DNA of 64,000 nt, taken from the NCBI GenBank assembly GCA_964447905.1, contig CAYUUK010000005.1, positions 279-64,278 of the forward strand. Direction: 5' to 3'. Shown here one piece after another: positions 1 through 64,000 of the stretch. Within the stretch, counting starts at the first letter, position 1; the number at the start of each line of letters is the position of its first letter. Source of the DNA: an uncultured Pseudomonadales bacterium. GTDB taxonomy: Bacteria; Patescibacteriota; Microgenomatia; UBA1400; UBA1396. Both the position numbers and the translations under genes were made by a program. Under the pieces are notes generated by a model. The model ran no database searches, was not told the origin of the DNA, and saw only the letters and a program-made list of their open reading frames with translations.

Positions 1-71
1 CCTATAGGCGCATATAATAGTTCCACCATTCCACAAACAACAAAAAATTGACCCTTCGGTCAGTTTTTTAC

Positions 72-148
72 TGGTCGGGATGACTGGACTCGAACCAGCG
101 ACCTCGCGCTCCCAAAGCGCGCGCTCTAGCCATCTGAGCTACATCCCG
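72..148 (-). tRNA. tRNA-Pro (anticodon TGG), CCA encoded
   Basis: Manual cloverleaf on the reverse complement: acceptor CGGGATG/CATCCCG with the bacterial Pro-specific C1:G72 pair, anticodon stem CGCGC/GCGCG, loop TTTGGGA, T-loop TTCGAGT, discriminator A then CCA. Confidence 0.9.
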
Positions 149-261
149 AATGACGGCAGACCCGTATTGTACCGCATGTTGGCCATCATAAGTATACTAA
201 AGTATTTGTGCAGCGTACAATGGCGTTAGCGCACATGATGAGCAGAGAAGAGAAAGGAATC

Positions 262-894
262 ATGAAGCACACGCACATTGACGAGATACACTTCACCCAC
301 ATCACCTGGGAAGACTTAGCAGCGCTTACTGAAACGGTGGCAGAGGAGATTCTCCACGCTGAACAGGTACACTCATTTGATCGTATTATTGCCATTGCCA
401 ACGGTGGCTTAACTATGGCCCGCCATTTTGGTGATCGCTTAGGAATGAAGAAGATTAGTCTCTTGCAGACTGCCTTCTACGCTGATATTAACCAGCGTGA
501 GGAAGAGCCAACGGTCTTACAGCCGCTCGCGGTTGATATTACTGATGAGCATGTTTTGGTTTTTGAGGATATTGTTGATACTGGTAAAACGCTTGAGTTT
601 ATTCGCCCGTTGCTGCTTGATCAGTATGGAGCACAGTCAGTAACAATTGCCTCGTTACTCTCTAAATCTTGGGCCAGTGTCCAGCCAGATTTTGTGGCGG
701 CACAGCTGGACACCTGGATTATTTATCCCTACGAAACACGAGAAACCATTGAGTCACCTGCCCAGAAATGGACGCAAGCCGGTCACAACGCATCTGAAAT
801 CAGTAAGCGATTGATGGAAATTGGTTTTAGCACGCAAGATATTCATCGGTATTTTCACTACAATGATACTGCCAATGATACTGCCGGAGCTTGA
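262..894 (+). CDS. purine (hypoxanthine/xanthine-type) phosphoribosyltransferase
   Basis: PRPP-binding motif VLVFEDIVDTGKTL. GAAAGGA Shine-Dalgarno 6 nt upstream of the ATG at 262. The track ORF starts further upstream at 208. Confidence 0.75.
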   Translation: MKHTHIDEIHFTHITWEDLAALTETVAEEILHAEQVHSFDRIIAIANGGLTMARHFGDRLGMKKISLLQTAFYADINQREEEPTVLQPLAVDITDEHVLVFEDIVDTGKTLEFIRPLLLDQYGAQSVTIASLLSKSWASVQPDFVAAQLDTWIIYPYETRETIESPAQKWTQAGHNASEISKRLMEIGFSTQDIHRYFHYNDTANDTAGA

Positions 895-1370
895 TGAGCG
901 TCACGCAATTTAAAACCCTTCAGCGAAAAATTCCTACTTGGTTTCAGGCTGTTTGGTTGTGGTTGGTTATACTTTGCTGGGGTGCCTTCTCGGCTCCCGG
1001 TTGGGCTGGACAGTTTTTTGCCAAAGCGAGAGAAGTAAAGCACTTTGCGTTGCTTTCACCTCAAGAGCAACAGGCGGCTATATATGGGAGTGAGATGGCA
1101 CTTTTGCAAATGAAAGTGGTAGATTATACGCAAGAAGAATCAGATGTACTGCTTGTTGTGCCAGAAAAACCTCGCCAGTATGCAATTGGGAATAATCCGC
1201 CTCTACTGCGCGCGGTTACGCAGGGTTCGTTTGAAGTTGCTTCTATTACACAGGTAGCGAGTGACGAAGCCGGAATTGTTTTCTGGCACCCGGAACAGGC
1301 TATACACACCACTGAAGTACCTGCTCAAGTGGAAAGAGTTTCTTTAGAAAAAGAGAAAGTAGTAGAGTGA
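891..1370 (+). CDS. hypothetical secreted/membrane-anchored protein
   Basis: N-terminal hydrophobic signal-like segment. Start overlaps the upstream stop (TTG 891 or ATG 894). No recognisable family. Confidence 0.45.
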   Translation: MMSVTQFKTLQRKIPTWFQAVWLWLVILCWGAFSAPGWAGQFFAKAREVKHFALLSPQEQQAAIYGSEMALLQMKVVDYTQEESDVLLVVPEKPRQYAIGNNPPLLRAVTQGSFEVASITQVASDEAGIVFWHPEQAIHTTEVPAQVERVSLEKEKVVE

Positions 1371-2821
1371 TTGCGTTGGTACTTCTTGGACTGTTTTTAG
1401 CTGGAGCTCTGTTTTTTCGGGCGCTCTTCCAACGTCCGCTCACCTCTTTTGAATGGATTTTTGCGTATCCAGTAGGGCTTGCACTCACCGGTCTCTATCT
1501 TTTTCTTGGATGGTTGGCGTTGGTGCCATTTTGGCTTTTGACTGCATTTTGGTGGTTCAGTCTCGTACTGGGCGTGCTTTTTGGATGGAAACAGTGGCAT
1601 TTTGAGAGAGAGGTACAGGACACATTGCGTCTTATGACGCAAACAATTCGACAGGGAATTCGAGAACTGTTTGAGAGCAAGCCACCATTTTCGCACTGGC
1701 CGTTACTGTATATGGGTGCGGTCGTTGGTGTTGCCGCGCTGGTTGTGCTTGCTTGGCAGATTGCCTTCCCGCCGCTGAGTTGGGACTCACTCGCTTTGTA
1801 TGATTTTCGAGCGCAACGAGTCGTTGAAGGTTGGCAGATCCAGGATTTTGCTCGGCAATTTACCCGGATGCCAGAGTACCAGGCTTACGACTTTTTGCAT
1901 CCAATAACCAGTAGTTTGTGGTGGGCACTCGTGTATCAGTCAGGCGGTGCGCAGGTCTTGATGCTGTACTCCGCCTTACTCTTTACGGTGGTGCTGGCTG
2001 GGTGGAGTGTCTGGAAAACCTGGAGCGCTCGAGTAGTGTGGAGTTTTTTGTGGCTGAGTCTTCCGGCGGTATTCGTTTCGCTAACGGAAGGGTATGGAGC
2101 GTATCCGGCTAATCTCTATTGGGCACTCTTTGGACTGTGGTTTTTCGGTAAAGGAGGTGATCAGCTGAATGAACTACAGCGTTGGCAACCGTATCTGGTA
2201 GCTGGACTCTGTATTCTCGGTTCGGTGAGTGGGCGAGTAACTGAGTATTATTGGCTGGGCGTGTTATTGGTGAGTAGTGGTATTCTGGCTTATTTTGGAA
2301 GACATCAGATGGTAAAAACTGTGAAAAACTTTATGGCTTTGTGGCTGCTGCCGCTGATAAGTGTCGGTGTGTGGTTAGGAGCGCGAAGTTGGGCGGTACA
2401 GGTGAGTGGGGCTAGTGACGAGGATCGATCGATTGTCCACTTGGTGCAGTCGCTGTGGGACTCTGGACTCGCCCCTGTGTGGACAGCACTGCAGGCTGAG
2501 TTTGCACACTGGATATTCTCACCACTTTTGCCTTGGTTGGTTCTTGTTGCAGTGGGAGTGTGGATGTTCTGGCGTACTCGCCGCCAGTGGCCACGATTGT
2601 GGAGTGTATGGGGAGTGATGCTGGTGGTGAATGGAGGCATTCTGCTTGCCGGCATGGTGGCACTTCATATTGTTTTTGGAGAACGGTGGGAAGAGGCCAG
2701 ACAAGCGATGGATCGGGCAATTATGCCGCTTTTGGCTCTGATATTTATGTGGCTGGCTGATCTGACGAATCGATTTTTCCTTTCAGCTTCTGAGTCAGGC
2801 ACCTCTCGACAGAAAAAGTAA
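1367..2821 (+). CDS. polytopic integral membrane protein (Trp/Leu-rich), unknown function
   Basis: GTG start overlapping the upstream stop (translational coupling). More than 10 hydrophobic segments. Confidence 0.5.
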   Translation: MIALVLLGLFLAGALFFRALFQRPLTSFEWIFAYPVGLALTGLYLFLGWLALVPFWLLTAFWWFSLVLGVLFGWKQWHFEREVQDTLRLMTQTIRQGIRELFESKPPFSHWPLLYMGAVVGVAALVVLAWQIAFPPLSWDSLALYDFRAQRVVEGWQIQDFARQFTRMPEYQAYDFLHPITSSLWWALVYQSGGAQVLMLYSALLFTVVLAGWSVWKTWSARVVWSFLWLSLPAVFVSLTEGYGAYPANLYWALFGLWFFGKGGDQLNELQRWQPYLVAGLCILGSVSGRVTEYYWLGVLLVSSGILAYFGRHQMVKTVKNFMALWLLPLISVGVWLGARSWAVQVSGASDEDRSIVHLVQSLWDSGLAPVWTALQAEFAHWIFSPLLPWLVLVAVGVWMFWRTRRQWPRLWSVWGVMLVVNGGILLAGMVALHIVFGERWEEARQAMDRAIMPLLALIFMWLADLTNRFFLSASESGTSRQKK

Positions 2822-2841
2822 GTGTGGTACGCTAACTCGAG

Positions 2842-3198
2842 ATGTGGATTTTTCAAGTGAGCATGGCACTTTTTGCGGTGAGCATGCTCTATGTGCTCAG
2901 AATTCATTACCGCAAGCATCGCTTAAGTGCTTTTGAGTTTGGGTGTTGGGTGGCCGTTTGGCTCAGTTTTGTTGGTTTTGCTTTGGTTCCATCGGTTTTA
3001 CAAGGGGTAGCTGATGTCTTGCGCATTGGTCGGGTATTTGACCTGCTTGTGATTGCCGCGTTTATTATTTTGAGTACCGTGGTTATGGGCACACGTCTTC
3101 TGGTTTTAAAGGTGCGTGACCAGCTGGAGCAGCTGGTGAGAATGCAAGCACTGCAACGAGCGGAGTACGAAAAAGAAGTTTCTCGACTGAAAAAGTAA
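2842..3198 (+). CDS. small DUF2304-like membrane protein (two TM segments plus a charged C-terminal helix)
   Basis: About 118 aa with two TM segments and a C-terminal coiled-coil, immediately upstream of a GT2 gene. This size, architecture and position are typical of DUF2304-like proteins. Confidence 0.5.
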   Translation: MWIFQVSMALFAVSMLYVLRIHYRKHRLSAFEFGCWVAVWLSFVGFALVPSVLQGVADVLRIGRVFDLLVIAAFIILSTVVMGTRLLVLKVRDQLEQLVRMQALQRAEYEKEVSRLKK

Positions 3199-3203
3199 AA
3201 ACT

Positions 3204-4001
3204 ATGTCAGTTTCCCTTCCCACAATTTCGCTGGTGATGCCAAGTTACAACCAAGTGCAGTTTTTGCGCGGTGCACTGGAAAGTGTGTTGCAGCAAGGAT
3301 ATCCAAAATTGCAGTTGATTGTGCGTGATGGTGGCTCTACTGATGGCTCGGTAGATGTCCTGCGCTCGTATGGCTCGCGATTCCAGTGGGTTTCTGAGTC
3401 CGATGGTGGGCAAACCGCAGCTTTGAATGCGGGCTTTGCGCAGGCTACTGGAGAGATTATTGGTTTTTTGAATAGTGATGATCTTTTACTCCCCAATACA
3501 CTCTGGGAAGTAGCGGGACTGTTCCGTCTGTTTCCAGATTTGAACTGGGTAACTGGAGACTATCAGATTATTGATGAACATGGACAGTTGCGAGATCCGC
3601 TGATCAAACAGTATAAAACTTGGCAACGAAGTATGTTTCGCCATAGCCCTGCACTTTTTCCGCTCATTCTCGGAGTAAATAATCCGATTGTGCAACCAAG
3701 TACTTTTTGGCGCCGAGATATTCATGATCAAGGTGCTCGCTTACGCGAAGATCTCGATCTGGTAATGGATTACGAGTGGTGGTGGCAGCTGTATCATGCG
3801 TATGGATCACCGCTTGTGGTGCCGTATGAATGGTCAGCATTTCGTGTGCATGCTGACTCAAAAGGGGGGAAGTACTTTGCCGAGCGCCTCAATGAGCAGC
3901 TGGAAGTGGCTAAAGAGTACCAGATTTCAGCAGGACTCCAAAATATTCACGCTTTTCACAATCAAGTTGTGACCTGGATGTATGAGCGCGGCATTTCGTG
4001 A
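3204..4001 (+). CDS. glycosyltransferase family 2
   Basis: N-terminal LVMPSYNQ...VRDGGSTDGS, plus D-x-D-containing NSDD, is a GT2 signature. Confidence 0.8.
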   Translation: MSVSLPTISLVMPSYNQVQFLRGALESVLQQGYPKLQLIVRDGGSTDGSVDVLRSYGSRFQWVSESDGGQTAALNAGFAQATGEIIGFLNSDDLLLPNTLWEVAGLFRLFPDLNWVTGDYQIIDEHGQLRDPLIKQYKTWQRSMFRHSPALFPLILGVNNPIVQPSTFWRRDIHDQGARLREDLDLVMDYEWWWQLYHAYGSPLVVPYEWSAFRVHADSKGGKYFAERLNEQLEVAKEYQISAGLQNIHAFHNQVVTWMYERGIS

Positions 4002-4014
4002 TGCGTTGAGAAAT

Positions 4015-5004
4015 TTACTCTGAGAGCGTGGCCTGCACTTGAGCCTCGATCCAGTTATAGGTGCGGCGCAAGCCTTCTTCTAAACTGATTTCTGGTTCCC
4101 ACTTGAGGACTTCTTTCAGCTTGGTGTTGTCTGAGTTTCGGCCGCGTACTCCTTGAGGACCCTCAATGTGTTTTTTGGAGATCTCGACGCCAGCGATAGT
4201 GGCAATAATGTCGGCAAGTTCATTGATAGTTACCATGCGGTCTTGCCCGATGTTGAGCGGCTCAGAATACTCGGAGTTCATAAGCAGGTGTAAGCCGGTG
4301 ACGGCATCGTCTACGTAACAGAAGGAGCGAGTTTGTTCACCGTCGCCCCAGATTTCAATTTCGTGGTTGCCGGTGAGTTTTGCGGTGGCGATTTTTCGAC
4401 AGAGAGCTGCTGGGGCTTTCTCGCGGCCACCTTGCCAGGTTCCCTCAGGACCAAAAATATTGTGGAAGCGAGTTACTCGCGTTTCGATTCCATAGTCCTG
4501 CTGGTAGTAATGACAGAATCGCTCAGAAATGAGTTTTTCCCAACCATAGGCGTCTTGTGGGTTGGCTGGATAGGCATCTTCTTCTTTGAGGGGCTGCAGA
4601 TTGGTGATTTCTTGTTTTTCAACAGGGTAGATACAGGCTGAAGAGGTATACAGATATTTTTTGACGCCATTTTTCTGTGCGGCATCTAAAGTGTGCGTAT
4701 TTATCAGAGAGTTGTCATGCAAAATGACAGCATCGTGGCTGGAAATGTATCCCATCCCGCCCATATCAGCGGCTAAGGCATAGACTTGATCAATGTCTTT
4801 GGTCGCGGTAAGTGCGGACTCTTTTTCCCTCAGATCGAGCAGTAGAAACTCATCGGCTACGGTCTCAGAGAATTCTGGCTTTTTGATGTCCACTCCACGC
4901 ACCCAGTACCCGCGTTCTTTGAGAAAAGCAACTAAATGGTGGCCAATAAAGCCTCCAGCACCGGTGACTAAAACTCTGGTTGATGCAGTATCTTTTGTGG
5001 ACAT
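4015..5004 (-). CDS. NAD-dependent sugar-nucleotide epimerase/dehydratase (extended SDR)
   Basis: VLVTGAGGFIGHHL Rossmann motif and YTSSACIY catalytic-region motif. ATG at 5004 with GGAG 5 nt upstream. The track ORF starts at TTG 5016. Confidence 0.8.
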   Translation of the reverse strand: MSTKDTASTRVLVTGAGGFIGHHLVAFLKERGYWVRGVDIKKPEFSETVADEFLLLDLREKESALTATKDIDQVYALAADMGGMGYISSHDAVILHDNSLINTHTLDAAQKNGVKKYLYTSSACIYPVEKQEITNLQPLKEEDAYPANPQDAYGWEKLISERFCHYYQQDYGIETRVTRFHNIFGPEGTWQGGREKAPAALCRKIATAKLTGNHEIEIWGDGEQTRSFCYVDDAVTGLHLLMNSEYSEPLNIGQDRMVTINELADIIATIAGVEISKKHIEGPQGVRGRNSDNTKLKEVLKWEPEISLEEGLRRTYNWIEAQVQATLSE

Positions 5005-5035
5005 GTATGACTCCAATTCTATTCGTGCTCACATC

Positions 5036-5626
5036 TTAGCGAGAGAAACCTTCGTACGCAACGCGGGGAATGATGCCAGCCTTATCAACTGGCCAGTAGC
5101 GTAGAAAGGCGCGACCAACTATATTTTGTTTGCCAATAGGTCCCCACACGCGCGAGTCTGAGGAAAAAGGGCGGTTATCGCCAACTACGAAGTACTCGTT
5201 TTCACCCAAAAATACTTCCCGTCCGCCAGCGGTAAACTCACCGGCTTTGGTGTAGTTTTCAGGAGGAATGTAGGGTTCTGGAAGCGCTTGACCATTAATG
5301 TAGATAGCATTGTCGTGCACTGAGAGGGTATCGCCGGGCAAGCCAATGACACGTTTAATAAAGTCACAGCCAGTCCCCTGTGCACAACCAGCCGCCTCAG
5401 GGGCATGAAACACTACCACGTCGCCGCGTCGTGGTTCGCCAGTTTGGTAGGACACTTTGTCGGTGAGGACATACTCACCGCTGAGAAAAGTGGGTTCCAT
5501 GGACTGTCCATTTACCTGGTGTGGTTGCATGAAGAACAGATACACCACCAAAAAAATGGAAAGAGCAACGACAACTGTTTCAACAATGTCGAGCATGGCA
5601 CCGCTTATGCGCTGGAAAATACTCAT
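5036..5626 (-). CDS. lepB: signal peptidase I
   Basis: GQSMEPTF (catalytic-Ser box) and GDNRPFSSDSRVWGPI box are hallmark SPase I motifs. Internal Met at 5626 chosen to avoid overlapping the divergent neighbour. Confidence 0.85.
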   Translation of the reverse strand: MSIFQRISGAMLDIVETVVVALSIFLVVYLFFMQPHQVNGQSMEPTFLSGEYVLTDKVSYQTGEPRRGDVVVFHAPEAAGCAQGTGCDFIKRVIGLPGDTLSVHDNAIYINGQALPEPYIPPENYTKAGEFTAGGREVFLGENEYFVVGDNRPFSSDSRVWGPIGKQNIVGRAFLRYWPVDKAGIIPRVAYEGFSR

Positions 5627-5701
5627 ACAGCGTATTGTGGCACGCTCATGAGAGGCATGCAATACGAAAAGAATGCTGCTCCATGGCGTATAATAGGCCG
5701 C

Positions 5702-6439
5702 ATGCAAGTTCATGCAGTGCGAACACCTCAGATTGTACAGGCCGGTGATGATTTGAAATCGATTCTTCGGGAGAGTATTGATTCACTTCCTGAGCGTTCG
5801 GTGGTAGCCATTACTTCCAAGATCGTGAGTTTGGCCCAAGGTCGAGTTGTTGCTTCGAACACAGTTCAAAAACACGATCTCATTCGCCAAGAAGCCGATT
5901 TGTATACCGAGCCAACATCTTCCAAGTACGACATAATGCTCACGGTCACTGATGGCCACCTTTGTGTCAATGCTGGCATCGACGAATCAAATGCCAGTGA
6001 AGGCTATGTGTTGTGGCCAGAAGATTCTCAGCAGGTAGCCAACGAAGTATGGCAGTTTTTACGTGAAGAGTATGGGGTGAAAGAGCTGGGCGTCATTATT
6101 ACCGATAGTCGCACTCAGCCGCTCTATTGGGGAGTTATTGGCGCTACTTTGGCCCATTGTGGCTTTAAAGCGCTTAATACTCTGATCGGCACACCAGATT
6201 TATACGGTCGAGAAATGCGTATGACGCAGGAAAGTGTGTACCAAGCACTTGCGGTTGCTGCGGTATTTGAAATGGGCGAAGGCGCACAGCAAACACCTCT
6301 GGCTATTATCAGCGACATTCGTCAGATTACTTTTCAGAATCGGCCACCGACGCAAGAAGAGTTAGCCGCTCTGCACATTGAGCTCGAAGATGATGTCTAT
6401 GCGCCAATTTTGATGAAAGCTGAGTGGAAAAAACTTTAA
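5702..6439 (+). CDS. CofE-like protein (F420-0:gamma-glutamyl ligase family fold)
   Basis: Motifs ITSKIVSLAQGR, ITDSRTQP and GVIGATLAHCGF resemble the CofE/FbiB N-terminal ligase family. Start set at MQVHAVRT, 75 bp from the divergent lepB. Confidence 0.5.
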   Translation: MQVHAVRTPQIVQAGDDLKSILRESIDSLPERSVVAITSKIVSLAQGRVVASNTVQKHDLIRQEADLYTEPTSSKYDIMLTVTDGHLCVNAGIDESNASEGYVLWPEDSQQVANEVWQFLREEYGVKELGVIITDSRTQPLYWGVIGATLAHCGFKALNTLIGTPDLYGREMRMTQESVYQALAVAAVFEMGEGAQQTPLAIISDIRQITFQNRPPTQEELAALHIELEDDVYAPILMKAEWKKL

Positions 6440-6471
6440 AAAGAAAGTATAAATAGTAAAAAAGGAGTTTT

Positions 6472-6744
6472 GTGGCAAGAGGAGAAGGTGTTTCTGTAAC
6501 ATTTCGTTACACGAAAGATGGTAAAGACGGTGAAATGGTGTACGACGGTACGAACTCTGTAGCTGAGTACCAACAGGCGAAGCGCAAGTTTGAAAACCTT
6601 GTTGGACAAGTGTCGACACTCTCTAGATTTCGTGTCAGTTTTGAGAAAAATGGCAAAGTGGTTGATAGCTTTTTCAAAGCTGCTACGGAGTTTTACGGAC
6701 TTCCTAGGTCTGAGGCCCAAGAATTAGATGAGGATAACAGATAA
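6472..6744 (+). CDS. small hypothetical protein (90 aa)
   Basis: GTG start 6 nt after a perfect AAGGAG Shine-Dalgarno. No family recognised. Confidence 0.45.
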   Translation: MARGEGVSVTFRYTKDGKDGEMVYDGTNSVAEYQQAKRKFENLVGQVSTLSRFRVSFEKNGKVVDSFFKAATEFYGLPRSEAQELDEDNR

Positions 6745-6761
6745 TCCGGTACAATACCCCT

Positions 6762-7958
6762 ATGTCTGATTTACCAAAACATACTTTAACGCCTGAATTG
6801 GCTTTACGCCGCGGCGTTGATCAGATCTTGCCTGATGCCGATGCACTGGCAAAGGAGATGAATCAACGCTCTATTCGGTTGTATTTAGGCATCGATCCAA
6901 CGGGAAATCAGCTGCATCTGGGCCATGCGGTGGTACTGCGAAAGCTACAGCAGTTTGCCGAACTTGGGCACGAAGTTATCTTGCTCATTGGCAATGGCAC
7001 CGTTAAAATCGGTGATCCCACCGGCAAAGACAAAACTCGTCCCATGATTACCGACGAAGAAATCGAAGCTAACTTCCACAACTGGAAAGAGCAGGCGAGT
7101 ACGATTCTTGATTTTGACAAAATCACTATTCGCCGCAATGGTGACTGGTATGACGAGATGAATTTCTCTGAGCTGATCCGGTTGTTTTCCAATATGACCG
7201 TGCAGCAGCTTATGGAGCGTGATATGTTCCAGGAGCGTTTGAAAAACAACGCTCCCATTCACGCTCACGAAATTCTCTACCCAATTTTGCAAGGATATGA
7301 CTCTGTGGCCATGGAAGTGGATCTCGAGCTTGGTGGCACCGACCAAATCTTTAACATGATGGTCGGCCGACAGATGCTCAGGAGTATGAATGACCGTGAA
7401 AAATGGGTGCTGGCTGTGCCACTGCTCATTGGTACCGATGGTCGCAAGATGGGCAAGTCACTCGGTAACTTTATTGCTCTCACTGAAGCCCCACGCGACA
7501 TGTACGGCAAGCTGATGTCAGTTACCGACGAAATTATTACGCAGTACTTCCGTTTGCTGACCGACGTGGCCGACGAAGAGATCGACGACATGGACGCACA
7601 GATGGCGAATGGTGCGAACCCGATGGAGTTTAAGAAGCAGCTTGCTTTCACGATTACGGCTGATCTGCATGACACGTCGGCCGCTGAAGATGCCCAAGCC
7701 TACTTTGAGCGGACGGTGCAGCAGGGTGAGGTGCCGAAGAATATGCCGACACTTTCTCTTTCTCAGCAAGAAATCAGTGTTCTCGATCTTGTGATGGCCT
7801 CACAAGTTCCTGGGAGTCGCAGCGAGGGACGACGACTGATCGAACAAGGCGGGGTGAGTGTAAATGACGAAAAACTCACCGACCCCACTGCCGAAATTTC
7901 ACCTCAGTCCGGAGCCGTACTAAAAGTAGGAAAGCGAAATTGGTTTCGCATTGAGTAA
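6762..7958 (+). CDS. tyrS: tyrosyl-tRNA synthetase
   Basis: Class I HIGH motif as HLGH, KMSKS as KMGKS, and a C-terminal S4-like domain (GGVSVNDEKL). About 400 aa. Confidence 0.9.
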   Translation: MSDLPKHTLTPELALRRGVDQILPDADALAKEMNQRSIRLYLGIDPTGNQLHLGHAVVLRKLQQFAELGHEVILLIGNGTVKIGDPTGKDKTRPMITDEEIEANFHNWKEQASTILDFDKITIRRNGDWYDEMNFSELIRLFSNMTVQQLMERDMFQERLKNNAPIHAHEILYPILQGYDSVAMEVDLELGGTDQIFNMMVGRQMLRSMNDREKWVLAVPLLIGTDGRKMGKSLGNFIALTEAPRDMYGKLMSVTDEIITQYFRLLTDVADEEIDDMDAQMANGANPMEFKKQLAFTITADLHDTSAAEDAQAYFERTVQQGEVPKNMPTLSLSQQEISVLDLVMASQVPGSRSEGRRLIEQGGVSVNDEKLTDPTAEISPQSGAVLKVGKRNWFRIE

Positions 7959-7970
7959 GAAAGTGGAAAT

Positions 7971-8519
7971 ATGACAGCAGAGAGAACACCAACACCAAGT
8001 GGTGCGAGTAATACTGAAAGCCGCGAAGGAGCTGAAAACCAGACATTTTCTGAAGTACTGATTCCTGGTCACTTGAGCTACTTAGAAAGTGTCTTAGGTG
8101 TAGACTCAATTGATAATACAGTGGATGGCCTTGAATCGCTTTTGCGGGAGAACACAGAAGATGTTCTTACGGCACTGATGTTGGAATTGAATCAGATGGA
8201 TATCGCAGCAGTTATCCGCGGTGCCGAAGAAACTCTTGAAAGCTCAAGTAGTTCTCGGGCTGCAGAACAACTAATGTTAGCAAAAAGAACTCTTGAACCT
8301 AAAAGAGTTTTGGTGCGACTTATTTCACCGTATGTGCAGAATTTGACCGACCCGGGTCGGCAGAGATTGACTCAACTGCAAGAAGCCCTCAATGAAGAGA
8401 ATCCAGATTCTTACATGACAGAAATTGCCAGAGTCGAGGGAAAAATAGAGCAAGCTCGTGCAGCGGCTAAGCAGCGACAAGCTGAAATTCTGGCACTAAG
8501 AGATAAACGGTCAGAGTAG
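7971..8519 (+). CDS. hypothetical acidic coiled-coil protein
   Basis: ORF only. No motifs recognised. Confidence 0.4.
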   Translation: MTAERTPTPSGASNTESREGAENQTFSEVLIPGHLSYLESVLGVDSIDNTVDGLESLLRENTEDVLTALMLELNQMDIAAVIRGAEETLESSSSSRAAEQLMLAKRTLEPKRVLVRLISPYVQNLTDPGRQRLTQLQEALNEENPDSYMTEIARVEGKIEQARAAAKQRQAEILALRDKRSE

Positions 8520-8577
8520 GCCTACTCAGCTCTTTACGAGTATTGGTTTTTCGGTGCTCTCTGCGTAAGATACTCTT

Positions 8578-9864
8578 ATGACTGCTTTTCAAAAAGTGTG
8601 GCGCTTAGCGCTTCGATCCCCAGCCCTTCGCCAATCAGCCGTCGCGATGGTCGGTACTGGCTTGACCGGCGCTCTCATGGCCGCGGCCATGATTATGGCC
8701 TCGCGCTTTATGGGCCCGATTGATTTTGGTATTTTCTCGGTGGCTATTGCCATCATGATGATTCTCACCAAAGGTACAGATCTTGGTTTAAATCAGCTCT
8801 TTCCTCGGCTACTCAATCAGTGGCACACGCAGCCGGAAATCCAGGAAAATTTCTTGGCGCAGATGGTGAAGTGGCGAGTGATTCTTTCTGTCGTGACGAT
8901 GGTAATTGGGGTGATGAGCATTCCGATGTTGATGCAGTGGCTTGATTTTCCCCATATGAGCATTCTGGTTCTGGCGGTGCTCGGTGCAGTTTTGGTGGGA
9001 TGGTATGAGCATGGGTACTTACTGTTATCTGCTAGGCATAAGTTTGTGAGTGTCGCTGTGATGAGTGTGTTGCAGGCAGTCTTGAAGCTGGTTGTCTTTG
9101 CTGGATTATTTTTTTCTGGTTTTGGAACTACTTTTTTGATCTCGCTGATCTACTTTATTTCTCCCTTTGTGAGTTTGTTGGTGGTGGCTCAATTGACGCG
9201 CTTTGCTTGGCTGCGCAAGGCGGTTCCAACGCACCAAGCAGTATCGCGAGCGATTCGGCGATTTTGGCCGCATGCTGCTGTTGGGTCGATTGCCATTACG
9301 CTCATTAATAATGTCGATGTATTGCTGGTGCAAGGCTCACTCAACAGTTTAGAAACTGGCTTATATGCTGGTGCTACTCGGTTAGCTTCCTTTGTTGTGC
9401 TGATTACGTACGCGGTGAGTTCTGTGTTGAACAATCGCGTGAGTCGTTACCGGACGAAAGCTGACTTACGCTCCTATCTTTGGAAGTCCTTGAGTTTGGT
9501 GGGACTTTCTTTTGTAGGATTCTTATTTTTCGTGCCTATAGCGCGCGAGATTATGTGGTGGACAATCGGTCCAGAATACCTGGCTGGTTTAGTGCCGTTT
9601 ATTATTTTAATGGCCAATGCTTTGCTCGGGTTTGCGCTCGTGCCGTATACCAGTTACTTTTTTGCGGTGGATGCGCCGAGTTATCACTCCATTGGTGGTG
9701 TGATTCAAGTGGTGATCATTGTGGGTGGAAACATGCTGTATTTACAGTCTCACGGCTTGCTCGCGGCAGCGGGAATTCGACTGTTAGCCACCATCATTTT
9801 TGCGCTCTATACCGCGTTCATGATTGCGCTGACTTGGAAAAAAGTCGGGGCAGAAAACTCGTAG
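8578..9864 (+). CDS. polysaccharide flippase-like (MOP/Wzx superfamily) membrane protein
   Basis: 428 aa with about 12 TM segments. Sits in the glycan-locus context. Confidence 0.55.
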   Translation: MTAFQKVWRLALRSPALRQSAVAMVGTGLTGALMAAAMIMASRFMGPIDFGIFSVAIAIMMILTKGTDLGLNQLFPRLLNQWHTQPEIQENFLAQMVKWRVILSVVTMVIGVMSIPMLMQWLDFPHMSILVLAVLGAVLVGWYEHGYLLLSARHKFVSVAVMSVLQAVLKLVVFAGLFFSGFGTTFLISLIYFISPFVSLLVVAQLTRFAWLRKAVPTHQAVSRAIRRFWPHAAVGSIAITLINNVDVLLVQGSLNSLETGLYAGATRLASFVVLITYAVSSVLNNRVSRYRTKADLRSYLWKSLSLVGLSFVGFLFFVPIAREIMWWTIGPEYLAGLVPFIILMANALLGFALVPYTSYFFAVDAPSYHSIGGVIQVVIIVGGNMLYLQSHGLLAAAGIRLLATIIFALYTAFMIALTWKKVGAENS

Positions 9865-9878
9865 ATTTCTTGTCGAAG

Positions 9879-12155
9879 TTATAACCGATTCTGGAGAAAA
9901 CTCCGGAGGCCTGGGAGACGGTGAGTTGGTTCATACATAACTTGAATGAACTGGTCGTTTCCAGCAGGGAGTGGCACCGCCATGAGCGCTGGAGCTACTT
10001 GGATGGGTTTCAAGGTTTGTCCATTTACCATTACTTTCCAGTTGGGGTGCCAATTTTCTGCCAAGATAAGCACGCTTTGTTCAGTGGTAGAAATGGTGAA
10101 ATCAGCTCCATTTTCGTACGGAGTGTACTCAGTAATCTGAGCAGCAATGCTCGCTTCAGTGTAGGAAAGTGTGCAGTTTTTCGGTTTGGTGAGGTCACAA
10201 CTGGTTGGATCAGCGGTCCATACTCGCGGCCAAGCGGCGGTGTTTTCGTAGACGTACACGCCGGATTTCTCGGTGGCTAAAACGAGGTTATCATCTTGGA
10301 CCGGTTGTTCACTCAGCACGTATTTGACGGCCATTTGGTTGGTGACAGCATTGGACTCCGCTGACATGCGCAAGAAACCATTGTATGTAGTCTCTACAAC
10401 GGCAAAATGCTCTTGTAACCAGCGGAAGTAGTCAGTGGAAAGCGATGTGGAGTAGCCGTTGATCACCGGAACGTCAAATAATACAGACGAGTTTGGCAAG
10501 TAAATAGTTCCGCTGGCATGCACACGGCTAGTACCAATGTTATCTTGCAGCCAAGCAGTGAGCTCGGTATCAGGGAATATTTGGTCGCGCGGAGAAAAGG
10601 TATTGAAGTTGCCGAGTTGCAGGGTGAGCTCAAAAAAGACGTAGGCCGCAAGCAGTCCACGGAAAACTCTCCGAGAGAGGCGTTGTGACCAGCCAAGGAG
10701 AGCAATACCGCCATACCCACTCGCAACTACGGCCGCGATTGCGCCGGAGCGCAGAATCCAGCGCTGCTGCACCGCTTCCACTTGGAAGGAGTACCCAATG
10801 AGGAGTACAGCCACAGCTGCTACGAAAAGAAGCGGCCACAACCCGCGTGAACGCAGTGTTTTCCAGTTGAGCGAAGAAATTTTGGCAGTGACGTCATCAA
10901 AGAGCAAACTCGACCAAATGGCCCCGCTCAAAAGCACGAGTGTAATAAGGCGAGTAGCTTGTCCGAGGTTGAGAAATGGCACACCGTAAATAATTTGCGT
11001 AACCAGTGGCACTCCATGCATGATCGACCACGCCAACGCCGCCATGCCCACAAAGAATGTGGCGTCTTTCCGCCAGGTTTTTGTAAGCCACGCCCCGGAT
11101 AGCAGCAGCCATGGCAGTAAACTCATGTAGCGCCCATACTCCACAATATTTTTGTTACCAAAATAAGAGAACTGGTACGTGTTTCCCAGCATGTCTGGCT
11201 GAACGAAACCGGCGATTGACTCGGCAGCGCCAGAAACGGAACAGAGCTCGCAGATTGGTGTATGTTCGCCAGCTTGCTCGCCGCGGATACCGCTTTCGAG
11301 TTTGGTGGTCCAGTTAAGGAGACCTGGCGCCAAGATGGCCACAAAAATACCCACCGGCACAGCAAAGCCCAGTATTTTTTGAACCAGAGTGGCGAGTTTT
11401 GTGTAGGTCTTTTCTTGCCAGACCAAATACCAGAAATACACTCCGAGCATGAGCAAGAGATAGATCACTCCCTGCGTGTAGCCAGATGACCAAACAAAAT
11501 ACAGGAGCGGGAAAAAGGCAATCATCAGCCACCATTTGGTGGTGTACCACAGTCGGCGGAAGACCCACAAAACGAGCGGAAACAAGATCTGCGTATGGAG
11601 ATGAGCCGGGAACATGTACCAGACAATTTGGTGTTGGCCAAACAGCCAAAGAATGGCCCCAGCCAATGCGGCCGCGCGCGTGGGAGTGAGAGCATCTTTA
11701 CGCCCAGTCGCCCAGTCGCGAATGAGCCAGTAGAAAAAAACAGCTCCAAGCGCTGTTTGCCAGAGGGTGTTAATCAAAAAGGCCTCGATCACCCCGCCCA
11801 GTATCCAGCCAGGGAGCTGCAAGGAAATATAGAACCAGTTCATGCCGGCCGGTTGTCCACCGAATGTGTAGGGATTGTAGGTGCTGTACGAACCAGCCTG
11901 CAGATTTTCCCACATGAGCGTATGGCGCGGGGCATAGACCATGATGGCGTCGGCCAAAATGGAGTTACGCGTGCGGACTTCTTCGGCGACAGATTTCTGC
12001 GGAGCGTAAAACGTAGAAATATCACCTGGGAACATGGTGGAGTCTACAGGACGAATCGGCAGCCAGACAAATAGGCCGGCCAGCCCCAAGAACAGCATAA
12101 ACACATACCACGACTCTTGCAGCCAACGCGGAATCCACTGAGTAAAACGGCGCAT
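9879..12155 (-). CDS. large YfhO-like polytopic membrane protein with a C-terminal extracytoplasmic domain
   Basis: About 759 aa. N-terminal two-thirds is multi-TM, C-terminal third is soluble. Start at 12155 forms a TAATG overlap with the upstream GT2 stop. The track ORF extends to 12266. Confidence 0.5.
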   Translation of the reverse strand: MRRFTQWIPRWLQESWYVFMLFLGLAGLFVWLPIRPVDSTMFPGDISTFYAPQKSVAEEVRTRNSILADAIMVYAPRHTLMWENLQAGSYSTYNPYTFGGQPAGMNWFYISLQLPGWILGGVIEAFLINTLWQTALGAVFFYWLIRDWATGRKDALTPTRAAALAGAILWLFGQHQIVWYMFPAHLHTQILFPLVLWVFRRLWYTTKWWLMIAFFPLLYFVWSSGYTQGVIYLLLMLGVYFWYLVWQEKTYTKLATLVQKILGFAVPVGIFVAILAPGLLNWTTKLESGIRGEQAGEHTPICELCSVSGAAESIAGFVQPDMLGNTYQFSYFGNKNIVEYGRYMSLLPWLLLSGAWLTKTWRKDATFFVGMAALAWSIMHGVPLVTQIIYGVPFLNLGQATRLITLVLLSGAIWSSLLFDDVTAKISSLNWKTLRSRGLWPLLFVAAVAVLLIGYSFQVEAVQQRWILRSGAIAAVVASGYGGIALLGWSQRLSRRVFRGLLAAYVFFELTLQLGNFNTFSPRDQIFPDTELTAWLQDNIGTSRVHASGTIYLPNSSVLFDVPVINGYSTSLSTDYFRWLQEHFAVVETTYNGFLRMSAESNAVTNQMAVKYVLSEQPVQDDNLVLATEKSGVYVYENTAAWPRVWTADPTSCDLTKPKNCTLSYTEASIAAQITEYTPYENGADFTISTTEQSVLILAENWHPNWKVMVNGQTLKPIQVAPALMAVPLPAGNDQFIQVMYEPTHRLPGLRSFLQNRL

Positions 12156-13009
12156 TACTTCCATGCTTTGATCATACCGGAAAGGTTTTTGGCTCTCTCG
12201 AGCAAAATCTGCGGAGCAAATTTCAGCCAAGCCACCAGAGAATAACTCCCGAGCACAATCCGCCACCAGTTTTTCCAGTCTTGGCGAGCTTTGAAGCCAG
12301 AGAACTTGGTCGAGGTAGCGTGTTTGTGGTGATAAACGATGGCGTTTTCGGCGAGCGCGGAGGTGAAGCCAGCTTTTCGGGCGCGGAGGGCTAAGTCGAC
12401 ATCTTCTAGATAGGCAAAGAAACTTGGGCGGAAGCCGCGGAGCTGGGTGAGGAGGCGGCGGGTGTACAGCGCGGCGGCGGCGTCTGGGCCGAAGGGTTCT
12501 TTGAGCTTTGTGCGAGGCAACAGATTGGGGTGATTGGTCCAGGAATCCGCTGTGTGTTCCTTGTGAGGAAGCGGGATCGCCTGCCCGCGCCAGCGGAAGG
12601 TAAAGCCTTGGGAATCAAGTGTCGTTTTGTCGCTGAGGTGGATGGTAGAGGCAATCATGTCAGCGCCGGTGGCGTGGTGCGTGGCGACGAGTTCGGAGAG
12701 CCAATTTTGGTCGACCGTGGTGTCGTCGTTAAGGAGAACAACCAAGTCTTCGGTGCTGGCGGTGATACCCGCGTTGACGGCGCCGGTGAAGCCGGTGTTT
12801 TGGCCGAGGGAAATGCAGTGGAGCTTTAGTTGCTTGGTGAGTGTTGTCGGCACTGACTTTTCAAAAGCGCTGAGTTTTTCTTGGCTCGTGTTGGCCATGA
12901 GGTATACCGAAAAATCTGGTACTTGGTGGAGGTCAGCGAGACTTTTTAGACATGCCTTGAGCAGACCTGGACTGGTTAACAGCGTGGGGATGATGATGGC
13001 GACGGACAC
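12155..13009 (-). CDS. glycosyltransferase family 2
   Basis: IIIPTL... plus LLNDDTTVDQNWL (DxD region) is a GT2 fold. Confidence 0.75.
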   Translation of the reverse strand: MSVAIIIPTLLTSPGLLKACLKSLADLHQVPDFSVYLMANTSQEKLSAFEKSVPTTLTKQLKLHCISLGQNTGFTGAVNAGITASTEDLVVLLNDDTTVDQNWLSELVATHHATGADMIASTIHLSDKTTLDSQGFTFRWRGQAIPLPHKEHTADSWTNHPNLLPRTKLKEPFGPDAAAALYTRRLLTQLRGFRPSFFAYLEDVDLALRARKAGFTSALAENAIVYHHKHATSTKFSGFKARQDWKNWWRIVLGSYSLVAWLKFAPQILLERAKNLSGMIKAWK

Positions 13010-13012
13010 ACC

Positions 13013-13150
13013 TTATGAATTCTTATGAGAAGTTTTTTTTGTATCTTGGTGGTCAAGATACTCGGCTCGCAGGATGAAAAAAACAAGACCAAAAGACAAA
13101 ACAAGTGGTCCAGCTTGAGCGATAAGTTTGAGGATATTCTCAGAAAGCAT
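13013..13150 (-). CDS. possible micro-protein (45 aa, one TM)
   Basis: Short ORF, weak signals. Confidence 0.2.
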   Translation of the reverse strand: MLSENILKLIAQAGPLVLSFGLVFFILRAEYLDHQDTKKTSHKNS

Positions 13151-13346
13151 ATTTTTTGTTACTTTCGGCGTATTTATAGACAATATACCACAAGAAACCG
13201 GTAAGCCCAACGTTGGTAATAAACACAATCCAGGATGTTACTTCCAGTCGCATAAAGGCCATCCATGAAACACCAAACGTAATTTGTGAAGCTGTGAGGG
13301 CGATGTCATACAGGCGAGGAGCACGAAGTCGCGGGATTTTTGCCAT
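13140..13346 (-). CDS. possible small membrane protein (about 68 aa, two TM)
   Basis: Only an ORF with two hydrophobic segments in the 395-bp divergent region. No Shine-Dalgarno. Confidence 0.25.
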   Translation of the reverse strand: MAKIPRLRAPRLYDIALTASQITFGVSWMAFMRLEVTSWIVFITNVGLTGFLWYIVYKYAESNKKYAF

Positions 13347-13404
13347 TTGCCTCACTCTATCACCCAAAACAAACAACAAATGCACGGTATACTGAACTAC
13401 AGCT

Positions 13405-14547
13405 ATGCGCGTTCTCTTATTTGTCTATGAATACCCACCGCTTGGCGGTGGTGTGGCGAATGCTATTTATCACTTGCTGCAAGAATGGAAAGACGATGCG
13501 GACCTGACAATAGACGTGGTCACTTCTTCACTGAAAAATGAGTGGGAAACAGAGCAGCTCGCCAAGCGAATTGTGCTGCACCGAGTGCCCATTGGCGTGC
13601 GCTCTCCAGACAACTATCGCCGGCAAACGCTGGTGCATATGGTGAAGTACACGCTGGGATCGCTGTGGCGCGGAACTCGCCTGAAGATGAAAAACAGCTA
13701 CGATGTATCGCTTTCATTTGGGTATCCGGGGCCCGTGGCCAGTTGGTGGCTGTCGTGGTTTGGTGTGCCGTATGTCGTAGCGCTGCGCGGCGTGGATGTG
13801 CCTGGTTATAATCCGCGGTTTTCGTGGGGGAGCTGGGTGCATCGCTTGGTTATGCGGGTGCTGTGGAGCCGCGCCAAGGCGCTCACGGCCAATAGCCAGT
13901 GGCTCGCCGATGGAGCGCGGAAAACCTGGCCGCAGGCTCCGATTACCGTGATTCCGAATGGCGTTGATACTGATCTTTTCCAACCAGTGCCGCCAGAAGA
14001 CAAGTTTGCCGCCTTCACCGTCACCGCTGGCGGCACCGTCATGGGCAAAAAGAAACGCCTCGATGTTCTGATTGCTGGCTTTGCTGAGTTCGTGCAGGCA
14101 GAGAACTTAACCAGTAAAGAAGCCCAGCTGTTGCTGATTGGTGACGGTGATGAGTATGCTGCGCTGGTGCAGCTGGCGCAAGATTTAGAGATAGAATCTT
14201 ATGTTCGTTTTGTCGGCGCCAAAGACCGTAAATGGATTGCTCAAAACTTGCCGCGGTGTCATGTGTTTTGTTTGCCCTCGGTAGCAGAGGGCATGAGTAA
14301 TGCGGCGCTGGAGGCGATGGCGTGTGGGCTGCCGCTGGTTTTGAGTGATGTGGGGGCGGCAAGGGAGATGGTGCGGGGGAATGGGACAGTTTTGCAGTCA
14401 GTCTCGCCAGAAACAATTACGAAGACTTTGAGAGCTTGGCATGCCGATAGTGCTCTTCTTTTTACTATGAGTCAAAAAAGTGCGGCGTTGTCAGCAGAGT
14501 TTTCTTGGGGTATAGTGGGTAAAGAGTTGAAGGATCTATGGCAATAA
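13405..14547 (+). CDS. glycosyltransferase family 4 (GT-B, group 1)
   Basis: C-terminal FCLPSVAEGMSNAALEAMACGLPLV (E-x7-E GT4 motif). Confidence 0.85.
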   Translation: MRVLLFVYEYPPLGGGVANAIYHLLQEWKDDADLTIDVVTSSLKNEWETEQLAKRIVLHRVPIGVRSPDNYRRQTLVHMVKYTLGSLWRGTRLKMKNSYDVSLSFGYPGPVASWWLSWFGVPYVVALRGVDVPGYNPRFSWGSWVHRLVMRVLWSRAKALTANSQWLADGARKTWPQAPITVIPNGVDTDLFQPVPPEDKFAAFTVTAGGTVMGKKKRLDVLIAGFAEFVQAENLTSKEAQLLLIGDGDEYAALVQLAQDLEIESYVRFVGAKDRKWIAQNLPRCHVFCLPSVAEGMSNAALEAMACGLPLVLSDVGAAREMVRGNGTVLQSVSPETITKTLRAWHADSALLFTMSQKSAALSAEFSWGIVGKELKDLWQ

Positions 14548-15902
14548 ATTGGCGCAGACCGCTTATCTTTAGTCTCCTTACCCTGACGGGAAGTAAGGTT
14601 ACTTGGAACTTGCGCAAGATCTGGCAGTATCACCAACTGTCTTCTGCCGAACTCAAGCACATTCAAGACCAGAAACTCACAGAACTTCTTTTGCACGCCT
14701 ACAAAAAAGTGCCGTACTACCACGGAGAGTTACTGCGCCGTGGTGTCGTTCGCAAAAACGGCTCAGTAGATCTTCAAGCATTTACAGATATTCCAGTTAT
14801 GACGAAGGATCGCATGCGTTTGCTTGGTGAAAAATTGCACGCTATGGACCATAAGAAGCGGGGCAGTTTTGAGAATACTTCAGGTGGATCAACCGGTGAG
14901 CCGGTAGTGTTTTTGCAAGATGCACGATATAAGGACTGGAATATAGCTAATAAGTTGTACTATGCCGGACTGGTTGGGAAGCATGTTGGTGAGCGAGAAG
15001 TAAAATTGTGGGGATCAGAGCGAGATATTTTGCAGGGCTCAATCGGTGTTAAAGAACAGCTCATGAATTTTCTCTATAACCGCCTTCTTCTGAACGCTTT
15101 CTTGATGACAGAAGAAGATATGCGAGTGTATGTCGCCAAGATTGATGCCTTTCGGCCGCAGCATATTTGGACGTATGTGGACAGTATCTACCAACTCGCT
15201 CGTTTCATGGAAGCCAATACACTGCGCTTGCAGCACCCACCAAAGTCAGTTATTACCACTGCTGGGGTGCTCACCGAAGAGGTTCGTAGGTTTGTGGAGT
15301 TCGTCTTGAATACCAAGGTGTACAACCAGTACGGATCGCGCGAAGTTGGTGATATGGCTGCCGAAGACAAAACACAAAATGGATTAAATACTTTTCCTTG
15401 GACTCATTTTTTAGAGATTACTGATGCGGGAGAAATACTCGTCACTACCCTCGAAAATTACTCTATGCCACTGATTCGATACAAAATTGGTGACACAGCC
15501 GCGTGGCTCGATGAGAATAGGTACAAAACAGCGCAGAACGCAACTAGAAAACTTGCCAAGGTGACCGGACGAACCACCAATCATTTTCTGCGCGCTGATG
15601 GCACAGTAGTGCACGGCGAGTACTTTACGCACGTCTTTTACTTCAAATCTTGGGTGAAACGGTTTAAAGTGGTACAGGAGCAGTATGATTTGGTGCGATG
15701 TTTGGTCGTTTTAAATGGTCAGCCAAATCCGCAAGAACAAGCGCAAATGACTGCCGATATCAAGACCGTTATGGGAGAAGAGTGTGCAGTGGAGTTTGAG
15801 TTTGTAGAGGAGATCCTCCCGAGTGCTTCGGGGAAGTATTTGTATACGGAGAGTCTGGTTGTGAAAGAAAAAGGAGATCATGAGCTTCAAAAAAATACTT
15901 AA
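14538..15902 (+). CDS. PaaK/CapK-like adenylate-forming enzyme (phenylacetate-CoA ligase family)
   Basis: AMP-binding P-loop TSGGSTGEP. Length and layout fit the CapK/F390-synthetase family. Confidence 0.75.
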   Translation: MAINWRRPLIFSLLTLTGSKVTWNLRKIWQYHQLSSAELKHIQDQKLTELLLHAYKKVPYYHGELLRRGVVRKNGSVDLQAFTDIPVMTKDRMRLLGEKLHAMDHKKRGSFENTSGGSTGEPVVFLQDARYKDWNIANKLYYAGLVGKHVGEREVKLWGSERDILQGSIGVKEQLMNFLYNRLLLNAFLMTEEDMRVYVAKIDAFRPQHIWTYVDSIYQLARFMEANTLRLQHPPKSVITTAGVLTEEVRRFVEFVLNTKVYNQYGSREVGDMAAEDKTQNGLNTFPWTHFLEITDAGEILVTTLENYSMPLIRYKIGDTAAWLDENRYKTAQNATRKLAKVTGRTTNHFLRADGTVVHGEYFTHVFYFKSWVKRFKVVQEQYDLVRCLVVLNGQPNPQEQAQMTADIKTVMGEECAVEFEFVEEILPSASGKYLYTESLVVKEKGDHELQKNT

Positions 15903-16590
15903 AGAGTTGAATAGGAAGGTCGCAAAACAATACGCAGGTACTCGTGCGTACTGGATGAGATCACCTGCTGGGATATCTTTACTGAAAACAACTGAGTATG
16001 CTCTTGAGAAATATACCTCAGGAGGTGATTTTCTTGATGCAGGAGCTGGTAAATTGGCCTATCGTTCACTGTTGAAAGAGTATGCAGATACATATACCAG
16101 TTGTGATTTTCAGAAGGTTCATCCAGAACTAGATGTAGTGACGGATATTGAAAAAATGTCTTTCAAGTCAAAGAAGTTTGATCTCGTTTTTTGCTCCCAA
16201 GTTTTAGAACATGTGCCGCACCCTTGGCTGGCTCTCGGTGAGATGTACCGTGTTTTAAAGCCATCTGGAACGGCAATTATTACTGTCCCCATGCTTGGGT
16301 ACATTCACAATGCACCCTATGATTTTTACCGCTACACCCAATACGGTCTGCATACACTCGCTGAGGATGCAGGTTTTACTGTATTGGAGATTGCTCCTGT
16401 AGGTGGATTCTTTGCATTTCTAGGATACGTATTTACTACGCTTATTTCGCCATTGTATGGAGTTCCTTTTGTTGGAAAACTCCTCGTTCCGCTCCTCTAT
16501 CCGTTGTACTGGACATTTTTACAGTTAGATAGAATTACTAACAATGAGTCTTTTTTTCCGCTTAACTATCTCCTCGTGGTAAGAAAATAG
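15880..16590 (+). CDS. class I SAM-dependent methyltransferase
   Basis: LDAGAG (motif I), DLVFCSQVLEHV, VLKPSG. AAGGAG Shine-Dalgarno. Confidence 0.8.
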   Translation: MSFKKILKELNRKVAKQYAGTRAYWMRSPAGISLLKTTEYALEKYTSGGDFLDAGAGKLAYRSLLKEYADTYTSCDFQKVHPELDVVTDIEKMSFKSKKFDLVFCSQVLEHVPHPWLALGEMYRVLKPSGTAIITVPMLGYIHNAPYDFYRYTQYGLHTLAEDAGFTVLEIAPVGGFFAFLGYVFTTLISPLYGVPFVGKLLVPLLYPLYWTFLQLDRITNNESFFPLNYLLVVRK

Positions 16591-16591
16591 T

Positions 16592-17509
16592 ATGAAAGTT
16601 TTTTTTGCTGGCGATACAATTTTCCCTAATACGAAGCGTACTGTACAGTCAGAAGTCTTAGAGACTCTCGCGGATTCATCATTGTATTTAAATCTAGAGT
16701 CTGTACTTCTCTCAAAGCGGCCCATAAACAGTGATGCATCCTTGATCGCAAAATTACTCGGAAATTATCCAGTTTTTTCTCTTAGCGAAAATAGTGAAAA
16801 TTTCCCTGTAAAGAATGTGTTTTTCTTTCTATCGAATAATCACATTTTCGATTTTGGGAAAAAAGGCATATTGCGTACAGTGCAGTTTTTAGAGGAAGAA
16901 AACAAAGCTCATCAATCAGTAGATTTAGTAGATGGAGTCATAGTGGAAGTTCCTGTTGCCAATCAGGGAAGAATTCTTATTTATAACTGTAATCTTGTAA
17001 ACCCGAGTAAATATGGGGTGAACGTAAATATCTACAATCATAGGTATGGGAGCTTTCCTTTTTCGATTAGAGATGTCAATCGAGCGTTGCAAAATGTGGA
17101 ATATTCAGATGTTTTGGCAGTCATAGGTTTTCCGCACTTGGGGAAGTGTGGTCGAGATAATTTTAGCCCTCACGATTTTGCACAGCTTACGTCACTGCGG
17201 CAATATATTCCGAATTCTATTCCACATATAGTTTTAGGTCATCACTCACATCAAAATGGGAAAACGCATTATTTGCCTGAAAGCAATCAATTTTTACTCT
17301 ATAGCCTTGGTAATTTTATTTTTGAAGAGGTCCATGGTCGTTTTACGGATAAGTATTTTTATAATTACCTCGCCGAGGTAGATGTACAGTCAGGTAGAAT
17401 TGATATCACCCTGCACAAGATATATAGTGATGATCAGGAAATCAGGTTGGTTTCAGATAACGAAAAGTCGTATTATCCGACTGATAATATTGAACAGATA
17501 TCTTTGTAA
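16592..17509 (+). CDS. CapA-like metallophosphoesterase (PGA_cap family)
   Basis: FFAGD...NLES, SNNHIFDFG and GHHSH match the CapA pattern GD/NLE/ANNH/H-x-H. Confidence 0.55.
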   Translation: MKVFFAGDTIFPNTKRTVQSEVLETLADSSLYLNLESVLLSKRPINSDASLIAKLLGNYPVFSLSENSENFPVKNVFFFLSNNHIFDFGKKGILRTVQFLEEENKAHQSVDLVDGVIVEVPVANQGRILIYNCNLVNPSKYGVNVNIYNHRYGSFPFSIRDVNRALQNVEYSDVLAVIGFPHLGKCGRDNFSPHDFAQLTSLRQYIPNSIPHIVLGHHSHQNGKTHYLPESNQFLLYSLGNFIFEEVHGRFTDKYFYNYLAEVDVQSGRIDITLHKIYSDDQEIRLVSDNEKSYYPTDNIEQISL

Positions 17510-17524
17510 AGAATAAGGAAATCT

Positions 17525-17947
17525 ATGGACTACACAATCCAAGAATTTGAAAAAATAAATGATTCTCGAGGTGAATTAGTTGTTTTTCTGAAAAGTGATG
17601 AGCTCGATGAACGGGATCGAGAGTTTGGGCAGATTTATTTTGTTACTTTTGAAGGTGAAAACCAAATTCGTGGTGAACACTATCATAAACATTGGCGTGA
17701 GTGGTTCGGCGTGGTATCTGGGAAAATATTGGTCCGTCTTAAAGATGTACGTAGCGGAGAAAAAAAAGAGATCATTATTGATGCTGACCACAGTAAGTAT
17801 GTGCGTTTAGAAACCGGTCCGTATGTTGTTCACGGTTTTAAGAGTATTTCTGAGTATGCTGCCATGATCAACTATGCTAATGGCATGTGGTCAGAGAATG
17901 ATACGTTTGCTCACCCATTATTTAATGAGGAGTGGAATGAAGAATAA
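17525..17947 (+). CDS. WxcM/FdtA-like cupin (sugar 3,4-ketoisomerase family)
   Basis: DSRGEL...IYFVTF...RGEHYHKH fits the FdtA-type cupin core. AAGGA Shine-Dalgarno. Confidence 0.6.
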   Translation: MDYTIQEFEKINDSRGELVVFLKSDELDERDREFGQIYFVTFEGENQIRGEHYHKHWREWFGVVSGKILVRLKDVRSGEKKEIIIDADHSKYVRLETGPYVVHGFKSISEYAAMINYANGMWSENDTFAHPLFNEEWNEE

Positions 17948-18947
17948 TTCTGCGGTACGAGTACTAGTTTCAGCAGTTGGCAGTACAACAGCTTTATCTG
18001 CTATAAAAGGTTTTCGGCGTGGTACTCTTCCAGTGTATATCTTGGGTACAGATAGTAATTCGCACGATACCGTTGCTGGCAGCGTATTTTGTGATGCTTT
18101 TGAGCGAGTACCACTTTTTCATTCTGATGAATATATACCCAAAATGCTTGAGGTATGCGAAAAGCACAAGATCCAGGTTATTGTTCCGATTGTTGATGAA
18201 GAAGTGTTACTTCTGTCACAAAACAAAGCAGCCTTTTTAGAAAAGGGTATACACATAGTAGCTTCTTCGCACGAAACAGTGTTGAATTGTAATGATAAAT
18301 TAAAGACATATCAGGCGCTGCTGGCCCAAGGAGTGGAGACAACTCCTACTTGGTTGCTTGAAGAAGTAGAAGCTAGCAGCGTCATATTTCCTCTTTTCTC
18401 GAAGCCTAGAAAAGGCCTCAGTAGCCGCGGAATCTCGCTAATCTCTACGGTTGAAGAGTTGCAGTCACTGCGGTCGAAATCTAGTGATTGTGTAGTACAA
18501 CCATACTATCCAGGTACACTCTACGTTGTGGATGTGCTCAATACTACAGATGGAAAGAACATATTTGCTCTGCCAAGAATAGAACATGAATCAAAAAGTG
18601 GAGTTGGCGTAAAATCCACCACTACTCATAATGATACACTTACAATGATATCTCGAGAGGTGAGTGAGGCTCTTGGTATTTGTGGTCCAGCAAATATAGA
18701 GTTCATCCAGACAGAAGATGGCGAGTTTCATTTTATTGAGATTAATCCTCGTTTTTCTGCTGGGTCAATTCTGAGTACTGTTGCTGGAGTGAATATTCAT
18801 CAGCAAGCGCTTGAGTTGTTTCTGGGAAAAGATAGAAATGAGGCACTTGAGTTTTTATCTGGGGTTACTATGACTCGTTATTGGCAGGAAGTGTATTATA
18901 GAGATGGAGAAGAATTTGGGTCACAGAGGGATGAAGCATGGATTTAA
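17937..18947 (+). CDS. ATP-grasp ligase
   Basis: ATP-grasp fold layout: pre-ATP-grasp region, the central nucleotide-binding segment ...SKPRKGLSSRGI..., and the C-terminal IEINPR. GAGGAG Shine-Dalgarno. The 11-nt overlap with the cupin gene suggests coupling. Confidence 0.65.
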   Translation: MKNNSAVRVLVSAVGSTTALSAIKGFRRGTLPVYILGTDSNSHDTVAGSVFCDAFERVPLFHSDEYIPKMLEVCEKHKIQVIVPIVDEEVLLLSQNKAAFLEKGIHIVASSHETVLNCNDKLKTYQALLAQGVETTPTWLLEEVEASSVIFPLFSKPRKGLSSRGISLISTVEELQSLRSKSSDCVVQPYYPGTLYVVDVLNTTDGKNIFALPRIEHESKSGVGVKSTTTHNDTLTMISREVSEALGICGPANIEFIQTEDGEFHFIEINPRFSAGSILSTVAGVNIHQQALELFLGKDRNEALEFLSGVTMTRYWQEVYYRDGEEFGSQRDEAWI

Positions 18948-19870
18948 CGAGGAAAAAGATAGTCATCACAGGTGGTACCGGATTTATTGGGACGCATATA
19001 GTAAATAGTCTTCTATCTTTGGGAGCTGAGGTGATTTCTTTTTCTCGTAAAGAGCGTCTATCGCACCATCCCCGTTTGCATTTTGTGCAGTGTGACCTTT
19101 TCGAGTCATCTTTGCAGGAATACGAATCACTGGCAGATGTTATCGGACAAACTGATGCTGCCATATTTGCAGCGGCTAGTATCTTGCCTCGGAGCGAGGG
19201 CGTAGATAGTTTAATTGCGGCTAAAGAGAAAAACTTCGATACATTTTTGAATTTCACGGAGACCGTCGGAAAAAAAACAAAGCAAGTAATATTTACCAGC
19301 ACTATAGATGTTTATGGAGTTCCTGAACACGAAGAGTACAGTGAGGAACATCGAATTTTACCCGAGTCTTCCTATGGAGTCGCTAAGTATGCAGCTGAGA
19401 AGTATCTTGAGTATTGGTCTCGGCAAAACAGCATTCCGTATACCGGTTTGCGTTTTTCTCAAGTATATGGACCGAATGAGCCATTGGTTCGTGTCATTCC
19501 TTTTGCCGTGCAAGCTTGGAAAGAGAAAAAAGCCTTTCGCTTGATCAATGGAGGCACAGATAAGAGAAGATTTCTGTATGTCCAAGATGCTGTTTCCTCA
19601 ATCATATCTGCACTAAGTACCAATAAAAATACTTTTTACAACATTGCTGGAGAAGATGTGGTTACGATTAGGGATATAGTTTCCACGATTGAAACACTGA
19701 CTGGTTCCACGATGGAAATCCAAGATCTGGTCCAAGAAGGTCGAAGGCCAGTGCATAATGTACCAAGTATAGCCAAAGCGAAAGATGAACTTGGCTTTCA
19801 ACCGGAGTACTCTTTTATAGCCGGGATGAAAGAAGTATTAAAGGATGTATATGAACATGAACAAGAGTAA
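18938..19870 (+). CDS. NAD-dependent epimerase/dehydratase (SDR)
   Basis: VITGGTGFIGTHIV Rossmann motif; YGVAKYAAE gives the YxxxK catalytic pair. Confidence 0.8.
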   Translation: MDLTRKKIVITGGTGFIGTHIVNSLLSLGAEVISFSRKERLSHHPRLHFVQCDLFESSLQEYESLADVIGQTDAAIFAAASILPRSEGVDSLIAAKEKNFDTFLNFTETVGKKTKQVIFTSTIDVYGVPEHEEYSEEHRILPESSYGVAKYAAEKYLEYWSRQNSIPYTGLRFSQVYGPNEPLVRVIPFAVQAWKEKKAFRLINGGTDKRRFLYVQDAVSSIISALSTNKNTFYNIAGEDVVTIRDIVSTIETLTGSTMEIQDLVQEGRRPVHNVPSIAKAKDELGFQPEYSFIAGMKEVLKDVYEHEQE

Positions 19871-21131
19871 ACAACTTTTTGATGAGTACCAAAAATATGT
19901 GCTTGAGGTGACGCCGTTTCGCGCCCCAATTCTTGCATCGGCTCAAGGAAGTTACTATAAAGATATCGATGGAAACAGCTATCTTGATCTTATGGGAGGC
20001 CAGTTTTGTGAAGTGTTGGGTCATGGAGATGAAGAGTTAGCGGAAGTGGTGTATAAACAGAGTAAAAAGATTTTACATACCAATACATTGTGTTTGACGG
20101 AAGAGGTTCTCGAAGCATGTCGTGCACTCAGTGAAATAACAGATGAAAAGCTACAAAAGACAATTTTACTTTCCACAGGAGCTGAAGCAGTTGAATGTGC
20201 ATTACGATATGCTCGTTTTTACACCAAGAAAGATGGGATTGTTTCGATCACCAACGGGTACCACGGTTTAACATTAGCAACGCAAAGTATTTCGAGTGGC
20301 GGGGCATATGCTCATCCCCTAGTTCCTGGTTCCCACTTTATTCCAACTCCTGATTGGCACAATCGTCCTGATGATATTGATGAAGGGGAGTTTATAGATC
20401 AACACCTTAAAGCTGCCGAAGAGTATCTAGTGGCATATGAAGGCACCCTCGCCGCCTTCATTATCGAGCCAGTGGTATCAGTTGGAGGAATGATTTATTT
20501 ACCCAAAGAGTACTTTATCGGACTAGCGGAGATTGCCAAAAAGCATGACGCTCTGCTAATCTATGACGAGTGTCAAACTGGACTGGGTCGACTTGGCACC
20601 TGGTTTGGGTATGAGCGAACTGGCATAGTACCAGATATTTTAATTTTAGCGAAAGCAGCAGGACTCGGTTTTCCAGTTTCAGCAGTTATGTTTTCTCAAG
20701 AAATTGCGGAGGCTGTAGAAGGAAAGTTCATTCACTTTAGCTCGCACCAAAATGATCCTTTTTCTGCTCGAATGGTACTTCACTTAGTCAATACGATAAA
20801 AAAAGAAAATATGCTTTCAACAATTCGGGAAAGCGGTGAGTACTTTGTAAGTCGCCTGCAAGAGCTTTCTAAAAAAAGTGCTTTGCTGTTGCGGCCGCGT
20901 GGAGAAGGACTCATGATTTCTTTCGATTTACCAGAAGAGCACTTTACTGAGACGATAAATCCCGGAATGCGGCTCATTGATTTGCTTGAACAGCACGGGG
21001 TAATGGTGCAGGCAATCCACAGAGGTAAGACGTTCCGTATAATTCCAAGTTATCGCATTTCTCGAGACGAAATTGATTTTTGTATTAAGACACTCGATAC
21101 CTGTTTACAAATTTTAGAAAAGGAACTATGA
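19851..21131 (+). CDS. class III PLP-dependent aminotransferase
   Basis: IYDECQTGLGRLG (D-E-x-Q-T-G) and ILAKAAGLG (PLP lysine region). Start chosen 5 nt after AAGGA. Confidence 0.8.
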   Translation: MNMNKSKQLFDEYQKYVLEVTPFRAPILASAQGSYYKDIDGNSYLDLMGGQFCEVLGHGDEELAEVVYKQSKKILHTNTLCLTEEVLEACRALSEITDEKLQKTILLSTGAEAVECALRYARFYTKKDGIVSITNGYHGLTLATQSISSGGAYAHPLVPGSHFIPTPDWHNRPDDIDEGEFIDQHLKAAEEYLVAYEGTLAAFIIEPVVSVGGMIYLPKEYFIGLAEIAKKHDALLIYDECQTGLGRLGTWFGYERTGIVPDILILAKAAGLGFPVSAVMFSQEIAEAVEGKFIHFSSHQNDPFSARMVLHLVNTIKKENMLSTIRESGEYFVSRLQELSKKSALLLRPRGEGLMISFDLPEEHFTETINPGMRLIDLLEQHGVMVQAIHRGKTFRIIPSYRISRDEIDFCIKTLDTCLQILEKEL

Positions 21132-22228
21132 AAGTACCTTTCGTTGATCTCTCCCAACAATATAAAGAGGTGAAAGTTGAACTGCAGAAGGATTTCGATC
21201 GGGTTTTTGCAGCACAGAACTTCATTTTAGGAAATGAAGTTGAGCAGTTTGAAAAAGAATTTGCCGCGTATATTGGGAGTAAGTACTGTGTAGGTGTTGG
21301 AAGTGGAACAGATGCACTTATCCTCGCCTTAAAGGCAATGGGTGTCGGTGAGAATGATGAGGTGATTTTGCCCACACACACTTTTGTAGCTACTGCTTTG
21401 GCGGTGATCGAAACAGGAGGAACCCCAGTTTTTGTGGATGTGGATGAGGCTACTCTGCAAATGGACGTGGATGCTGTCGCTGCTGCTATAAACACTAAGA
21501 CAAAGGTTATTCTGCCAGTTCACTTATATGGATCCATGGTTCCAATGGACAGACTTGTGCAGTTAGCTCAGAAGCACGATATTCAGATTTTAGAAGACGC
21601 TTGTCAGGCACATGGTGCGACGTATTCTGGGCAAAAAGCCGGGACATTTGGTAGTATGGCTGCCTTTAGCTTTTATCCTGGGAAAAATCTGGGCGCTTAT
21701 GGCGATGCTGGGGCAATTGTTACTAATGATCCTGAACTCTATGAACAGGCCAAACTCCTGCATAACTATGGGCAAAGAAAAAAGTACCATCATGAAATGC
21801 TCGGAAAAAATTCTCGTCTCGATGAGCTTCAGGCTGCATTTTTGCGGACAAAACTCCTGCATCTGGATAGCTGGAATCAGCAAAGAAAGCAAATTGCCCA
21901 AAAGTATAACGCTTCTTTAGGGCAGTATCGCTTGGAAGTTCCTGATGAAATAGAGAGTGTATATCACCTATACGTGATCCAGCATCCTCATCGTGATGAG
22001 TTGCAGGCATATTTAGAAAACCATGGGGTGAATACGCTTATTCACTATCCCATACCATTGCACATGCAGCAGTGTTTTAAGTACATGAATCATGCTCCGG
22101 AAGAGTATCCGATTGCCGAAAAGTACACAGCACGGATTCTTAGTTTACCAATTTATCCTGGCATGACTGATGAGCAGGTAGACTATGTCATTGAGCAAAT
22201 TCTGACGTTTGAGAACGAGAAGAAATGA
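21128..22228 (+). CDS. DegT/DnrJ/EryC1/StrS-family sugar aminotransferase
   Basis: Typical N-terminus VPFVDL...ILG.EV..FE..FA.Y and the SFYPGKNLGAYGDAGAI PLP-lysine box. Confidence 0.85.
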   Translation: MKVPFVDLSQQYKEVKVELQKDFDRVFAAQNFILGNEVEQFEKEFAAYIGSKYCVGVGSGTDALILALKAMGVGENDEVILPTHTFVATALAVIETGGTPVFVDVDEATLQMDVDAVAAAINTKTKVILPVHLYGSMVPMDRLVQLAQKHDIQILEDACQAHGATYSGQKAGTFGSMAAFSFYPGKNLGAYGDAGAIVTNDPELYEQAKLLHNYGQRKKYHHEMLGKNSRLDELQAAFLRTKLLHLDSWNQQRKQIAQKYNASLGQYRLEVPDEIESVYHLYVIQHPHRDELQAYLENHGVNTLIHYPIPLHMQQCFKYMNHAPEEYPIAEKYTARILSLPIYPGMTDEQVDYVIEQILTFENEKK

Positions 22229-23196
22229 GATCCCCAACGGTTTCTATCACGCTAGCAACATATAACAGAACGGAATTTCTGCAAGGGACTCTCGATTCTT
22301 TAGTCGCGCAAACGTATCAAGATTTTGAGATTATCTTGGTGGATGATGGCTCAACAGACAATACCCCACAGCATATTGAACAATTACTAAAAAATAAGAA
22401 GTATGCAAAGGTTCGATTTTTTCCACTACCAGAGAATAGAGGAATAGCGTTTGCTATATCCTACGCAATGCAGCACTCAAAAGGTAAGTATATCTCCCAT
22501 ATTGGCTCGGATGATCTATGGCAGAAAACGGCTCTTGAAAAAATGGTGCAGGTGCTCGATACCAATTCAGAAGTTGGTGTTGTGTACACAGATGCCTCTC
22601 GGATTGATAGAGATGGCAAGATACTTTCTGAATCTCGTTTTGCTGAGAACCCAATAGGACCTCAAAAAGGCTGGGTTTTTAAAGACTTGCTTCTAAAGGG
22701 AATGTTTGTGTCCGCTATCTCAGTTACGTTTCGGCGATCTTTGTATGATATTGTTGGCGATTTTGATACTAACTATAGCATTAGTAATGATTACGATTTC
22801 TTTATGCGCTGTTCCGCTCATGCACAATTTGACTATATTAATGAGGTCTTAGCTTGTTGGAGAATGCATGACAAAAATCTTCATAAGAAAGACAAAACAC
22901 AAGCTTACATAGAGAGAATAGCGGTTATTCAAAAGAATTACATGGCATGTGGCAAGGAATTCCATATCTCCGAATTGAGATATCGAACTATAATTTCTAG
23001 TATTTATCTTCAAACTGGAATTTTCAAAGCACAAGCGGGCGACTTTGCGGAAAGCCGACCGTATTTCATTAAAAGTTTGATGTTTATGCCAGTAAATATT
23101 TTAGCGTTTGTGTTGTTTTTTAACACATATCTGAAATTACGATGGTTATGGCATTTTGAAATATATAAAAAAGTATATTTGCGAATGTTTAAATAA
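22225..23196 (+). CDS. glycosyltransferase family 2
   Basis: SITLATYNR...ILVDDGSTDNT and the GSDD DxD region. Confidence 0.8.
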   Translation: MRSPTVSITLATYNRTEFLQGTLDSLVAQTYQDFEIILVDDGSTDNTPQHIEQLLKNKKYAKVRFFPLPENRGIAFAISYAMQHSKGKYISHIGSDDLWQKTALEKMVQVLDTNSEVGVVYTDASRIDRDGKILSESRFAENPIGPQKGWVFKDLLLKGMFVSAISVTFRRSLYDIVGDFDTNYSISNDYDFFMRCSAHAQFDYINEVLACWRMHDKNLHKKDKTQAYIERIAVIQKNYMACGKEFHISELRYRTIISSIYLQTGIFKAQAGDFAESRPYFIKSLMFMPVNILAFVLFFNTYLKLRWLWHFEIYKKVYLRMFK

Positions 23197-23198
23197 GT

Positions 23199-24140
23199 AT
23201 GAAACAGATACAATCACTTATGACCACGAAATGGTTTCGATATGGTGTTTCGATTCTTTTGACGGTTTTTCTTGTTTATTACTTTGTTGATTTTGGATTC
23301 TTTTTTGAAAATCTGTTGTCTACACGCTGGGAATACAGTATCATTCCAATTGTTTTTTACTATTTTCTTTTGGCGGCAATGGCTATGCGATGGCGTGTAG
23401 CTTTACGGCACTTATCAATCCATGTGCCATTGAGTGAACTCTTTTTGCTCTATTTGAAACACAACTGTATAAACCAAATTTCTCCAGGAAGTATCGTTGG
23501 AGATGGATATCGTGTTATTCATCTAAACAAAAAATACTCGGTGCCGAAAACTCTTTCTCTCTCGACAGTTATTATTGAGCGAATAGTAGGATTAAGTACA
23601 CGTATTCTTCTATTTGTACTCTTTTCTTTGTACCTATTTACCCAAATTGACTTTGTTTCTTTTGATTCCACTTCTCTCACAAAATATGTGTATTTGATAC
23701 CTGTTGTCGGTGTGATCTTCTTGGTTTCCCTTAAGCTATTTAAGAATAAACTCTTTTCTTTATTCAACACTGTGAAAAGTACTCTTCTAAATAGATATGT
23801 ATTAGTGGCTTCAATTGGTTTTACGCTTCTTGCTCAGGGAATACAGATTATTATGGCGTATGGAGTAGCTTTAATGGTCTCACTTCCGGTATCTCTCTAT
23901 CAGATAGGATTTGCTTTTGTGCTGGTAGAGCTCATCATGCTCATACCAGTCAGTGTGAATGGTTGGGGGACAAGGGAACTGGTTTTGATATATACCCTAG
24001 GAATATTTGGTGTGGATCCAACACTCACAACACTTTTTGCACTGATGAGCCGTGCTGTATATGTTTTCCTTACGTTACAAGGTCTTCCTTTTGTTATCCA
24101 TGAGTTTGGATTAAGAAATACTTTCAAGAAGCAACAGTAA
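23199..24140 (+). CDS. UPF0104/LPG-synthase-TM 'flippase-like' membrane protein
   Basis: 8-TM protein immediately after a GT2, the usual GT2/UPF0104 pairing. Confidence 0.55.
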   Translation: MKQIQSLMTTKWFRYGVSILLTVFLVYYFVDFGFFFENLLSTRWEYSIIPIVFYYFLLAAMAMRWRVALRHLSIHVPLSELFLLYLKHNCINQISPGSIVGDGYRVIHLNKKYSVPKTLSLSTVIIERIVGLSTRILLFVLFSLYLFTQIDFVSFDSTSLTKYVYLIPVVGVIFLVSLKLFKNKLFSLFNTVKSTLLNRYVLVASIGFTLLAQGIQIIMAYGVALMVSLPVSLYQIGFAFVLVELIMLIPVSVNGWGTRELVLIYTLGIFGVDPTLTTLFALMSRAVYVFLTLQGLPFVIHEFGLRNTFKKQQ

Positions 24141-24141
24141 T

Positions 24142-26658
24142 TTATTTTTTGGTATAACTATACACAACTATTGGTTCATTTCTTCTGCCAGAATGCACAC
24201 CGACTTCGTCTATTGGGCTGACAAAGCGTTTCGTAAATATATCCATAACATAGAGCGAAAGTGTATTGTTATGCTCACTAAAGCGTCGGCCAGCGAATAG
24301 CCACAGCGTTTGGCCAGATTTCATTTGGGTAAGTACTTGTGTAAGCTCGTCAGCGTTTCGAATGTATGGTGTGTTTGAGTAGATCGAAAGAACCTTATTA
24401 CTTCCAGATGGAATATATCCCATTTCGGAGCTCAAAGTTCCATTCATGATGTAGTCGTATTGACCATAGTGCCAGGGGTTGTAGATATCTGTAACTACAT
24501 ATATATCATTTGGCCGCTTGTGGTTACTGATGAAGGATAGTGCTTCCAGTGATCGTGGACTTCTGATAACAGCTGTAATTCCGTGAAACACGTGTGGGTT
24601 TTCAAGTAGCTTTGTGTAGAGCTTTGCCTGAGAGATCGTGCTGCTAGAGTAGAGTTCAATGTCACCAACACGGTTTCTTTCAAAGTAGTAGTGACTGGCA
24701 TAGTCTTTTACGGTACGTGAGGAAAGGATACCAATCAAGAGTGTACCGATAAAAACGAATGGCAACAGTTTTTTTGAAATTGATAGTTTTTGCACAAGAG
24801 AAAAAAGGATCCAGATGGCAAAAATACCAAAAGCAATATATGTGCCGAGCAAATACTTAACGGCAAAGCGATTAAACAGTAAGAATCCAAAAAGGAAGTT
24901 AAGGAGAGAAAAAATACCGATTAGAGTTATTTTTTCTGGTATCTTGATGTCTAGAGTGCGCCGTTTTAGAAGAAAATAGAGCGTAAGCACCACAATGAAT
25001 ATCAAAATTCCAAGATGACTGTAGAGTATGGTCGAACTGTAGTAGTGGAATGTGGGTAAAAAAGAATCTAAAACCCCAACTGTATTCGAAGACTGGACTG
25101 CATAGGTTCCTTTTAGGAAATGCAGACGGTAAAAATTGAGAATTTTAAAATTAAAGAGGTATCCCGCTGTAAAGCTAGCAAGGAGTGACAGCAATGAGAC
25201 ATTTCTCAACCATTTCCATCGATCTCTAAGCACCAAAAACACTAGGAAAGCCGGTATTACTGCATAGCTGAACAAAAGACTTGAACCAGCTACAAAGACA
25301 ATACCAATATATGTGGCAAGTTTGCTCTTTGATATTTTTTGAATGGAAGTTTGGTGGAAGATAGCAAGTGAGAGAAAGAGCAGTAAATATCCAATCATGT
25401 AGTGGCGAGCTTGAGTAGACCAAGCAATAAGATAGGGATATGTAGCAGCATATATCCCAACACCACATGCGAATACTTTGTTTGTATTTTTATAGAACTG
25501 AGTTAAGAAGTACACAAAGGCAACACCTGTAAGTAACGAGACAAGTCGCATAGAAAAGTGATTCGTGCCCAGAAGCAATCCACTGAGAGCTGTTAGGTAA
25601 CTGAAGAGATAACCTCGCATATATAGTTGGCCTGATTCGAAGAGAGGAAAACCATTTTTGAGAATGGCATCAGTGATGAGAGGGTAGAGCCCTTCGTCGC
25701 CACTAAATGGTAACAGCGAAATGTTGAGGAGTCTCAGTATTGCTGCAAATAGGGTGGTGTAGAGTGAAAGTACAATAAATCGATGTTCTCGAGTTTGTGA
25801 ACCACTCTTTTCTGCGGAGAAGAAGTTAAGACGTATTCTTTTTTGTAATCGGATGGCTAAGAGTGTTGCGGAGCTCAAAAATGGTCCAAAGGAAATAAAG
25901 ATGACAGCGATATATTGTTCAAGTTTGTTAAAAATATACTCAGATTCATATACAGCTTTTTTGTACAGAAAATTAAGGAATTCTGTAGGGTCATTTCTAA
26001 AATCTGCGATCGAGAAGATGTGTCGATAGTAAACTGCTTCTAGCAAAAGTTCGCCAGAATTCGGAAGTATTTGGTAGGTATAGGTTTTCTGCTTGGATTT
26101 AAGTTTTGGAAAACCGAGAATCATTGTTTTTTCTTGAGTCGGGGTAAACTCAGTCTCGAAAAGCCATTCTGTTGAGTCTTTTTCTTTCAGTCGAAAAATA
26201 AAGTTGCTCTGCATCGGTGTTTTGAGTGTAACGAGCAGAGTGCCAAAATTATTTACAGTGGATTCGTAATAACCTTCATATGCATGCGTATTTGTTTTCT
26301 CCTCTTCTGTGAGAGCTTTATAAACAGTAATGTTTTTGGGAGGATGGGTTTCAAAATGATGTTGTGAAACTGAAAAAGAACCTGATAGAAACGTGAAAAT
26401 AGCAATGCTGGCGAGTAGTAGCGGTGAAAAAAGAAAAGAGATACCCAACTCAGTTACTGAATGAATGATTGCCCTAAATTGAATTTTCTTCCAATTGAAG
26501 GCAATAAGGCTAACGGTACTAATGATTGGTGCGAGAATAAAAAAATTTGGGAGTTTGAAGTATGGATGCGGACTAAAAAACTGGAGACAAAAGAGTAAAC
26601 CTGTCAGAGCAGAAAAAAGTAGAAATACTCGTGCTAACGAGGCAAAAGATAATTTCAT
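24142..26658 (-). CDS. GT-C glycosyltransferase (ArnT/PMT GT39/GT83-like) with extra N- and C-terminal domains
   Basis: Core PFSGDEGLYPLITDAIL...PLFESGQLYMRGYLFSYL matches the DE-x-Y loop-1 motif of the ArnT/PMT family. More than 12 TM; 838 aa. Confidence 0.65.
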   Translation of the reverse strand: MKLSFASLARVFLLFSALTGLLFCLQFFSPHPYFKLPNFFILAPIISTVSLIAFNWKKIQFRAIIHSVTELGISFLFSPLLLASIAIFTFLSGSFSVSQHHFETHPPKNITVYKALTEEEKTNTHAYEGYYESTVNNFGTLLVTLKTPMQSNFIFRLKEKDSTEWLFETEFTPTQEKTMILGFPKLKSKQKTYTYQILPNSGELLLEAVYYRHIFSIADFRNDPTEFLNFLYKKAVYESEYIFNKLEQYIAVIFISFGPFLSSATLLAIRLQKRIRLNFFSAEKSGSQTREHRFIVLSLYTTLFAAILRLLNISLLPFSGDEGLYPLITDAILKNGFPLFESGQLYMRGYLFSYLTALSGLLLGTNHFSMRLVSLLTGVAFVYFLTQFYKNTNKVFACGVGIYAATYPYLIAWSTQARHYMIGYLLLFLSLAIFHQTSIQKISKSKLATYIGIVFVAGSSLLFSYAVIPAFLVFLVLRDRWKWLRNVSLLSLLASFTAGYLFNFKILNFYRLHFLKGTYAVQSSNTVGVLDSFLPTFHYYSSTILYSHLGILIFIVVLTLYFLLKRRTLDIKIPEKITLIGIFSLLNFLFGFLLFNRFAVKYLLGTYIAFGIFAIWILFSLVQKLSISKKLLPFVFIGTLLIGILSSRTVKDYASHYYFERNRVGDIELYSSSTISQAKLYTKLLENPHVFHGITAVIRSPRSLEALSFISNHKRPNDIYVVTDIYNPWHYGQYDYIMNGTLSSEMGYIPSGSNKVLSIYSNTPYIRNADELTQVLTQMKSGQTLWLFAGRRFSEHNNTLSLYVMDIFTKRFVSPIDEVGVHSGRRNEPIVVYSYTKK

Positions 26659-27251
26659 AAAGTGCTTGGATCCTGAATAGTAAAGTATTTATATTTATCA
26701 CAGATATTATTTGTATTGCAGAGGCGTAAAATTGCGTTGTCTATAGGTTCTGTTACAGGTTGTTTTATAACAACTTTTTCATTTTCCCATCGGACAATGA
26801 TGAAGTTTGTATTTCCGACCGTGACTGTACCTGCTTGCCAGGGATCACCAAAATTTTGACCATTCAGAGACACATAATCACCTTGAATTGAAGAAGTACT
26901 ACTGAGAGAGTGTATCCTTAGTGCTGTGAATGAATTTGTGCCCGTGATAAAGAACAGAATTGCTATTGGAAGAAAAGAAAGAAAAACCAATACGTAAATA
27001 AGCGGGTTTCTTTTTTGAGCAATAAATTCACCTACCCAAAAAGCAACAATTGAAGAAATTAAGAGGCATATCGCTTGAAATATTAAAAAAAATGACTCGA
27101 AAGGGACTCGAGTTTGAAAGGAGAGTAATGAGCCGCTACTCAAGAGTATTACAAAAATTAGTAGAGCAAAGAAGAGTTTCCAAACAAAGAGATTCGCTGA
27201 TATAGGGATTGCTCGTATTAACTTTTTGGCCTGAGTCGTAATAGCATGCAT
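26655..27251 (-). CDS. membrane protein (3–4 TM plus a soluble C-terminal domain), unknown function
   Basis: ORF with TGA/ATG overlap to the downstream GT-C. Hydrophobic N-terminal half. Confidence 0.4.
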   Translation of the reverse strand: MHAITTQAKKLIRAIPISANLFVWKLFFALLIFVILLSSGSLLSFQTRVPFESFFLIFQAICLLISSIVAFWVGEFIAQKRNPLIYVLVFLSFLPIAILFFITGTNSFTALRIHSLSSTSSIQGDYVSLNGQNFGDPWQAGTVTVGNTNFIIVRWENEKVVIKQPVTEPIDNAILRLCNTNNICDKYKYFTIQDPSTL

Positions 27252-27258
27252 ATCAATA

Positions 27259-28170
27259 TTACTTTAAAAAGTAGTTTTGGTTAGATTTCTGCTGTATCAT
27301 CAAATCCATAATCAACCCACTCACAAACATCTGAAACCCAAACAATATCAAGAAGATAGCCATCAGGGGCCAGATGCGATCGCTCAAACTGTAGCCCCAA
27401 ACCAAGCGGGCGAAAAAGAGCCATGCCAAGAGAGCTACTCCGCTGCTGCCTAACAAAATCCCCACCCCGCCCAAAAAATGCAACGGCCTCGCCGAGTACT
27501 TCTGGAAGAACCACAAACTCAGCATGTCCAAGAAGCCCTTGAGCGTGCGCTTAAAGTTGTACTTCGTAGTGCCGTGGATGCGTGCGCGGTGGTTGGTGAC
27601 CATCTCGCCAATCTGGAAGCCGCGCCACTTCAAGATGGCCGGAATAAAGCGGTGCATCTCGCCGCGGAGATTCACGCCTTCGAAGCACTCTTGTCGATAG
27701 ACGCGCAGCGTACAGCCGGAGTCATGCACTCCATCGCTCACCAAAAACGAGCGCAGCCAGCGGGCGCCCTGGGAAATAAAGCGTTTACTAAAGGTATCCT
27801 TGCGGCGTTTGCGCCAGCCGCAGACTACATCGAGGTCTTCTTTGAGCAGTTTCTCCAGCATTTTTGGTACGTCGGCGGGGTCGTTTTGCAGGTCGCCGTC
27901 GAGCGTGACTAAGAACTCGCCTTGGGCGGCTTTGATACCGGCGTCCATCGAGGCGGTTTGGCCGAAGTTGCGGCGCATGCGCAGGATGGTGATGGGATCG
28001 AGTTTTAGCAGTTCGGCGTAGGTGTTGTCGGTGGAGCCGTCGTCTATAAAGATGATCTCAAATGGTTTTTTTATCTTTTTGGCCGCCGCCACTATTTCGC
28101 CATGCAGCGTGGCCACGTTTTCCTCTTCGTTCATGACAGGCACGATAAATGAAATGTACGGCGTAGACAT
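27259..28170 (-). CDS. polyprenyl-phosphate sugar synthase (GtrB/ArnC/DPM1-like GT2)
   Basis: ISFIVPVMNEEEN...IFIDDGSTDNT...TLDGDLQNDP...RGFLDM plus two C-terminal TM segments. Start set at MSTPY (28170). The track ORF's extra N-terminus looks non-coding. Confidence 0.8.
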   Translation of the reverse strand: MSTPYISFIVPVMNEEENVATLHGEIVAAAKKIKKPFEIIFIDDGSTDNTYAELLKLDPITILRMRRNFGQTASMDAGIKAAQGEFLVTLDGDLQNDPADVPKMLEKLLKEDLDVVCGWRKRRKDTFSKRFISQGARWLRSFLVSDGVHDSGCTLRVYRQECFEGVNLRGEMHRFIPAILKWRGFQIGEMVTNHRARIHGTTKYNFKRTLKGFLDMLSLWFFQKYSARPLHFLGGVGILLGSSGVALLAWLFFARLVWGYSLSDRIWPLMAIFLILFGFQMFVSGLIMDLMIQQKSNQNYFLK

Positions 28171-28406
28171 GCTATTTACTATACCAGGTTGTGCGTTTTG
28201 TGTGAAGGTTGGGTGGTATAACAGAACGTATGCGGTTTCAATTCCGAAAAATAATACGTATAGGAGCACAAAGATGGATCGGAATTGTCCAACGGCGTGA
28301 TTACACACATACAGCTATTACACTTTTACAAGTAACGTTTGGTGTGGCCTGGGCAAGTTTGCTGAATATTCAACACATCCAGGCTCCAGCAGCTCTGGGA
28401 AATTTG

Positions 28407-28436
28407 TTGATATGTTTACTCTTGTGGTACTATATT
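28407..28436 (+). promoter_or_regulatory. sigma70-like promoter TTGATA-18-TATATT
   Basis: The hexamers seen directly, with 18-nt spacing, about 20 nt upstream of an AAGGAG-ATG micro-ORF. Confidence 0.4.
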
Positions 28437-28455
28437 TTCTTAAAGAAGGAGCAAA

Positions 28456-28599
28456 ATGGTTGAATTCATTCAGAGGATTCTTGAGGGAATTGCATACTAT
28501 TCACCATTTATTATCATGTTCGTTATCACAAGCATGATTGTTGGACCGCTCTTATTGGCGCAATTCTTTGGATTTCTCTCAAAAATTATAAAAAACTAG
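28456..28599 (+). CDS. 47-aa single-TM micro-protein (MVEFIQRILEGIAYYSPFIIMFVITSMIVGPLLLAQFFGFLSKIIKN)
   Basis: ATG 5 nt after an AAGGAG Shine-Dalgarno, preceded by a canonical promoter. Absent from the track because it is under 60 aa. Confidence 0.45.
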   Translation: MVEFIQRILEGIAYYSPFIIMFVITSMIVGPLLLAQFFGFLSKIIKN

Positions 28600-29552
28600 G
28601 TATTGAGCCGATTTTCCCGATACCACTCCACAAACTTCCGTAACCCTGTAGCAAACGGCGTCTTGGGCTCATACCCCAAATCTTGCTGCGCGGCGCTGAC
28701 ATCGGCATACGTAATCTCCACATCGCCGGGTTGCATGGGGTATTGATCGATAACTGCTTTTTTACCGATGATCTCTTCGAGAGTAGCAATAAACTCGTTG
28801 AGGCTCACCGGTGTGTGGTTGCCGAGGTTGTAGATGGCAAACGGCTTGGGGTGATCAATGGCGCCTAACACGCCATCCACGATGTCGTCGATAAACGTGT
28901 AGTCGCGTTTGGTTTCGCCGGTGCCGAATTTTTTGATTGGTTTCCCCTGGAATATGGCTTCGGTAAACAAGTACGGCGCCATATCTGGCCGGCCATTTGG
29001 TCCGTACACCGTAAAAAAGCGTAAGCAAGTGGCTTGGATGTCATAGAGATGGGCGTAGGTGTGGCAGTACATTTCGAGCGCCTTTTTGCAGGCAGCGTAC
29101 GGGCTGATCGGTGCGTTGGCTGGGTCGGTTTCTGAGAATGGCACTTTGGTTTGGTTGCCGTACACGGAGCTGGACGAGGCGGCCACAATCTGTTTCACGC
29201 CGTGCTGGTGCATGGCTTCTAAGATGTGGAGAGTGCCTTGGACGTTGGTTTTTTCATACAGGAGAGGATCGGCGATGGACGGGCGCACACCAGCCCGCGC
29301 GCCGAGGTGGACGATGCAGTCAAAGGCGTTGTGGGCAAAGAGCGGTTCGAGCTCTGTTTGCTCGGAAAAGTCGAGTTGCTGAAAAGTGAAGTGCTCATGC
29401 TGTGCTAAGCGGTCAATATTTGCTTGTTTCCACTCAGGGCTGTAGTAGTCGTTGAGATTGTCGATGCCGGTAACGGTGTCACCCCGCTGCAGAAGCGTTT
29501 CGGCCACATGAGAACCAATAAAACCGGCGACGCCAGTAACGAGTAGATGCAT
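28596..29552 (-). CDS. UDP-sugar (glucuronate-type) 4-epimerase, NAD-dependent
   Basis: LVTGVAGFIGSHV, YSPEWK, SSSSVYG and YAACK (YxxxK) resemble UDP-glucuronate 4-epimerases. Confidence 0.8.
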   Translation of the reverse strand: MHLLVTGVAGFIGSHVAETLLQRGDTVTGIDNLNDYYSPEWKQANIDRLAQHEHFTFQQLDFSEQTELEPLFAHNAFDCIVHLGARAGVRPSIADPLLYEKTNVQGTLHILEAMHQHGVKQIVAASSSSVYGNQTKVPFSETDPANAPISPYAACKKALEMYCHTYAHLYDIQATCLRFFTVYGPNGRPDMAPYLFTEAIFQGKPIKKFGTGETKRDYTFIDDIVDGVLGAIDHPKPFAIYNLGNHTPVSLNEFIATLEEIIGKKAVIDQYPMQPGDVEITYADVSAAQQDLGYEPKTPFATGLRKFVEWYRENRLNT

Positions 29553-29611
29553 GGGGACATGGTAGCACAATTTGTGTGCGCTCACGCTCAGCAAGGAGCA
29601 AAAATGAATTG

Positions 29612-29685
29612 TGGCTGATTAGGGACTCGAACCCCAGACCTCTCGAATGTGAATCGAACGCTCTAACCAACTGAGCTAATCAGCC
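29612..29685 (-). tRNA. tRNA-Val (anticodon CAC), no encoded CCA
   Basis: Manual fold: acceptor GGCTGAT/ATCAGCC, D-arm GCTC-AGTTGGTTA-GAGC, anticodon stem TTCGA/TCGAG with loop TTCACAT, T-loop TTCGAGT. Confidence 0.9.
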
Positions 29686-29717
29686 TCAGAGGCATATTGT
29701 AGCATTGTTTTTTTTCC

Positions 29718-29746
29718 TTGCATATTTGCAAGCAACCTGCTAATAT
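29718..29746 (+). promoter_or_regulatory. promoter TTGCAT-17-TAATAT overlapping the palindrome TTGCAtatTTGCAA
   Basis: The hexamers seen directly. The -10 element ends 8 nt before the ATG at 29755, so the mRNA would be leaderless or nearly so. Confidence 0.4.
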
Positions 29747-29754
29747 ATTGAGAG

Positions 29755-30099
29755 ATGTCACGAACGCGGCGTCATGAACAACGCACTCATTCTCCAAAAA
29801 ATCGGCCGGAAAACCCGGAGTACTCTTTATTTCAGGTAGGCCACGTCTTTCGAGTCCGAGCTCCATTGCAGATACAGTTAGAAAAAGGCTATATTTTGGG
29901 ACTCGCACGAGGGGATAGGCTTATTTGTGAAGGGAGAAATGAATTTACGCTTCAGGATGTTCCGTTTGAACTCACTCACAAGCAAATCGCACATTTGCAG
30001 TTGGAATCGCTTGGTTCGCTCGAGCGGCTGCGAATGCTAGAGGCGGACGGTCAGCCTTTTTTTGAAGATGAGGATGATTTTTCAGAAGAGTATCGATAA
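29755..30099 (+). CDS. hypothetical protein (114 aa)
   Basis: ORF downstream of the predicted promoter. No family recognised. Confidence 0.4.
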   Translation: MSRTRRHEQRTHSPKNRPENPEYSLFQVGHVFRVRAPLQIQLEKGYILGLARGDRLICEGRNEFTLQDVPFELTHKQIAHLQLESLGSLERLRMLEADGQPFFEDEDDFSEEYR

Positions 30100-30106
30100 A
30101 GCGTGT

Positions 30107-31228
30107 TTACTCGCTCTGCTTCGCTAAAAATTCTTCCAGTACTTGTTGTACTTCTTGTGCGGAGTTTGCCAGCATAAGGCGAGTGCGGTACTCACTAGCA
30201 AAGGGGAATCCCTTGATGTACCAAGCTAAATGCTTTCGCATAGGCAGGAAGTGTTCATCAGGATAGGTCTCTTGGTACAGCTGTGAGTGCTCGATAGCAA
30301 TGTGAACGCGTTCTTCAACTGTTGGTGTTTGGGAAGCGTACTCGCTACTCCAGCCAGAGTCTCGATACCGCTTCATCTCGCCGATAAGCCAAGGATCACC
30401 GAACGTGGCTCTGCCGATAAGGACACCATCGATTGGATACTGGGCAAATTTTTCCTTAACCTGCTCTGGCGTACGAAGGTCACCATTTCCAAGAATTTTG
30501 GTTGGGGAACCTTGTGCCACTTCAGCAGCTTTGCCAATGAGGTCCCAGTTGGCAGCACCACTATAGAGTTGTTTGAGTGTACGGCCGTGTACAGATATCG
30601 CTGCTGGTTCGAGCTCCAGGAGTGTTTCTATCCAGTCGCCAATGACCGGAGTATCAAAACCAACACGCGTCTTCACGGACACAGGCAGAATGCGCCTCTC
30701 TTGATACTTTTCTGGGAGCTGGGCGTGGAGAGAAAGGATCATTTTTTTTGTTTTTTGCTTGAGTTCAGGTAAGTCATCGAGAGACAGGCCGTTCGCCCAG
30801 TCGGCAATACCGCGCTGTGTTTGGCGGATAAGTTCTTGTGCTAGATCCGGAGTGAGGATGAGTGCGGCACCTGATCCATGTTGGCGAACACTTTTGGCTG
30901 GGCAACCCATGTTGATATCAATCCCGTCAAATCCCAGGTAGCCTAAGATGACCGCGGTAACGTAAAACGCTCGTGGTTCGTTTCCAAATATTTGAGCGAT
31001 CACCGGTCGCTGGGTTTCGTCAAACTGAAAATCTCTGAAGAGGCGAAGTGCATTTCTGCTCACTCCCTCAGCGGAGGTGAACTTGGTCATGACGATATCT
31101 GGATTGGAGTATTTCTTTTGTAAATGGCGATACGGTTGATCTGTCACCCCGTCCATCGGGCTGAGTCCAATAATTTGGTCTGGTAGTGTGCTCCAAAATC
31201 CACTTGTCATGAGTGCGTATTGTATCAT
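30107..31228 (-). CDS. dus: tRNA-dihydrouridine synthase
   Basis: SPMDGVTD...IAQIFG...DINMGCP is the Dus family FMN TIM-barrel signature. Confidence 0.85.
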   Translation of the reverse strand: MIQYALMTSGFWSTLPDQIIGLSPMDGVTDQPYRHLQKKYSNPDIVMTKFTSAEGVSRNALRLFRDFQFDETQRPVIAQIFGNEPRAFYVTAVILGYLGFDGIDINMGCPAKSVRQHGSGAALILTPDLAQELIRQTQRGIADWANGLSLDDLPELKQKTKKMILSLHAQLPEKYQERRILPVSVKTRVGFDTPVIGDWIETLLELEPAAISVHGRTLKQLYSGAANWDLIGKAAEVAQGSPTKILGNGDLRTPEQVKEKFAQYPIDGVLIGRATFGDPWLIGEMKRYRDSGWSSEYASQTPTVEERVHIAIEHSQLYQETYPDEHFLPMRKHLAWYIKGFPFASEYRTRLMLANSAQEVQQVLEEFLAKQSE

Positions 31229-31234
31229 TGAGTA

Positions 31235-33100
31235 CTATGGAAATGTAGCTAATAGGTGCTGATTCCACGCATCTTTTATTACTCGATAGGTATTGTGTGT
31301 GATCCATCCATTCTGATGCCAGACTGAGAGTGTATCGAGAGTCTGTTGGGAGAGGTTTTGAGCGGCTGAGAGTTCGCCGAGTTCTGAGAGAGATTGTTTT
31401 GCATCTAAAAGCCGCTCGACAATGAGCGGAGAGCGAATGTGCTGCCAGGAGAGGAGTTGAGCCAAGTACTGTGGCGAAAAGATGTGAGCGCTGGCCGCAA
31501 TCGCGGACTCGTTTTGTTCAGTTGTGGTGTGCAGTGATGAATCAATATGTATGCGTGTTTGCATCGACGGATACTCAATCCATGCAGCATTTGTCAGTAT
31601 TTCACCAGACTGTGAATAGGTGTGAATGTGAATTGGAAAACTGAACGGTGACGTGGTTTTAAGAGAAATCTGCCATTCACCTTGTGGTTTGGCGATGTCG
31701 TACAGCCAGGCGTAGAGATCTCCGTCAAGTGTGTAGAGTTCGATGGGTTCAGGAAATACCGCTTCGCCATCTTGCCAGAAAAGGAGCTGTGTTCCGACTG
31801 GTACAAAAATACTGATAGCGCTCAAATCCGTATGACTCGGCGTAAATACTCGAGCGGAGGCGAAGGTGTTGTCATAAGCTTCAAGTGTTGTGTGCGCATA
31901 TAATGGGTCATGTATCTGAATCGTCTCATCACCTGGGCCGTAACCAGTAGAGACAACAAAGTGGCCCCGCTCATCAAGAATGGGGGTGATTCCAGTTTGG
32001 AGTGTTTCTCTGAGCCAGGAAAGGTGGTTTGTTGGCTTGGCAATGTATTTCATTTCAAGAGCGGGAGTGTGATATCTCCCAGCGTGCCAGGCACTCAAGC
32101 GAGTGAGCGCCCTCCAGTTGACTAAACCGGGGAAAACGAACCCATCTGGCTCTGATTGTAACCATTCATTCAGCGAGTCTGGAGTGATTTCTTGTCCAGA
32201 TGGAAGTAATTCTATGCCGTGGTATCTGAGCACCATGACGGCACTCGTAAGCGCACATCCCCACCGTTGTAGGGTGTGAGGTGTTTGTGAAGTGGTCCAC
32301 GTTTCTGCAGAATCGTACTTGGTCTGGGCCCAACGGGGATCATCTTGTTTGAAGCGCGGCACTGGCAAAGTGAGTGTTTCGCTGACGTCCCACCAACTGA
32401 AGTCAGCGAAGGATACAAAAGATGTGCTCGTATGGCCAACACTGCCCGCCACACCAATGGAACCAACAGTGAGGCGGGGATCGGACTCCTGCTCTCGTCC
32501 CTTATAGGCTAAAACGCCATCGAACCACAACATGATCTCTCCCGTGCTCTGATCGTACCGCAGCCGAACGGCGTAAGTGTGTCCTTTTTGAAAAGGAAAA
32601 TGCACTACAGAAGGGAGCACTCCATATGAATTTCCGGCGACAAATTTTTCTGGATGGATCGTATTTCCATAGAGATGAAACCCGAGATAGTTATCACTAT
32701 CGCTCCAGCGTACGAGTATATTTCGGTCCATGTCTTGATGGGCAAAGCGCATTGAAAAGCGTTGTTCAGTGACAGTGGGCCAGGTAGTATCGAGAAGCGG
32801 TGAGAGAACGGTCTTGCACGGTACGCTGAGAAAAATAGTCAACTCCGTGTTGTCTGGTGATGATATCCATTGAGCATCTCCATTGGGCCCGCGGCATGGG
32901 GCCGTTGGTTGATCAAACTGTTGATTGAGCACTGTTTGCCAAGAAGTAAATCCCTCGCTGGTACCATTTGTCGAGTAGAGCAGTTCTGCCGCCTGCGCTT
33001 TGGTAACAACTAAACCAAAGAGCATATACCAGCTCAGGCACAGTACACCAATTCGTATCCACATACGGCTACAGTAGCGAGCGATACTGACAAAAAACAA
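31235..33100 (-). CDS. secreted protein with a peptidase C39-like (papain-fold) domain
   Basis: N-terminal signal peptide. WGCALTSAVMVLRYHGI (Cys box) and ...ERGHFVVSTGY (His box) resemble the Peptidase_C39_2 domain. Confidence 0.5.
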   Translation of the reverse strand: MFFVSIARYCSRMWIRIGVLCLSWYMLFGLVVTKAQAAELLYSTNGTSEGFTSWQTVLNQQFDQPTAPCRGPNGDAQWISSPDNTELTIFLSVPCKTVLSPLLDTTWPTVTEQRFSMRFAHQDMDRNILVRWSDSDNYLGFHLYGNTIHPEKFVAGNSYGVLPSVVHFPFQKGHTYAVRLRYDQSTGEIMLWFDGVLAYKGREQESDPRLTVGSIGVAGSVGHTSTSFVSFADFSWWDVSETLTLPVPRFKQDDPRWAQTKYDSAETWTTSQTPHTLQRWGCALTSAVMVLRYHGIELLPSGQEITPDSLNEWLQSEPDGFVFPGLVNWRALTRLSAWHAGRYHTPALEMKYIAKPTNHLSWLRETLQTGITPILDERGHFVVSTGYGPGDETIQIHDPLYAHTTLEAYDNTFASARVFTPSHTDLSAISIFVPVGTQLLFWQDGEAVFPEPIELYTLDGDLYAWLYDIAKPQGEWQISLKTTSPFSFPIHIHTYSQSGEILTNAAWIEYPSMQTRIHIDSSLHTTTEQNESAIAASAHIFSPQYLAQLLSWQHIRSPLIVERLLDAKQSLSELGELSAAQNLSQQTLDTLSVWHQNGWITHNTYRVIKDAWNQHLLATFP

Positions 33101-33121
33101 ACACTTTGCGATACTACAGGT

Positions 33122-34093
33122 ATGAAAACCGTGACTTCATCGGTGATTGTTACCGTAAAAAATGATGCCCAAGCCCTGCAGCAACTGTGTACTGATCTTG
33201 AGGCGCAGTCAAGTTTGCCTACTGAAGTTATCATTGCCGTTGCTGCCTCAGAAGATGCTTCTCTCCAAGTGGCTGAAGCGTGGAAACCAGGACAGGTGGC
33301 GGTGACCGTTTTGCCATTAGCTGCAGAGGCTACCCGCTCAGTGGGTCGAAATGCTGCGGTTGATGCGAGCACTGGAGAGTTGTTAGTGTTTACTGATGCC
33401 GGCTGTCGACTGAGCGCGGAATGGCTGAAAGATATTCTTCACGCCCATTCACAGTCTGGAGCAGATCTCATTTCTGGCTTTACTCGTGGGCGAGTGGACA
33501 CGCCTCAGTTTGAGCTACAAACAGCATTTACACTGGTTCCTCGGTCAAGAATTGAACACCATCCGCTTCCGGCAACTCGAAATATGGCGGTGACACGAAA
33601 AGCGTGGGACGAAATTGGGCCCTTTCGAGCGGATCTCAACTTTGCAGAAGACTATGAGTGGTCGAGGCGAGCTCGACAGCTCGGGTATGACGCCCTGTTT
33701 GTGCCGGAAGCAGTGGTTACTTGGCAGCCACGAGAAAACATTTGGGAATTTTGCCGCATGGTTTATTTGCTTACCAAAGGAGATCTCCAGGCAAACACCA
33801 TCCGTTGGGGTCACGCTACACTGTTGGCTCGATACCTGGTATTCATAGGCCTGGCTGCACTTGCTTCCGGATGGCAGAATTCTTGGGTCTTTGGAGTTTT
33901 CACACTATTCACTGTCTGGTTTTTGTATATCCTGGTTAAGGCGACACGATTTCGTTTACATTTTGTGGCTTCTTGGTTCTTCTACCCCTGGTACCAACTC
34001 CTGTCTGACATGGCAGTTCTCTTCGGGACGCTATCTGGAGCGGTCGATTCGATGTATACTCGTACTATGAGCGTCCAAAGAGAGAACACATGA
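33122..34093 (+). CDS. glycosyltransferase family 2 with C-terminal TM helices
   Basis: VIVTVKND..., FTDAG, EDYEW motifs. Confidence 0.7.
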   Translation: MKTVTSSVIVTVKNDAQALQQLCTDLEAQSSLPTEVIIAVAASEDASLQVAEAWKPGQVAVTVLPLAAEATRSVGRNAAVDASTGELLVFTDAGCRLSAEWLKDILHAHSQSGADLISGFTRGRVDTPQFELQTAFTLVPRSRIEHHPLPATRNMAVTRKAWDEIGPFRADLNFAEDYEWSRRARQLGYDALFVPEAVVTWQPRENIWEFCRMVYLLTKGDLQANTIRWGHATLLARYLVFIGLAALASGWQNSWVFGVFTLFTVWFLYILVKATRFRLHFVASWFFYPWYQLLSDMAVLFGTLSGAVDSMYTRTMSVQRENT

Positions 34094-35346
34094 CCACTCT
34101 ATGGCAGCAGCTGGTGAGTTCGCGTGCTTTGCGGGGGATTTGGGCCCTTTCTTTTATGAAGTACTTTACGAAGTTCCTCACACTCGCTCGTCTAGCCGTG
34201 ATTGCTCGGCTTCTCGGTCCTGAGCAGTTGGGATTGTTTGGACTATCGGTTTTAGTTATCTCGATTACCGAAGTGTTTACCGAAACAGGTATCAACGCTA
34301 TCCTTTTGAAGGACCCCAAAAAGTTTCGCCAGTACTACGACACGGCTTGGGTTATCTCTTTGATTCGCGGGGTAAGTATTGCTGTACTTATCTTCTTCGG
34401 TTCAGGTTTCATTGCCAACATATATAATCAGCCGAGCTTACAGTATTTTTTGGCAATAGCCGCGAGTATTCCGTTTTTACGTGGTTTCATTAATCCGGCT
34501 ATTATTCGATTTCAGCAGGAACTACAGTTTGAGCGCGAGTCAGTGATGCGTATTGGGTTGCAGAGTCTGGACCTTTTCTCTGGCTTAGTGTTGGCCTTTT
34601 GGCTGGAGAGTGCGATCGGTTTGCTTTTGGGCATAGCCATCGCGGTAGTGGCGGAAGTGGTGTTGTCGTTTACGCTCTTTCCCGAACGACCAAACTGGGC
34701 GAAAGCCCGTTGGCAACAAGCTCGTCTTCTTTTCCAAGAATCAAAATATATTATTGGTAATGGCATGATCCACTACCTGACAGAGAATATTGATGACTTT
34801 CTCATTGGAAAGTACCTTGGTATATCAGCGCTGGGGTTCTATCAGACCGCCTATAAGTTAGCGAGCGCAGCTACCATGGACTTTGCCGCTACCGTAGGGC
34901 AGACGTTGTACCCGATATACGCTCGACATGCGAGTGCACAAAGAGCGGTGACGCGCACCTGGCTCAAAACGAATGTTTTATTATTGGGTGTGTTTTTGTG
35001 TGCAGCAGTTCCGTTTTTGTTGTTCACTCAACCACTCGTCCGGTTGGCTCTCGGAGTTGAGTGGTTATCAATTGTACCGGTAGTACGCATTCTTTTTGTG
35101 GCAGGGATAGCGAAAGCATTTATTACTACTTGGAATCCCTTGTCTATTTTGGCAAATAACTTACATCACCATGTCGTGATGAATATTGGCATGCTGCTCA
35201 TACTGGTACTCGGTATAACACTCGTAGCTGAGCAATGGGGATTGGTGGGAGCGAGCGCTGCAGTTTTACTTGCTTTTTTGTCAGTTCATCCGTATGAGTG
35301 GTTTGCAGTAGGGCAAGCGTTGCGGAGGTTAGACCATGCCAAGTAA
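34090..35346 (+). CDS. oligosaccharide flippase (Wzx/MOP family)
   Basis: 418 aa, about 12 TM. ATGA overlap with the upstream GT2. Confidence 0.65.
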   Translation: MTTLWQQLVSSRALRGIWALSFMKYFTKFLTLARLAVIARLLGPEQLGLFGLSVLVISITEVFTETGINAILLKDPKKFRQYYDTAWVISLIRGVSIAVLIFFGSGFIANIYNQPSLQYFLAIAASIPFLRGFINPAIIRFQQELQFERESVMRIGLQSLDLFSGLVLAFWLESAIGLLLGIAIAVVAEVVLSFTLFPERPNWAKARWQQARLLFQESKYIIGNGMIHYLTENIDDFLIGKYLGISALGFYQTAYKLASAATMDFAATVGQTLYPIYARHASAQRAVTRTWLKTNVLLLGVFLCAAVPFLLFTQPLVRLALGVEWLSIVPVVRILFVAGIAKAFITTWNPLSILANNLHHHVVMNIGMLLILVLGITLVAEQWGLVGASAAVLLAFLSVHPYEWFAVGQALRRLDHAK

Positions 35347-36103
35347 GCCGCGAAAGCCGAGTATTCGTATATCCGTAATTATTGTGAATTACCAAGCGGA
35401 TGAGTACGTTCGGAAACTACAAAAATCATTTCTTCAACGGGATGATATTGAGTGTATTGTTATTGATAACTCGAGTGGAGAGCGTGGCTACGGAGCCGGC
35501 TGCAATCTCGGTGCAGAGCAGGCGAAAGGTGAGTATCTCTTTTTTACGAACCCCGATGTGTACTGCACGGCGAGTGTTGTCGACTCACTGGCTGACTTCT
35601 TGCTTACCCACCCGCAAGTCGGGTTAGTTGGACCTCAGATTCGTAATGAGCACGGTGCTATAGATACTACGTGTAGTACGGTTCCAACGGCTTGGCAGGC
35701 GGCTGTAGTGTATTCTTGGCTCGGAACGCTTCCGCTCTTTGCGGATCAAGTGAAACAGTATCGCTTATGGGGTTTTAATCACCAGAGTTCTCGGCCGGTA
35801 CCCTCGGTGAGTGGCGCCTGTTTTATGATGCGAGCCGATGAGTTTCGTGCTCTTGGTGGCTTTGACGAACAGTTTTTCTTATACTTTGAGGAGTTTGATT
35901 TGGCGAAACGCATAAAAGAGATACTTGAAATGGAAGTGTACTATTTAGCAACGATTTCGGTTATTCATTATGGGCAACACTCTACGAATCAGACCTCTAC
36001 CGCACCGATTATCTTTCGCCAATCGCGGCGGCGTTGGCTGGAAAAATATTACGGCTGGAAGGGAATTCTGGCGAACACATGGATACGAATATGGGAAAAA
36101 TAA
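35336..36103 (+). CDS. glycosyltransferase family 2
   Basis: ISVIIVNYQ...IVIDNSSGERGYGAGCNLG...FTNPDV. Confidence 0.8.
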   Translation: MPSKPRKPSIRISVIIVNYQADEYVRKLQKSFLQRDDIECIVIDNSSGERGYGAGCNLGAEQAKGEYLFFTNPDVYCTASVVDSLADFLLTHPQVGLVGPQIRNEHGAIDTTCSTVPTAWQAAVVYSWLGTLPLFADQVKQYRLWGFNHQSSRPVPSVSGACFMMRADEFRALGGFDEQFFLYFEEFDLAKRIKEILEMEVYYLATISVIHYGQHSTNQTSTAPIIFRQSRRRWLEKYYGWKGILANTWIRIWEK

Positions 36104-36873
36104 AATCACTCCCCCTTACACTTATTATTTTGAGTAAGCATGAAGAGGAGCCAACGAAAGAGCGTCTCGAGAAATACTTACCGCAGGTTGAAGAAATAGT
36201 GGTTTGGGATGATGGCACTGGATCCAAAGAGAAATTAGCAGCGCTTGAGTCCCGATCGAGCAAAAAAATCAAAGTATTTTCAAATGAACTAGCGGGTGAC
36301 TTTGCGGCTCACCGCAACGAAGCTCTCGAGCAAGTTACCACCGAGTGGACCTTGTTTCTCGATGCCGATGAGGATCTGAACACTGAAGCCTGGCAAGAGA
36401 TTCAAATCATTCTCGAAAATGATCAGCATGACGCCGTCATTTTTCCTCGTCGAGATATTTTTCTCGGTCGCCAGCTCCGTTTTGGGGAGACTGGGAATAC
36501 CGCAGTCCTACGTATGGCAAAAACGTATTTAGCAAAAGGAAAATGGCAGCGTGCGGTACACGAAGTGTGGAATATTCCTTCTGAACGTGTGGCCACAGCA
36601 AACTCGAACATTCTGCATACGCCGCATCCCACTATTCGCCAATTTCTAGCTAAGCTGCACTGGTATGCGTCGTTGGAGCCCAGCGCCCGCCACCGCTTGC
36701 CGTTTTACACAATTCTCTGGCAACTCCTTTTCTTTCCGACCGCGAAGTTTTTACAAAACTATGTCTGGCGCCATGGCTGGCGTGATGGCTTTCCTGGATT
36801 AGTGCACGCCCTGTGCATGTCATACTACTCCCTGATTACTCGCGTGTACATGTTTGAGGTCTGGCATGCCTAG
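36091..36873 (+). CDS. GT2-like glycosyltransferase (LPS-core-type)
   Basis: VVWDDGTGS...FLDADE (DxD). Start at MGKIKS; the track ORF starts at 36034. Confidence 0.5.
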   Translation: MGKIKSLPLTLIILSKHEEEPTKERLEKYLPQVEEIVVWDDGTGSKEKLAALESRSSKKIKVFSNELAGDFAAHRNEALEQVTTEWTLFLDADEDLNTEAWQEIQIILENDQHDAVIFPRRDIFLGRQLRFGETGNTAVLRMAKTYLAKGKWQRAVHEVWNIPSERVATANSNILHTPHPTIRQFLAKLHWYASLEPSARHRLPFYTILWQLLFFPTAKFLQNYVWRHGWRDGFPGLVHALCMSYYSLITRVYMFEVWHA

Positions 36874-38068
36874 CAAGCGAAAAATGTGGAGCTTCTCAGC
36901 ACCGTGGTTTTTATTGGGAGGAATTGGCGTTGTAAGCTTGCTCGGTCAATTTGCGCGAGCTGCTACACCTCTTGGGCTTGTGAGCTATTATGAGTTTGGG
37001 ATTATTCTTTTCACGCTTTTCATAGCCAGAAGGATTCGGTTTTGGCAGTGGTTTCTGCAGCAAAGATTCATATGGTGGGCTACTGCGTTCTTGGGTTGGT
37101 CATTGAGCATTACTCTACTGCAAAACTTTTTTGCCGGCACGTTGTGGACTGATATGAGCGGATATGCGTATCTAGCTAAAATGGTGCTTTATTTGCTTTT
37201 TGGGGCAACTTTCTGGTTTTGGCAGAGAGAAACTGTGGTGTCTAAAAAAGAGAAGAGGATGATTTTCAGAGGTACTGTCAGTTGGTTTGTGATCTGGGCG
37301 GTGCTTGGTTTGAGCCAGTATATCTTGCTTCCAGACACACGCATTTTGTCTGAGCTGGGTTGGGATGATCACCTGAGTCGAGCATTCGCTACGCTCTTTG
37401 ATCCTACTTTTTACGGTGTGCTCATGGCTCTTGCTGCTATCTGGGTTCTGTCCTGGAAGCACAAGGCTACGGTCTTTACTTCGTTTTTGACCGCGCTTTT
37501 TTTATTAGCCTTAGCGGTGAGTTACTCCAGATTGGCGTACCTTGTCTACATTTTGGGTGTTTTGAGCATTTGGGCTACGAGCCGAAGTCGGCGGGTGTTG
37601 CTTGCTGTTCCACTACTGCTCATGGCCTTGGTTTTACTGCCCAAGGATGGTGGTGGGGCAGGGCAAAATCTTTTACGGACTCAGAGCATTACACAGCGTG
37701 TGGAACACGCTACTTTTCAAACAAGTGAGTGGTCTTGGAGTGAGCAGCTTCTTGGTCGTGGCTGGAGTGAAAAACGATTTGTAGCGGTACGTTCACAAGG
37801 AATTGCTGCGCAATACGGAGACAATGAATCAAGTGGTGGCACCCATGCTTCTGTGGCAGATAGTGCTTATTTACATATACTTTTAACAAGTGGTGTAGTA
37901 GGCCTTGTCTTTATGAGTGGAACGATGTTTACACTTTGGCAAAAAGTTCCCGCTACAGCCAAGCCAGTATTGCTCGCTTTTTTCTTCTCTGGTTTTGGCG
38001 CTCCCACTCTTTTCTATGGATGGATTTTGCTAGGAGTAATTTTCGTAATTGGGGTGTCGGCCGAGTAA
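36866..38068 (+). CDS. O-antigen ligase/polymerase-like (Wzy_C) membrane protein
   Basis: About 400 aa, more than 10 TM, with a large extracytoplasmic loop, in the glycan locus. Confidence 0.45.
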   Translation: MPSKRKMWSFSAPWFLLGGIGVVSLLGQFARAATPLGLVSYYEFGIILFTLFIARRIRFWQWFLQQRFIWWATAFLGWSLSITLLQNFFAGTLWTDMSGYAYLAKMVLYLLFGATFWFWQRETVVSKKEKRMIFRGTVSWFVIWAVLGLSQYILLPDTRILSELGWDDHLSRAFATLFDPTFYGVLMALAAIWVLSWKHKATVFTSFLTALFLLALAVSYSRLAYLVYILGVLSIWATSRSRRVLLAVPLLLMALVLLPKDGGGAGQNLLRTQSITQRVEHATFQTSEWSWSEQLLGRGWSEKRFVAVRSQGIAAQYGDNESSGGTHASVADSAYLHILLTSGVVGLVFMSGTMFTLWQKVPATAKPVLLAFFFSGFGAPTLFYGWILLGVIFVIGVSAE

Positions 38069-38115
38069 GCCGAGTTGGAAGTCAGCAGCAAACTTCGTGT
38101 TATGCGTATATGCTC

Positions 38116-39480
38116 TTATCGAAAAGCAACGGTGTCAGGTTTTCCAAATGCTTGGTTGAAACTACGCGCAAACTCGGCTGCATTAGCAAACCCAGAATCA
38201 GAACCTTTTGGCAGTGCCATTTCAAAAAAGATAAGTACCGATTCAAAGTCTAGTCCATATTTTTTACAGTAGGACTGTATTTTGTCCTCATGTAGGTTCC
38301 CAACACTGCCCAGCATAATATGTTGAATAGCAATACCAACTGGTGATACATTCTGCATCGTTGGCGGTGGGTCTATAGAAAGCCAATAGTTTTGGCCTGT
38401 AATGAGTTCGTGCAGTATGATGGCCACAGCAGAGCAATCGTAAGCCGCACCAGTATTCAGAGAACTGTATCCCATGCTTCCTCGTACATCACCTTCTTCA
38501 ACCGGATGGGCTAAACTGGCCAATCCAAAATCAAGAAGAACGGTTTTGTGGTTATTTGGATCATTTATCAACTTCTCATTTTTTAGCAGTGGAAGTATAT
38601 GCACCAGGATATTCTCAGGTTTGATATCACAGTGAATGAGTTCCATATATTGTCCGCGTTGGAGAGTATTAGCTACATTTCCACCACCGATAACTCGACG
38701 CACTTTTGGTGTGTGAAGCTCTTTTAATGTTTGCAGAATAGAGGAGACATATGCGTGTAGGTTCTCGGGATGAAGTATTCGCTCAATTACTTGAAGAGGA
38801 ATAGACGGATCTCGATCAATAATTTGGCGCAGGGTAGGATATTCATGAGTATCAAAGTACTCCATGATCAGAACTTTTTCTTCTGTGCTCGTCTTTCCAA
38901 AGTAGTAATATCTAGAGATTCCAGGTGTGCCGAGATGGGTTTCTCCTGCCAAAGTGTAGGCCTCGTGCATAATTTCTGGCACTTCCTCTTCTTTCCGATC
39001 AGGTCTGGTAATTTTTAGACCAACTCTTTTTTTTAGATTAAGACAAAACGCTGGGAGAAACTGTGCTGCCCCACCTTGGCTCATCATGTTCTTATCGTAA
39101 ATTACGATTGGGTTAGGAATTTTACGATCTGTATAAGCACTGGCAGATGAAAGTTCAGAGTTCAGAATCCAAGATCGGTCTTTATCGACGATTGAAAGGA
39201 CCAAAGAGCTTCTTCTTTCTCTATGAAAAAGAGTTATGAGCTCCTGCTTTTGCGATTGCTCTAAACGAGCAGCTTCGATTGCTCTTTTCAATTCAGGACT
39301 AACTTCCTGTAAGAACCGATTAAATTCTCGTTCCACACGAAATACCCCCTCAGGTGGTTTGGGAGGTTTGGTAGTGTCGAGAGGCTCGCCAACTTCTGGA
39401 CGAAGTTGAGATGTTCGCAGAGGAGTGTTTCTATCTCCTGGCCTTAGCCTCTCTATAATTTCACCGATTCGTAAAGCCAT
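38116..39480 (-). CDS. eukaryotic-like Ser/Thr protein kinase with a novel ~170-aa N-terminal region
   Basis: Catalytic loop HCDIKPENIL and DFG motif LLDFGLA, but no canonical G-x-G-x-x-G or VAIK motifs. The start codon lies 4 nt downstream of the tRNA-Lys 3' end. Confidence 0.7.
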   Translation of the reverse strand: MALRIGEIIERLRPGDRNTPLRTSQLRPEVGEPLDTTKPPKPPEGVFRVEREFNRFLQEVSPELKRAIEAARLEQSQKQELITLFHRERRSSLVLSIVDKDRSWILNSELSSASAYTDRKIPNPIVIYDKNMMSQGGAAQFLPAFCLNLKKRVGLKITRPDRKEEEVPEIMHEAYTLAGETHLGTPGISRYYYFGKTSTEEKVLIMEYFDTHEYPTLRQIIDRDPSIPLQVIERILHPENLHAYVSSILQTLKELHTPKVRRVIGGGNVANTLQRGQYMELIHCDIKPENILVHILPLLKNEKLINDPNNHKTVLLDFGLASLAHPVEEGDVRGSMGYSSLNTGAAYDCSAVAIILHELITGQNYWLSIDPPPTMQNVSPVGIAIQHIMLGSVGNLHEDKIQSYCKKYGLDFESVLIFFEMALPKGSDSGFANAAEFARSFNQAFGKPDTVAFR

Positions 39481-39484
39481 AATC

Positions 39485-39559
39485 GGTGAGCCCGGAAGGA
39501 TTTGAACCTTCGACGCACAGCTTAAAAGGCTGTCGCTCTAACCCCTGAGCTACGGGCCC
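39485..39559 (-). tRNA. tRNA-Lys (anticodon TTT), no complete CCA encoded
   Basis: Manual fold: acceptor GGGCCCG/CGGGCTC, anticodon stem ACAGC/GCTGT, loop CTTTTAA, T-arm GAAGG-TTCAAAT-CCTTC, 3' end ...A-CC-g. Confidence 0.9.
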
Positions 39560-39634
39560 ATCTTATACTTCACGCGCATCTCACATGAGAAGTACATGAT
39601 ATTATATCATGCGATTCACCTGTACAATAGGAAT

Positions 39635-40813
39635 ATGGACAACAGCTCTCCTCTGGCACATTTGCTCCGCCCGACAACTTTGAATGAAGTAGTCGGACAG
39701 TTGCACCTCATTGGCGAAGATAAGCCGCTCCGCCGATTGGTAGAAAAGAACGATGTGTACTCCATGATTTTCTGGGGACCACCAGGTGTGGGAAAAACCA
39801 CACTGGCAAGAATTCTAGCCAAGGCGAGTAACCGACCATTTATTGAGCTCTCGGCTGTTTCTGCCTCGAAAGCTGATGTGCGGGCCGTAATCGAAGATGC
39901 TCGTGCTCCGCAAAAAATGCTTACACAAACACATGTGCCACCAGTACTTTTTCTCGACGAAATTCATCGTTTTACGAAAGCGCAGCAAGATTTTCTATTG
40001 CCCTACGTCGAAGACGGCACAATTATTCTCATTGGAGCTACTACCGAGAATCCCTCTTTTGAAGTAATTTCACCGCTTCTGTCGCGGATGCGAGTGTATG
40101 TACTCGAAGAGCTTTCTCTCTCAGATTTGGAAACATTAGCAAAAAAAGCCTTTCACAGTCTTGGGATTGAAGACCCAAATGATGATGTTGTCCGAGAGGC
40201 GATTCGGCAAGCGAACGGCGATGCCCGACAACTGCTCACACTCCTTGATCATGCCTGGCAAACCTATGGTGAGATTACCAGTGAACAGCTGGAAAGCATT
40301 GGCCACAACTTGGTTCGTTTTGACAAGAGCGGTGAACAACACTACGACACCATCAGTGCCTTTATCAAAAGCATGCGCGCCAGCAATGTGGATGCGGCAC
40401 TGTACTATTTGGCACGGCTGGTCCATGGTGGGGAAGACCCCAAGTTTATTGCTCGGAGAATGGTGATTTTTGCTAGCGAAGACATCGGTTTAGCGCAACC
40501 AACTGCCCTCGTGGTGGCGAACGCCGTTTTTGATGCAGTGCACAAAACAGGATACCCCGAGGCACAGATAACGCTCGCTCACGGTGCAGCGTATTTGGCG
40601 CAAGCCAAAAAAGATCGTTCAGCCTATGATGCGTATTTTGCGGCACTCAGAGATGTAGAGAGTACTGGAAACCTACCAATACCAAAAAAACTTCGTAATG
40701 CTCCTTCAAAGCTTATGAAAGAGCTGGGGTATGGTGAAGGATATGACATGTATCCAGAGCCAGGTGAAAGTTTATTGCCAGAAAAGTTACAGAAGAAACG
40801 ATACTTTTCGTAG
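39635..40813 (+). CDS. rarA: replication-associated recombination protein A (AAA+ ATPase)
   Basis: Walker [12 protein letters not shown]; N-terminus [15 protein letters not shown] typical of RarA/MgsA. Confidence 0.85.
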
Positions 40814-40853
40814 AAATCTTTCCAGATACTTGATCCTATGCTACAGTGCTTGC

Positions 40854-41318
40854 ATGAAACAAACGTTTATTCTCACTACAGTACTTATGAGCGGCTTTTT
40901 GTTTGCTGGCTGTAGCATCACCACATCTGATACCATACCAACACAAAACACCGAGGACACTTCTATGCAAGAATCAACTCAACCCGAAATCAATGAACTG
41001 ATCATTGAGGACATCACTACCGGTGAAGGTCAAACAGCCGAGGCCGGAGACATGGTGACGGTGCACTATACCGGCACACTCATGGATGGCACTGTTTTTG
41101 ACTCTTCACACAATCGCAACACTCCGTTTACCTTTGAACTCGGAGCCGGCCAAGTGATTGAAGGCTGGGACCAAGGTGTGCAAGGTATGCAAGAAGGTGG
41201 TACTCGTAAATTAACTATTCCATCTGACATGGCTTACGGCGAGCGAGGTGTTCCTGGTGCTATCCCACCAAGCGCACCGCTGGTCTTTGAGGTTGAGCTT
41301 TTAGAAGTTGAAAAATAA
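40854..41318 (+). CDS. FKBP-type peptidyl-prolyl cis-trans isomerase, lipoprotein
   Basis: Lipobox LFAGC. FKBP core [16 protein letters not shown]...F.LG.G.VI.GWD.G..GM..GG.R.L.IP..AYG. Confidence 0.85.
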
Positions 41319-41320
41319 CT

Positions 41321-43831
41321 CTAGAGTACTGATTGAATCAATTTACTGGCTTGTGCGGTAGCATACAGATTTTCTAACGAGTAAGTGCTTGATTCTAGAG
41401 TGCTGTTCAAGTGCAATATTCTCTGATAATCCTCTAGTGTAAGGGGTTGGATATCGAGGAGTGCTTCTTTTTCTGACTGAATTTGCTCAATTTTTTCCTC
41501 TAGTTGAATACTTCTTTGAACTAAATGTGTGTCTAATTTTTGCAGTACTGTAGTGAGCTGACCTTTGAAAGCAGTCACCGCCTCTGGGTATTCCTCAGAA
41601 TGAAGAATTGAGTATGGTGACGTAGCAGTTTTTTCTCCGAGAAGTGCAAGAAGTGTGTTTTTACATTCTTCTGCTGAGAGAATTGATGATTCACGAGTAT
41701 CCTCAATTTTCCCACTTGCTAAAGTTGCTGCTGTCTTTGCCAGAACTGCGTGTATATGAGAAAGATCAGTAATATACGATGATTGAATGAGCTTCTGAAG
41801 TTTCTCTGGCTGTACAGTGTCACTGAGCATGTCGAAAATGTGTTCTAAAATTTTGCGAACGGTTGGAGTAGCAAGAACTCCACTGAAATCTTCTCTAATT
41901 TCCTTTTTTACTTCTTTTTCTGTTTTTCTTCGTTTTGCAACAGTACGAACTATGAGTGCTGCAGCAAATAAACCTGATGAAGCAACCAGATCAACTGGAG
42001 AACCTTCAGCATTGCTCGGTGGCCTCATCTCAAGCATAGACAAGTCTTCTCCCGGATTCGGCGTATATGGTGTGGCATCAAAGTATAAAAAGTGACCATT
42101 GGGGAGATGCATGACACCATTGAGATGTCCTACTCGGCTGTAAAGGCCGTTACCGTATTGGGCGTAGTGAGAACCTGTTTGCATGTATACGCGTACGTCA
42201 AAAGGAGCAAAAAAGTCGTCAACAATTTGATTTGCGATAGTGCAATAAAATGCTGGTAAGCCATATATGCTGTTGTAGCCATATCCAGCTAAGATGGGGT
42301 AGCGTGTAGCAATATCTGGATGCTCATAGAGTAAGCTATAAAAATGCTCAGATTGTATAAAGTTGACAAGCTCAATTAAGCTACTTTGAACTATCTCAGA
42401 GTAGCGGTCGTGATACTCAGTGACAGTCATAGGTGAGCTTGTGCCTTGAGAAGTTCTCCAGTCTTGATACAGCTGTTCTAATTGATTGTGCACTTCTTGG
42501 TGCATGGACATAATTTCTGGTGCACTAGCGAGAACTTCATAGAGTTCAGCGAGAGCTTCACGCTCTTCAAGGGTCTCGAAGGCGGATGAAAATATACCTG
42601 AATTTGGCGTGTACCGAGAACCATATGTTCCAAGATACTCTATTATCGCTGGAGCGATTGTGTGACCACGATCTGGTCTGGCAACGACCAACACTTCTGG
42701 TGAAGTAGTAACGTTTGAAGCGAGAGCAAGATTTCCGGGACCTGGTAAGAACAGCTGCATACCGGTGGCTTCATTTGTGAGAGGTACTATTTCTCGCTCT
42801 GATTCCACGAAAATTTGAGCGATATAGTATCCAACCGGAGGAAATATATTGCTTGATCGGGCAGTACTTCTGAAGGGCGAGTACACCCACTCATCTGGTT
42901 GAGGAGAGTATGTTTCCGCTGATATTTCTTCTACATACGTAATCTTTGATTCAGGAAAAGGAAGATAAGGTTCGGCTTCCTCACCAGCCTGGCGGTTGTA
43001 CCACATATCTGGAAAAAAGCCTAAGTATGTGCCGGAATCTGCAGAAGCAAGCGATTCTGGCACATGGTAGAGATCTGCGCGTCGGACAGTTGGTTGGCTC
43101 CTTAGAGCCTCTCTATCGAGTTCTCTAAGGATATCATCATATATTTCAGCACTTGATGGGGGTTCTTCAGCCTCACCATTTCTACTGGCGCCGAATATCA
43201 TTACACCACTTGCGAGTATCGTGAAGAAAATCATTAAGTAGATTACATAACGAAATTTTTTCCGGAGAAAATCATGTTCACTTTTTACAAAATCTCTTGT
43301 TTCAGAAATTTCTTTTTCAAATTCAGCTCCGAGAACTCCCATTTCCTTGATTCTTTTTTGGATAACATGATCTTTTGCGTGTGTACTTAATAAGTAGTGC
43401 GTGCCTCCCAATAGAAGTAATGATGTGAGGGCGCTTGACATATCTTGTCTACTATCAAGTATTTTAATGGCGCTCTCAATGCTTGAGAGTTCAAAGACAA
43501 CATATAAAGCAACGAGGAGGGCAGCTGTTGTTACAGTACCCGCAGAAGAAGAATGTGTCGCATATTCCGAGCGATCAGTGTCTCTTGTGACTTCTAAGAC
43601 GTCAGAGATAGGCGCATTTAACGCCATTTGATTATTTAAACCATAAAGGCCATAGATTCTGGGAGTGAAAAACTGTTCTAAGAACTCCATCTGTCTATAT
43701 CGCTCACGAACAAACGCAATTATCTCTTCAGATTTTTGGCTGGTAAACCCAGAAGAAAGAGGTAGTTTGTGAAGAACTTTTCGAGCTTTCTCAGATTGGT
43801 CAATCGAATCAATAGTTCCAATTCGCGACAT
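41321..43831 (-). CDS. membrane protein with a transglutaminase-like (TgpA-type) Cys-His-Asp core and a C-terminal coiled-coil
   Basis: Three TM segments. Between TM2 and TM3: FYCTIANQ ... GHLNGVMHL ... FLYFDATP, matching the order and spacing of the transglutaminase-like catalytic triad. The start may instead be the internal Met at 43690. Confidence 0.4.
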   Translation of the reverse strand: MSRIGTIDSIDQSEKARKVLHKLPLSSGFTSQKSEEIIAFVRERYRQMEFLEQFFTPRIYGLYGLNNQMALNAPISDVLEVTRDTDRSEYATHSSSAGTVTTAALLVALYVVFELSSIESAIKILDSRQDMSSALTSLLLLGGTHYLLSTHAKDHVIQKRIKEMGVLGAEFEKEISETRDFVKSEHDFLRKKFRYVIYLMIFFTILASGVMIFGASRNGEAEEPPSSAEIYDDILRELDREALRSQPTVRRADLYHVPESLASADSGTYLGFFPDMWYNRQAGEEAEPYLPFPESKITYVEEISAETYSPQPDEWVYSPFRSTARSSNIFPPVGYYIAQIFVESEREIVPLTNEATGMQLFLPGPGNLALASNVTTSPEVLVVARPDRGHTIAPAIIEYLGTYGSRYTPNSGIFSSAFETLEEREALAELYEVLASAPEIMSMHQEVHNQLEQLYQDWRTSQGTSSPMTVTEYHDRYSEIVQSSLIELVNFIQSEHFYSLLYEHPDIATRYPILAGYGYNSIYGLPAFYCTIANQIVDDFFAPFDVRVYMQTGSHYAQYGNGLYSRVGHLNGVMHLPNGHFLYFDATPYTPNPGEDLSMLEMRPPSNAEGSPVDLVASSGLFAAALIVRTVAKRRKTEKEVKKEIREDFSGVLATPTVRKILEHIFDMLSDTVQPEKLQKLIQSSYITDLSHIHAVLAKTAATLASGKIEDTRESSILSAEECKNTLLALLGEKTATSPYSILHSEEYPEAVTAFKGQLTTVLQKLDTHLVQRSIQLEEKIEQIQSEKEALLDIQPLTLEDYQRILHLNSTLESSTYSLENLYATAQASKLIQSVL

Positions 43832-45339
43832 ACCTTCATCCGGAGGAGTTTCGTATGGCGTTTTTTTGAGTGGTGTTTCTGAATATCCGGTTGAATTATT
43901 TTGCTCACAATCTGCAAAAACAGGTTTTTTCGCGGAGACGGAACTCCTACCGTAGCGAGAGAAAAAGCTACTAGGCTAACTTTTTCGGTAGCTGATAGGG
44001 AAAACCACGTGGGCCCAAAAAGCTGAGTGATCCACCTAGAGTTTTGTGCTTCAAAAAGTGATTGGAGTTTTTCCGAGAGATGATCGTAGTTTAGTGAAGC
44101 TTTGCCATGTTCACTAGCACGAGAGGTGATGAATGCCTCATAGAGAAGCGGGCTCAAGGTATGGAGTTTTTTCCACGGATCACTTAATCGCTGTCTCTCA
44201 TTGAGAATTGGTTGGCGCAATGGGTCATAATTCTCTAGTATTGCATCTAAAGCTCGGTACTGATTTCGCCGTAGTTGCAGTGTTTTTTGTCGGATTTCGG
44301 CTTGAAGTTTTCGTTCTTGTTCAACTACTTGATCCCGGATTTCCTGCCATGGATGAGCGCTATCTGCTCTTGCGGCAATGCGACTTCCATGGGCTATGAG
44401 AGCAGCATTTCCACCTGTTACAGCTCGTGAATCTAAGGGGATTTTTGTTCTTGCTTTAGTGATTTGATCAGTGCTAAAAATACCTTGAGGAATGGGAAGT
44501 TGTTGCAGTTGTGATTCTCCTAGATAGGCTGGTAAGAAAAAATCGGTCCAGTATTGAGAAATGAGAGCATTGTTCCTACTTTCTTGGCGCGTACCATTTT
44601 TTTTAATCAGTTCTCGAACGACTGGTGGTATAAATTCATGAGGAGCATTTTTGTTCAGTGCAGCTAGGTAGTAGGGAGCGTGCTGATTTGTGGCAGAAAA
44701 ATACCCATACAAATAACCAAAAATACAAATGGATTCTATAAATGTTTTACTGCTTTTTGTATTCCCATTGCAATATGCCTGAAGATTTGCCTCAAAATTT
44801 CTAAATACCTCCTGGGTGTACCAGTAAGAAAGGGGGTTGAGCATTTCTCTCGGCATAATTCGAGAAGTAGTTTCTTTCTTCATAAATTTAAGAGTGTTCG
44901 AGATATCATTACTGAAAGAAACGTAGCAGTATGAAAAAAGTAGTTCTTGTTGATCTTTACTGACCTCTTGATCAGGTAAGTGGTGGGAAATTATTTTTAT
45001 GAGAGCTGGTCGTAAGATACTTAAGATAGTTTCTATTGGTATTTTTTCAATTTCTTTATCAGTAAAAGTATTGTGTGGTAGTTTTTTCAGTATGTAGCGG
45101 AAAACGAGACGAGCTTTGGTAGGTGCTTTATTGGTGTATTGGTAGAGTACATTGATGCACTCGTCGAGTGACATGAGACTCACCCTCTTTAAGAAGTATT
45201 CTTCGAACTGTGAAGTGAGCAGCGCACGAAACAAAGGATTATCTAGTGTCTGCAACGGTATTTCGCTTGCTAGATCTCGCGGTTTTTTCTCTTTTTTACC
45301 GAGTAAAGAGCTGATGATGTTTTCACGTATTCTAGCCAT
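43720..45339 (-). CDS. hypothetical 539-aa soluble protein, no recognisable domain
   Basis: Long ORF, codirectional with and overlapping or abutting the TgpA-like gene. Lower GC than its flanks. Confidence 0.45.
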   Translation of the reverse strand: MARIRENIISSLLGKKEKKPRDLASEIPLQTLDNPLFRALLTSQFEEYFLKRVSLMSLDECINVLYQYTNKAPTKARLVFRYILKKLPHNTFTDKEIEKIPIETILSILRPALIKIISHHLPDQEVSKDQQELLFSYCYVSFSNDISNTLKFMKKETTSRIMPREMLNPLSYWYTQEVFRNFEANLQAYCNGNTKSSKTFIESICIFGYLYGYFSATNQHAPYYLAALNKNAPHEFIPPVVRELIKKNGTRQESRNNALISQYWTDFFLPAYLGESQLQQLPIPQGIFSTDQITKARTKIPLDSRAVTGGNAALIAHGSRIAARADSAHPWQEIRDQVVEQERKLQAEIRQKTLQLRRNQYRALDAILENYDPLRQPILNERQRLSDPWKKLHTLSPLLYEAFITSRASEHGKASLNYDHLSEKLQSLFEAQNSRWITQLFGPTWFSLSATEKVSLVAFSLATVGVPSPRKNLFLQIVSKIIQPDIQKHHSKKRHTKLLRMKVCRELELLIRLTNLRKLEKFFTNYLFLLGLPAKNLKR

Positions 45340-45432
45340 TTCTTCTAGTATAGGTAATCACGCTTCTCTTTGCTTCTACACTTTTTCGTCGTAGGATATG
45401 AAGAGTCCCAATCAAATTGAAAGGATCACTCT

Positions 45433-46710
45433 ATGGCATCTACGACGATTCAGTCCATCCAAGCACTAGAAGTACTTGCGTCTGGCGGATATCCCACCGT
45501 TGAGGCGCAGGTAACGCTTTCGACTGGAGTTTCAGCGCGAGCATCTGTGCCGTATGGAGCTTCGGCTGGTTCGCATGAGGCCTCTGTTCTTACGGACGGT
45601 GATGAGCGCTATCAAGGCAAAGGCATGCTTGGTGTGGTACACACCATTGAAGAGGACATTGCGCCAGAGCTCATCGGAAAAGACGTTTTTGATCAGCAAG
45701 CCATCGACCAACTCATGATTGATCTCGACGGCACTGCCAATAAGTCTCGGCTCGGCGGAAACGCGATTCTTGCTGTTTCTCTGGCTGCTGCCCGCGCTGC
45801 CGCACTGCAGGCAAAAAAACCTCTCTATCAGTATGTGGCAGAGCAGTTTTCTACAGGTTTAGACCTTACATCTGCTGAGCAGTTACCGCAGCCAATGGTA
45901 GTTGCCATAGAAGGCGGTAAGCACGCTGATAACACTACAGATTTACAAGAGTACTGTTTGTCGAGTATTGAATCTATCGCCCCTTCTGAGTCGGTGCGAA
46001 AGGTGCTGGAGTCGTATCACCAACTCAAGAAAATTCTGCAAAAAGAAGGCCTCTCTACCAATGTTGGTAACGAAGGTGCCTTTGCTCCCAACGGCATTGC
46101 CACCAATGAAGCGCCATTTGGGTACTTGGTGCGGTCGATAGAACAAGCTGGGTATACACCAGGAAAAGAGATAGGCATCTCGATTGATGCCGCGGCGAGT
46201 GAGTTCTATGAAAATGGGCAGTACGTGTTAGCGGTGGAGAATCGTACGTTGTCGGCGAGTGAGTTAGCAGCGTATTACGAGAGTTGGCTGGAAAAGTATC
46301 CAATCGCCACGCTCGAAGACATGTTCCATGAGGACGATTGGGAGGCCTGGATTCAATTCCTTCCTACTGCACAGAAATTTGGCGTACCGCATATCGGTGA
46401 CGACCTGACTGTGACCAACGTAGAGCGCTTGCAGCGAGCCATCAATGAGCGAGCTATTTCAGCAATTCTCATTAAATTGAATCAGATTGGTTCCCTTACT
46501 GAGACCGTGCAAACATGTATGCTGGCCAAAAAGCATGGACTTATGACCACAACCTCTCATCGTGGTGGTGGAGAAACGAATGACACTGCCATGGTGGATG
46601 TAGCGGTGGCAGTTGGCAGTCGCTTTATCAAATTTGGGCCGACTCGTGGAGAGCGGGTGAGCAAGTACAATCGCTTACTTCACATTGAACATGAGCTAAA
46701 AAACGCATAA
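45433..46710 (+). CDS. eno: enolase
   Basis: N-terminal barrel signature; SHRGGGETND (enolase signature SHRSGETED); KFGPTRGERV..KYN.LL.IE. Confidence 0.9.
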   Translation: MASTTIQSIQALEVLASGGYPTVEAQVTLSTGVSARASVPYGASAGSHEASVLTDGDERYQGKGMLGVVHTIEEDIAPELIGKDVFDQQAIDQLMIDLDGTANKSRLGGNAILAVSLAAARAAALQAKKPLYQYVAEQFSTGLDLTSAEQLPQPMVVAIEGGKHADNTTDLQEYCLSSIESIAPSESVRKVLESYHQLKKILQKEGLSTNVGNEGAFAPNGIATNEAPFGYLVRSIEQAGYTPGKEIGISIDAAASEFYENGQYVLAVENRTLSASELAAYYESWLEKYPIATLEDMFHEDDWEAWIQFLPTAQKFGVPHIGDDLTVTNVERLQRAINERAISAILIKLNQIGSLTETVQTCMLAKKHGLMTTTSHRGGGETNDTAMVDVAVAVGSRFIKFGPTRGERVSKYNRLLHIEHELKNA

Positions 46711-46800
46711 TTGACAACGTTTTTTACTCGATGTGAGGGTTGCAGCTGTTTCGAAAAGACCGTAAGATGAGAGTGCTCATAAAAAGGTAAGGAGTGCGTT

Positions 46801-47508
46801 ATGCGCAGACTTTCACGACGAGCCGTTTGGGCGAGTTCCCTGGCATTACTGATTGTAATGTCCTACATCGGAACCGCACAGGCGCACGTTTTGACTACGA
46901 TGAGTAGTCAGGTTCCCCCACAAACAAGCGAAAATCGTCTCCTCGCACAAGGTTCACCTGCGGAATCCCGCGTGGAACAGCGCGAGGCAACTCGACAGCA
47001 GCTCAATGACTCACAAGATGCGCGGCAAGAAAACCGGGCCATCAGAGTGGATGAGCTCCAAGAGATGCGCGATGAAGCCAAGGAAAGAGTTGCTGAGCAG
47101 CGCGAAGACCGGCAAAATACTCGCCAAGAACGCCGCGATTTTATTACTGAGCAACACGCCGATAGATTAGAGTATCGCTTCGGCGTCTACAGTGATCGAC
47201 TCAGCGATATTATTGTTCGACTGGATGCGAAGCTCACTGAGCTTGAAGCTGCTGGCTCACCCGTTGATGCCGAAAAGGCACAACTGGAAGCCGCAAAAGA
47301 CCTGCTGGTAGACGCTGATAATGCCGCTGCAGATGCGATCGTTCGCTTCTTGGCAATTGAACCGGCTGAGTATGAAACCCAGCGAGCCCAAGCGCTCGAG
47401 GCCAGAGATCTTGCGCAAACAGCGCGTGGTCAGTATGCCGCGGTCAGAATGAGTTTGCAGGAGATCATTCGTTCTCTCAAAGCACAAATGGCAAGGAGTG
47501 AATCATGA
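46801..47508 (+). CDS. secreted, highly charged (R/E/Q-rich) coiled-coil protein
   Basis: Signal peptide ...AQAHV. AAGGAG Shine-Dalgarno. No family. Confidence 0.45.
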   Translation: MRRLSRRAVWASSLALLIVMSYIGTAQAHVLTTMSSQVPPQTSENRLLAQGSPAESRVEQREATRQQLNDSQDARQENRAIRVDELQEMRDEAKERVAEQREDRQNTRQERRDFITEQHADRLEYRFGVYSDRLSDIIVRLDAKLTELEAAGSPVDAEKAQLEAAKDLLVDADNAAADAIVRFLAIEPAEYETQRAQALEARDLAQTARGQYAAVRMSLQEIIRSLKAQMARSES

Positions 47509-47780
47509 ATATGACCAGTTGGAGACGATATCTCGCAGTAGCAGTACTCGTTTTTGCTCTCATTTTAGGTACGGGTCTTCTATACTCACAGCGCGCCAAT
47601 GCTCCAGTACAACCACCTAGAGGCAATTCGCAAGAGTTTAGCCAAATGGATATGTACCAAACTTCTGAGCCAGCGGACGAAAACCTCAACAGAGAACTCT
47701 CTAGTGAGACCGACCTAGAAGCTCTTGAGCAAGACCTGCAAAACACAGTCATTCTTGACGAAGACTTCAGCGACCTCTAG
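47505..47780 (+). CDS. small single-TM acidic protein (91 aa)
   Basis: ATGA overlap with the upstream gene. One TM. Confidence 0.35.
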   Translation: MNMTSWRRYLAVAVLVFALILGTGLLYSQRANAPVQPPRGNSQEFSQMDMYQTSEPADENLNRELSSETDLEALEQDLQNTVILDEDFSDL

Positions 47781-47789
47781 ACTTTGAGC

Positions 47790-48368
47790 ATGGCACATCT
47801 TGTACTGATCCGTCACGGCAAAACTGAGTTTAATCAACAGCCAAAGCGCTTTACTGGTTTTACAGACGTCTCTATTTCTAAAGAGGGCACGGTAGATGCG
47901 CAGATTGTCGGTCAAAAGTTGAAAAAAACTGGGATACAGTTTGCAGCCGCGTACACTTCTTGGTTACAGCGAGCCTGGCAGACCCTCGATATCGTGCTCC
48001 CGATTATTGGTCAAGGCGATTTGGAGGTTATTAAGCATCCGTTCCTCAATGAGCGTCATTACGGAGATCTGCAGACCCACTACCATACCGAGATGATCGG
48101 TAAGTTCGGCGAAGAACAGGTCCAGACATGGCGGAGAAGCTATGCTGTTCGTCCTCCTGGCGGTGAGAGTTTAGAGGATGTGGTGTATCGGGCAAGTCAC
48201 TATCTAGAAACAGAGATTCTCCCTCGTGTTAAAAACGGCGAAAATATCCTTATTTCAGCGCACGGAAACTCAATTCGCGCCATTATTAAGTACCTTGATG
48301 GTGTTTCAGACAAAGAGATTGTTGGCCGGGAAATTGAGTATACAGTTCCGTTATTCTACGAGTTCTGA
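47790..48368 (+). CDS. gpmA: histidine-phosphatase-family phosphoglycerate mutase (dPGM type)
   Basis: LIRHGKTEFN matches the RHGESxWN catalytic-His motif. C-terminal second His in SAHGNSIRA. Confidence 0.75.
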   Translation: MAHLVLIRHGKTEFNQQPKRFTGFTDVSISKEGTVDAQIVGQKLKKTGIQFAAAYTSWLQRAWQTLDIVLPIIGQGDLEVIKHPFLNERHYGDLQTHYHTEMIGKFGEEQVQTWRRSYAVRPPGGESLEDVVYRASHYLETEILPRVKNGENILISAHGNSIRAIIKYLDGVSDKEIVGREIEYTVPLFYEF

Positions 48369-48408
48369 GTCTGCTTGTCTTGTTGTGCGGCCACTGATTT
48401 TGTTGAGT

Positions 48409-49866
48409 TTACTTAAGTTCGTTTGCGCTATTGAGGAATCGCTCTGTAACTCTCTCTTTCCCAATTGCCTGAATCGTCTCAAAGAGCGGCGGTGTGGCTT
48501 TTCTGCCGGTGGCCGCTAAACGAAGCATCATGAAGTATTGGCCCTTTTTCCAGTCATGAGCTTCCTGGAGTTCGCGAATAGCGGTTTCGATGGCTTCGTG
48601 TTGCCAGTCAGTAATCGTTTGCAGAGCTTCTACCGTTTTATGGAGCTGTTCGGCCACGAGCTCTGGCGTAGCGCCTTTTTTCAGCAGTTGATCAGAGTCA
48701 ACGGTTATATCCTGGTAAAAGAAATCAGTTAACTCAGTAAAGTCGCGAAGTGTAGTCATGCGATCGAGCACGAGCGGGAGATAGAGCGGAATGTTTTCTA
48801 CTGGATAGTCTTCTGGTAAGTAGGCCCGAATACGTTCGGCTACTTCTTCCAAGGACAGGATCTCGCGTAGGTACTTTCCGTTCATCCAGTTGAGCTTTTC
48901 CAAATCAAAAACCGGTCCGGTTTTTTGCATTCGCTGCATGTCAAAAACATCCACAAACTCTTCGAGCGATATAGGAAACTCTTTATTTTCAGGATGTGAC
49001 CAGCCTAGCAGCATTAAGAAATTAAGCAGTGCCTCTGGCAAGTATCCCTTTTCTTTGTAGCTGACAATAGAAACATCATTTTTTCGCTTCGAGAGCTTTG
49101 ATTTATCGGTGTTTCTCAGCAGCGGCATATGAGCGTACTCAGGGAGATCGAATCCCAAGGCCTTGAAGAGAATACTATGCTTTGGGGTGGAGCTAATCCA
49201 TTCTTCGCCACGCAGCACGTGTGTGATGCCCATAAGATGATCGTCCACCACGACGGCCATGTGGTAGGTGGGAAAACCATCAGATTTGAGTAAGACTTGG
49301 TCATCAATCTGCGCATGGTCAATCTCCACTTCACCGCGGATGAGGTCGGTCCATTGCGTTTTTCCTTCTGGAACACGCAAGCGAACAACATACTCTTCAC
49401 CCTGAGCGACCTTTGCTTTGGCCTCTTCTAATGAGTAGGTATGTAAGCAGTGGCGATCATATTTTGGAGGTTGTTTGGCTGCCTGTTGCGCGGCGCGCAT
49501 ATCAGCGAGTCTTTCGGAAGAACAGAAACAGTAGTAGGCGTCACCTTGCTCTATAAGTTGGTCAACGTACTTTTTGTATGTCTCGAGCCGTTCGGATTGG
49601 CGGTATGGTCCGTACTCTCCAGCACGCTGCACACTTTCATCAGGAGTAATTCCAGCCCATGAAAGCGCCTCAAAAATGACTTCTTCCGCACCTTCAACAA
49701 AGCGATTCCTGTCTGTATCCTCGATACGAACAATAAACTCACCATTCTGTTGTTTCGCAAATGCGTAGTTAAACAGAGCAATATACAAAGTACCGACATG
49801 GGCAATTCCAGTTGGGGAGGGAGCGATACGAGTACGGATATGGTTCATAGCGGTATTATACGTCAT
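48409..49866 (-). CDS. gltX: glutamyl-tRNA synthetase
   Basis: RIAPSPTGIAHVGT (HIGH), KLSKR (KMSKS), and RIEDTD typical of GluRS. Confidence 0.9.
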   Translation of the reverse strand: MTYNTAMNHIRTRIAPSPTGIAHVGTLYIALFNYAFAKQQNGEFIVRIEDTDRNRFVEGAEEVIFEALSWAGITPDESVQRAGEYGPYRQSERLETYKKYVDQLIEQGDAYYCFCSSERLADMRAAQQAAKQPPKYDRHCLHTYSLEEAKAKVAQGEEYVVRLRVPEGKTQWTDLIRGEVEIDHAQIDDQVLLKSDGFPTYHMAVVVDDHLMGITHVLRGEEWISSTPKHSILFKALGFDLPEYAHMPLLRNTDKSKLSKRKNDVSIVSYKEKGYLPEALLNFLMLLGWSHPENKEFPISLEEFVDVFDMQRMQKTGPVFDLEKLNWMNGKYLREILSLEEVAERIRAYLPEDYPVENIPLYLPLVLDRMTTLRDFTELTDFFYQDITVDSDQLLKKGATPELVAEQLHKTVEALQTITDWQHEAIETAIRELQEAHDWKKGQYFMMLRLAATGRKATPPLFETIQAIGKERVTERFLNSANELK

Positions 49867-49892
49867 TGAGGGCCTGGCCCTTAGGCCTATAA

Positions 49893-50960
49893 TTACTGGT
49901 AGACTCTGCTGTCTAGTGCGCTGACGTAGGCACGAAAGCCGTTGTCCCCGCTGAAAACGTACACAGGTTGATAGTAATTTTGTGCTTGAGACGGTTCATA
50001 GTAGCCCAAAGCTACTTGTCGAACTATGGCTGTACCACCGTCAGTAGGTGCAGAAACGACGTAGCCATCGCCGGCCTGTAGAGCCTGCCAGGCGAGTTGT
50101 GCTGGCTGCAGCGGATAGGTTTCAAAGTTTGACCAGTCAACCGTGGAGTATTGGGATTCAAGGTTCAAGACTCTCTCTCCTTGCTCCCGACTTCCAGAGT
50201 ACAAGACGCGGATAACCCCTTTGCCAGCTTCGGACGTAACTGTTGGGTAGGCGTTAGGGGCGAGGCGATAGATGTCAACTTGGACAAAGTCAGCCTCAGA
50301 AACACTGCTCACCGGCTGGAGTTCTCCGCCTAAGGCACGAATGTACGTAATTTTCGGTTCAGCCGTGGCAATGTCCGCTGGCAGTAAATTCGCCGAGCGC
50401 AAAAGACTACGAGTTTCCACGGTGAGCTGGGAGGGAGTGGGGATCATTTTTTTATCGAGCAGCGAGACAGATGAGGCCCAGTCAACCGATAAATCCATGT
50501 GGCGCGTTACGATGTCCATTTCGAGTGTGGCGGGAATTGGGGTACCTCGGCGCCAACGATACTCTTCAGCCGATATTTTTTCTGGAGCAAACACAAATCC
50601 GAGTGAGGCAGCTGTTTCTTTTGCACTATCGAGCGCGAGCAAACTCGGCTGAGCAGACGGCATAAAGTAAACGGGAATCTGCGACCCAAAACTTGGCAGG
50701 CGCTGACCAACCGTTTGGAGCTCATAGGACTCCGGTCGCTCATCAGCAAGTTGATTGGGAAATGCTGGGCGAGGAAGGTAGCCAAAGCCCATGGTTGGAC
50801 CTGGTGTAGGAGGTGGGTTCAAAGCACTCAAGATGTTTACTGAAGTAGACAGCACCGAACGGCCAACAATCAGAACTACCAAAGCGATAACACCATAGAT
50901 AACCGCCAATCGACCGTACTTCGCGAAATTTGTGAGTGAGTAATCTGAGCTTTGAGCCAT
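49893..50960 (-). CDS. hypothetical N-terminally anchored extracytoplasmic protein
   Basis: One N-terminal TM then a 320-aa soluble region. 26 nt upstream of gltX on the same strand. Confidence 0.45.
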   Translation of the reverse strand: MAQSSDYSLTNFAKYGRLAVIYGVIALVVLIVGRSVLSTSVNILSALNPPPTPGPTMGFGYLPRPAFPNQLADERPESYELQTVGQRLPSFGSQIPVYFMPSAQPSLLALDSAKETAASLGFVFAPEKISAEEYRWRRGTPIPATLEMDIVTRHMDLSVDWASSVSLLDKKMIPTPSQLTVETRSLLRSANLLPADIATAEPKITYIRALGGELQPVSSVSEADFVQVDIYRLAPNAYPTVTSEAGKGVIRVLYSGSREQGERVLNLESQYSTVDWSNFETYPLQPAQLAWQALQAGDGYVVSAPTDGGTAIVRQVALGYYEPSQAQNYYQPVYVFSGDNGFRAYVSALDSRVYQ

Positions 50961-50972
50961 ATTCCTATGATA

Positions 50973-52007
50973 CTAAATATTTTCTTGTTTCTGAAGCTGA
51001 AGAGTTGTGAGCATCCAGTTGGTGAGAGTCTGCGCTTCTTCAAATCGGTCATTGCTACCCAGAATCACGAGAATGATGTCGTGAGCCGGTTCGGTAATGA
51101 AGGTACTCGAGTCAGTCGCCGTTGCCTGGTTTGTTGTAAATGGTTCAGTAACTATACGAACTACCAGACTTTCACCAGCGAGTGCAGTTGTGCCTGTTTT
51201 CATCCCACGGTAGCGAGGATCTGTGTAGAGGAGTGCGTTAGTGGTGTAGATAGTGTCTATTCTGCCAGTACGGAGTTCTCGTACTTGCGCTACCGGTTTT
51301 GAGACGATCTCCGCGAGTACCGGAATTCTTAAAAAAGCATTCGCTAGTTGACCGATGTCTTCTGCCGTAGAGTACTGCTGTTCAGCATCTAGCCCGGATG
51401 GGTTTGAGAAATGAGTAGAAGCGAGTCCAAGTTCTTGAGCCCGCAAGTTCATTTGTTCAACAAAGCCAGGCATACCCTCTTGGTGGTGTCGGCTTAAAGC
51501 TTCAGCGGCGTCGTTTGCTGAAAAAATGAGCATGGCGTGCAGGAGGTCATAAACAGAAAATGTATCATTGGCAAAGAACTGTGCCCGGTTCCCAATTGCC
51601 GCAGCAGAGGTCCCAATAGGAACTGAAGTGTCGAGGGCATACTCATCATAGCTCACGAGAGCTGTCATGAGTTTTGCTAGAGAAGCTACCGAAGTAGCAG
51701 TTTGGGCATTTTCTTCAAAAAGGAGTTGATCCGTAGTGCGATCATAGGCCCAGACAGAGTTTGCGGTGAAGGCGGGTGGAGTGGCTAGCGTATCGAGTGT
51801 GGGTTGAGGTGCTGGAAGAACTGCTATTTGTTCTATCGGTAATGGTATTTGAGCGACCTGCGCATCTTGGTAGTACTCCCAGAAAGCGCCAATCACTCCA
51901 ATTCCAACAACGACGAACCATAAAACAAAAAGCCACATATACTCTTTGAGCCGTTGCATATACTCCATAACTGAAACATTGTGACAGTTTCTTACAAGTG
52001 AGTGCAA
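50973..52007 (-). CDS. D-alanyl-D-alanine carboxypeptidase (peptidase S11, PBP5-like)
   Basis: SxxK (SLAK), SxN (SAN) and KTG (KTGT) boxes, in order with the right spacing. Confidence 0.75.
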   Translation of the reverse strand: MHSLVRNCHNVSVMEYMQRLKEYMWLFVLWFVVVGIGVIGAFWEYYQDAQVAQIPLPIEQIAVLPAPQPTLDTLATPPAFTANSVWAYDRTTDQLLFEENAQTATSVASLAKLMTALVSYDEYALDTSVPIGTSAAAIGNRAQFFANDTFSVYDLLHAMLIFSANDAAEALSRHHQEGMPGFVEQMNLRAQELGLASTHFSNPSGLDAEQQYSTAEDIGQLANAFLRIPVLAEIVSKPVAQVRELRTGRIDTIYTTNALLYTDPRYRGMKTGTTALAGESLVVRIVTEPFTTNQATATDSSTFITEPAHDIILVILGSNDRFEEAQTLTNWMLTTLQLQKQENI

Positions 52008-52038
52008 GCCCCAGGTAATGCCGTGCTGAGCGGAAAAC

Positions 52039-52066
52039 TTGCACTATTACACTTGAGGAGTACAAT
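52039..52066 (+). promoter_or_regulatory. orphan promoter TTGCAC-16-TACAAT
   Basis: The hexamers seen directly. No protein gene follows for about 170 nt. Confidence 0.35.
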
Positions 52067-52192
52067 AGTGTGGAAATGAGTTTACAGCATTGCTACACTC
52101 CAGCGTTTACTATTTCACTTCGCCAAGGCAAGTGGAATTCGCGGGGTGCGCTTACATTTTTCTAAAAAAGAAAGACAAAAACAGAAAGCACA

Positions 52193-52220
52193 CCCCGGCC
52201 AAACACCGGGGATTTTTTTT
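52193..52220 (+). terminator. intrinsic terminator (CCCCGG-ccaaaca-CCGGGG followed by a T8 run)
   Basis: Perfect 6-bp GC stem with a 7-nt loop, then ATTTTTTTT, seen directly. Confidence 0.6.
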
Positions 52221-52235
52221 GAGAAGAAAGGAAAC

Positions 52236-52403
52236 ATGAAAAGTAGGGAGTCACTGACTAGAGAGCCAGAGAGGGCTCGCTTGATAAGCCATGACGAAAA
52301 CGCAGACTTTGAAAATATGCAGCAATTCGTCCTGAAGTATCGTGGCGAGAGTGTGCTGGTGCCAGATGTGGCAAAGCGGCTCTTTTATCCTGCTTTTGAA
52401 TAA
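52236..52403 (+). CDS. small hypothetical protein (55 aa)
   Basis: ATG after GAAAGG. The longer track ORF (52146) would read through the terminator hairpin. Confidence 0.35.
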   Translation: MKSRESLTREPERARLISHDENADFENMQQFVLKYRGESVLVPDVAKRLFYPAFE

Positions 52404-52419
52404 AATACGAGGAGAACCT

Positions 52420-52797
52420 ATGACTACAGAAAATGAACCAAGAACAAGAGTCGTTACTAAAAGCGAAGTACAGCATTTCATGTTTACTAGCAATGAAGAG
52501 ATCGCTATTGGTGCTCTCGTGCTAGGTAAAATAAATCAGCTCTATAGCAGTGACAGACGTGGTATTCGTATTTCTGGAACCTTTCCAATAAGTTCGATTT
52601 TCTTCCAGTTTGAGAATATAGATTTTGACCTTTACGATATAAGAGATTTACAACTTATTCTCGATATAAATACTCGTTTATTGGGAAGTTTAGCCAGATA
52701 TTGTAGTGCGGTGAATTTAGATCCTACTATCGCTATAAAAATTCAAGCAAAAATAGCTGAGTTGCAAAAAAAGGACCAGGGCGGATCAGTTCGGTAG
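52420..52797 (+). CDS. hypothetical protein (125 aa), AT-rich
   Basis: ATG 5 nt after a GAGGAG Shine-Dalgarno. No family. Confidence 0.45.
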   Translation: MTTENEPRTRVVTKSEVQHFMFTSNEEIAIGALVLGKINQLYSSDRRGIRISGTFPISSIFFQFENIDFDLYDIRDLQLILDINTRLLGSLARYCSAVNLDPTIAIKIQAKIAELQKKDQGGSVR

Positions 52798-54414
52798 TAC
52801 TGCTCGAATAATCAGCTCGAACTCTTTCCCTCGATAGTTGCTCGGGGCTATTTCGAGTACTACTGCGTGATAGTCTGATAAATTGCTACTCATCTTTTCT
52901 GCCGCTTTAAAATAGATTCCACTGGTGGCAAAACCGGTACTCGCGTTGCCAAATGTGAGGACCCAGTGACTGCCGTCTTTTCCTACTGGTTTGTAGTCAC
53001 GGAGATCAATATCCTCAATAAGGAACAGTGGGTTCTCGTTGGCTGCTCCAAATGGGGCGAATTTCTGTATAGTTTGGAGAGACTCAGCGGTGAGCAGTGA
53101 CCAATCGAGAGATCCAATTACATCGATTCTCGGTGTCAGCATTTCTTTTGGAAGCGCTGTGCGGGCACTTTCTCGAATAAAAGTGGTACTGGTTTCTAAA
53201 GATTCCGTAGGAATAGAAAAACCAGCTGCCATAGCGTGACCACCGAGAGCCAAGAATGGAATAGTTTTTTCGAGGCTGCGTAAAAACTCGATGGAGTTCC
53301 ACCCGCGAATCGAGCGTACCGATGCTTTGGCCACTGAATCGTTCACACTCAGAACAATCGCTGGCTTGTAAAATGTTTCAACCAGTTTACTTGCCAGTAG
53401 TCCGATAATTCCTTCATGGAACTCACCAGCTACAACGAGTATGTGTTCTTTTTCATGCGTTCTTTTGACTTCTTCAATGACATCTTCATAGAGTTCTTTA
53501 GTCAGCACCTGTCGCGAAGAATTGGTTTTTTGGAGAGCGTGCATCAACTGCTGAGTTCGATCAGGGTTTTTAGATACAAGAGCTCGTAAAGCGTCCATGG
53601 CATCACCTAACCTTCCCATGGCATTAATTCGGGGAGCAAGCGTAAAGTGAACCGTTTCAGGACTAGCGTCTGCAAGATGAATATTGGCCATTTTGGCTAG
53701 GGTTTGTAGGCTTTGGCGCGGTGTGGTGCGCAGAGCTTTCAGCCCATACACGGCAAAACTCCTGTTGGCCCCATGTAATGGCACCTGGTCGGCGAGAGTA
53801 CCGAGTACGACATAGTCAAGTTTCGTGGCCGCAATTGCTTCATTCAGGGAGTGCACCAACATCCATGCCACCGACACACCGGCCAATTGTGTTGAGTGCA
53901 GCACAATATCGGCTGCAGGTATGGTGCCATCAGAGGTGTGGTGGTCTGTAAGCAGAGTATCAACGCCTTTTTGCTTGAGCCAAGAAAATGCGTCGTGAGC
54001 CACGATTCCGTTGTCCACGGTAACCACGAGATCAGGTTGATACTCACTCCAAATTTCCTCTAGTGCGTGGACCGATAAACCGTATCCATGTTTTTCTCGG
54101 TGCGGTAAAAAGGGCCGCGCTGTGAGACCAAGTTCATGCAGAGTTTCCCAAAGTACTGCCGTTGCGGTTACTCCATCACAGTCGTAGTCACCAAATATGA
54201 GTACCTTTTCTTGATTTTTAATAGCGACCAAAAGACGATCTCGGGCTGCATCCAAAGCAGCAGGATCAAGCCCGTGCAGTTCGGAGGAAAGAGAGTCCGG
54301 TGAGGGCACCGTAAAAAAAGTTTCTCGATGGTTTTCTGGTATACGCGAAAGGAGGGCGTTGTAGAGCATTTCTTGCGAATCTATTGGCTGGGTCACCTGT
54401 TTATGAATATGCAT
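52786..54414 (-). CDS. recJ: single-stranded-DNA-specific exonuclease RecJ
   Basis: DHH family motifs GDYDCDG and LLTDHH, plus a DHHA1-like C-terminus. Confidence 0.85.
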   Translation of the reverse strand: MHIHKQVTQPIDSQEMLYNALLSRIPENHRETFFTVPSPDSLSSELHGLDPAALDAARDRLLVAIKNQEKVLIFGDYDCDGVTATAVLWETLHELGLTARPFLPHREKHGYGLSVHALEEIWSEYQPDLVVTVDNGIVAHDAFSWLKQKGVDTLLTDHHTSDGTIPAADIVLHSTQLAGVSVAWMLVHSLNEAIAATKLDYVVLGTLADQVPLHGANRSFAVYGLKALRTTPRQSLQTLAKMANIHLADASPETVHFTLAPRINAMGRLGDAMDALRALVSKNPDRTQQLMHALQKTNSSRQVLTKELYEDVIEEVKRTHEKEHILVVAGEFHEGIIGLLASKLVETFYKPAIVLSVNDSVAKASVRSIRGWNSIEFLRSLEKTIPFLALGGHAMAAGFSIPTESLETSTTFIRESARTALPKEMLTPRIDVIGSLDWSLLTAESLQTIQKFAPFGAANENPLFLIEDIDLRDYKPVGKDGSHWVLTFGNASTGFATSGIYFKAAEKMSSNLSDYHAVVLEIAPSNYRGKEFELIIRAVLPN

Positions 54415-54485
54415 GGTATCGACAGCGTACTCTGAACTGGTTTCTGACTCAAGTTTTTGTTCATTTCGTGGTAGTATGTCAAAGT

Positions 54486-55940
54486 ATGAAAATTCAGGTG
54501 CCCAAAGAAGTTTTGGCTCTGGTTATTACTCTGGAAGAAGCCGGGTACGAAGCCCATATTGTGGGTGGAGCTGTGCGTGACTCATTGCTTGGCCGTCCAA
54601 CCCATGACTGGGACTTCACCACCAATGCTCGACCGGAGCAAATTCAAGAGTTATTTGCCGAAAGTTTTTATGAAAATAATTTTGGCACCGTTGGTATAGC
54701 TCGCGAACACATTTGGAATCAACTTATAGAGCAAGAGATTACATTTACCAAACCAGATAACTGGGTTTTTGAAGTTACTACGTATCGAGTTGAAGGCCAG
54801 TATTGGGATAGCCGTCGGCCAGCTGAAGTTCAGTGGGGTAAAACAGTGGAAGATGATCTGCAGCGGCGCGATTTTACTATGAACGCCATAGCTTTACGGG
54901 TGCCTCACTGGAAGGAATACTCCTCACTTCTTGCTGACTTCGCTGCAGCTCCAGAAACACTCGAGATTGAAGTGGCGATTGTCGACCCGTACAAGGGTGT
55001 AGAAGCAATTCAGCAGCGTCGTATCGTTGCAGTCGGTGATCCCGATGTCCGCTTTACCGAAGACGCTTTGCGTATGCTGCGTGCAGTCCGATTTGCTGCC
55101 GAACTCGAGTTCATGATCGACCAAACAACGCTTATTGCCCTCCAGAAACACGCCGAGAAAATACAAAATATTTCTTGGGAGCGTATTCGCGATGAGTTTT
55201 TGCGAATACTCGTGACAAATAATATTGAAGATGCGCTGACTATTCTCTATACAACTGGTTTACTCCATTTCATTATTCCAGAATTAACCGATACTCGAGG
55301 AATCGAGCAACGAGGCCACCATGAGCACGATGTGTGGCTCCACTCGCTGAAAGCCTGTCAACTGTGTCCATCTGATGATCCAATCGTGAAACTCGCGGCT
55401 CTTTTGCATGATATTGCCAAACCAGAAACCCAAAAACCACTTCCTCACTCTGATGGAGAGTACTCTTTCTACAATCATGAGGTGATTGGTGCCCGTACAG
55501 CTCGAGATATAGCGAGAAGACTTCGGTTGTCAAAACGTGATGTCCAAAGAGTCTTTGTGCTGGTTCGCTGGCATATGTTTCACTATCAGCCCGATATGAC
55601 CGATAGTGCTATTCGCCGGTTTATTCGCCGCATTGGTGTCGAGAATATTGACGATATCATGGCTCTGCGCGAGGGTGATCGCCTTGGGAGTGGCAGTAAG
55701 CGCACCAGTTGGCGGCTGGAAGAAATGAAGGAGCGCATTCACGCTGAACTCAATCAACCCATGCAGATTAAAGATATGGTTGTTGATGGTGAAGATGTTA
55801 TGAGTATACTAGAGATTCCACCTGGTCCGGAGATTGGCAAGGTACTACGCGAACTGTTTGAGGAAGTATTCGAGAATCCGAGCCTCAATGAGCGTGAAAC
55901 ACTCATCAGTCGCCTGGAAGAAATGAAAAAGAGAGAATAA
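54486..55940 (+). CDS. cca: CCA-adding tRNA nucleotidyltransferase with a C-terminal HD domain
   Basis: GGAVRD...DWDFTT polymerase-beta-type head. HD motif LLHDIAKP. Start at MKIQVP. Confidence 0.85.
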   Translation: MKIQVPKEVLALVITLEEAGYEAHIVGGAVRDSLLGRPTHDWDFTTNARPEQIQELFAESFYENNFGTVGIAREHIWNQLIEQEITFTKPDNWVFEVTTYRVEGQYWDSRRPAEVQWGKTVEDDLQRRDFTMNAIALRVPHWKEYSSLLADFAAAPETLEIEVAIVDPYKGVEAIQQRRIVAVGDPDVRFTEDALRMLRAVRFAAELEFMIDQTTLIALQKHAEKIQNISWERIRDEFLRILVTNNIEDALTILYTTGLLHFIIPELTDTRGIEQRGHHEHDVWLHSLKACQLCPSDDPIVKLAALLHDIAKPETQKPLPHSDGEYSFYNHEVIGARTARDIARRLRLSKRDVQRVFVLVRWHMFHYQPDMTDSAIRRFIRRIGVENIDDIMALREGDRLGSGSKRTSWRLEEMKERIHAELNQPMQIKDMVVDGEDVMSILEIPPGPEIGKVLRELFEEVFENPSLNERETLISRLEEMKKRE

Positions 55941-55948
55941 TTACTCCT

Positions 55949-58663
55949 ATGTTGAATTTTTTGCAATCCATGTTTGATGTTCAGTCTCGTACGCTCAAGC
56001 GCTATGAAAAAATCATTGAGGTAATCAATGCTTTAGAAACCGACTGGAAAAAACTCTCAGATTCAGAACTGAAGGAGAAAACAGCTGAGTTTCGCTCTCG
56101 CCTAGAGGCAGGCGAAACGCTCGAACAACTTCTCCCAGAAGCATTTGCCACTGTGCGTGAGGCTTCTCGCCGGGTGCTTGGTATGCGACACTACGATGTG
56201 CAGCTTATGGCTGGTATTGCCTTCCATGAGGGCAAAGTAGCGGAGCAACGAACAGGTGAAGGAAAAACGCTTTCTGCCACAACCGCCCTCTATCTCAATG
56301 CACTCGAGGGAAAAGGCGCTCACCTGGTGACTGTGAACGATTATCTGGCTCAAGTTGGTGCTGGCTGGATGGGGCAACTCTATGAATCTTTGGATATGTC
56401 TGTGGCAGTGATCGGCCACGATGTGTCGTATCGGTACGATTCAGGTTTCACCGGTAAAGAGCGCGGGGATGAGCGCCTTGAGCATTTTCGCCACATTACA
56501 CGTCGCCAGGCGTATGAAGCCGATATCACCTATGGTACGAATAATGAGTTTGGCTTTGACTATCTGCGCGACAACATGGCTCAGAAACGAGCCGACCAAG
56601 TTCAGGTACACCATCATTTTGCCATCGTTGACGAAGCTGACTCTATTTTGATTGACGAGGCGCGCACACCACTGATCATTTCTGCGCCAGACGCAGAGCC
56701 AACCGAAAAATACAACCAATTTGCTCAACTGGTCAAAAAACTGACCGTAAAAGCTGACTACCAAGTTGACGAAAAAATGAAGATCGCGGCCTTAACTGAC
56801 TTAGGTGTGAAGCGCCTGGAGCGACTGCTCGATGTAAAAAACCTGTACGAAGAAGATTTTTCAGTAATTCATCATGTTGAACAGGCGTTGAAAGCGCAGT
56901 CTGTTTTTGAACGCGACGTTGACTATGTCGTTCGTGATAACCAAGTTATTATTGTCGACGAGCACACCGGCCGCCTCATGGAAGGTCGCCGCTACTCCGA
57001 TGGACTGCACCAAGCTATCGAAGCCAAAGAAGGTGTAAAGGTGCAGCAGGAGTCTCGCACGCTCGCTACGATTTCATTGCAGAACTACTTCCGTTTGTAC
57101 AATAAACTCGCTGGCATGTCGGGTACAGCGGTTACTGAAGCCGAAGAGTTTCAGCAAATTTATGACATGGATGTGCTCGCTATTCCAACGAATAAACCAG
57201 TAATTCGCCGTGACCACTCTGATGTCATTTACCAAACGCAACGAGCCAAGTTTAGTGCCATCTTGCGAGAAATCGAAGAAGTACACGCCACTGGAAGACC
57301 AATTTTAATCGGTACACGCTCGATTGAACAAAATCAGGTCGTGGCGAATCTTTTACGACGTAAGAAAATACAGCATGAGCTGTTGAACGCCAAAAATCAC
57401 GAGCGAGAGGCCTTCATTATTGCTGGTGCCGGTAAACCGGGAGCAATTACAGTAGCTACGAACATTGCCGGTCGTGGTGTCGACATTGTCTTGGGTGGGG
57501 CAAAGCCTGAGCGGCGTGATTTTGAAACGCAAGTTGCATTTGATACTGCATTACGTGACTGGCAAAAAGAACACGATACCGTTATTGAGTTGGGTGGACT
57601 CCACATTGTTGGTACCGCCCGCCATGAAGCGCGCCGTATTGATAATCAGTTGCGTGGCCGGGCTGGTCGACAAGGTGACCCTGGTTCCTCTCGTTTCTTT
57701 GTTTCGCTGGAAGACGAGATCATGCGAATTTTTGGTGGCGAACAAATTCAAAATATTCTTGGAGCGATGAAGATCGAAGAGAATATGCCTATTGAAAATC
57801 CTTTAATCACACGCGCAATTACTCAAGCGCAAGTGCGTGTTGAAGGCTTCTTCTTTGATCAGCGTAAAAATTTAGTGAAGTACGACGATGTTATGAATCG
57901 GCAACGAGAGGTCATATACTCACGTCGCGATGCCATTCTAGAAAGCATGCAAGCAGCGCAAGAGGAAGAGGAAACGAACTCTCAGCTCAAAGAACGCTTA
58001 TACCAAACATTCCAGGACCATTTCTCTACCTTTGTGGCTGCGCGCGAGTCAGACGGTTGGGAAGAAGTGGAACTGCAAAACCTGGTAACAGAGTTGGCGA
58101 GCGTTGTTCCTTTTGACACCAATTCACTGGAGCGCATAAAACAGCAACTCACCAGTAAAGACTCAAGCGAAGATATTCTCGAGTTTCTCACGAAGCTCTG
58201 GTCTGACACCTACCAACTCCGCGAAGACACTTTAGGTGCCAAAGCAATGCGTGATGTGGAACTCTATGTGTTTTTGAGCACTCTCGACGAACAGTGGATG
58301 AACCACCTCGATGACATGACAAATCTTCGCGATAGCATTTGGCTGCGTGGCGGAAAAGAACAGGCCCTGGCTGAGTATAAAAAGGAAGCGTTCCAGTTGT
58401 TTGACTCCATGATCCAGCGAATTGAGCTTGAAGCATTACGACGTATTCTTCGAATCCAAGTGCGTCCGGTAGAGAATACAGTTCCCCAAAAAGTTCAAGA
58501 AGTTGGGCCAGAAAAGGTGAGTACAGAAAACCAAGATTTAGCCACCGCTCTGCAAAATGCTGCCAGTGGCACCACTGCTCCTCAAGCAAAAGCCTCAGAT
58601 CAGACTAGCAAGAAAAAAAGCAAGAAATCGGGTAAGAAGAGGAAAAAGGGATCGTACCTCTAA
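55949..58663 (+). CDS. secA: preprotein translocase ATPase SecA
   Basis: Collinear SecA signature blocks, N-terminus through the helicase motifs (GEGKTL, DEADS-like VDEADSILIDEARTPLIIS). 904 aa. Confidence 0.95.
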   Translation: MLNFLQSMFDVQSRTLKRYEKIIEVINALETDWKKLSDSELKEKTAEFRSRLEAGETLEQLLPEAFATVREASRRVLGMRHYDVQLMAGIAFHEGKVAEQRTGEGKTLSATTALYLNALEGKGAHLVTVNDYLAQVGAGWMGQLYESLDMSVAVIGHDVSYRYDSGFTGKERGDERLEHFRHITRRQAYEADITYGTNNEFGFDYLRDNMAQKRADQVQVHHHFAIVDEADSILIDEARTPLIISAPDAEPTEKYNQFAQLVKKLTVKADYQVDEKMKIAALTDLGVKRLERLLDVKNLYEEDFSVIHHVEQALKAQSVFERDVDYVVRDNQVIIVDEHTGRLMEGRRYSDGLHQAIEAKEGVKVQQESRTLATISLQNYFRLYNKLAGMSGTAVTEAEEFQQIYDMDVLAIPTNKPVIRRDHSDVIYQTQRAKFSAILREIEEVHATGRPILIGTRSIEQNQVVANLLRRKKIQHELLNAKNHEREAFIIAGAGKPGAITVATNIAGRGVDIVLGGAKPERRDFETQVAFDTALRDWQKEHDTVIELGGLHIVGTARHEARRIDNQLRGRAGRQGDPGSSRFFVSLEDEIMRIFGGEQIQNILGAMKIEENMPIENPLITRAITQAQVRVEGFFFDQRKNLVKYDDVMNRQREVIYSRRDAILESMQAAQEEEETNSQLKERLYQTFQDHFSTFVAARESDGWEEVELQNLVTELASVVPFDTNSLERIKQQLTSKDSSEDILEFLTKLWSDTYQLREDTLGAKAMRDVELYVFLSTLDEQWMNHLDDMTNLRDSIWLRGGKEQALAEYKKEAFQLFDSMIQRIELEALRRILRIQVRPVENTVPQKVQEVGPEKVSTENQDLATALQNAASGTTAPQAKASDQTSKKKSKKSGKKRKKGSYL

Positions 58664-59857
58664 TTACTGTGCGGAGAGTTTTTCGGGAGCTCCAAAAATA
58701 ATGAGTTCTTCTTCCGCACGAGTTACCGCTGTGTACAGCCAACGCGACCACTCCTCGTCACTCATGTGTTGGGATCGTTCCTCTATGACCACTACTTTCC
58801 TTGCTTGGCTACCTTGGGCTTTGTGGACAGTGAGCGCATAGCCGTAATCAAAAAGTTCACCGACTATCGCTCGTTCTTTTGGACCGAGTGGAAGGGTGTT
58901 TTCCGCTCCAAACTGTTCTTGGACCGATAGTCCAGAATAGAGAATTTTCCCAGCAGTATCAGTTACTGTGAGATCGTATGAACTATACAGATTAGAGTCT
59001 GTGCTTGCCACTTTTATATGCGAAAGTACTCCCATCATGCCGTTATAGATGCCTTTTTGCCAACTATTCCTCAGACAAATAACTTGATCACCTGCTTCTG
59101 GTGTTTCTAGGTTGAGCGACAGCGTGCGACGAATAGAGTGATTAATGCCAATGCGGCTTTTGTTGAAGCCAGTTAAAAACAAAGTATCTGTTTTGTAGGA
59201 TTGATAGAGTTCTTCTATGAGTAACTGAGCGTCACTGCTGGTCATATCATATTTTTGAACACCCGCTCCAAAGTGATCTACGGGAATGTGTCCCTCTGTG
59301 CGAGCGAGTGTAGCCACATGAATGATCGGACTTTCTTCCGCTTGCCGATGAATAGTGGTGAGCTGGAGCTCTGGAGACTTCATTAAGGCAAAAGAGTCTC
59401 CAATTGGTGGCAGTTGGCCATGATCACCAACCGCTAATACTGGAATGCCAAATCCGGTTACGTCCTGCCACATCTCTCGCGTGAGCATTGAAGCTTCATC
59501 CACAATAATCAAGTCATAGGGAATGGTATTTTTTCTGTTCCACCCAAGTATGCTATCGGCTGGTCCGCTCAGCGGCTCATAGAGAAGGGAGTGGAGCGTA
59601 CTTATACTGTCTTTAGAGAGGTCGAGTTTTGTTCTGTGCAGTTTCTCGGCCAAGACTTGAGACGCTTTGCCAGTATATGCAGCGAATGCCACTCGCCAGT
59701 TGGGGCGTTGCTTTTTGAGAAGGAGACGCAGTGCCGCTATCACCGTTGTTTTTCCAGTGCCAGCGTACCCTCCTAGGGTAAGGGTTTGCTTTGTACCAGA
59801 AGATAACCAGGCAGCGACATCTCGTAAGACATCTTTTTGTTCTCTCGACAGAGGCAT
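58664..59857 (-). CDS. RecD-like ATP-dependent DNA helicase (AAA_30 plus UvrD_C_2)
   Basis: Walker A GYAGTGKTT, IVDEASM (motif II), TVHKAQGSQ (motif VI). Confidence 0.8.
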   Translation of the reverse strand: MPLSREQKDVLRDVAAWLSSGTKQTLTLGGYAGTGKTTVIAALRLLLKKQRPNWRVAFAAYTGKASQVLAEKLHRTKLDLSKDSISTLHSLLYEPLSGPADSILGWNRKNTIPYDLIIVDEASMLTREMWQDVTGFGIPVLAVGDHGQLPPIGDSFALMKSPELQLTTIHRQAEESPIIHVATLARTEGHIPVDHFGAGVQKYDMTSSDAQLLIEELYQSYKTDTLFLTGFNKSRIGINHSIRRTLSLNLETPEAGDQVICLRNSWQKGIYNGMMGVLSHIKVASTDSNLYSSYDLTVTDTAGKILYSGLSVQEQFGAENTLPLGPKERAIVGELFDYGYALTVHKAQGSQARKVVVIEERSQHMSDEEWSRWLYTAVTRAEEELIIFGAPEKLSAQ

Positions 59858-59906
59858 ATGGTCAGTATAGGGTAAAAAATAAACAAAACGTGTACAATTG
59901 AAGAGT

Positions 59907-60377
59907 ATGTCAATACTTCTCAACCTTATTCTTATCATCTTAGCGATACTTGGAGTGGCCGATTCTGGCTATATTACCTACGAAAAGTGGGCCAATGTTC
60001 CTTCCATTTGTCAGAACATCCCAGGATTTGATTGTGGTGCTGTTCTCAATAGTCCTTGGGCATATATTGGTCCAATACCACTGTCAGTATTGGGATTCTT
60101 GTTTTACTCATTTATATTGAGTGTGGCGGTGTATCACCTTATTACCGTTCGTCCAAATCCGTTAGTGAAACACTTACTTCTTTTGAGCACGAGCTTTGGC
60201 TTCCTGTTCTCACTCTTTTTGGTCTATTTGCAGGCTGTGGTGATAGGTGCTTTTTGTTTGTTCTGTATGATTTCTGCCGGAACTTCAACGCTCATTTTCC
60301 TCACCTCCATTGGTTTTTGGTGGGAGCGAAAGAAAATTGATGCTGCCAATGATGATCACACAGAAGAATCGATATAA
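59907..60377 (+). CDS. vitamin K epoxide reductase (VKOR) family membrane oxidoreductase
   Basis: Loop Cys pair (C...DC) and the TM CxxC active site (CLFC) in a 4–5 TM protein. Confidence 0.6.
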   Translation: MSILLNLILIILAILGVADSGYITYEKWANVPSICQNIPGFDCGAVLNSPWAYIGPIPLSVLGFLFYSFILSVAVYHLITVRPNPLVKHLLLLSTSFGFLFSLFLVYLQAVVIGAFCLFCMISAGTSTLIFLTSIGFWWERKKIDAANDDHTEESI

Positions 60378-60392
60378 CAGGAAGAAGGATCT

Positions 60393-61511
60393 ATGATTCG
60401 GCCAATAAGCGATGTTTCAGAATGGGGCTACCACAGCGTGGTCAAGCCGATTTTGTTTTCCATTCATCCTGATCACATTCACGAGAATTTCTTAAATGCT
60501 GCGGCAATTCTGCCAAGTATTCCTGGCGTCTTACCCTTTTTTCGTAAAGCGTGGTCGTACCATGATCCCCGTTTAGCACAAGAAGTTGCGGGTGTTCATT
60601 TTCCACTTCCACTGGGCATTGCTGCAGGCTATGACTATTTGGCGAAAGCCGCCTCGGCAACCGAAGCACTCGGCGTGGGCTGGCACACATTTGGGACTGT
60701 TACCTACGGCTCATACGCGGGCAATACACCCCCACTGTACGGTCGATTGAAGAAATCAAAGTCACTTTGGGTGAATAAGGGATTTAAATCTCCTGGTGCG
60801 GCGGTAATAAAAACGAGTATTAAAGACCTAAAAGCACGAATTCCAGTTGGAGTGAGTATTGGCGCTACGAATCGCCGGTATGATTCGCTAGAGGAAGTTA
60901 TTAACGAGTATGTCGCTGCTTTCACCACGCTGCAGTTTCCAGAAAACATTTCGTATTATGAAATAAACATCAGTTGCCCCAACTTGCAGACTGGCATTTC
61001 GTTGTATCAACCAGCAGTTCTTGATCAGCTCTTGCAAAGCATCGATACTTTAGATATACAGCAGCCAACATTTATAAAAATGCCGGTCGATATTTCTGAC
61101 CAACAGTGCCGTGATTTGCTCGACGTAATTAAAAAACACAAAGTGACCGGTATTATTATTGGTAATCTCACAAAAAAGAGAAAAAATCCGGCTGTCTTTC
61201 AGGTTGAAGCGCAGCGATTCCCAGAGTTTGGCGGGTTGAGTGGCAAGCCTACTCAGCACTTATCCGATCGTTTGATTCGCGTAGCATATCGGCACGCTGG
61301 AAATGATCTGGTAATTGTGGGCTGCGGTGGAATCTTTACAGCTGAAGACGCGTACAAGAAGCTCCGATCTGGAGCAACACTGTTGCAGTTTATAACCGGG
61401 ATGATATATGGCGGTCCGCAAAACATTGGTCGGATTCATGCTGGAATCGCTTCGCTTCTTGAGAGGGATGGTTTTTCGCACATCTCAGAAGTTATTGGTA
61501 TTGATGCCTAA
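60393..61511 (+). CDS. pyrD: dihydroorotate dehydrogenase (class 2, quinone)-like
   Basis: PLGIAAGYD, TFGTVT, EINISCPN, VGCGGI blocks. Confidence 0.7.
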   Translation: MIRPISDVSEWGYHSVVKPILFSIHPDHIHENFLNAAAILPSIPGVLPFFRKAWSYHDPRLAQEVAGVHFPLPLGIAAGYDYLAKAASATEALGVGWHTFGTVTYGSYAGNTPPLYGRLKKSKSLWVNKGFKSPGAAVIKTSIKDLKARIPVGVSIGATNRRYDSLEEVINEYVAAFTTLQFPENISYYEINISCPNLQTGISLYQPAVLDQLLQSIDTLDIQQPTFIKMPVDISDQQCRDLLDVIKKHKVTGIIIGNLTKKRKNPAVFQVEAQRFPEFGGLSGKPTQHLSDRLIRVAYRHAGNDLVIVGCGGIFTAEDAYKKLRSGATLLQFITGMIYGGPQNIGRIHAGIASLLERDGFSHISEVIGIDA

Positions 61512-61542
61512 AATACAAGTCTGCATCGTGTACAATACCATC

Positions 61543-62946
61543 ATGCAACGAACGTATATTTCTGAAACTGTTGAACACGTCGGCGAGACCGTTACCCTTT
61601 CTGGATGGGTTGATACCAAGCGTGATCACGGCAAAATCACCTTTATTGATCTGCGTGATCGGACCGGAGTGGTGCAGTGTGTTGGCTTTAAGATGATGAG
61701 TGAACTGACTGTTGAGTCGGTAGTTTCCTTAACAGGACTTATTAAAGCTCGCCCAGAGAAACTCATTAATCGAGATCTCCCAACTGGAACAGTGGAAATA
61801 GAAGTACAGAGTTACGAAGTGCTCAATGCAGCTACCGAGCTTCCAATTTTGGTAAAAGATGATGGTCGCAAAGAAAACGAAGAAGTGCGGCTCAAGTATC
61901 GCTACTTAGATCTGCGCCGTGAACGCATGCACTCGATTGTACAGCTGCGCTCCCAACTCACCCGTGCTCTCCGAGAAGAACTCTATGCAGCTGATTTTGT
62001 AGAAGTAGAAACACCGCTCCTCACCAAGTCCACAAAAGAAGGAGCACGTGACTTTGTGGTGCCATCTCGTTTCAACCCGGGCAAGTTTTATGCTTTGCCA
62101 CAGAGCCCGCAGCAGTACAAACAGCTGCTTATGACTGCCGGTGTCGAACGATACTTCCAATTTGCTCGCTGTATTCGGGATGAAGACCTCCGCGCTGATC
62201 GCGGATTTGAGTTTACGCAGCTCGACTTGGAAATGAGCTTTGTTGAGCAATCTGACGTCACTGACTTTGTTGAGTCGATGGTCAAGTCTGCTGTGCACTC
62301 TGTTGGCGGCAAGTTGCAACAAGAAAAATTCCCTGTCTACACCTATGAGCAGGCAATGAAGGAATTTGGTGAAGACCGGTTCGATCTTCGTACAGAAGAG
62401 GAAAAAGAGCAGGGCGTTTTAGCGTTTGCCTGGGTGGTTGACTTCCCATTCTTCAAGAAAGTAGACAAAAAAGACACCGCCGAAGTCCGAGATGGGAAAA
62501 GCGGTTGGACTTTTACGCACAATCCATTCAGCATGCCTCACGCCGAAGACCTAGAAAAACACATGAACGGTGAAGACCTCGACTCTATTTTGACGTACCA
62601 ATACGACTTAGTATGTAACGGCTACGAAGTTGGCGGCGGAAGTATCCGCGCACACCGACCAGAAATACTGCGCCAAACATTTGCCATCATGGGCTACAGC
62701 GAAGATGAAATTGAGCAAAGCATCGGTCACATGCTCAAAGCCTTTGAGCTTGGTACCCCACCACATGGAGGTATAGCCTTGGGATTTGATCGTTTAGTTA
62801 TGCTGTTAGCTGGCGAAACTTCTCTGAAAGAGACGGTCGCTTTCCCAATGACCTCAACCGGAAAAACTGCCGTTATGGACGCCCCAGCCAGTATTTCAGA
62901 TGAGCAGCTGGATGAACTGCATCTGCAAGTGGTTGAAAAAGAGTAA
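61543..62946 (+). CDS. aspS: aspartyl-tRNA synthetase (short form lacking the bacterial GAD insertion domain)
   Basis: Class II motif 2 FRDEDLRADRGFEFTQLDLEMSF and motif 3 GGGSIRAH. N-terminal OB-fold. Confidence 0.9.
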   Translation: MQRTYISETVEHVGETVTLSGWVDTKRDHGKITFIDLRDRTGVVQCVGFKMMSELTVESVVSLTGLIKARPEKLINRDLPTGTVEIEVQSYEVLNAATELPILVKDDGRKENEEVRLKYRYLDLRRERMHSIVQLRSQLTRALREELYAADFVEVETPLLTKSTKEGARDFVVPSRFNPGKFYALPQSPQQYKQLLMTAGVERYFQFARCIRDEDLRADRGFEFTQLDLEMSFVEQSDVTDFVESMVKSAVHSVGGKLQQEKFPVYTYEQAMKEFGEDRFDLRTEEEKEQGVLAFAWVVDFPFFKKVDKKDTAEVRDGKSGWTFTHNPFSMPHAEDLEKHMNGEDLDSILTYQYDLVCNGYEVGGGSIRAHRPEILRQTFAIMGYSEDEIEQSIGHMLKAFELGTPPHGGIALGFDRLVMLLAGETSLKETVAFPMTSTGKTAVMDAPASISDEQLDELHLQVVEKE

Positions 62947-62996
62947 GTATTTTAGCCGCTTGCAGCGCACTAGTTTCTTCCGTACACTGAAGGCAT

Positions 62997-63701
62997 ATGC
63001 CTACAGCCGCTTTGAGTTTGAAAAATATCTCCCATTCCTTCGGAAAAAAAGAGGTACTGCGTAATATTAGTTGGCAACTGCAGCCAGGAAAAACCTACGC
63101 ACTTATCGGCCCGAATGGTGCTGGGAAAAGCACTTTGTTTCGTATTCTTACTGGTCTCATTCGGCCCACAGAAGGTTCCGTACAGTACGGCACGATTGAT
63201 GTGGCCACGCAACCAGTTGAAGCACGCAAACAGTTTGTCTATTTGAGTGATGAACCGAGTATCTATCCGTATTTGAGTGGAGAAGAGTACCTGCATCTTA
63301 TGGCGTCCACTCGCGGCATTGATCGTGGCGAAGCAACGAAGCGATTACAGAAAATAGAGCGCCTCTTTCCCCATTTGCCCTCTTTGCATGAACCACTCGG
63401 TGAACAATCACGCGGAACACGCCAGAAAATCCTGTTTTTGGGCGCTTTACTGTCTCAACCTCGAGTACTACTCAGTGATGAACCAATTGTGGGACTTGAT
63501 CCAACCAGCATTCACCAATTTGGAAAACAGCTTCGCTCTTATGCGCAGTCAGGTGGCACAACTTTGCTCGCACTCCACACACTCGAATTTGCCCAAGAAT
63601 ACGTGGACGAGGTGGCCGTACTTGTAAACGGAGAAATACGAACAACTGCCGAAGTTACTGGTTCAACCCTAGAAAAACTCTACCAAAAGTACACAGCATA
63701 A
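62997..63701 (+). CDS. ABC transporter ATP-binding protein
   Basis: Walker A GPNGAGKST, signature/Walker B LLSDEPIVGLD. Confidence 0.85.
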   Translation: MPTAALSLKNISHSFGKKEVLRNISWQLQPGKTYALIGPNGAGKSTLFRILTGLIRPTEGSVQYGTIDVATQPVEARKQFVYLSDEPSIYPYLSGEEYLHLMASTRGIDRGEATKRLQKIERLFPHLPSLHEPLGEQSRGTRQKILFLGALLSQPRVLLSDEPIVGLDPTSIHQFGKQLRSYAQSGGTTLLALHTLEFAQEYVDEVAVLVNGEIRTTAEVTGSTLEKLYQKYTA

Positions 63702-63713
63702 ATATGTTTTGGC

Positions 63714-64000
63714 AACTCATCCGTACCGACTTCATTCATCTGAAACAGTGGTGGAGTAACCACTGGGGAGCGAAAACAATCATTGCTCTGATCTCATTGG
63801 TTTTGGTGGGAATCTTTGCTATTGGGTTAGAACAAACTGCGTATTACTACTTTTCTTCTCTCAGCCAGTCCGAGCCATATGGCAGGGTAACCGCTGAGTA
63901 TATTTTGCACGCAGCGTTTATTGTTTCTCTTTGGTTTACCGCGGTATCGAGTTTCGTTCTAGCGAGTAACCATGTATGGGAAACAAACCAAGAGTGGGAT
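63714..64000 (+). CDS. ABC-2-type permease, partial (runs off the window end)
   Basis: ORF starting 12 nt after the ATPase gene. Hydrophobic N-terminus. Confidence 0.45.

Follow-up and report, generated by a model that had tools for sequence, protein, structure and literature searches.

The bacterial Ser/Thr kinases of the PknB/PknA/StkP/Stk1 group (1MRU, 3ORM, 4OW8, 4EQM) are the best profile matches of the kinase gene described here, which lies immediately 3′ of a tRNA-Lys gene in a 64-kb window (the whole stretch of DNA analyzed). Comparison of the family profile with Mycobacterium tuberculosis PknB ranks first (E = 8e-34), with the equivalents of its G-loop, K40, E59, D138, N143 and D156 all aligned, and the bilobal fold and the catalytic K, E, D, N and D residues are common to the group and the window kinase. 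The window kinase differs from this group in having no TM helix, PASTA or other sensor domain, in its unique 125-residue N-terminus and two inserts, and in its HCD motif and lack of APE; its score with the NCBIfam PknB_PASTA model (NF033483) is 34.6 bits, below the cut-off of 450. The PD-T4-6 kinases (PADLOC) are likewise stand-alone Ser/Thr kinases, but here the match covers the core only and there is no defence-island context. An orphan metagenomic family (P0002/P0125 and P0003) resembles the window kinase in its helical N-terminus and in a kinase domain reaching the C-terminus, with an alignment spanning residues 49–445 at 23–24% identity and a shared C-lobe motif (Y-C-Q/K-K-Y-G-L and F-F); its members differ in having a canonical G-loop, VALK/VAIK, SPE/SPQ, their own Shine-Dalgarno (SD)-like sites, and no upstream tRNA. 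P0125 is located after an alanine racemase.

The position of the gene also has parallels. The thrU-tyrU-glyT-thrT-tufB cluster of E. coli is a mixed bacterial tRNA-mRNA operon, and it is like the window locus in that tRNA and mRNA would depend on one promoter; known bacterial operons of this kind have long spacers with an SD, unlike the 4-nt junction at the kinase gene. In mitochondrial tRNA punctuation, the arrangement that Ojala et al. reportedly described in 1981, coding sequences start a few nucleotides past a tRNA 3′ end, as the kinase does, and in both cases excision of the tRNA would leave an essentially leaderless mRNA. The difference is that the window locus concerns one gene of a bacterial chromosome rather than a genome-wide arrangement, and that we infer the processing. 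Mitochondrial tRNA punctuation and leaderless mRNAs are among the subjects reviewed in PMC10941002.

Set beside these systems, the window kinase is a divergent member of a known kinase type, and the unusual part of the locus is its conserved tRNA-Lys junction. The features of the locus are these:

38116..39480, minus strand: kinase gene, a 454-aa ORF with an ATG start (ORF call)
38116..38118, minus strand: stop codon of the kinase gene (ORF call)
38119..39105, minus strand: Hanks-type Ser/Thr kinase domain, residues 126–454 (Pfam, alignments, AF2, Foldseek)
39106..39480, minus strand: N-terminal extension, residues 1–125 (AF2, Pfam, hydropathy)
39461..39489, minus strand: predicted RNA hairpin, stem CACCGAUU / AAUCGGUG (RNAfold −16.6 kcal/mol, z = −2.3)
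39481..39484, minus strand: 4-nt spacer GATT from the tRNA-Lys gene to the kinase ATG (read from sequence)
39485..39559, minus strand: tRNA-Lys, anticodon UUU (ARAGORN)
39601..39609, minus strand: probable tRNA-Lys promoter, extended −10 TGaTATAAT (read from sequence)

The kinase domain and its N-terminal extension

A sequence-only reading of this DNA had described the 454-aa ORF as a divergent eukaryotic-like kinase, and the translation does contain the catalytic loop HCDIKPENIL that it named (residues 283–292, H283-C-D285-I-K287-P-E-N290) and the Mg-binding motif D317-F-G319; D348 is also in the kinase domain. The Hanks-type assignment is supported by a Pfam Pkinase (PF00069) match of 42.2 bits across residues 144–378, against a gathering cut-off of 31.7. 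The same reading had found no Gly-rich loop or VAIK lysine, but both have counterparts in an alignment of 71 sequences (the window kinase and 70 other kinases), in which the invariant columns include G136, K156, E173, H283, D285, N290, D317 and G319. All of the invariant columns of this alignment (11/11) are kept in the window protein, and also in its ortholog from L001, a Woesebacteria MAG that is the closest genome compared (RarA 87% identical). K156, within R-V-G-L-K, is the β3 lysine and E173 the αC glutamate, and in a second comparison, with M. tuberculosis PknB, these two align with K40 and E59. The Gly-rich loop (S134–F141, S-Q-G136-G137-A-A-Q-F) is degenerate yet present, with the central glycines kept and S and A at the first and third glycine positions.

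Other motifs have diverged further. The window kinase is non-RD (HCD, with C for R) whereas the L001 ortholog keeps HRD and has DLG, and where P-E is nearly invariant the window protein has L-N and that of L001 R-G. S-S-L stands in place of the APE motif, and the αH-αI Arg column, its partner, is not kept; the APE glutamate and this Arg are common in the kinase family and dispensable for catalysis. Inserts occur at residues ~257–280, before the catalytic loop, and ~294–313, between the catalytic loop and DFG.

The AF2 model built with an MSA is a bilobal kinase with pTM 0.60 and core pLDDT 75–93; these figures belong to the MSA-based model, the single-sequence AlphaFold model being unusable at pLDDT 36.7. 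It contains a complete N-lobe, with strands across residues 125–158 (including strand 151–158) and an αC helix at 164–181, and this N-lobe, whose absence from a predicted fold would have spoken against a kinase, is itself predicted at pLDDT 75–93. Because it starts at about residue 125, only the first ~125 residues are non-kinase, rather than the ~170 that had been said to match nothing. Foldseek gives a probability of 1.00 to SRPK1, CaMKII and PknB, with TM(target) up to 0.62. A search of the PDB with the single kinase sequence returned nothing at E<=0.01, and hydropathy analysis of the protein shows neither a TM segment nor a signal peptide.

The predicted product is thus an intact, very divergent bacterial Hanks-type (PknB-like) Ser/Thr protein kinase, which is probably catalytically active and is predicted to be soluble and cytoplasmic. 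With its degenerate G-loop, its non-RD loop, and the loss of APE and its Arg partner, the activity could be weak or atypical. Two candidates raised by the tRNA link, Bud32/KEOPS (t6A on tRNA-Lys) and a HipA-type toxin, were both rejected, given the full Hanks C-lobe and activation segment, the absence of any significant Pfam match other than Pkinase, and best structural and profile matches of the PknB type.

The N-terminal extension is Pro/Arg-rich and of low confidence over residues 1–45, with helices at 44–59 and 62–107 in the AF2 model. The N-terminal regions of four family members have no Pfam match, even at E<=10. Between the window and L001 the N-termini are 35% identical from M1-A2-L3 on, with indels in frame, and the two ORFs share their first 10 nt. 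The annotated ATG is the sole start codon within the first 40 codons; a GTG at codon 49, with GAGG 11 nt upstream (codons 44–49), is a possible alternative start.

Relatives of the kinase are scarce, amounting to 6 matches among 1.84 billion representatives and a handful among ~15 billion predicted proteins. The whole protein, used as query in a word-indexed homolog search, recovered only itself, and a scan of metagenome contigs with the two-ortholog alignment gave, among the matches listed, only generic kinases at 20–34% identity, none beside a tRNA. An N-terminal profile search recovered P0127 only, which is the L001 gene again, taken from a different assembly of that organism. P0127 carries two homopolymer indels, which we do not read as pseudogenization, and its origin from the same organism as L001 means that it is not independent evidence.

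The tRNA-Lys junction and expression of the kinase gene

The kinase ATG lies 4 nt past the tRNA-Lys end determined by ARAGORN, exactly as had been noted from the sequence, and 6 nt past the discriminator base. Rfam RF00005 places the tRNA at 39487-39559 (69.8 bits), its body ending at the discriminator A39487, which is followed by CC, such that a complete CCA is not encoded; on the minus strand the junction reads ...GGGCTC-A-CC-GATT-ATG. The spacer has no SD and is too short for a promoter or a terminator, and a start that lies a few nucleotides from a tRNA 3′ end and lacks an SD is of the tRNA-punctuated, leaderless kind. In L001 the spacer is also 4 nt long (ACAT), and follows an encoded CCA in a tRNA-Lys that is 100% identical to that of the window. 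Among 18 tRNAs surveyed there is no other equally tight junction (0 others), and the gene after tRNA-Val begins ~55 nt downstream, so that general compaction does not explain the tight junction. A pattern by which such junctions could be recognized in related genomes is TTCAAATCCTTCCGGGCTCACC-N4-7-ATGGC.

A predicted 8-bp hairpin links the tRNA-Lys 3′ end to kinase codons 5–7 and encloses the AUG, and could hinder initiation in the window genome. It is specific to this genome, and since it is missing in L001 (RNAfold z = −0.2) its significance is doubtful.

The sequence-only reading had credited the gene with no promoter or SD of its own, and indeed a two-hexamer scan finds no promoter-like site between tRNA-Lys and the ATG, which is also not preceded by an SD-like motif. 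The lack of an SD is however usual here: an SD core of 4 nt or longer is present at only 10 of the 50 ORF starts in the window, making SD absence the rule in this genome. An extended −10 box lies ~41 nt upstream of the tRNA-Lys 5′ end, and L001 has TGgTACAAT at the equivalent position; the box was missed by the two-hexamer consensus scan, and its role as a promoter is putative. There are also signs of promoters placed directly before start codons, as there are 5 occurrences of TAHAAT-N6-ATG where 1.4 would be expected, and TAnnnT-N6/7-ATG is kept in the window genome and L001 at four genes, among them rarA and the FKBP gene. SD-independent, leaderless-type initiation thus seems to be a frequent way of starting translation in this genome.

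Co-transcription of the kinase with tRNA-Lys, as had been proposed, is the simplest reading of a start that abuts the tRNA and of an arrangement that is kept in L001. RNA polymerase would start at the conserved extended −10 upstream of tRNA-Lys and read through into the kinase. From what is established about tRNA processing, the tRNA would then be excised by RNase P and a 3′ endonuclease, the latter presumably of the RNase Z type since the window tRNA-Lys gene encodes no CCA, leaving a kinase mRNA with a leader of 4–6 nt. This mRNA would be translated by SD-independent, leaderless-type initiation, the step for which the starts described above provide partial evidence, and kinase output would as a consequence depend on how tRNA-Lys is transcribed and processed. 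Encoded CCA blocks RNase Z in some bacteria, and since the tRNA-Lys of L001 encodes CCA the window genome and L001 may process their transcripts by different routes; a 5′-monophosphate mRNA would moreover be prone to rapid decay. While it is probable that the kinase mRNA is made with, and cut from, the tRNA-Lys transcript, and plausible that transcription from the tRNA promoter reads through and that near-leaderless translation follows, we propose only tentatively that the tRNA-Lys gene stands in place of a kinase promoter and leader, with excision of the tRNA creating a near-leaderless mRNA that can be translated from its new 5′ end. The distant P0002 and P0003 genes lie behind ordinary SD-like sites without a tRNA, and the tRNA junction is therefore a lineage-specific solution.

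Inheritance, role and competing explanations

The window and L001 are alike in gene order (Wzy-like gene, kinase, tRNA-Lys, rarA), with an average protein identity of ~66% over the region. This comparison provides one independent related genome, L149 and L001 being the same organism. Of 15 syntenic genes the kinase evolves fastest, with 31% identity between the window and L001. It is present in 0/79 other RarA-anchored loci, but synteny is already lost in those 79 genomes, making the absence uninformative on gain or loss. The Wzy-like gene ends at 38068 and is convergent with the kinase gene; the neighbours comprise glycan-synthesis genes, rarA, the FKBP gene and enolase, that is, housekeeping and envelope-glycan genes. 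We hold with moderate confidence, for the explanation as a whole, that the gene encodes an intact PknB-like kinase with a lineage-specific helical N-terminal extension of ~125 residues, that it has been passed down vertically at this locus within a small Woesebacteria-like (Patescibacteria) lineage, where it borders a variable region of envelope-glycan genes, and that it is expressed through the tRNA-Lys transcript.

The sequence-only reading had instead placed the gene in a lower-GC patch and pointed to the 3′ side of tRNA genes as a landing site for acquired DNA, such that the kinase could be a recently acquired genomic islet integrated 3′ of tRNA-Lys. The gene is indeed lower in GC (42.6%) than the two flanking genes (46.6% and 47.4%), but this is unexceptional among the 50 ORFs of the window (z = −0.8, rank 12/50). 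An islet would also fit the position immediately 3′ of the tRNA gene, the GC3 of 33.8% against 44–50% in the neighbours, and the very few relatives anywhere. It is nonetheless highly improbable and already largely refuted, as L001, the one relative compared, has the kinase at the same junction and with similarly low GC3 (31.1%) despite the divergence between the genomes, and an insertion would not normally keep a 4-nt spacing from tRNA to ATG. For this one genome, that is the arrangement which the sequence-only reading had said would count against acquisition. The genes flanking the kinase locus showed no integrase or recombinase domain, and no att-like repeat is present (even allowing 3 mismatches, the window contains a single copy of the 24-nt tRNA-Lys 3′ end), in agreement with what had first been noted; flanking direct repeats are at chance level only, PHROGs yields a generic kinase match only, no phage relatives matched, and plasmid matches are weak and generic. 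It is likewise unlikely that the kinase is expressed independently of the tRNA, through a cryptic promoter in the tRNA gene or the ORF or from the GTG at codon 49. The GAGG-N11-GTG at codons 44–49 and a weak promoter-like site at 39146-39119 (minus strand) would suit such expression, but promoter-like sites are at chance level (4 found against 3.5 expected), no start in L001 corresponds to this GTG, and residues 1–48 are as conserved as the remainder (35%), with in-frame indels, an identical M-A-L start and identical first 10 nt.

With regard to function, the most economical guess, suggested by position, is a regulatory role tied to the neighbouring envelope polysaccharide genes, although these genes are convergent with the kinase. 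Loss of phosphotransfer, leaving a pseudokinase or scaffold, had been raised in the sequence-only reading and could explain the rapid divergence of the gene, the degenerate G-loop (SQGGAAQF), HCD for HRD, and the missing APE and αH-αI Arg. Many active kinases are non-RD or have G-loop variants, however, and K156, E173, D285, K287, N290 and D317 are kept in both orthologs though 69% of positions differ, which argues for selection on catalysis and makes a pseudokinase distinctly unlikely. The same rapid evolution, as in an arms race, would suit a kinase acting as a one-gene anti-phage defence (PD-T4-6-like or Stk2-like), sensing infection and phosphorylating proteins of the host or the phage, and the PADLOC PD-T4-6 models reach 41.9 bits and mad6 35.6 bits. 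These matches cover the generic catalytic core only (profile positions 87–209 of 311), score no better than Pfam Pkinase, and come from unspecific models that also pick up housekeeping PASTA kinases, flagging a conserved PASTA-type kinase in every S. thermophilus genome (PMC11514479). The anti-phage element suggested earlier has this core-only match as its sole support, while no defence genes are nearby, glycan-synthesis genes, rarA, FKBP and enolase being found instead, and the position is fixed and syntenic rather than a variable island; such a role is very unlikely. CPR bacteria live attached to host cells, and an episymbiont might deploy a host-directed effector kinase under diversifying selection, for which the greatest divergence among the 15 syntenic genes, the Pro/Arg-rich, low-confidence N-terminus and a weak LegK1 match of the L001 ortholog (23.9 bits) could be cited. 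We consider this improbable too, given that the protein has no signal peptide or TM segment, that no secretion-system genes are nearby, that the LegK1 match is far under the 550-bit cut-off and confined to the catalytic loop, and that relaxed constraint could equally explain the fast evolution.

Implications for kinase and gene expression biology in Patescibacteria

The kinase adds a very sparsely populated, fast-evolving PknB-like branch of Hanks kinases in the Patescibacteria, whose signalling is almost unstudied. While it opens no major new question, the gene-expression aspect, an unusual and conserved tRNA junction, is more interesting than the kinase itself. A start 4 nt past a tRNA in two diverged genomes, together with the scarcity of SD motifs and the conserved −10-N6-ATG arrangement, suggests that leaderless-type initiation may be routine in this lineage, and the locus suggests that, in a free-living bacterial chromosome, the 5′ end of an mRNA can come from tRNA processing. 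Confirmation would make the locus a natural test case for the translation of near-leaderless, 5′-monophosphate mRNAs in bacteria, and a warning for gene calling in CPR genomes. Should the tRNA gene replace promoter and leader, the locus would parallel mitochondrial tRNA punctuation at the scale of one bacterial gene; in L001, whose tRNA-Lys gene encodes CCA, two RNA fates might then compete, and the dose of a signalling kinase would be coupled to the transcription and processing of tRNA-Lys.

A divergent Hanks kinase next to tRNA-Lys

The sequence-only reading described a 454-aa ORF containing the motifs HCDIKPENIL and DFG, with an ATG 4 nt after a tRNA-Lys gene, and this physical observation is correct. 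As a whole, that reading is partly confirmed in what it observed and partly supported in how it was interpreted.

38116-39480, minus strand: kinase ORF, 454 aa
39485-39559, minus strand: tRNA-Lys(UUU) called by ARAGORN, directly upstream of the kinase ORF

Its assignment to the eukaryotic-like kinases is borne out by Pfam (Pkinase, 42.2 bits against a gathering score of 31.7), by Foldseek comparison with solved kinases (probability 1.00), and by a four-member family profile that finds M. tuberculosis PknB (E = 8e-34) and then PknA, StkP and Stk1, with the PknB equivalents of the G-loop, K40, E59, D138, N143 and D156 in register. From 1.84 billion representatives, searched exhaustively with HMMER, only six proteins were recovered at E<=0.001, two of which, the unnamed metagenomic proteins P0002 and P0003, align across residues 119-445 and have textbook G-loops and VALK or VAIK motifs (GGMGFV...RVALKV and GGMGEI...PVAIKR). 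The window sequence S-Q-G-G-A-A-Q-F...R-V-G-L-K aligns with these motifs, such that the VAIK lysine previously reported as missing is present, as is a Gly-rich loop in degenerate form, with the central glycines kept but S and A at the first and third glycine positions; alignments with ~70 bacterial kinases place G136 and K156 among the invariant columns, all of which are matched (G136, K156, E173, H283, D285, P288, N290, D317, G319, G334, Y338). An AlphaFold model built with the kinase alignment as input (pTM 0.60, core pLDDT 75-93) contains a complete N-lobe, contrary to the earlier possibility of a fold lacking one.

N-lobe elements in the AlphaFold model
Residues 125-127, 134-136, 139-146 and 151-158: strands
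Residues 164-181: alphaC
Residues 191-196 and 202-207: strands after alphaC

Besides the degenerate G-loop, departures from the canon include a catalytic loop with HCD rather than HRD (HRD is kept in L001, the closest available genome, a Candidatus Woesebacteria MAG), absence of both the APE glutamate and the arginine that pairs with it, and a pair of inserts (roughly residues 257-280 and 294-313). The protein adds a very divergent new member to the bacterial Hanks kinases, one whose start codon abuts a tRNA in an unusual, conserved arrangement. All catalytic residues are kept in both the window and L001 orthologs despite differences at 69% of positions, and this conservation makes an active enzyme more likely than the catalytically atypical pseudokinase that had been suggested.

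Of the first ~170 residues said to match nothing, only 1-125 lie outside the kinase domain, the N-lobe running from residue 125 onwards. Residues 1-45 are Pro/Arg-rich with low prediction confidence and residues 44-107 are modeled as two helices. The N-termini of family members have no Pfam match even at E<=10, and a profile search with the N-terminus finds nothing beyond the L001-type sequence; the P0002 group aligns with the window kinase from residue 49, so the helical region is in part a family feature.

Inheritance and genomic setting

The adjoining rarA is 87% identical to that of L001 and its remaining best matches are likewise in Patescibacteria, identifying this as a CPR genome. Genes for envelope glycans occupy a long stretch left of the kinase (GT2s, Wzx, a Wzy-like gene, epimerase, aminotransferase, ATP-grasp protein, PGA_cap and methyltransferase) and to the right are rarA, an FKBP gene and enolase; no mobile-element or defence genes are among these neighbours.

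The sequence-only reading raised the prospect of DNA acquired at the 3′ side of the tRNA, and named the same kinase at the same tRNA and GC in all related genomes as the mark of a core gene. L001 has the same order (Wzy-like gene, a 469-aa kinase, a 100% identical tRNA-Lys, rarA) and a junction, ...CTC-A-CCA-ACAT-ATG, likewise with 4 nt from tRNA end to ATG. Its kinase has a GC of 42.9% and a GC3 of 31.1% (45-53% for its neighbours), and the window kinase follows the same pattern (GC 42.6%, GC3 33.8%). Compared with the rest of the window, the GC of the kinase is unremarkable (z = -0.8, rank 12/50). As noted earlier, neither an integrase nor an att repeat is seen: the tRNA 3′ end has no second copy anywhere in the window and meaningful flanking repeats are absent, as are phage matches, with only weak and generic plasmid matches. 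An acquired island is therefore not supported, in a comparison that spans one independent relative, since L149 is a separate assembly of the L001 organism.

In L149 (a Logan assembly; 99.9% identical to L001, with two poly-A indels) the kinase gene is split into fragments (L149 10001-11410 versus L001 8473-9882) by a +1 indel (A6 to A7) and a -1 indel (A4 to A3) in poly-A runs. Homopolymer errors during assembly are the probable cause, with true phase-variable frameshifting a possible alternative.

The kinase has the lowest identity to L001 of 15 syntenic genes (31% versus 42-87%). Identity drops steadily along the glycan genes towards it (Wzx 68%, GT2s 61% and 60%, Wzy-like 45%) and rises sharply beyond it (tRNA 100%, rarA 87%), so in this respect the kinase resembles the edge gene of a variable surface-glycan region. 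Judged from these identities, the locus evolves unusually fast.

Two other segments differ in composition. Within the larger envelope-polysaccharide region, an 11-kb block at 15880-27251 coding for glycan-modification enzymes (methyltransferase, PGA_cap, ATP-grasp protein, class-III aminotransferase, GT2 and an 838-aa protein without Pfam match) has markedly lower GC (36-43%; GC3 29-41%). Lateral exchange of this block as a surface-glycan cassette is probable. At 41321-45339 (minus strand), between the FKBP gene and enolase, are ORFs of 836 and 539 aa (GC 42% and 40.5%; GC3 33-36%) with no match in Pfam, NCBIfam, PADLOC or PHROG; in L001 enolase directly follows the FKBP gene, indicating that this 4-kb block was either inserted in the window lineage or deleted from L001.

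Probable expression from a tRNA junction

The minus-strand junction reads ...GGGCTC-A-CC-GATT-ATG, the ATG lying 4 nt past the ARAGORN tRNA end and 6 nt past the discriminator base (Rfam bounds 39487-39559, 69.8 bits). None of the other tRNAs among 18 surveyed has a comparably tight junction and the gene downstream of the window tRNA-Val begins ~55 nt away; the arrangement is thus specific to this gene pair. The start assignment is supported by the ATG being the sole start codon within the first 40 codons, by an N-terminus conserved from M-A-L on as well as the remaining protein (with in-frame indels), and by identity of the first 10 nt between window and L001.

As had been claimed, the kinase has no evident promoter or Shine-Dalgarno sequence of its own. 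No Shine-Dalgarno-like motif precedes its ATG, where the sequence is the tRNA itself, and a consensus scan from tRNA to ATG found no promoter, with total site counts at chance level. An extended -10 box lies upstream of the tRNA in both genomes (TGaTATAAT in the window, TGgTACAAT in L001), and read-through from this conserved, probable promoter would be the simplest model. A near-palindrome, CATGATATTATATCATG (39595-39611), in the 75-nt divergent tRNA-Lys/rarA region includes this minus-strand box and may be an operator or bidirectional promoter element.

Lack of a Shine-Dalgarno sequence is not special in this genome, as a core of 4 nt or longer occurs at only 10/50 ORF starts; distant family members have ordinary Shine-Dalgarno-like sites. 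Five instances of TAHAAT-N6-ATG compare with an expectation of 1.4 (0/100 shuffles reach 5), and -10-like hexamers (TACAAT, TATAAT, TATCAT, TACAGT) 6 nt ahead of the ATG are conserved in L001 for rarA, for the FKBP gene and for a pair of genes at 48.4-51.0 kb. Such spacing is the hallmark of leaderless mRNAs.

-10-like hexamers exactly 6 nt before an ATG
39623-39637, plus strand
40842-40856, plus strand
6750-6764, plus strand
61531-61545, plus strand
49846-49860, minus strand
50958-50972, minus strand

This arrangement implies a rarA start at 39635, not 39596, and a start at 49848 for the gene at 48409-49866. Together with the scarcity of Shine-Dalgarno sequences, it suggests that leaderless mRNAs are widespread in this CPR lineage.

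Neither tRNA-Val (29611-29685, ...GCC-A-CAA) nor tRNA-Lys (39485-39559, ...CTC-A-CCG) encodes the full 3′ CCA, which implies that the genome depends on a CCA-adding enzyme and on 3′ processing of the RNase Z type; the L001 tRNA-Lys gene, unlike that of the window, encodes ACCA. RNase Z-type enzymes cut CCA-less precursors at or just after the discriminator. Models of this cleavage are summarised in PMC4681348, where a leader of <10 nt counts as leaderless. Polymerase reading from the tRNA-Lys promoter into the kinase, followed by tRNA 3′ processing, would leave an mRNA with a 4-6 nt leader, which should be translatable in an organism with leaderless-type starts. In formal terms this scheme comes nearest to the tRNA-punctuation model of mitochondria (PMC10941002), and we tentatively put forward a bacterial tRNA-punctuated, near-leaderless kinase mRNA as a reading rather more doubtful than secure. 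At 39461-39489 (minus strand) a perfect inverted repeat of 8 bp (CACCGATT / AATCGGTG) lets the tRNA 3′ end and the spacer base-pair with kinase codons 5-7, leaving the AUG within the loop of a predicted hairpin (-16.6 kcal/mol, z = -2.3); this hairpin is not conserved in L001.

Possible roles

The kinase is soluble and stand-alone, with no TM segment and no sensor domain. CPR bacteria have an episymbiotic lifestyle which, with the fast evolution of the gene, makes a host-directed effector possible, although a signal peptide is absent, as are secretion genes nearby. The anti-phage role proposed earlier is not supported: PADLOC matches to PD-T4-6, a single-gene kinase defence system, are limited to the catalytic core, housekeeping PASTA kinases are hit by the same models (PMC11514479), and the surrounding genes do not form a defence island. 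The role we favour, though it is the weakest of our assignments, is that of a cytoplasmic regulatory kinase, possibly linked to the adjacent envelope-glycan genes.

Follow-up and report, generated by a model that had tools for sequence, protein, structure and literature searches.

The closest structure to the protein studied here is TgpA (PA2873) of Pseudomonas aeruginosa, which is encoded in the PA2875-2872 operon, carries an N-terminal DUF3488 (PF11992) membrane domain of five helices and was found to have transglutaminase activity in vitro with CBZ-Gln-Gly and biotin-cadaverine (PMC3507681). Among monoderm bacteria, membrane or secreted transglutaminase-like proteins presumed to act on surface proteins have also been described in bifidobacteria, where the tgm product of the PFNA cluster is presumably a cysteine protease and is accompanied by kinase, FN3, AAA-ATPase and DUF58 partners (PMC8430577), and in oral Actinobacteria, where EsrD of the esr cluster was suggested to attach the surface sensor EsrA to the envelope by a covalent bond (PMC13622651). 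The core of the transglutaminase-like/papain-like superfamily (PF01841, BTLCP) consists of a Cys-bearing helix followed by a beta-sheet with His and Asp. The locus described below extends the theme of membrane-anchored transglutaminases to a genome of Patescibacteria, a group whose envelope biology is, to our knowledge, almost unknown.

The window, i.e., the whole 64-kb stretch of DNA that was analysed, contains an 836-aa ORF (41321-43831, minus strand) and a 539-aa ORF (43720-45339, minus strand) overlapping by 112 nt. The initial annotation described them as a two-gene orphan unit, composed of a TgpA-like membrane transglutaminase and an overlapping partner of no known family. The ORFs themselves, together with the motifs FYCTIANQ, GHLNGVMHL and FLYFDATP, were found as described, and so were the membrane helices, the low GC content and the inserted position, but the two-gene arrangement and the novel partner did not hold. 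An exhaustive HMMER search identified 38 distant relatives, mostly of 1,200-1,400 aa (22 of them at E<=1e-10). The 539-aa ORF aligned to residues ~20-510 (E down to 2e-21) and the 836-aa ORF to residues ~600-1150 of the very same proteins (P0003-P0040), and the two halves were fused in more than 30 homologues. A two-gene operon with a novel partner was thus rejected; what had been taken for a partner corresponds to the cytoplasmic domain with which proteins of this family begin. A fusion reconstructed with a -1 shift at a run of seven adenines (A7) was 1,339 aa long, and its alignment to the family was unbroken through the junction. The region 41321-45339 therefore forms a single unit, belonging to a conserved family without a name, and is very probably one gene for a multi-domain, TgpA-like membrane protein of ~1,339 aa, present here as a frameshifted copy. 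The following features were assigned, with residues numbered along the 836-aa ORF unless stated otherwise:

41321..45339, minus strand: single disrupted gene of ~1,339 codons, comprising both ORFs (homologue matches of both halves, continuous alignment of the fusion)
43861..45339, minus strand: N-terminal cytoplasmic all-alpha domain, residues 1-493 of the 539-aa ORF (its true-frame part)
43861..43867, minus strand: frameshift site, A7 on the coding strand and T7 on the plus strand (three-frame translation, DNA, switch of homology)
43720..43860, minus strand: end of the upstream ORF, read through out of frame, 46 codons and stop (the other frame aligns with the family)
43388..43546, minus strand: predicted hairpin of TM1 and TM2, residues 96-148 (hydropathy, AF2, homologues)
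43190..43246, minus strand: TM3, residues 196-214 (hydropathy 2.34; with cytoplasmic RKKFR before it)
41996..43189, minus strand: extracytoplasmic domain, residues 215-612, predicted TgpA periplasmic-domain fold
42014..42358, minus strand: transglutaminase/papain-like core, residues 492-606 (invariant triad, AF2 context)
42242-42244, 42125-42127 and 42077-42079, minus strand: putative catalytic codons of Cys530, His569 and Asp585, respectively (checked in the DNA)
41939..41995, minus strand: TM4, residues 613-631 (hydropathy peak; with cytoplasmic AKRRKTEKEVKK after it)
41321..41938, minus strand: C-terminal cytoplasmic helical, coiled-coil-like tail, residues 632-836 and stop (AF2)

The overlap, taken initially for that of two neighbouring genes, results from a frameshift within a single gene. 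Homologues matched the 539-aa ORF no further than residues 481-498; its final 46 residues are read out of frame, on top of the stretch that codes for the downstream half in the correct frame. Public gene calls list a 539-aa and a 789-aa protein, the latter started at M48 of the downstream ORF, so that one gene is hidden behind two "hypothetical proteins". The alignment of the fusion to the family also took in the 47 residues 5' of this annotated start, which are coding because they are homologous to the family.

The family is rare and has no name in Pfam or NCBIfam. It comprises 39 sequences (the 38 relatives and the window protein), corresponding to 39 clusters at 50% identity among 1.84 billion representatives; an alignment of six ectodomains used as a query recovered three metagenome loci. 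Neither the ORFs nor their sub-regions gave a meaningful match in Pfam, NCBIfam, PHROGs or PADLOC. A word-indexed homology search returned self hits only and, when repeated with the family alignment, the 539-aa ORF itself only. Searches of PDB sequences with phmmer and hmmsearch, using the full protein, the core, and the full-family and core profiles, yielded nothing but coiled-coil noise or spurious antibody 'YYC' matches. No relatives were found among viral contigs, leaving a phage origin unsupported.

From the N- to the C-terminus, the protein would consist of an all-alpha domain of ~500 aa, a short variable linker, a two-helix hairpin, a cytoplasmic helix, a third membrane helix, an ectodomain of ~400 aa, a fourth membrane helix and a cytoplasmic coiled-coil tail of ~200 aa. 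The N-terminal domain had no match among solved structures. The topology was derived from hydropathy and positive-inside residues. Three membrane helices had been proposed initially, and strong segments were indeed present at residues 100-118, 196-214 and 613-631; a weaker hydrophobic segment at ~128-148, backed by the AF2 model and the homologues, was added as a fourth. The hydropathy peak at 100-118 and the AF2 helices at 96-115 and 128-148 form the hairpin, and paired hydrophobic segments occupied this position in most homologues. In the AF2 model, TM3 ends a long helix (170-215). TM4 is followed by KRRK, and many homologues had a hydrophobic segment 80-90 residues past the Cys motif. The ectodomain, bracketed by TM3 and TM4, would face outward according to the positive-inside rule (RKKFR, KRRK). 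The long coiled-coil-like tail noted initially was also predicted by AF2, with helices at 749-792 and 799-835 (pLDDT 80-90), and its comparison with PDB and Pfam produced coiled-coil noise only.

The three motifs of the ectodomain, located at residues 528, 568 and 581, contain the putative catalytic Cys530, His569 and Asp585. A conservation check of these residues had been proposed along with the TgpA-like call, and both came out positively: the triad was invariant in all 39 family sequences, as well as in a core alignment of 34 sequences, and the only other invariant columns were Y498, L500, T587 and P588. In the structure predicted from the 39-sequence alignment, Cys530 was placed at the N-terminus of a helix (530-544), with His569 and Asp585 on the next strands (AF2, DSSP), a secondary-structure context characteristic of the papain/transglutaminase fold. 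The predicted ectodomain matched TgpA structures 6G49 and 6G4H, the latter being the top match by two methods. PF01841 did not match the protein, the ectodomain or the core at E<=10, or any of the 39 family members at E<=0.01, and neither NCBIfam nor a search of PDB sequences with the core-domain HMM provided a link to Transglut_core. The transglutaminase assignment hence rests on predicted structure and residue conservation.

The family differs from TgpA in several respects. Identity to TgpA (6G49/6G4H) was only 9-11%, and PF11992 matched neither the window protein nor the family. Instead of the DUF3488 membrane domain, the N-terminus is formed by the soluble helical domain and only three helices precede the ectodomain, while the coiled-coil tail is an addition. 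The pattern G-[FY]-[YF]-C ... G-H-x-N ... D-x-T-P is shared with the transglutaminase-like superfamily, yet the family remains below every curated profile threshold, adds invariant positions of its own (Y498, L500, T587, P588 and the P-x-P-G-E-D-L-S tail) and combines its domains in a way that is unique to it. The likeness to tgm and EsrD is one of description, and both belong to clusters with conserved partners, whereas no neighbour was common to the ten contexts of the window family. We regard the protein as a member of a new, rare and divergent TgpA-like family, with a TgpA-type extracytoplasmic domain in a new architecture, and not as a new kind of system.

The genomic context was compared between the window gene and nine homologues. 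As observed initially, the MoxR and DUF58 genes that accompany TgpA were lacking, both within 22 kb of the window gene and near the nine homologues. Several family members adjoin genes for large secreted proteins (CLIPPER/DUF11, dockerin, beta-propeller). Both ORFs had a lower GC content (42.0% and 40.5%) than the flanking genes (47-53%), and their GC3 was 0.33-0.36 versus a window median of 0.45, although this made them merely the 5th and 8th lowest among 51. In the nearest genome, a Woesebacteria MAG without the family gene, enolase starts ~30 bp after FKBP, so the 4-kb block is an indel located exactly between these two genes. The gene therefore looks inserted, as initially suggested; with one syntenic relative, an insertion here and a deletion there are not told apart. 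Its absence from the syntenic genome, low GC3 and lack of a common neighbour in ten contexts speak for an accessory or acquired gene. No direct or inverted repeats were found at the borders of the block, and promoter and terminator scans remained at chance level. A PFNA-like association with the Ser/Thr kinase encoded nearby was rejected, as the kinase is present in the relative lacking the family gene.

The frame is broken in a non-conserved inter-domain linker. The upstream frame reads tcA AAA AAA cgc, and the downstream one starts again at ACG (43861-43859); the family frame is recovered by adding a single A or by slipping -1 at the run. A7 is the sole homopolymer in the 15-codon stretch where the homology changes frame, and both ORFs are otherwise uninterrupted over 1.5 and 2.5 kb. 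The predicted junction peptide of the -1 product is …HHSKKTPYETPPDEG…, and …QKHHSKKTPYETPPDEGMSR… would likewise span the junction. The A-run was absent at the aligned position in the four homologues for which DNA was read (L082, L083, L088 and L090), all of which are single ORFs, and the majority of the remaining family members are full-length single proteins. Two further members are split, one by a 19-bp tandem duplication (L087) and the other at an A6 run (L092). Each of the three split copies is thus broken at a site of its own, in one case within the N-domain, which points to recurrent mutational disruption and not to a designed split. A conserved programmed frameshift was rejected, given that the site is not conserved and no downstream structure was detected. 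Most probably, an accessory gene that had been acquired laterally was hit by common replication slippage and is now a recent pseudogene or crippled copy. Because the poly-A run would have lost one A, ordinary translation would yield the N-terminal domain extended by 46 nonsense residues, and the membrane/enzyme half could be made only through rare -1 slippage, an extra A added in transcription or internal re-initiation. The window copy is probably inactive or only leakily expressed.

Three other accounts of the break were weighed against this mutational origin. A single-base change in a homopolymer is the commonest consensus error, and a miscall, with a real genome carrying A8 and an intact 1,339-aa gene, would agree with the two fully open halves and with the break of L092 at another poly-A run. 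A7 was, however, also present in a second assembly, which showed two differences over 22,370 bp and no gaps over 22 kb, so it is not an assembler artefact; a homopolymer error could still be common to both assemblies if they share reads. The window has 34 A/T runs of at least 7, and an informal look noticed no similar frame breaks elsewhere. We consider a miscall improbable. Regulated decoding or phase variation, in which the run would set the ratio of the N-domain alone to the full-length enzyme, was judged less probable still. The upstream frame does contain a perfect X_XXY_YYZ heptamer (A_AAA_AAA), from which a -1 shift leads exactly to the family frame; the split lies in a variable linker, L092 needs the same -1 shift at AAA AAA, and poly-A tracts are abundant in family genes (17 runs of at least 7 in P0004). 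Nevertheless, none of the homologues examined shares the site, runs of this length are common genome-wide, the third split, a 19-bp duplication, points to random disruption, and the 90 nt downstream of A7 showed no stimulatory RNA structure (-15.7 kcal/mol, z 0.46; 129 of 200 shuffles folded as well). Nor did the two assemblies compared differ in the length of the tract, which was A7 in both. It would take a long shot to see in the poly-A run a real switch (heritable A7/A8 phase variation, or -1 slippage in translation or transcription) of a surface-exposed, protein-modifying enzyme in an ultrasmall bacterium of the Patescibacteria (CPR), with the recurrent poly-A and duplication splits selected for on/off states of an envelope protein exposed to hosts or phages, and the ~500-aa domain as a new module coupling the cytoplasmic state to an extracellular transglutaminase. 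A functional pair of subunits, with the soluble N-domain and the membrane/transglutaminase half both made and cooperating, seems equally far-fetched: each ORF is long and uninterrupted, they part at a linker, and an ATG (43831) lies 30 nt past the run, in addition to the M48 used by gene callers, but no good Shine-Dalgarno sequence precedes either putative restart, the upstream product would carry the nonsense tail, and both the fused homologues and the scattered breaks argue against such a pair.

The remaining alternative concerns the chemistry of the same protein, which might be a cysteine protease, an amidase, a deamidase or a non-catalytic binding module. This is a serious, albeit less favoured, possibility. 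The transglutaminase-like fold is common to many hydrolases, PF01841 is listed among peptidase families in a classification of papain-like enzymes (PMC10318531), the tgm product is presumed to be a cysteine protease (PMC8430577), and acyl transfer to water and to an amine would fit the present data equally well. The measured activity of TgpA (PMC3507681) speaks for a transglutaminase, and a triad conserved without a single exception speaks against a role other than catalysis. The ectodomain may form a thioester acyl-enzyme at Cys530 with a protein of the cell surface as its substrate, leading either to Gln-Lys transamidation (cross-linking or anchoring) or to hydrolysis (deamidation or proteolysis), and the two cytoplasmic helical domains might regulate or scaffold it. 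The exact residues to mutate are C530, H569 and D585, and intact homologues include P0003 and P0004.

The two open reading frames (ORFs) between the FKBP and enolase genes were both present as first described:

41321-43831, reverse strand: 836-aa ORF (public gene calls start this gene at Met48, giving 789 aa)
43720-45339, reverse strand: 539-aa ORF

The earlier observation proved largely real, and the window holds a frameshifted copy from a rare, unnamed TgpA-like family that has diverged strongly and combines its domains in a new way. The lower GC content of the pair (42.0% and 40.5%, against 47-53% in the flanking genes) was recovered. The GC3 of both ORFs was 0.33-0.36 (window median 0.45), which is low, not extreme, as the pair ranks 5th and 8th lowest among the 51 window ORFs. 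Neither ORF, nor the putative core by itself, had a significant match in Pfam, NCBIfam, PHROGs or PADLOC, and a word-indexed search of 5.8 billion proteins returned nothing beyond the two query proteins themselves. When the 789-aa product was run exhaustively with HMMER against 1.84 billion cluster representatives, 38 relatives passed E ≤ 1e-3, 22 of them with E ≤ 1e-10. The relatives were nearly always 1,200-1,400 aa long, and the query covered their residues from about 600 to 1150. Residues 25-498 (approximately) of the 539-aa ORF aligned with N-terminal residues of about 20-510 of the same relatives, with E from 2e-21 to 4e-9 in 16 of them. The initial annotation, which had paired a transglutaminase gene with a novel overlapping partner gene, was wrong on this point, since the two ORFs are halves of one gene.

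The frame switch was located by three-frame translation across the 112-nt ORF overlap. The upstream frame reads …IIQPDIQKHHSKK up to the junction and RHTKLL… after it, and the downstream frame reads …ETPLKK followed by TPYETPPDEGMSRIG…. The junction DNA, CAC CAC TCA AAA AAA CGC, contains a run of seven A (T7 at 43861-43867 on the forward strand). A −1 shift or one added A at this run fuses the frames into a protein of 1,339 aa, a length typical of the family, whose alignment to the homologues is unbroken through the junction. This alignment extends over the 47 residues ahead of the annotated Met48, which are therefore coding. No homologue has a counterpart to the final 46 residues of the 539-aa ORF, which are, on sequence grounds, out-of-frame read-through.

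The site falls in a poorly conserved inter-domain linker, and the four homologues whose DNA was read at the aligned position (L082, L083, L088 and L090) were single ORFs with no A-run there. The 90 nt downstream of the A7 folded no better than shuffled sequence (z 0.46). Two further family representatives were split, with breakpoints at differing places:

L087, 2116-6127, junction at about 3283-3320: 403-aa ORF and 936-aa ORF
L092 (NCBI MAG GCA_040006915.1, JBDTWD010000001.1), 3055-6905, junction at about 4955-4965: 654-aa and 634-aa ORFs

The L087 break is a perfect 19-bp tandem duplication (ACAACATAGATCACACAAT twice) within the N-terminal domain. The L092 break is an A6 run (GCC AAA AAA TCA) immediately ahead of the third membrane helix, and its frame is repaired by a −1 shift or one extra A, as in the window copy. 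The three breaks, each at its own position and all of slippage type, suggest that mutation has repeatedly disrupted a gene rich in lysine and poly-A, rather than that a recoding signal is conserved. In the upstream frame the window run does make up a perfect A_AAA_AAA heptamer, so that some full-length product could still arise from the window gene by low-level −1 slippage or by A addition in transcription. An assembler artefact is an unlikely source of the A7, since the Logan assembly of this locus (SRR7048223) carries the same run, with two base differences in 22,370 and zero gaps; the two assemblies could, however, share a miscall inherited from the same reads. The window copy is most probably a recent frameshift casualty. 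Runs of at least seven A or T (7-8 nt long) numbered 34 in the 64-kb window against about 10 expected from base composition, about 3.5 times as many as predicted; this genome thus offers many slippage-prone sites inside genes.

The transglutaminase-like motifs of the 836-aa ORF were found at residues 528 (FYCTIANQ), 568 (GHLNGVMHL) and 581 (FLYFDATP). Conservation was determined in an alignment of 39 sequences (mean column identity 15%), in which only Y498, L500, C530, H569, D585, T587 and P588 were invariant; the proposed catalytic Cys, His and Asp are all among them, and a 34-sequence core-only alignment gave the same outcome. An AlphaFold2 model built with the family alignment had a mean pLDDT of 73.7 (about 85-97 over ectodomain residues 240-610). 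In this model Cys530 opens helix 530-544, followed by strands 547-559, 562-565, 568-575 (with His569) and 580-584 (with Asp585 next), a predicted order that is the papain/transglutaminase arrangement. The first two Foldseek matches among solved structures were the periplasmic domain of P. aeruginosa TgpA (6g4h, E 3.2e-4; 6g49, E 1.9e-3; probability 1.00 for both), with no other match under E 0.1. The likeness spans most of the crystallised TgpA domain, beyond the catalytic core of about 70 residues. None of the 39 family members matched PF01841, and the family profiles gave only noise against PDB sequences. With a fold match but no match by sequence methods, the family is, as modelled, a very divergent structural relative of TgpA and lies outside TgpA membership by Pfam's criterion. 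The TgpA-like inference was a good one, backed by residue conservation and predicted fold.

Family members typically have two hydrophobic segments side by side; a third follows after about 60-80 residues, and the last stands 80-90 residues downstream of the Cys motif. The membrane helices proposed earlier for the 836-aa ORF were evident as strong hydropathy segments (100-118, 196-214 and 613-631), and hydropathy combined with the AlphaFold2 model gave four:

96-115: first membrane helix
128-148: second membrane helix
196-214: third membrane helix (TM3)
613-631: fourth membrane helix (TM4)

By the positive-inside rule, the charged flanks (RKKFR ahead of TM3 and KRRK behind TM4) would place the Cys-His-Asp domain on the outer face of the membrane and the two termini in the cytoplasm. 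The C-terminal 200 residues were modelled as long paired helices. TgpA, at 668-688 aa, combines DUF3488, a membrane domain of five helices, with a periplasmic domain (residues 180-544) and one further helix; it is encoded in the operon PA2875-2872, and its transglutaminase activity was measured in vitro (PMC3507681). In contrast, the family protein lacks DUF3488 and has large cytoplasmic domains at both ends.

Fold and conservation together show a TgpA-fold domain with an invariant Cys-His-Asp between membrane helices, predicted to face outward. Cys530 would form a thioester by attacking either a peptide bond or a glutamine side chain in a protein of the envelope or cell surface. A lysine amine (cross-link or anchoring) or water (deamidation or cleavage) would resolve this thioester, and the cytoplasmic N-domain and coiled-coil tail may regulate or scaffold the enzyme. 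The in-vitro transamidase activity of TgpA is a precedent for such chemistry (PMC3507681). For the actinobacterial transglutaminase EsrD, attachment of a surface sensor to the envelope was proposed (PMC13622651), whereas the tgm product of bifidobacteria is instead considered a probable protease (PMC8430577). Because these precedents differ, transamidation and hydrolysis by the family ectodomain would stand at about even odds.

The nearest genome found was the Candidatus Woesebacteria MAG JAJOJK010000002 (identity of 80% for enolase, 87% for the RarA-like ATPase and 74% for FKBP), in which the kinase, RarA, FKBP and enolase genes follow one another as in the window, with two small genes downstream. 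About 30 bp separate the FKBP stop from the start of enolase there, with nothing resembling either ORF between them; the 4-kb gene is therefore an indel precisely in the FKBP-enolase spacer. The inserted unit suggested by the initial annotation stands as an indel at this position, and gain versus loss is not proven from the single syntenic relative compared. We favour gain here over loss in the Woesebacteria relative, because GC3 is low and family members occur scattered and without a fixed context. No repeats bordered the 4-kb block. The ten family contexts examined shared no common neighbour and had no MoxR, DUF58 or vWA gene near the family gene, so that the reported lack of a MoxR/DUF58 partner holds at the window locus and in the nine others. 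Some copies lay in obviously variable blocks, one of them next to Prim-Pol and HTH genes:

L094, 2885-17313: family-gene block of about 14 kb inserted between map and infA of an otherwise conserved secY-adk-map-infA cluster
L082, 9904-11049, and L095, 1-999 and 5555-6766: AAA_14/DUF4143 ATPase genes adjoining the family gene on two unrelated contigs

The AAA_14/DUF4143 surroundings may represent a mobile or defence-island setting. Besides the family gene, the L094 block has genes for a DEAD helicase, an orphan of 1,151 aa, a Gly-rich protein of 786 aa and a pilin-like product; L082 has Prim-Pol, HTH and SpoVG genes upstream. Large secreted proteins (CLIPPER/DUF11, dockerin and beta-propeller proteins) were encoded beside several copies, and no relatives were found in viral contigs. 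Confinement of the family to Patescibacteria is not claimed, because one family-bearing contig carries carotenoid genes.

Other genes near the locus were the following:

46801-47780, forward strand: two small genes downstream of enolase (52% and 45% identity in the Woesebacteria relative)
40731-41318, forward strand: FKBP gene, likely true start 40854 (117 aa in public gene calls)
38116-39480, reverse strand: Ser/Thr protein kinase-like gene (Pkinase, E 9e-11)

The small genes encode products without family assignment: one has 235 aa, with a hydrophobic segment at its N-terminus and a charged helical stretch, and the second has 91 aa. Met42 of the long FKBP ORF opens a lipoprotein-type signal with a lipobox, and the 74% identity to the Woesebacteria relative includes the N-terminal part; judged from its sequence, the product is probably a surface-anchored lipoprotein PPIase. 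The kinase-like gene has a GC3 of 0.338, as low as the frameshifted gene, and merely 31% identity to its syntenic counterpart in the nearest genome, against 87% for the adjacent RarA and 80% for enolase; it appears to be fast-evolving.

Follow-up and report, generated by a model that had tools for sequence, protein, structure and literature searches.

A candidate leader-peptide attenuator upstream of two small genes in the recJ/carboxypeptidase gap of Patescibacteria

The leader unit and the genes behind it

The stretch of DNA analyzed here, a window of 64,000 nucleotides, carries on its minus strand recJ (54414 to 52786), a gap of 780 nt, the gene for an S11 D-Ala-D-Ala carboxypeptidase (51959 to 50973), a gene for a 355-aa protein and gltX, in this order. 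Inside the gap, on the plus strand and antisense to both neighbors, lies a compact leader unit with a promoter, a short open reading frame and a hairpin followed by a run of T residues, behind which stand two small genes, ORF55 and ORF125 (Table 1).

Table 1. Features of the leader unit and of the genes behind it, in positions of the window
Feature	Positions	Strand	Details
Promoter	52039-52066	+	-35 TTGCAC (52039-44), 16-nt spacer, -10 TACAAT (52061-66); read from the sequence
Leader micro-ORF	52076-52165	+	MSLQHCYTPAFTISLRQGKWNSRGALTFF; 29 codons and TAA (52163-65); no Shine-Dalgarno (SD) sequence
Hairpin P2, inside the micro-ORF	52112-52138	+	in-frame CAA (52124-52126) in the loop, 17 nt upstream of the antiterminator arm
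Region 2, antiterminator 5' arm	52142-52153	+	CGGGGUGCGCUU; covers micro-ORF codons 23-26
Region 3, antiterminator 3' arm	52186-52197	+	AAGCACACCCCG; overlaps the first five bases of the terminator 5' arm
Intrinsic terminator	52193-52220	+	stem CCCCGG/CCGGGG (52193-52211), 7-nt loop ccaaaca, then A and T8 (52213-52220)
ORF55, predicted first regulated gene	52226-52403	+	SD GAAAGGA (52226-32), ATG 52236, stop 52401-03
ORF125, second gene of the unit	52409-52797	+	SD GAGGAG (52409-14), ORF 52420-52797

The coordinates and spacing of the promoter, as first put forward in a sequence-only reading of this locus, are borne out by the letters themselves. The -35 hexamer matches the consensus at 3 of 6 positions, which explains why the promoter does not appear in the list from our consensus scan. 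The earlier reading had pointed to a recurring gTACAAT in favor of this promoter. The motif precedes tRNA-Pro, and GTACAAT is mildly enriched in the window, where 13 copies stand against 6.9 expected and 3 of 100 shuffles have as many; the promoter hexamers taken alone carry no statistical significance. TACAAT is likewise found upstream of tRNA-Val, and in three long ORFs of the window (at 6762, 39635 and 61543, the last being aspS) exactly 6 nt lie between it and the ATG. This TACAAT-N6-ATG arrangement suggests that the organism has leaderless mRNAs, and makes a leaderless start of the micro-ORF plausible. The ATG of the latter is placed 9 nt 3' of the -10 box, and hence its 5' UTR would measure about 2-3 nt, rendering it near-leaderless.

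The sequence-only reading had seen no credible protein-coding frame between promoter and terminator. This was mistaken, as the 29-codon ORF fills the interval and is kept in every relative that carries the unit, and the correction shifts the mechanism to be considered from a non-coding RNA to a leader-peptide attenuator. The in-frame coding-potential score of the micro-ORF is -3.3 bits per 100 nt, a value by which a frame of 96 nt is too short to be judged.

The terminator, described from the outset as a textbook example, was confirmed as the sole strong canonical one in the window, its hairpin being unique on the two strands of the 64 kb as a perfect G+C-rich stem with a T-run behind it. Of 100 Markov-simulated windows, 1 contained a hairpin of equal quality, which puts the chance at about 0.01. 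A relaxed, energy-based scan reported many weak hairpins with T5, nearly all of them intragenic, and of the three intergenic sites the present one is the cleanest. Judged from this 64-kb window alone, the genome does not use canonical terminators routinely, and it is for this reason that the terminator of the leader unit stands out.

Folding of the leader yielded the alternative antiterminator structure whose existence had been raised as a possibility. It was first seen in the centroid of a longer fold, in which the arms CGGGGUGCGCUU and AAGCACACCCCG (regions 2 and 3) are joined in a duplex with 11 of 12 canonical pairs, in which the terminator's 5' arm is sequestered. The energy of the duplex is -21.2 kcal/mol, against -10.7 +/- 2.5 kcal/mol with shuffled upstream sequence, and 1 of 1000 shuffles is as good; in the separate test applied to each genome, 0 of 500 shuffles of the window sequence were as good. 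The whole-leader folds containing the terminator and the antiterminator differ little, with energies of -43.9 and -42.6 kcal/mol, respectively, and until transcription has completed the terminator's 3' arm the antiterminator is the minimum-energy fold.

Both downstream genes look coding in their own frame alone: ORF55 scores +1.35 bits per 100 nt as against -18 to -19 in the other frames, and ORF125, with a low GC content of 36.5%, scores +2.47 as against -15 to -19. The public annotation has an 85-aa gene (52146-52403) that reads through the terminator hairpin; the earlier view that an ORF across the hairpin is not genuine proved right, in that this call is an over-extended version of ORF55, whose true start is the ATG behind GAAAGGA. 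The two proteins had also been called orphans. This holds for sequence searches, in which ORF55 and ORF125 matched nothing beyond themselves and ORF125 found no other homologs among 1.8-5.8 billion proteins, but not for gene order, as ORF55 has positional homologs in eight relatives and ORF125 has counterparts in four, all of them reached through synteny only. The contig itself occurs only in one NCBI record and in a Logan assembly of run SRR7048223. No Pfam, NCBIfam, PADLOC or PHROG match was found for the downstream proteins, and an AlphaFold model of ORF125 computed without an alignment was unusable (pLDDT 46). Elsewhere in the window, the segments at 43.8-45.4 kb and 60.4-61.4 kb hold ordinary genes.

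Conservation of the unit and covariation of its helices

Homologs of the carboxypeptidase that are 43-68% identical to it, one of them named Candidatus Woesebacteria, lead to nine further genomes of Woesebacteria-like CPR bacteria (L002, L003, L005, L006, L007, L008, L044, L045 and L046; L004 belongs to the same species as L003 and the two were counted together) that carry the cassette in the same recJ/carboxypeptidase slot and in the same antisense orientation. In L009, L047 and L048 the synteny is kept with recJ abutting the carboxypeptidase gene, or nearly so, and thus the cassette is present in some relatives and absent from others. The carriers share one layout: a promoter and an ATG, an ORF with a G-run near its end, then the stop codon and an A-rich spacer, a hairpin with a C-run at its start, T5-8, an SD sequence and a second ATG. 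A TTGnnn-16/17-TAnAnT pair occurs at the equivalent place in all nine relatives of the slot. A composite scan that combined terminator, antiterminator, ORF and promoter recovered a single copy of the arrangement in the window, found it in nine of the ten slot genomes, with L045 failing on the energy cut-off, and had no match at 35 other loci.

A covariance model built on the element finds it in 12 genomes, the two additional ones being L013 (E about 1e-7) and L015 (4e-6), which are low in G+C and whose carboxypeptidases are 33-34% identical to that of the window. The hairpin, the conservation of which had been singled out as informative, is thus present across the nine slot relatives and these two genomes, with covariation. 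In L013 and L015 the same promoter layout was read by eye, and the leader is followed by a second hairpin with T7, a gene for a 47-aa CxxC protein, aspS and the carboxypeptidase gene. A metagenome scan with the single carboxypeptidase protein gave no match; a profile scan gave mostly distant loci, among which L013 and L015 alone carry the element; and viral contigs scanned for the exact patterns of the switch helices gave no match.

The genes behind the terminator follow the leader in this conservation. In nine of the ten slot genomes the terminator is followed by GAAAGGA and an ATG, with AAGGAG in place of GAAAGGA in L005, and a protein of 51-63 aa is encoded there in nine. The ORF55 family is fast-evolving, with detectable links between the window and L003 (E 1e-8) and between L002 and L044 (5e-10), and with a C-terminal motif of the form L-P-x-R-Y-L-K-K-x-L-F or L-F-x-P-A-F-E. 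A second gene for a protein of 125-134 aa is present in five genomes, the counterparts of ORF125 in L003, L005, L045 and L046 having 128-134 aa; similarity is detectable between the window and L005 (E 1e-6) and between L005 and L045 (0.003), whereas those of L003 and L046 are positional only. The predicted regulation marks the fast-evolving and unannotated small proteins as tightly controlled, and as such they are probably important.

We compared the antiterminator across the genomes in several ways, bearing in mind that in every one of these comparisons the sequences are related and do not count as independent samples. In nine of the ten slot genomes no more than 2.4% of dinucleotide shuffles match its energy, and in five of these 0 of 500 do; in L045 it is weak, with 12.6% of shuffles as good. 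The arms differ by clade (GGGGUGCGCUU, GGGGUUGUGC, GGGGGUUUGU and GGGGGC) and each fits its own partner: cognate arms average -18.8 kcal/mol as against -14.4 kcal/mol for non-cognate ones, and none of 20000 permutations equaled the cognate mean. In a plain MAFFT alignment RNAalifold reported the antiterminator helix as the only consensus structure. Since the rows of the MAFFT alignments differ in register, pairs were not counted by column there but with registers set for each sequence and in an alignment fitted with the covariance model. With the per-sequence registers, 9-11 of the 12 pairs are canonical in eight genomes. The terminator stem is also kept: its inner pairs change in a compensatory manner, being GC/GC in the window and UA/CG in the L006 clade, and L008 and L045 have longer stems. 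In the model-fitted alignment, which is fitted to the structure, includes six low-scoring rows that are probably not real members and joins sequences related by descent, pairing extends to 82.6% of the cells (62.4% after shuffling) and the covariation score reaches 0.386 (0.148 after shuffling), with 0 of 500 shuffles as high and all slid registers lower.

A ribosome-dependent switch and its alternatives

The ORF is found in all 12 genomes, with 21-29 codons (24-29 among the slot relatives). Its ATG stands 5-14 nt past the -10 box in the 10 slot genomes and 8 nt past it in L013 and L015. Having no SD sequence, the micro-ORF would need leaderless or short-leader initiation on a 5' UTR of 0-8 nt. 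Frame 0 is open in 10 of 10 slot genomes while the other frames have 0-2 stops, and the frame is preserved through indels of 3n. Depending on the genome, 2-13% of shuffles produce the full layout, with an ATG near the -10 box, a frame open through region 2 and a stop just after it; when each of five clades is represented by its least favorable genome, the product of these chances is 1.7e-6, a figure obtained from related sequences. The stop codon lies 1-15 nt past region 2 in the ten slot genomes and directly after the G-run in L013 and L015.

At the level of the peptide, amino-acid identity among the relatives is roughly doubled in frame 0 as compared with the other frames, and a core I-x-L-R-Q/K is kept with synonymous codons (CTT/CTC/TTG, CGC/CGT and TCG/AGC), even where the carboxypeptidase is only about 34% identical. 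The ORFs of 21 codons in L013 and L015, MSSIINYSHFFLIILRKNVAG and MSLNINYLHFFVIILRKNVMG, share M-S-L, Y7, F11, I13, L15 and R16 with the window peptide, and do so with different codons, such as TTG for CTT and CGT for CGC. This use of different codons for the same residues favors selection at the peptide level, and hence translation of the ORF.

The position of the antiterminator arm in the 3' end of a conserved, near-leaderless ORF makes the device look ribosome-dependent, rather than like a riboswitch or a plain small RNA. We therefore read the unit as a probable cis-acting, ribosome-dependent transcription attenuator of the leader-peptide (trp-leader) type, to which we assign a probability of roughly 0.7. 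The sequence-only reading had entertained, as one of two options, a terminator/antiterminator leader for the downstream small genes, and this option gains strong support from the non-random overlapping antiterminator, the covariation, and the SD sequence and start codon after the terminator. In the proposed course of events: 1) Transcription would start at about 52073, and the RNA would open almost directly with the AUG of the micro-ORF. 2) Region 2, in the last third of the ORF, could pair with region 3 and thereby remove the 5' arm of the terminator. 3) A ribosome reaching the stop codon would cover region 2, leaving region 3 to pair with region 4. 4) RNA polymerase would then terminate at about 52220, releasing a leader RNA of about 150 nt. 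5) Where no ribosome is present, or where it is slow or has stalled no further along than codon ~17 (the CAA that begins at 52124), region 2 would be free. 6) Free region 2 would form the antiterminator and permit read-through into ORF55 and ORF125. Translation of the micro-ORF, the choice of fold by the position of the ribosome and the direction of regulation are what we infer here, drawing on the established logic of trp-type and stall-responsive attenuators. Several observations weigh against this reading: the negative coding score of the micro-ORF and its lack of an SD sequence, differences between relatives that do not favor any codon position, the absence of a run of regulatory codons, a region 1:2 pairing no stronger than in shuffles and the weak antiterminator of L045.

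The conservation of the ORF could also be that of an ordinary gene for a 29-aa small protein, with the hairpin as its terminator, leaky read-through reaching ORF55 and ORF125, and the antiterminator tuning the leak only. Such a gene would account for a core Y..F.I.LR that reaches distant genomes with synonymous codons, and leader peptides can act in trans, as is reported for peTrpL (PMC7298713). However, the peptide diverges almost completely between clades, and the differences between relatives are spread evenly over the codon positions (10/12/13), such that most of it is free to vary and not under purifying selection. What is conserved best is instead the geometry, with region 2 in the last codons of the ORF, 1-15 nt ahead of the stop, and a gene with its terminator has no need of a covarying helix that competes with that very terminator. 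We accordingly regard a plain small-protein gene as unlikely.

A leader that works without the ribosome, be it a riboswitch or an attenuator binding a protein or tRNA, in which a ligand stabilizes upstream hairpins and so selects the fold, would share with our reading a real terminator/antiterminator switch. The 155-nt RNA folds better than its shuffles (z = -2.76), and all 10 slot genomes form a hairpin, with stems of differing sequence, whose loop displays an in-frame CAA 15-22 nt before region 2. Against this, the sequence upstream of region 2 can barely be aligned between clades and holds no conserved aptamer-like helix, and the codon equivalent to CAA is AAG in L013 and L015. For a classical pairing between regions 1 and 2, the anti-antiterminator through which an untranslated leader would terminate, there are candidates, with CACUCC-A-GCG (52096-105) against 52140-48 in the window and GGCACAAC against GUUGUGCC in L006, but these did not stand out from shuffles, 4.6-95% of which equal the duplex energies. 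The Rfam/Infernal scan that had been suggested for the region revealed no family: at the gathering score the whole window has three tRNAs and nothing else, and a permissive scan of 51900-52500 gave nothing with E below 0.1 and no match to the T-box or any riboswitch at E up to 10. The ORF itself, its frame-preserving indels and an ATG fixed by the -10 box would moreover be left unexplained, and a ribosome-independent leader is in our estimate improbable. A T-box, suggested by the combination of a loop-displayed codon and an antiterminator, was discarded given the absence of a match to the Rfam T-box model, a leader that is too short and an ORF that would be unaccounted for. In a leader-peptide attenuator the hairpin P2 might serve as a pause hairpin.

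The other option of the sequence-only reading, an independent small RNA of about 150 nt acting in trans, with the downstream genes under another promoter, fares poorly. It draws on the promoter, the strong terminator and the lack of a match to any known family, and RNAs derived from attenuators can act in trans, as is reported for rnTrpL (PMC6614838). However, nothing points to a trans role of the terminated RNA, the leader carries a conserved ORF, and conservation was seen in the ORF core and the switch helices but in no single-stranded seed. In the window 15 nt without a promoter-like site separate the T-run from the ATG of ORF55, a start codon follows the T-run within 12-53 nt in 10 of 10 slot genomes, and an antiterminator would be pointless in a free-standing RNA; we hold such an RNA to be very improbable. 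There is equally little to recommend the hairpin as mainly a bidirectional insulator between the antisense cassette and minus-strand recJ and carboxypeptidase genes: the consensus scan does report it on both strands, in all genomes the A-rich spacer corresponds to a U-rich tract on the opposite strand, and the cassette splits a gene pair that is contiguous in L047 and L048, but 6-8 non-U bases between stem and U-rich tract make it poor for intrinsic termination on that strand, and the micro-ORF and antiterminator would be without a role.

If the leader-peptide attenuator is accepted, the question of its trigger arises. A codon run is the mark of the amino-acid subclass of attenuators and not of the stall-responsive subclass, and no tandem regulatory codons common to the 12 peptides were found; Cys codons number zero to three per peptide and are scattered. 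Sensing of Gln-tRNA through a supposedly invariant CAA was down-weighted in view of the AAG in L013 and L015. As the peptide core is conserved, we favor peptide-dependent stalling, or stalling under general translation stress, over the sensing of a single amino acid. A bolder version, which we advance tentatively and think possible but doubtful, is that the micro-ORF encodes a sensory arrest peptide (core Y..F.I.LR-Q/K) that stalls in the ribosomal tunnel in response to a small molecule or translation stress, turning the terminator off and inducing the small basic proteins. To our knowledge, the leader peptide contains no known arrest motif. Were this version true, it would amount to a leaderless counterpart of sensors such as TnaC or the Erm leaders, native to the CPR/Patescibacteria and portable between contexts, these being the recJ slot in ten genomes and, in two, a position upstream of a small CxxC protein and aspS.

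Affinities with known attenuators

The best sub-threshold Rfam matches of both the window and L013 are leader-peptide attenuators: Trp_leader (RF00513; 13.7 bits against a threshold of 41) and Thr_leader (RF00506; 14.1 against 55) in the window, and Phe_leader (RF01859; 30.8 against 55), Trp_leader (21.6 against 41) and Leu_leader (RF00512; 21.0 against 50) in L013. The unit shares with the amino-acid leaders of Proteobacteria, namely trpL, pheL, hisL, thrL and leuL (RF00513, RF01859, RF00514, RF00506 and RF00512), a promoter-proximal short ORF, an antiterminator 5' arm at the 3' end of that ORF, an overlapping terminator with its U-run and a regulated gene behind it. It differs from them in scores that, at 13.7-30.8 bits against thresholds of 41-55, are far too low, in the absence from the window unit of an SD sequence, of a codon run and of a region 1:2 pairing above shuffles, in having small proteins of unnamed families rather than biosynthetic enzymes downstream, and in its CPR host.

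Closer parallels in some respects are offered by the stall-responsive attenuators of Firmicutes, where, as reported for yxjB and tylosin (PMC6851288), msrD/msrDL (PMC10314930) and hflXr (PMC6310831), a ribosome stalled in a leader ORF brings about expression of the gene behind it, and it can be important which peptide is made. These too have a short ORF devoid of amino-acid codon runs followed by a terminator/antiterminator switch, but the ORFs are SD-led and the regulated genes encode recognizable resistance or translation factors, whereas the proteins in the window match no family. In mycobacteria, leaderless polycysteine short ORFs are described in a preprint as cysteine-responsive attenuators (bioRxiv 10.1101/834739); they resemble our unit in being a leaderless short first cistron in which the position of the ribosome controls downstream genes, and differ in that they act, by that account, at the level of translation, through a tract of Cys codons and the unmasking of a sequestered ribosome-binding site, while the window unit has an intrinsic terminator. 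TnaC is a short leader peptide (~24 aa) with conserved residues that controls downstream transcription termination (PMC8429421, PMC8450073). It does so at its own stop codon and on Rho-dependent termination, unlike the intrinsic terminator used here, and, again unlike TnaC, the genes downstream in the window imply no ligand.

The element is thus a new family of a known mechanistic kind, and belongs to no Rfam family. In a literature search no paper was found to join leader peptides, attenuation and Patescibacteria, and for this reason a leader-peptide attenuator may be undescribed in this group. The Patescibacteria are uncultured organisms with very small genomes whose gene regulation is almost unexplored, and the element provides a concrete regulatory device that is conserved in at least 12 genomes and suggests that transcription-translation coupling and leaderless initiation of a regulatory ORF occur in these organisms. 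Along with the correction of the public gene call that runs through the terminator, the covariance model and the ORF signature can be used in the annotation of Microgenomates.

Occupancy of the recJ/carboxypeptidase slot

In three relatives with the same synteny as the window, the slot between the minus-strand recJ and the S11 D-Ala-D-Ala carboxypeptidase is empty, with the two genes abutting or nearly so, and in the cassette carrier L002 an additional gene, coding for a 361-aa membrane protein, lies next to the cassette. Thus, as judged from these gene orders, the attenuator cassette has the pattern of an insertion/deletion polymorphism, interrupting the recJ-carboxypeptidase gene pair where it is present. 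Elsewhere, on a 1.08-Mb contig of the relative L047, an IS200-like (Y1_Tnp) transposase gene is flanked by a 361-aa gene and gltX.

Coordinates of features in the window and in related loci
Feature	Locus	Positions
Empty slot	L009	1-720
Empty slot	L047	2496-2501
Empty slot	L048	2494-2501
361-aa membrane-protein gene	L002	2853-3938
Y1_Tnp transposase gene	L047	4643-5140
A-rich spacer	window	52157-52185
85-aa public gene call (GTG 52146)	window	52146-52403
ORF125	window	52420-52797
Shared leader	L013	270-700
Shared leader	L015	290-720
Second hairpin	L013	about 487-545
TACAAT-N6-ATG	window	6750-6764
TACAAT-N6-ATG	window	39623-39637
TACAAT-N6-ATG	window	61531-61545

Spacer and open reading frames of the cassette

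From the micro-ORF stop codon to region 3, the 3' arm of the antiterminator, the window and all relatives have a strongly A-rich spacer, which may keep itself unstructured or serve minus-strand transcripts as a U-tract. The public gene call starts at a GTG and crosses the hairpin of the terminator; translation from ATG 52236, which like its SD is conserved, gives a product of 55 aa rather than 85 aa. ORF125, with a G+C of 36.5% and a GC3 of 29% (surrounding genes about 48%), is convergent with recJ and overlaps its 3' end by 12 nt. It evolves so fast that whole-database sequence searches return ORF125 alone and match nothing beyond it.

The leader in other contexts and probable leaderless starts

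Two distant low-G+C genomes (L013 and L015) share the leader architecture in a different context. Here the leader terminator is followed by a second conserved hairpin with T7 (CCCUU...AAGGG), which had no Rfam match above threshold, and then by AGGAGG, a 47-aa basic protein with CxxC...C and aspS. In the window, aspS is one of three long ORFs with exactly 6 nt between TACAAT and the in-frame ATG; their mRNAs probably lack a 5' leader, suggesting widespread use of leaderless initiation in this organism.
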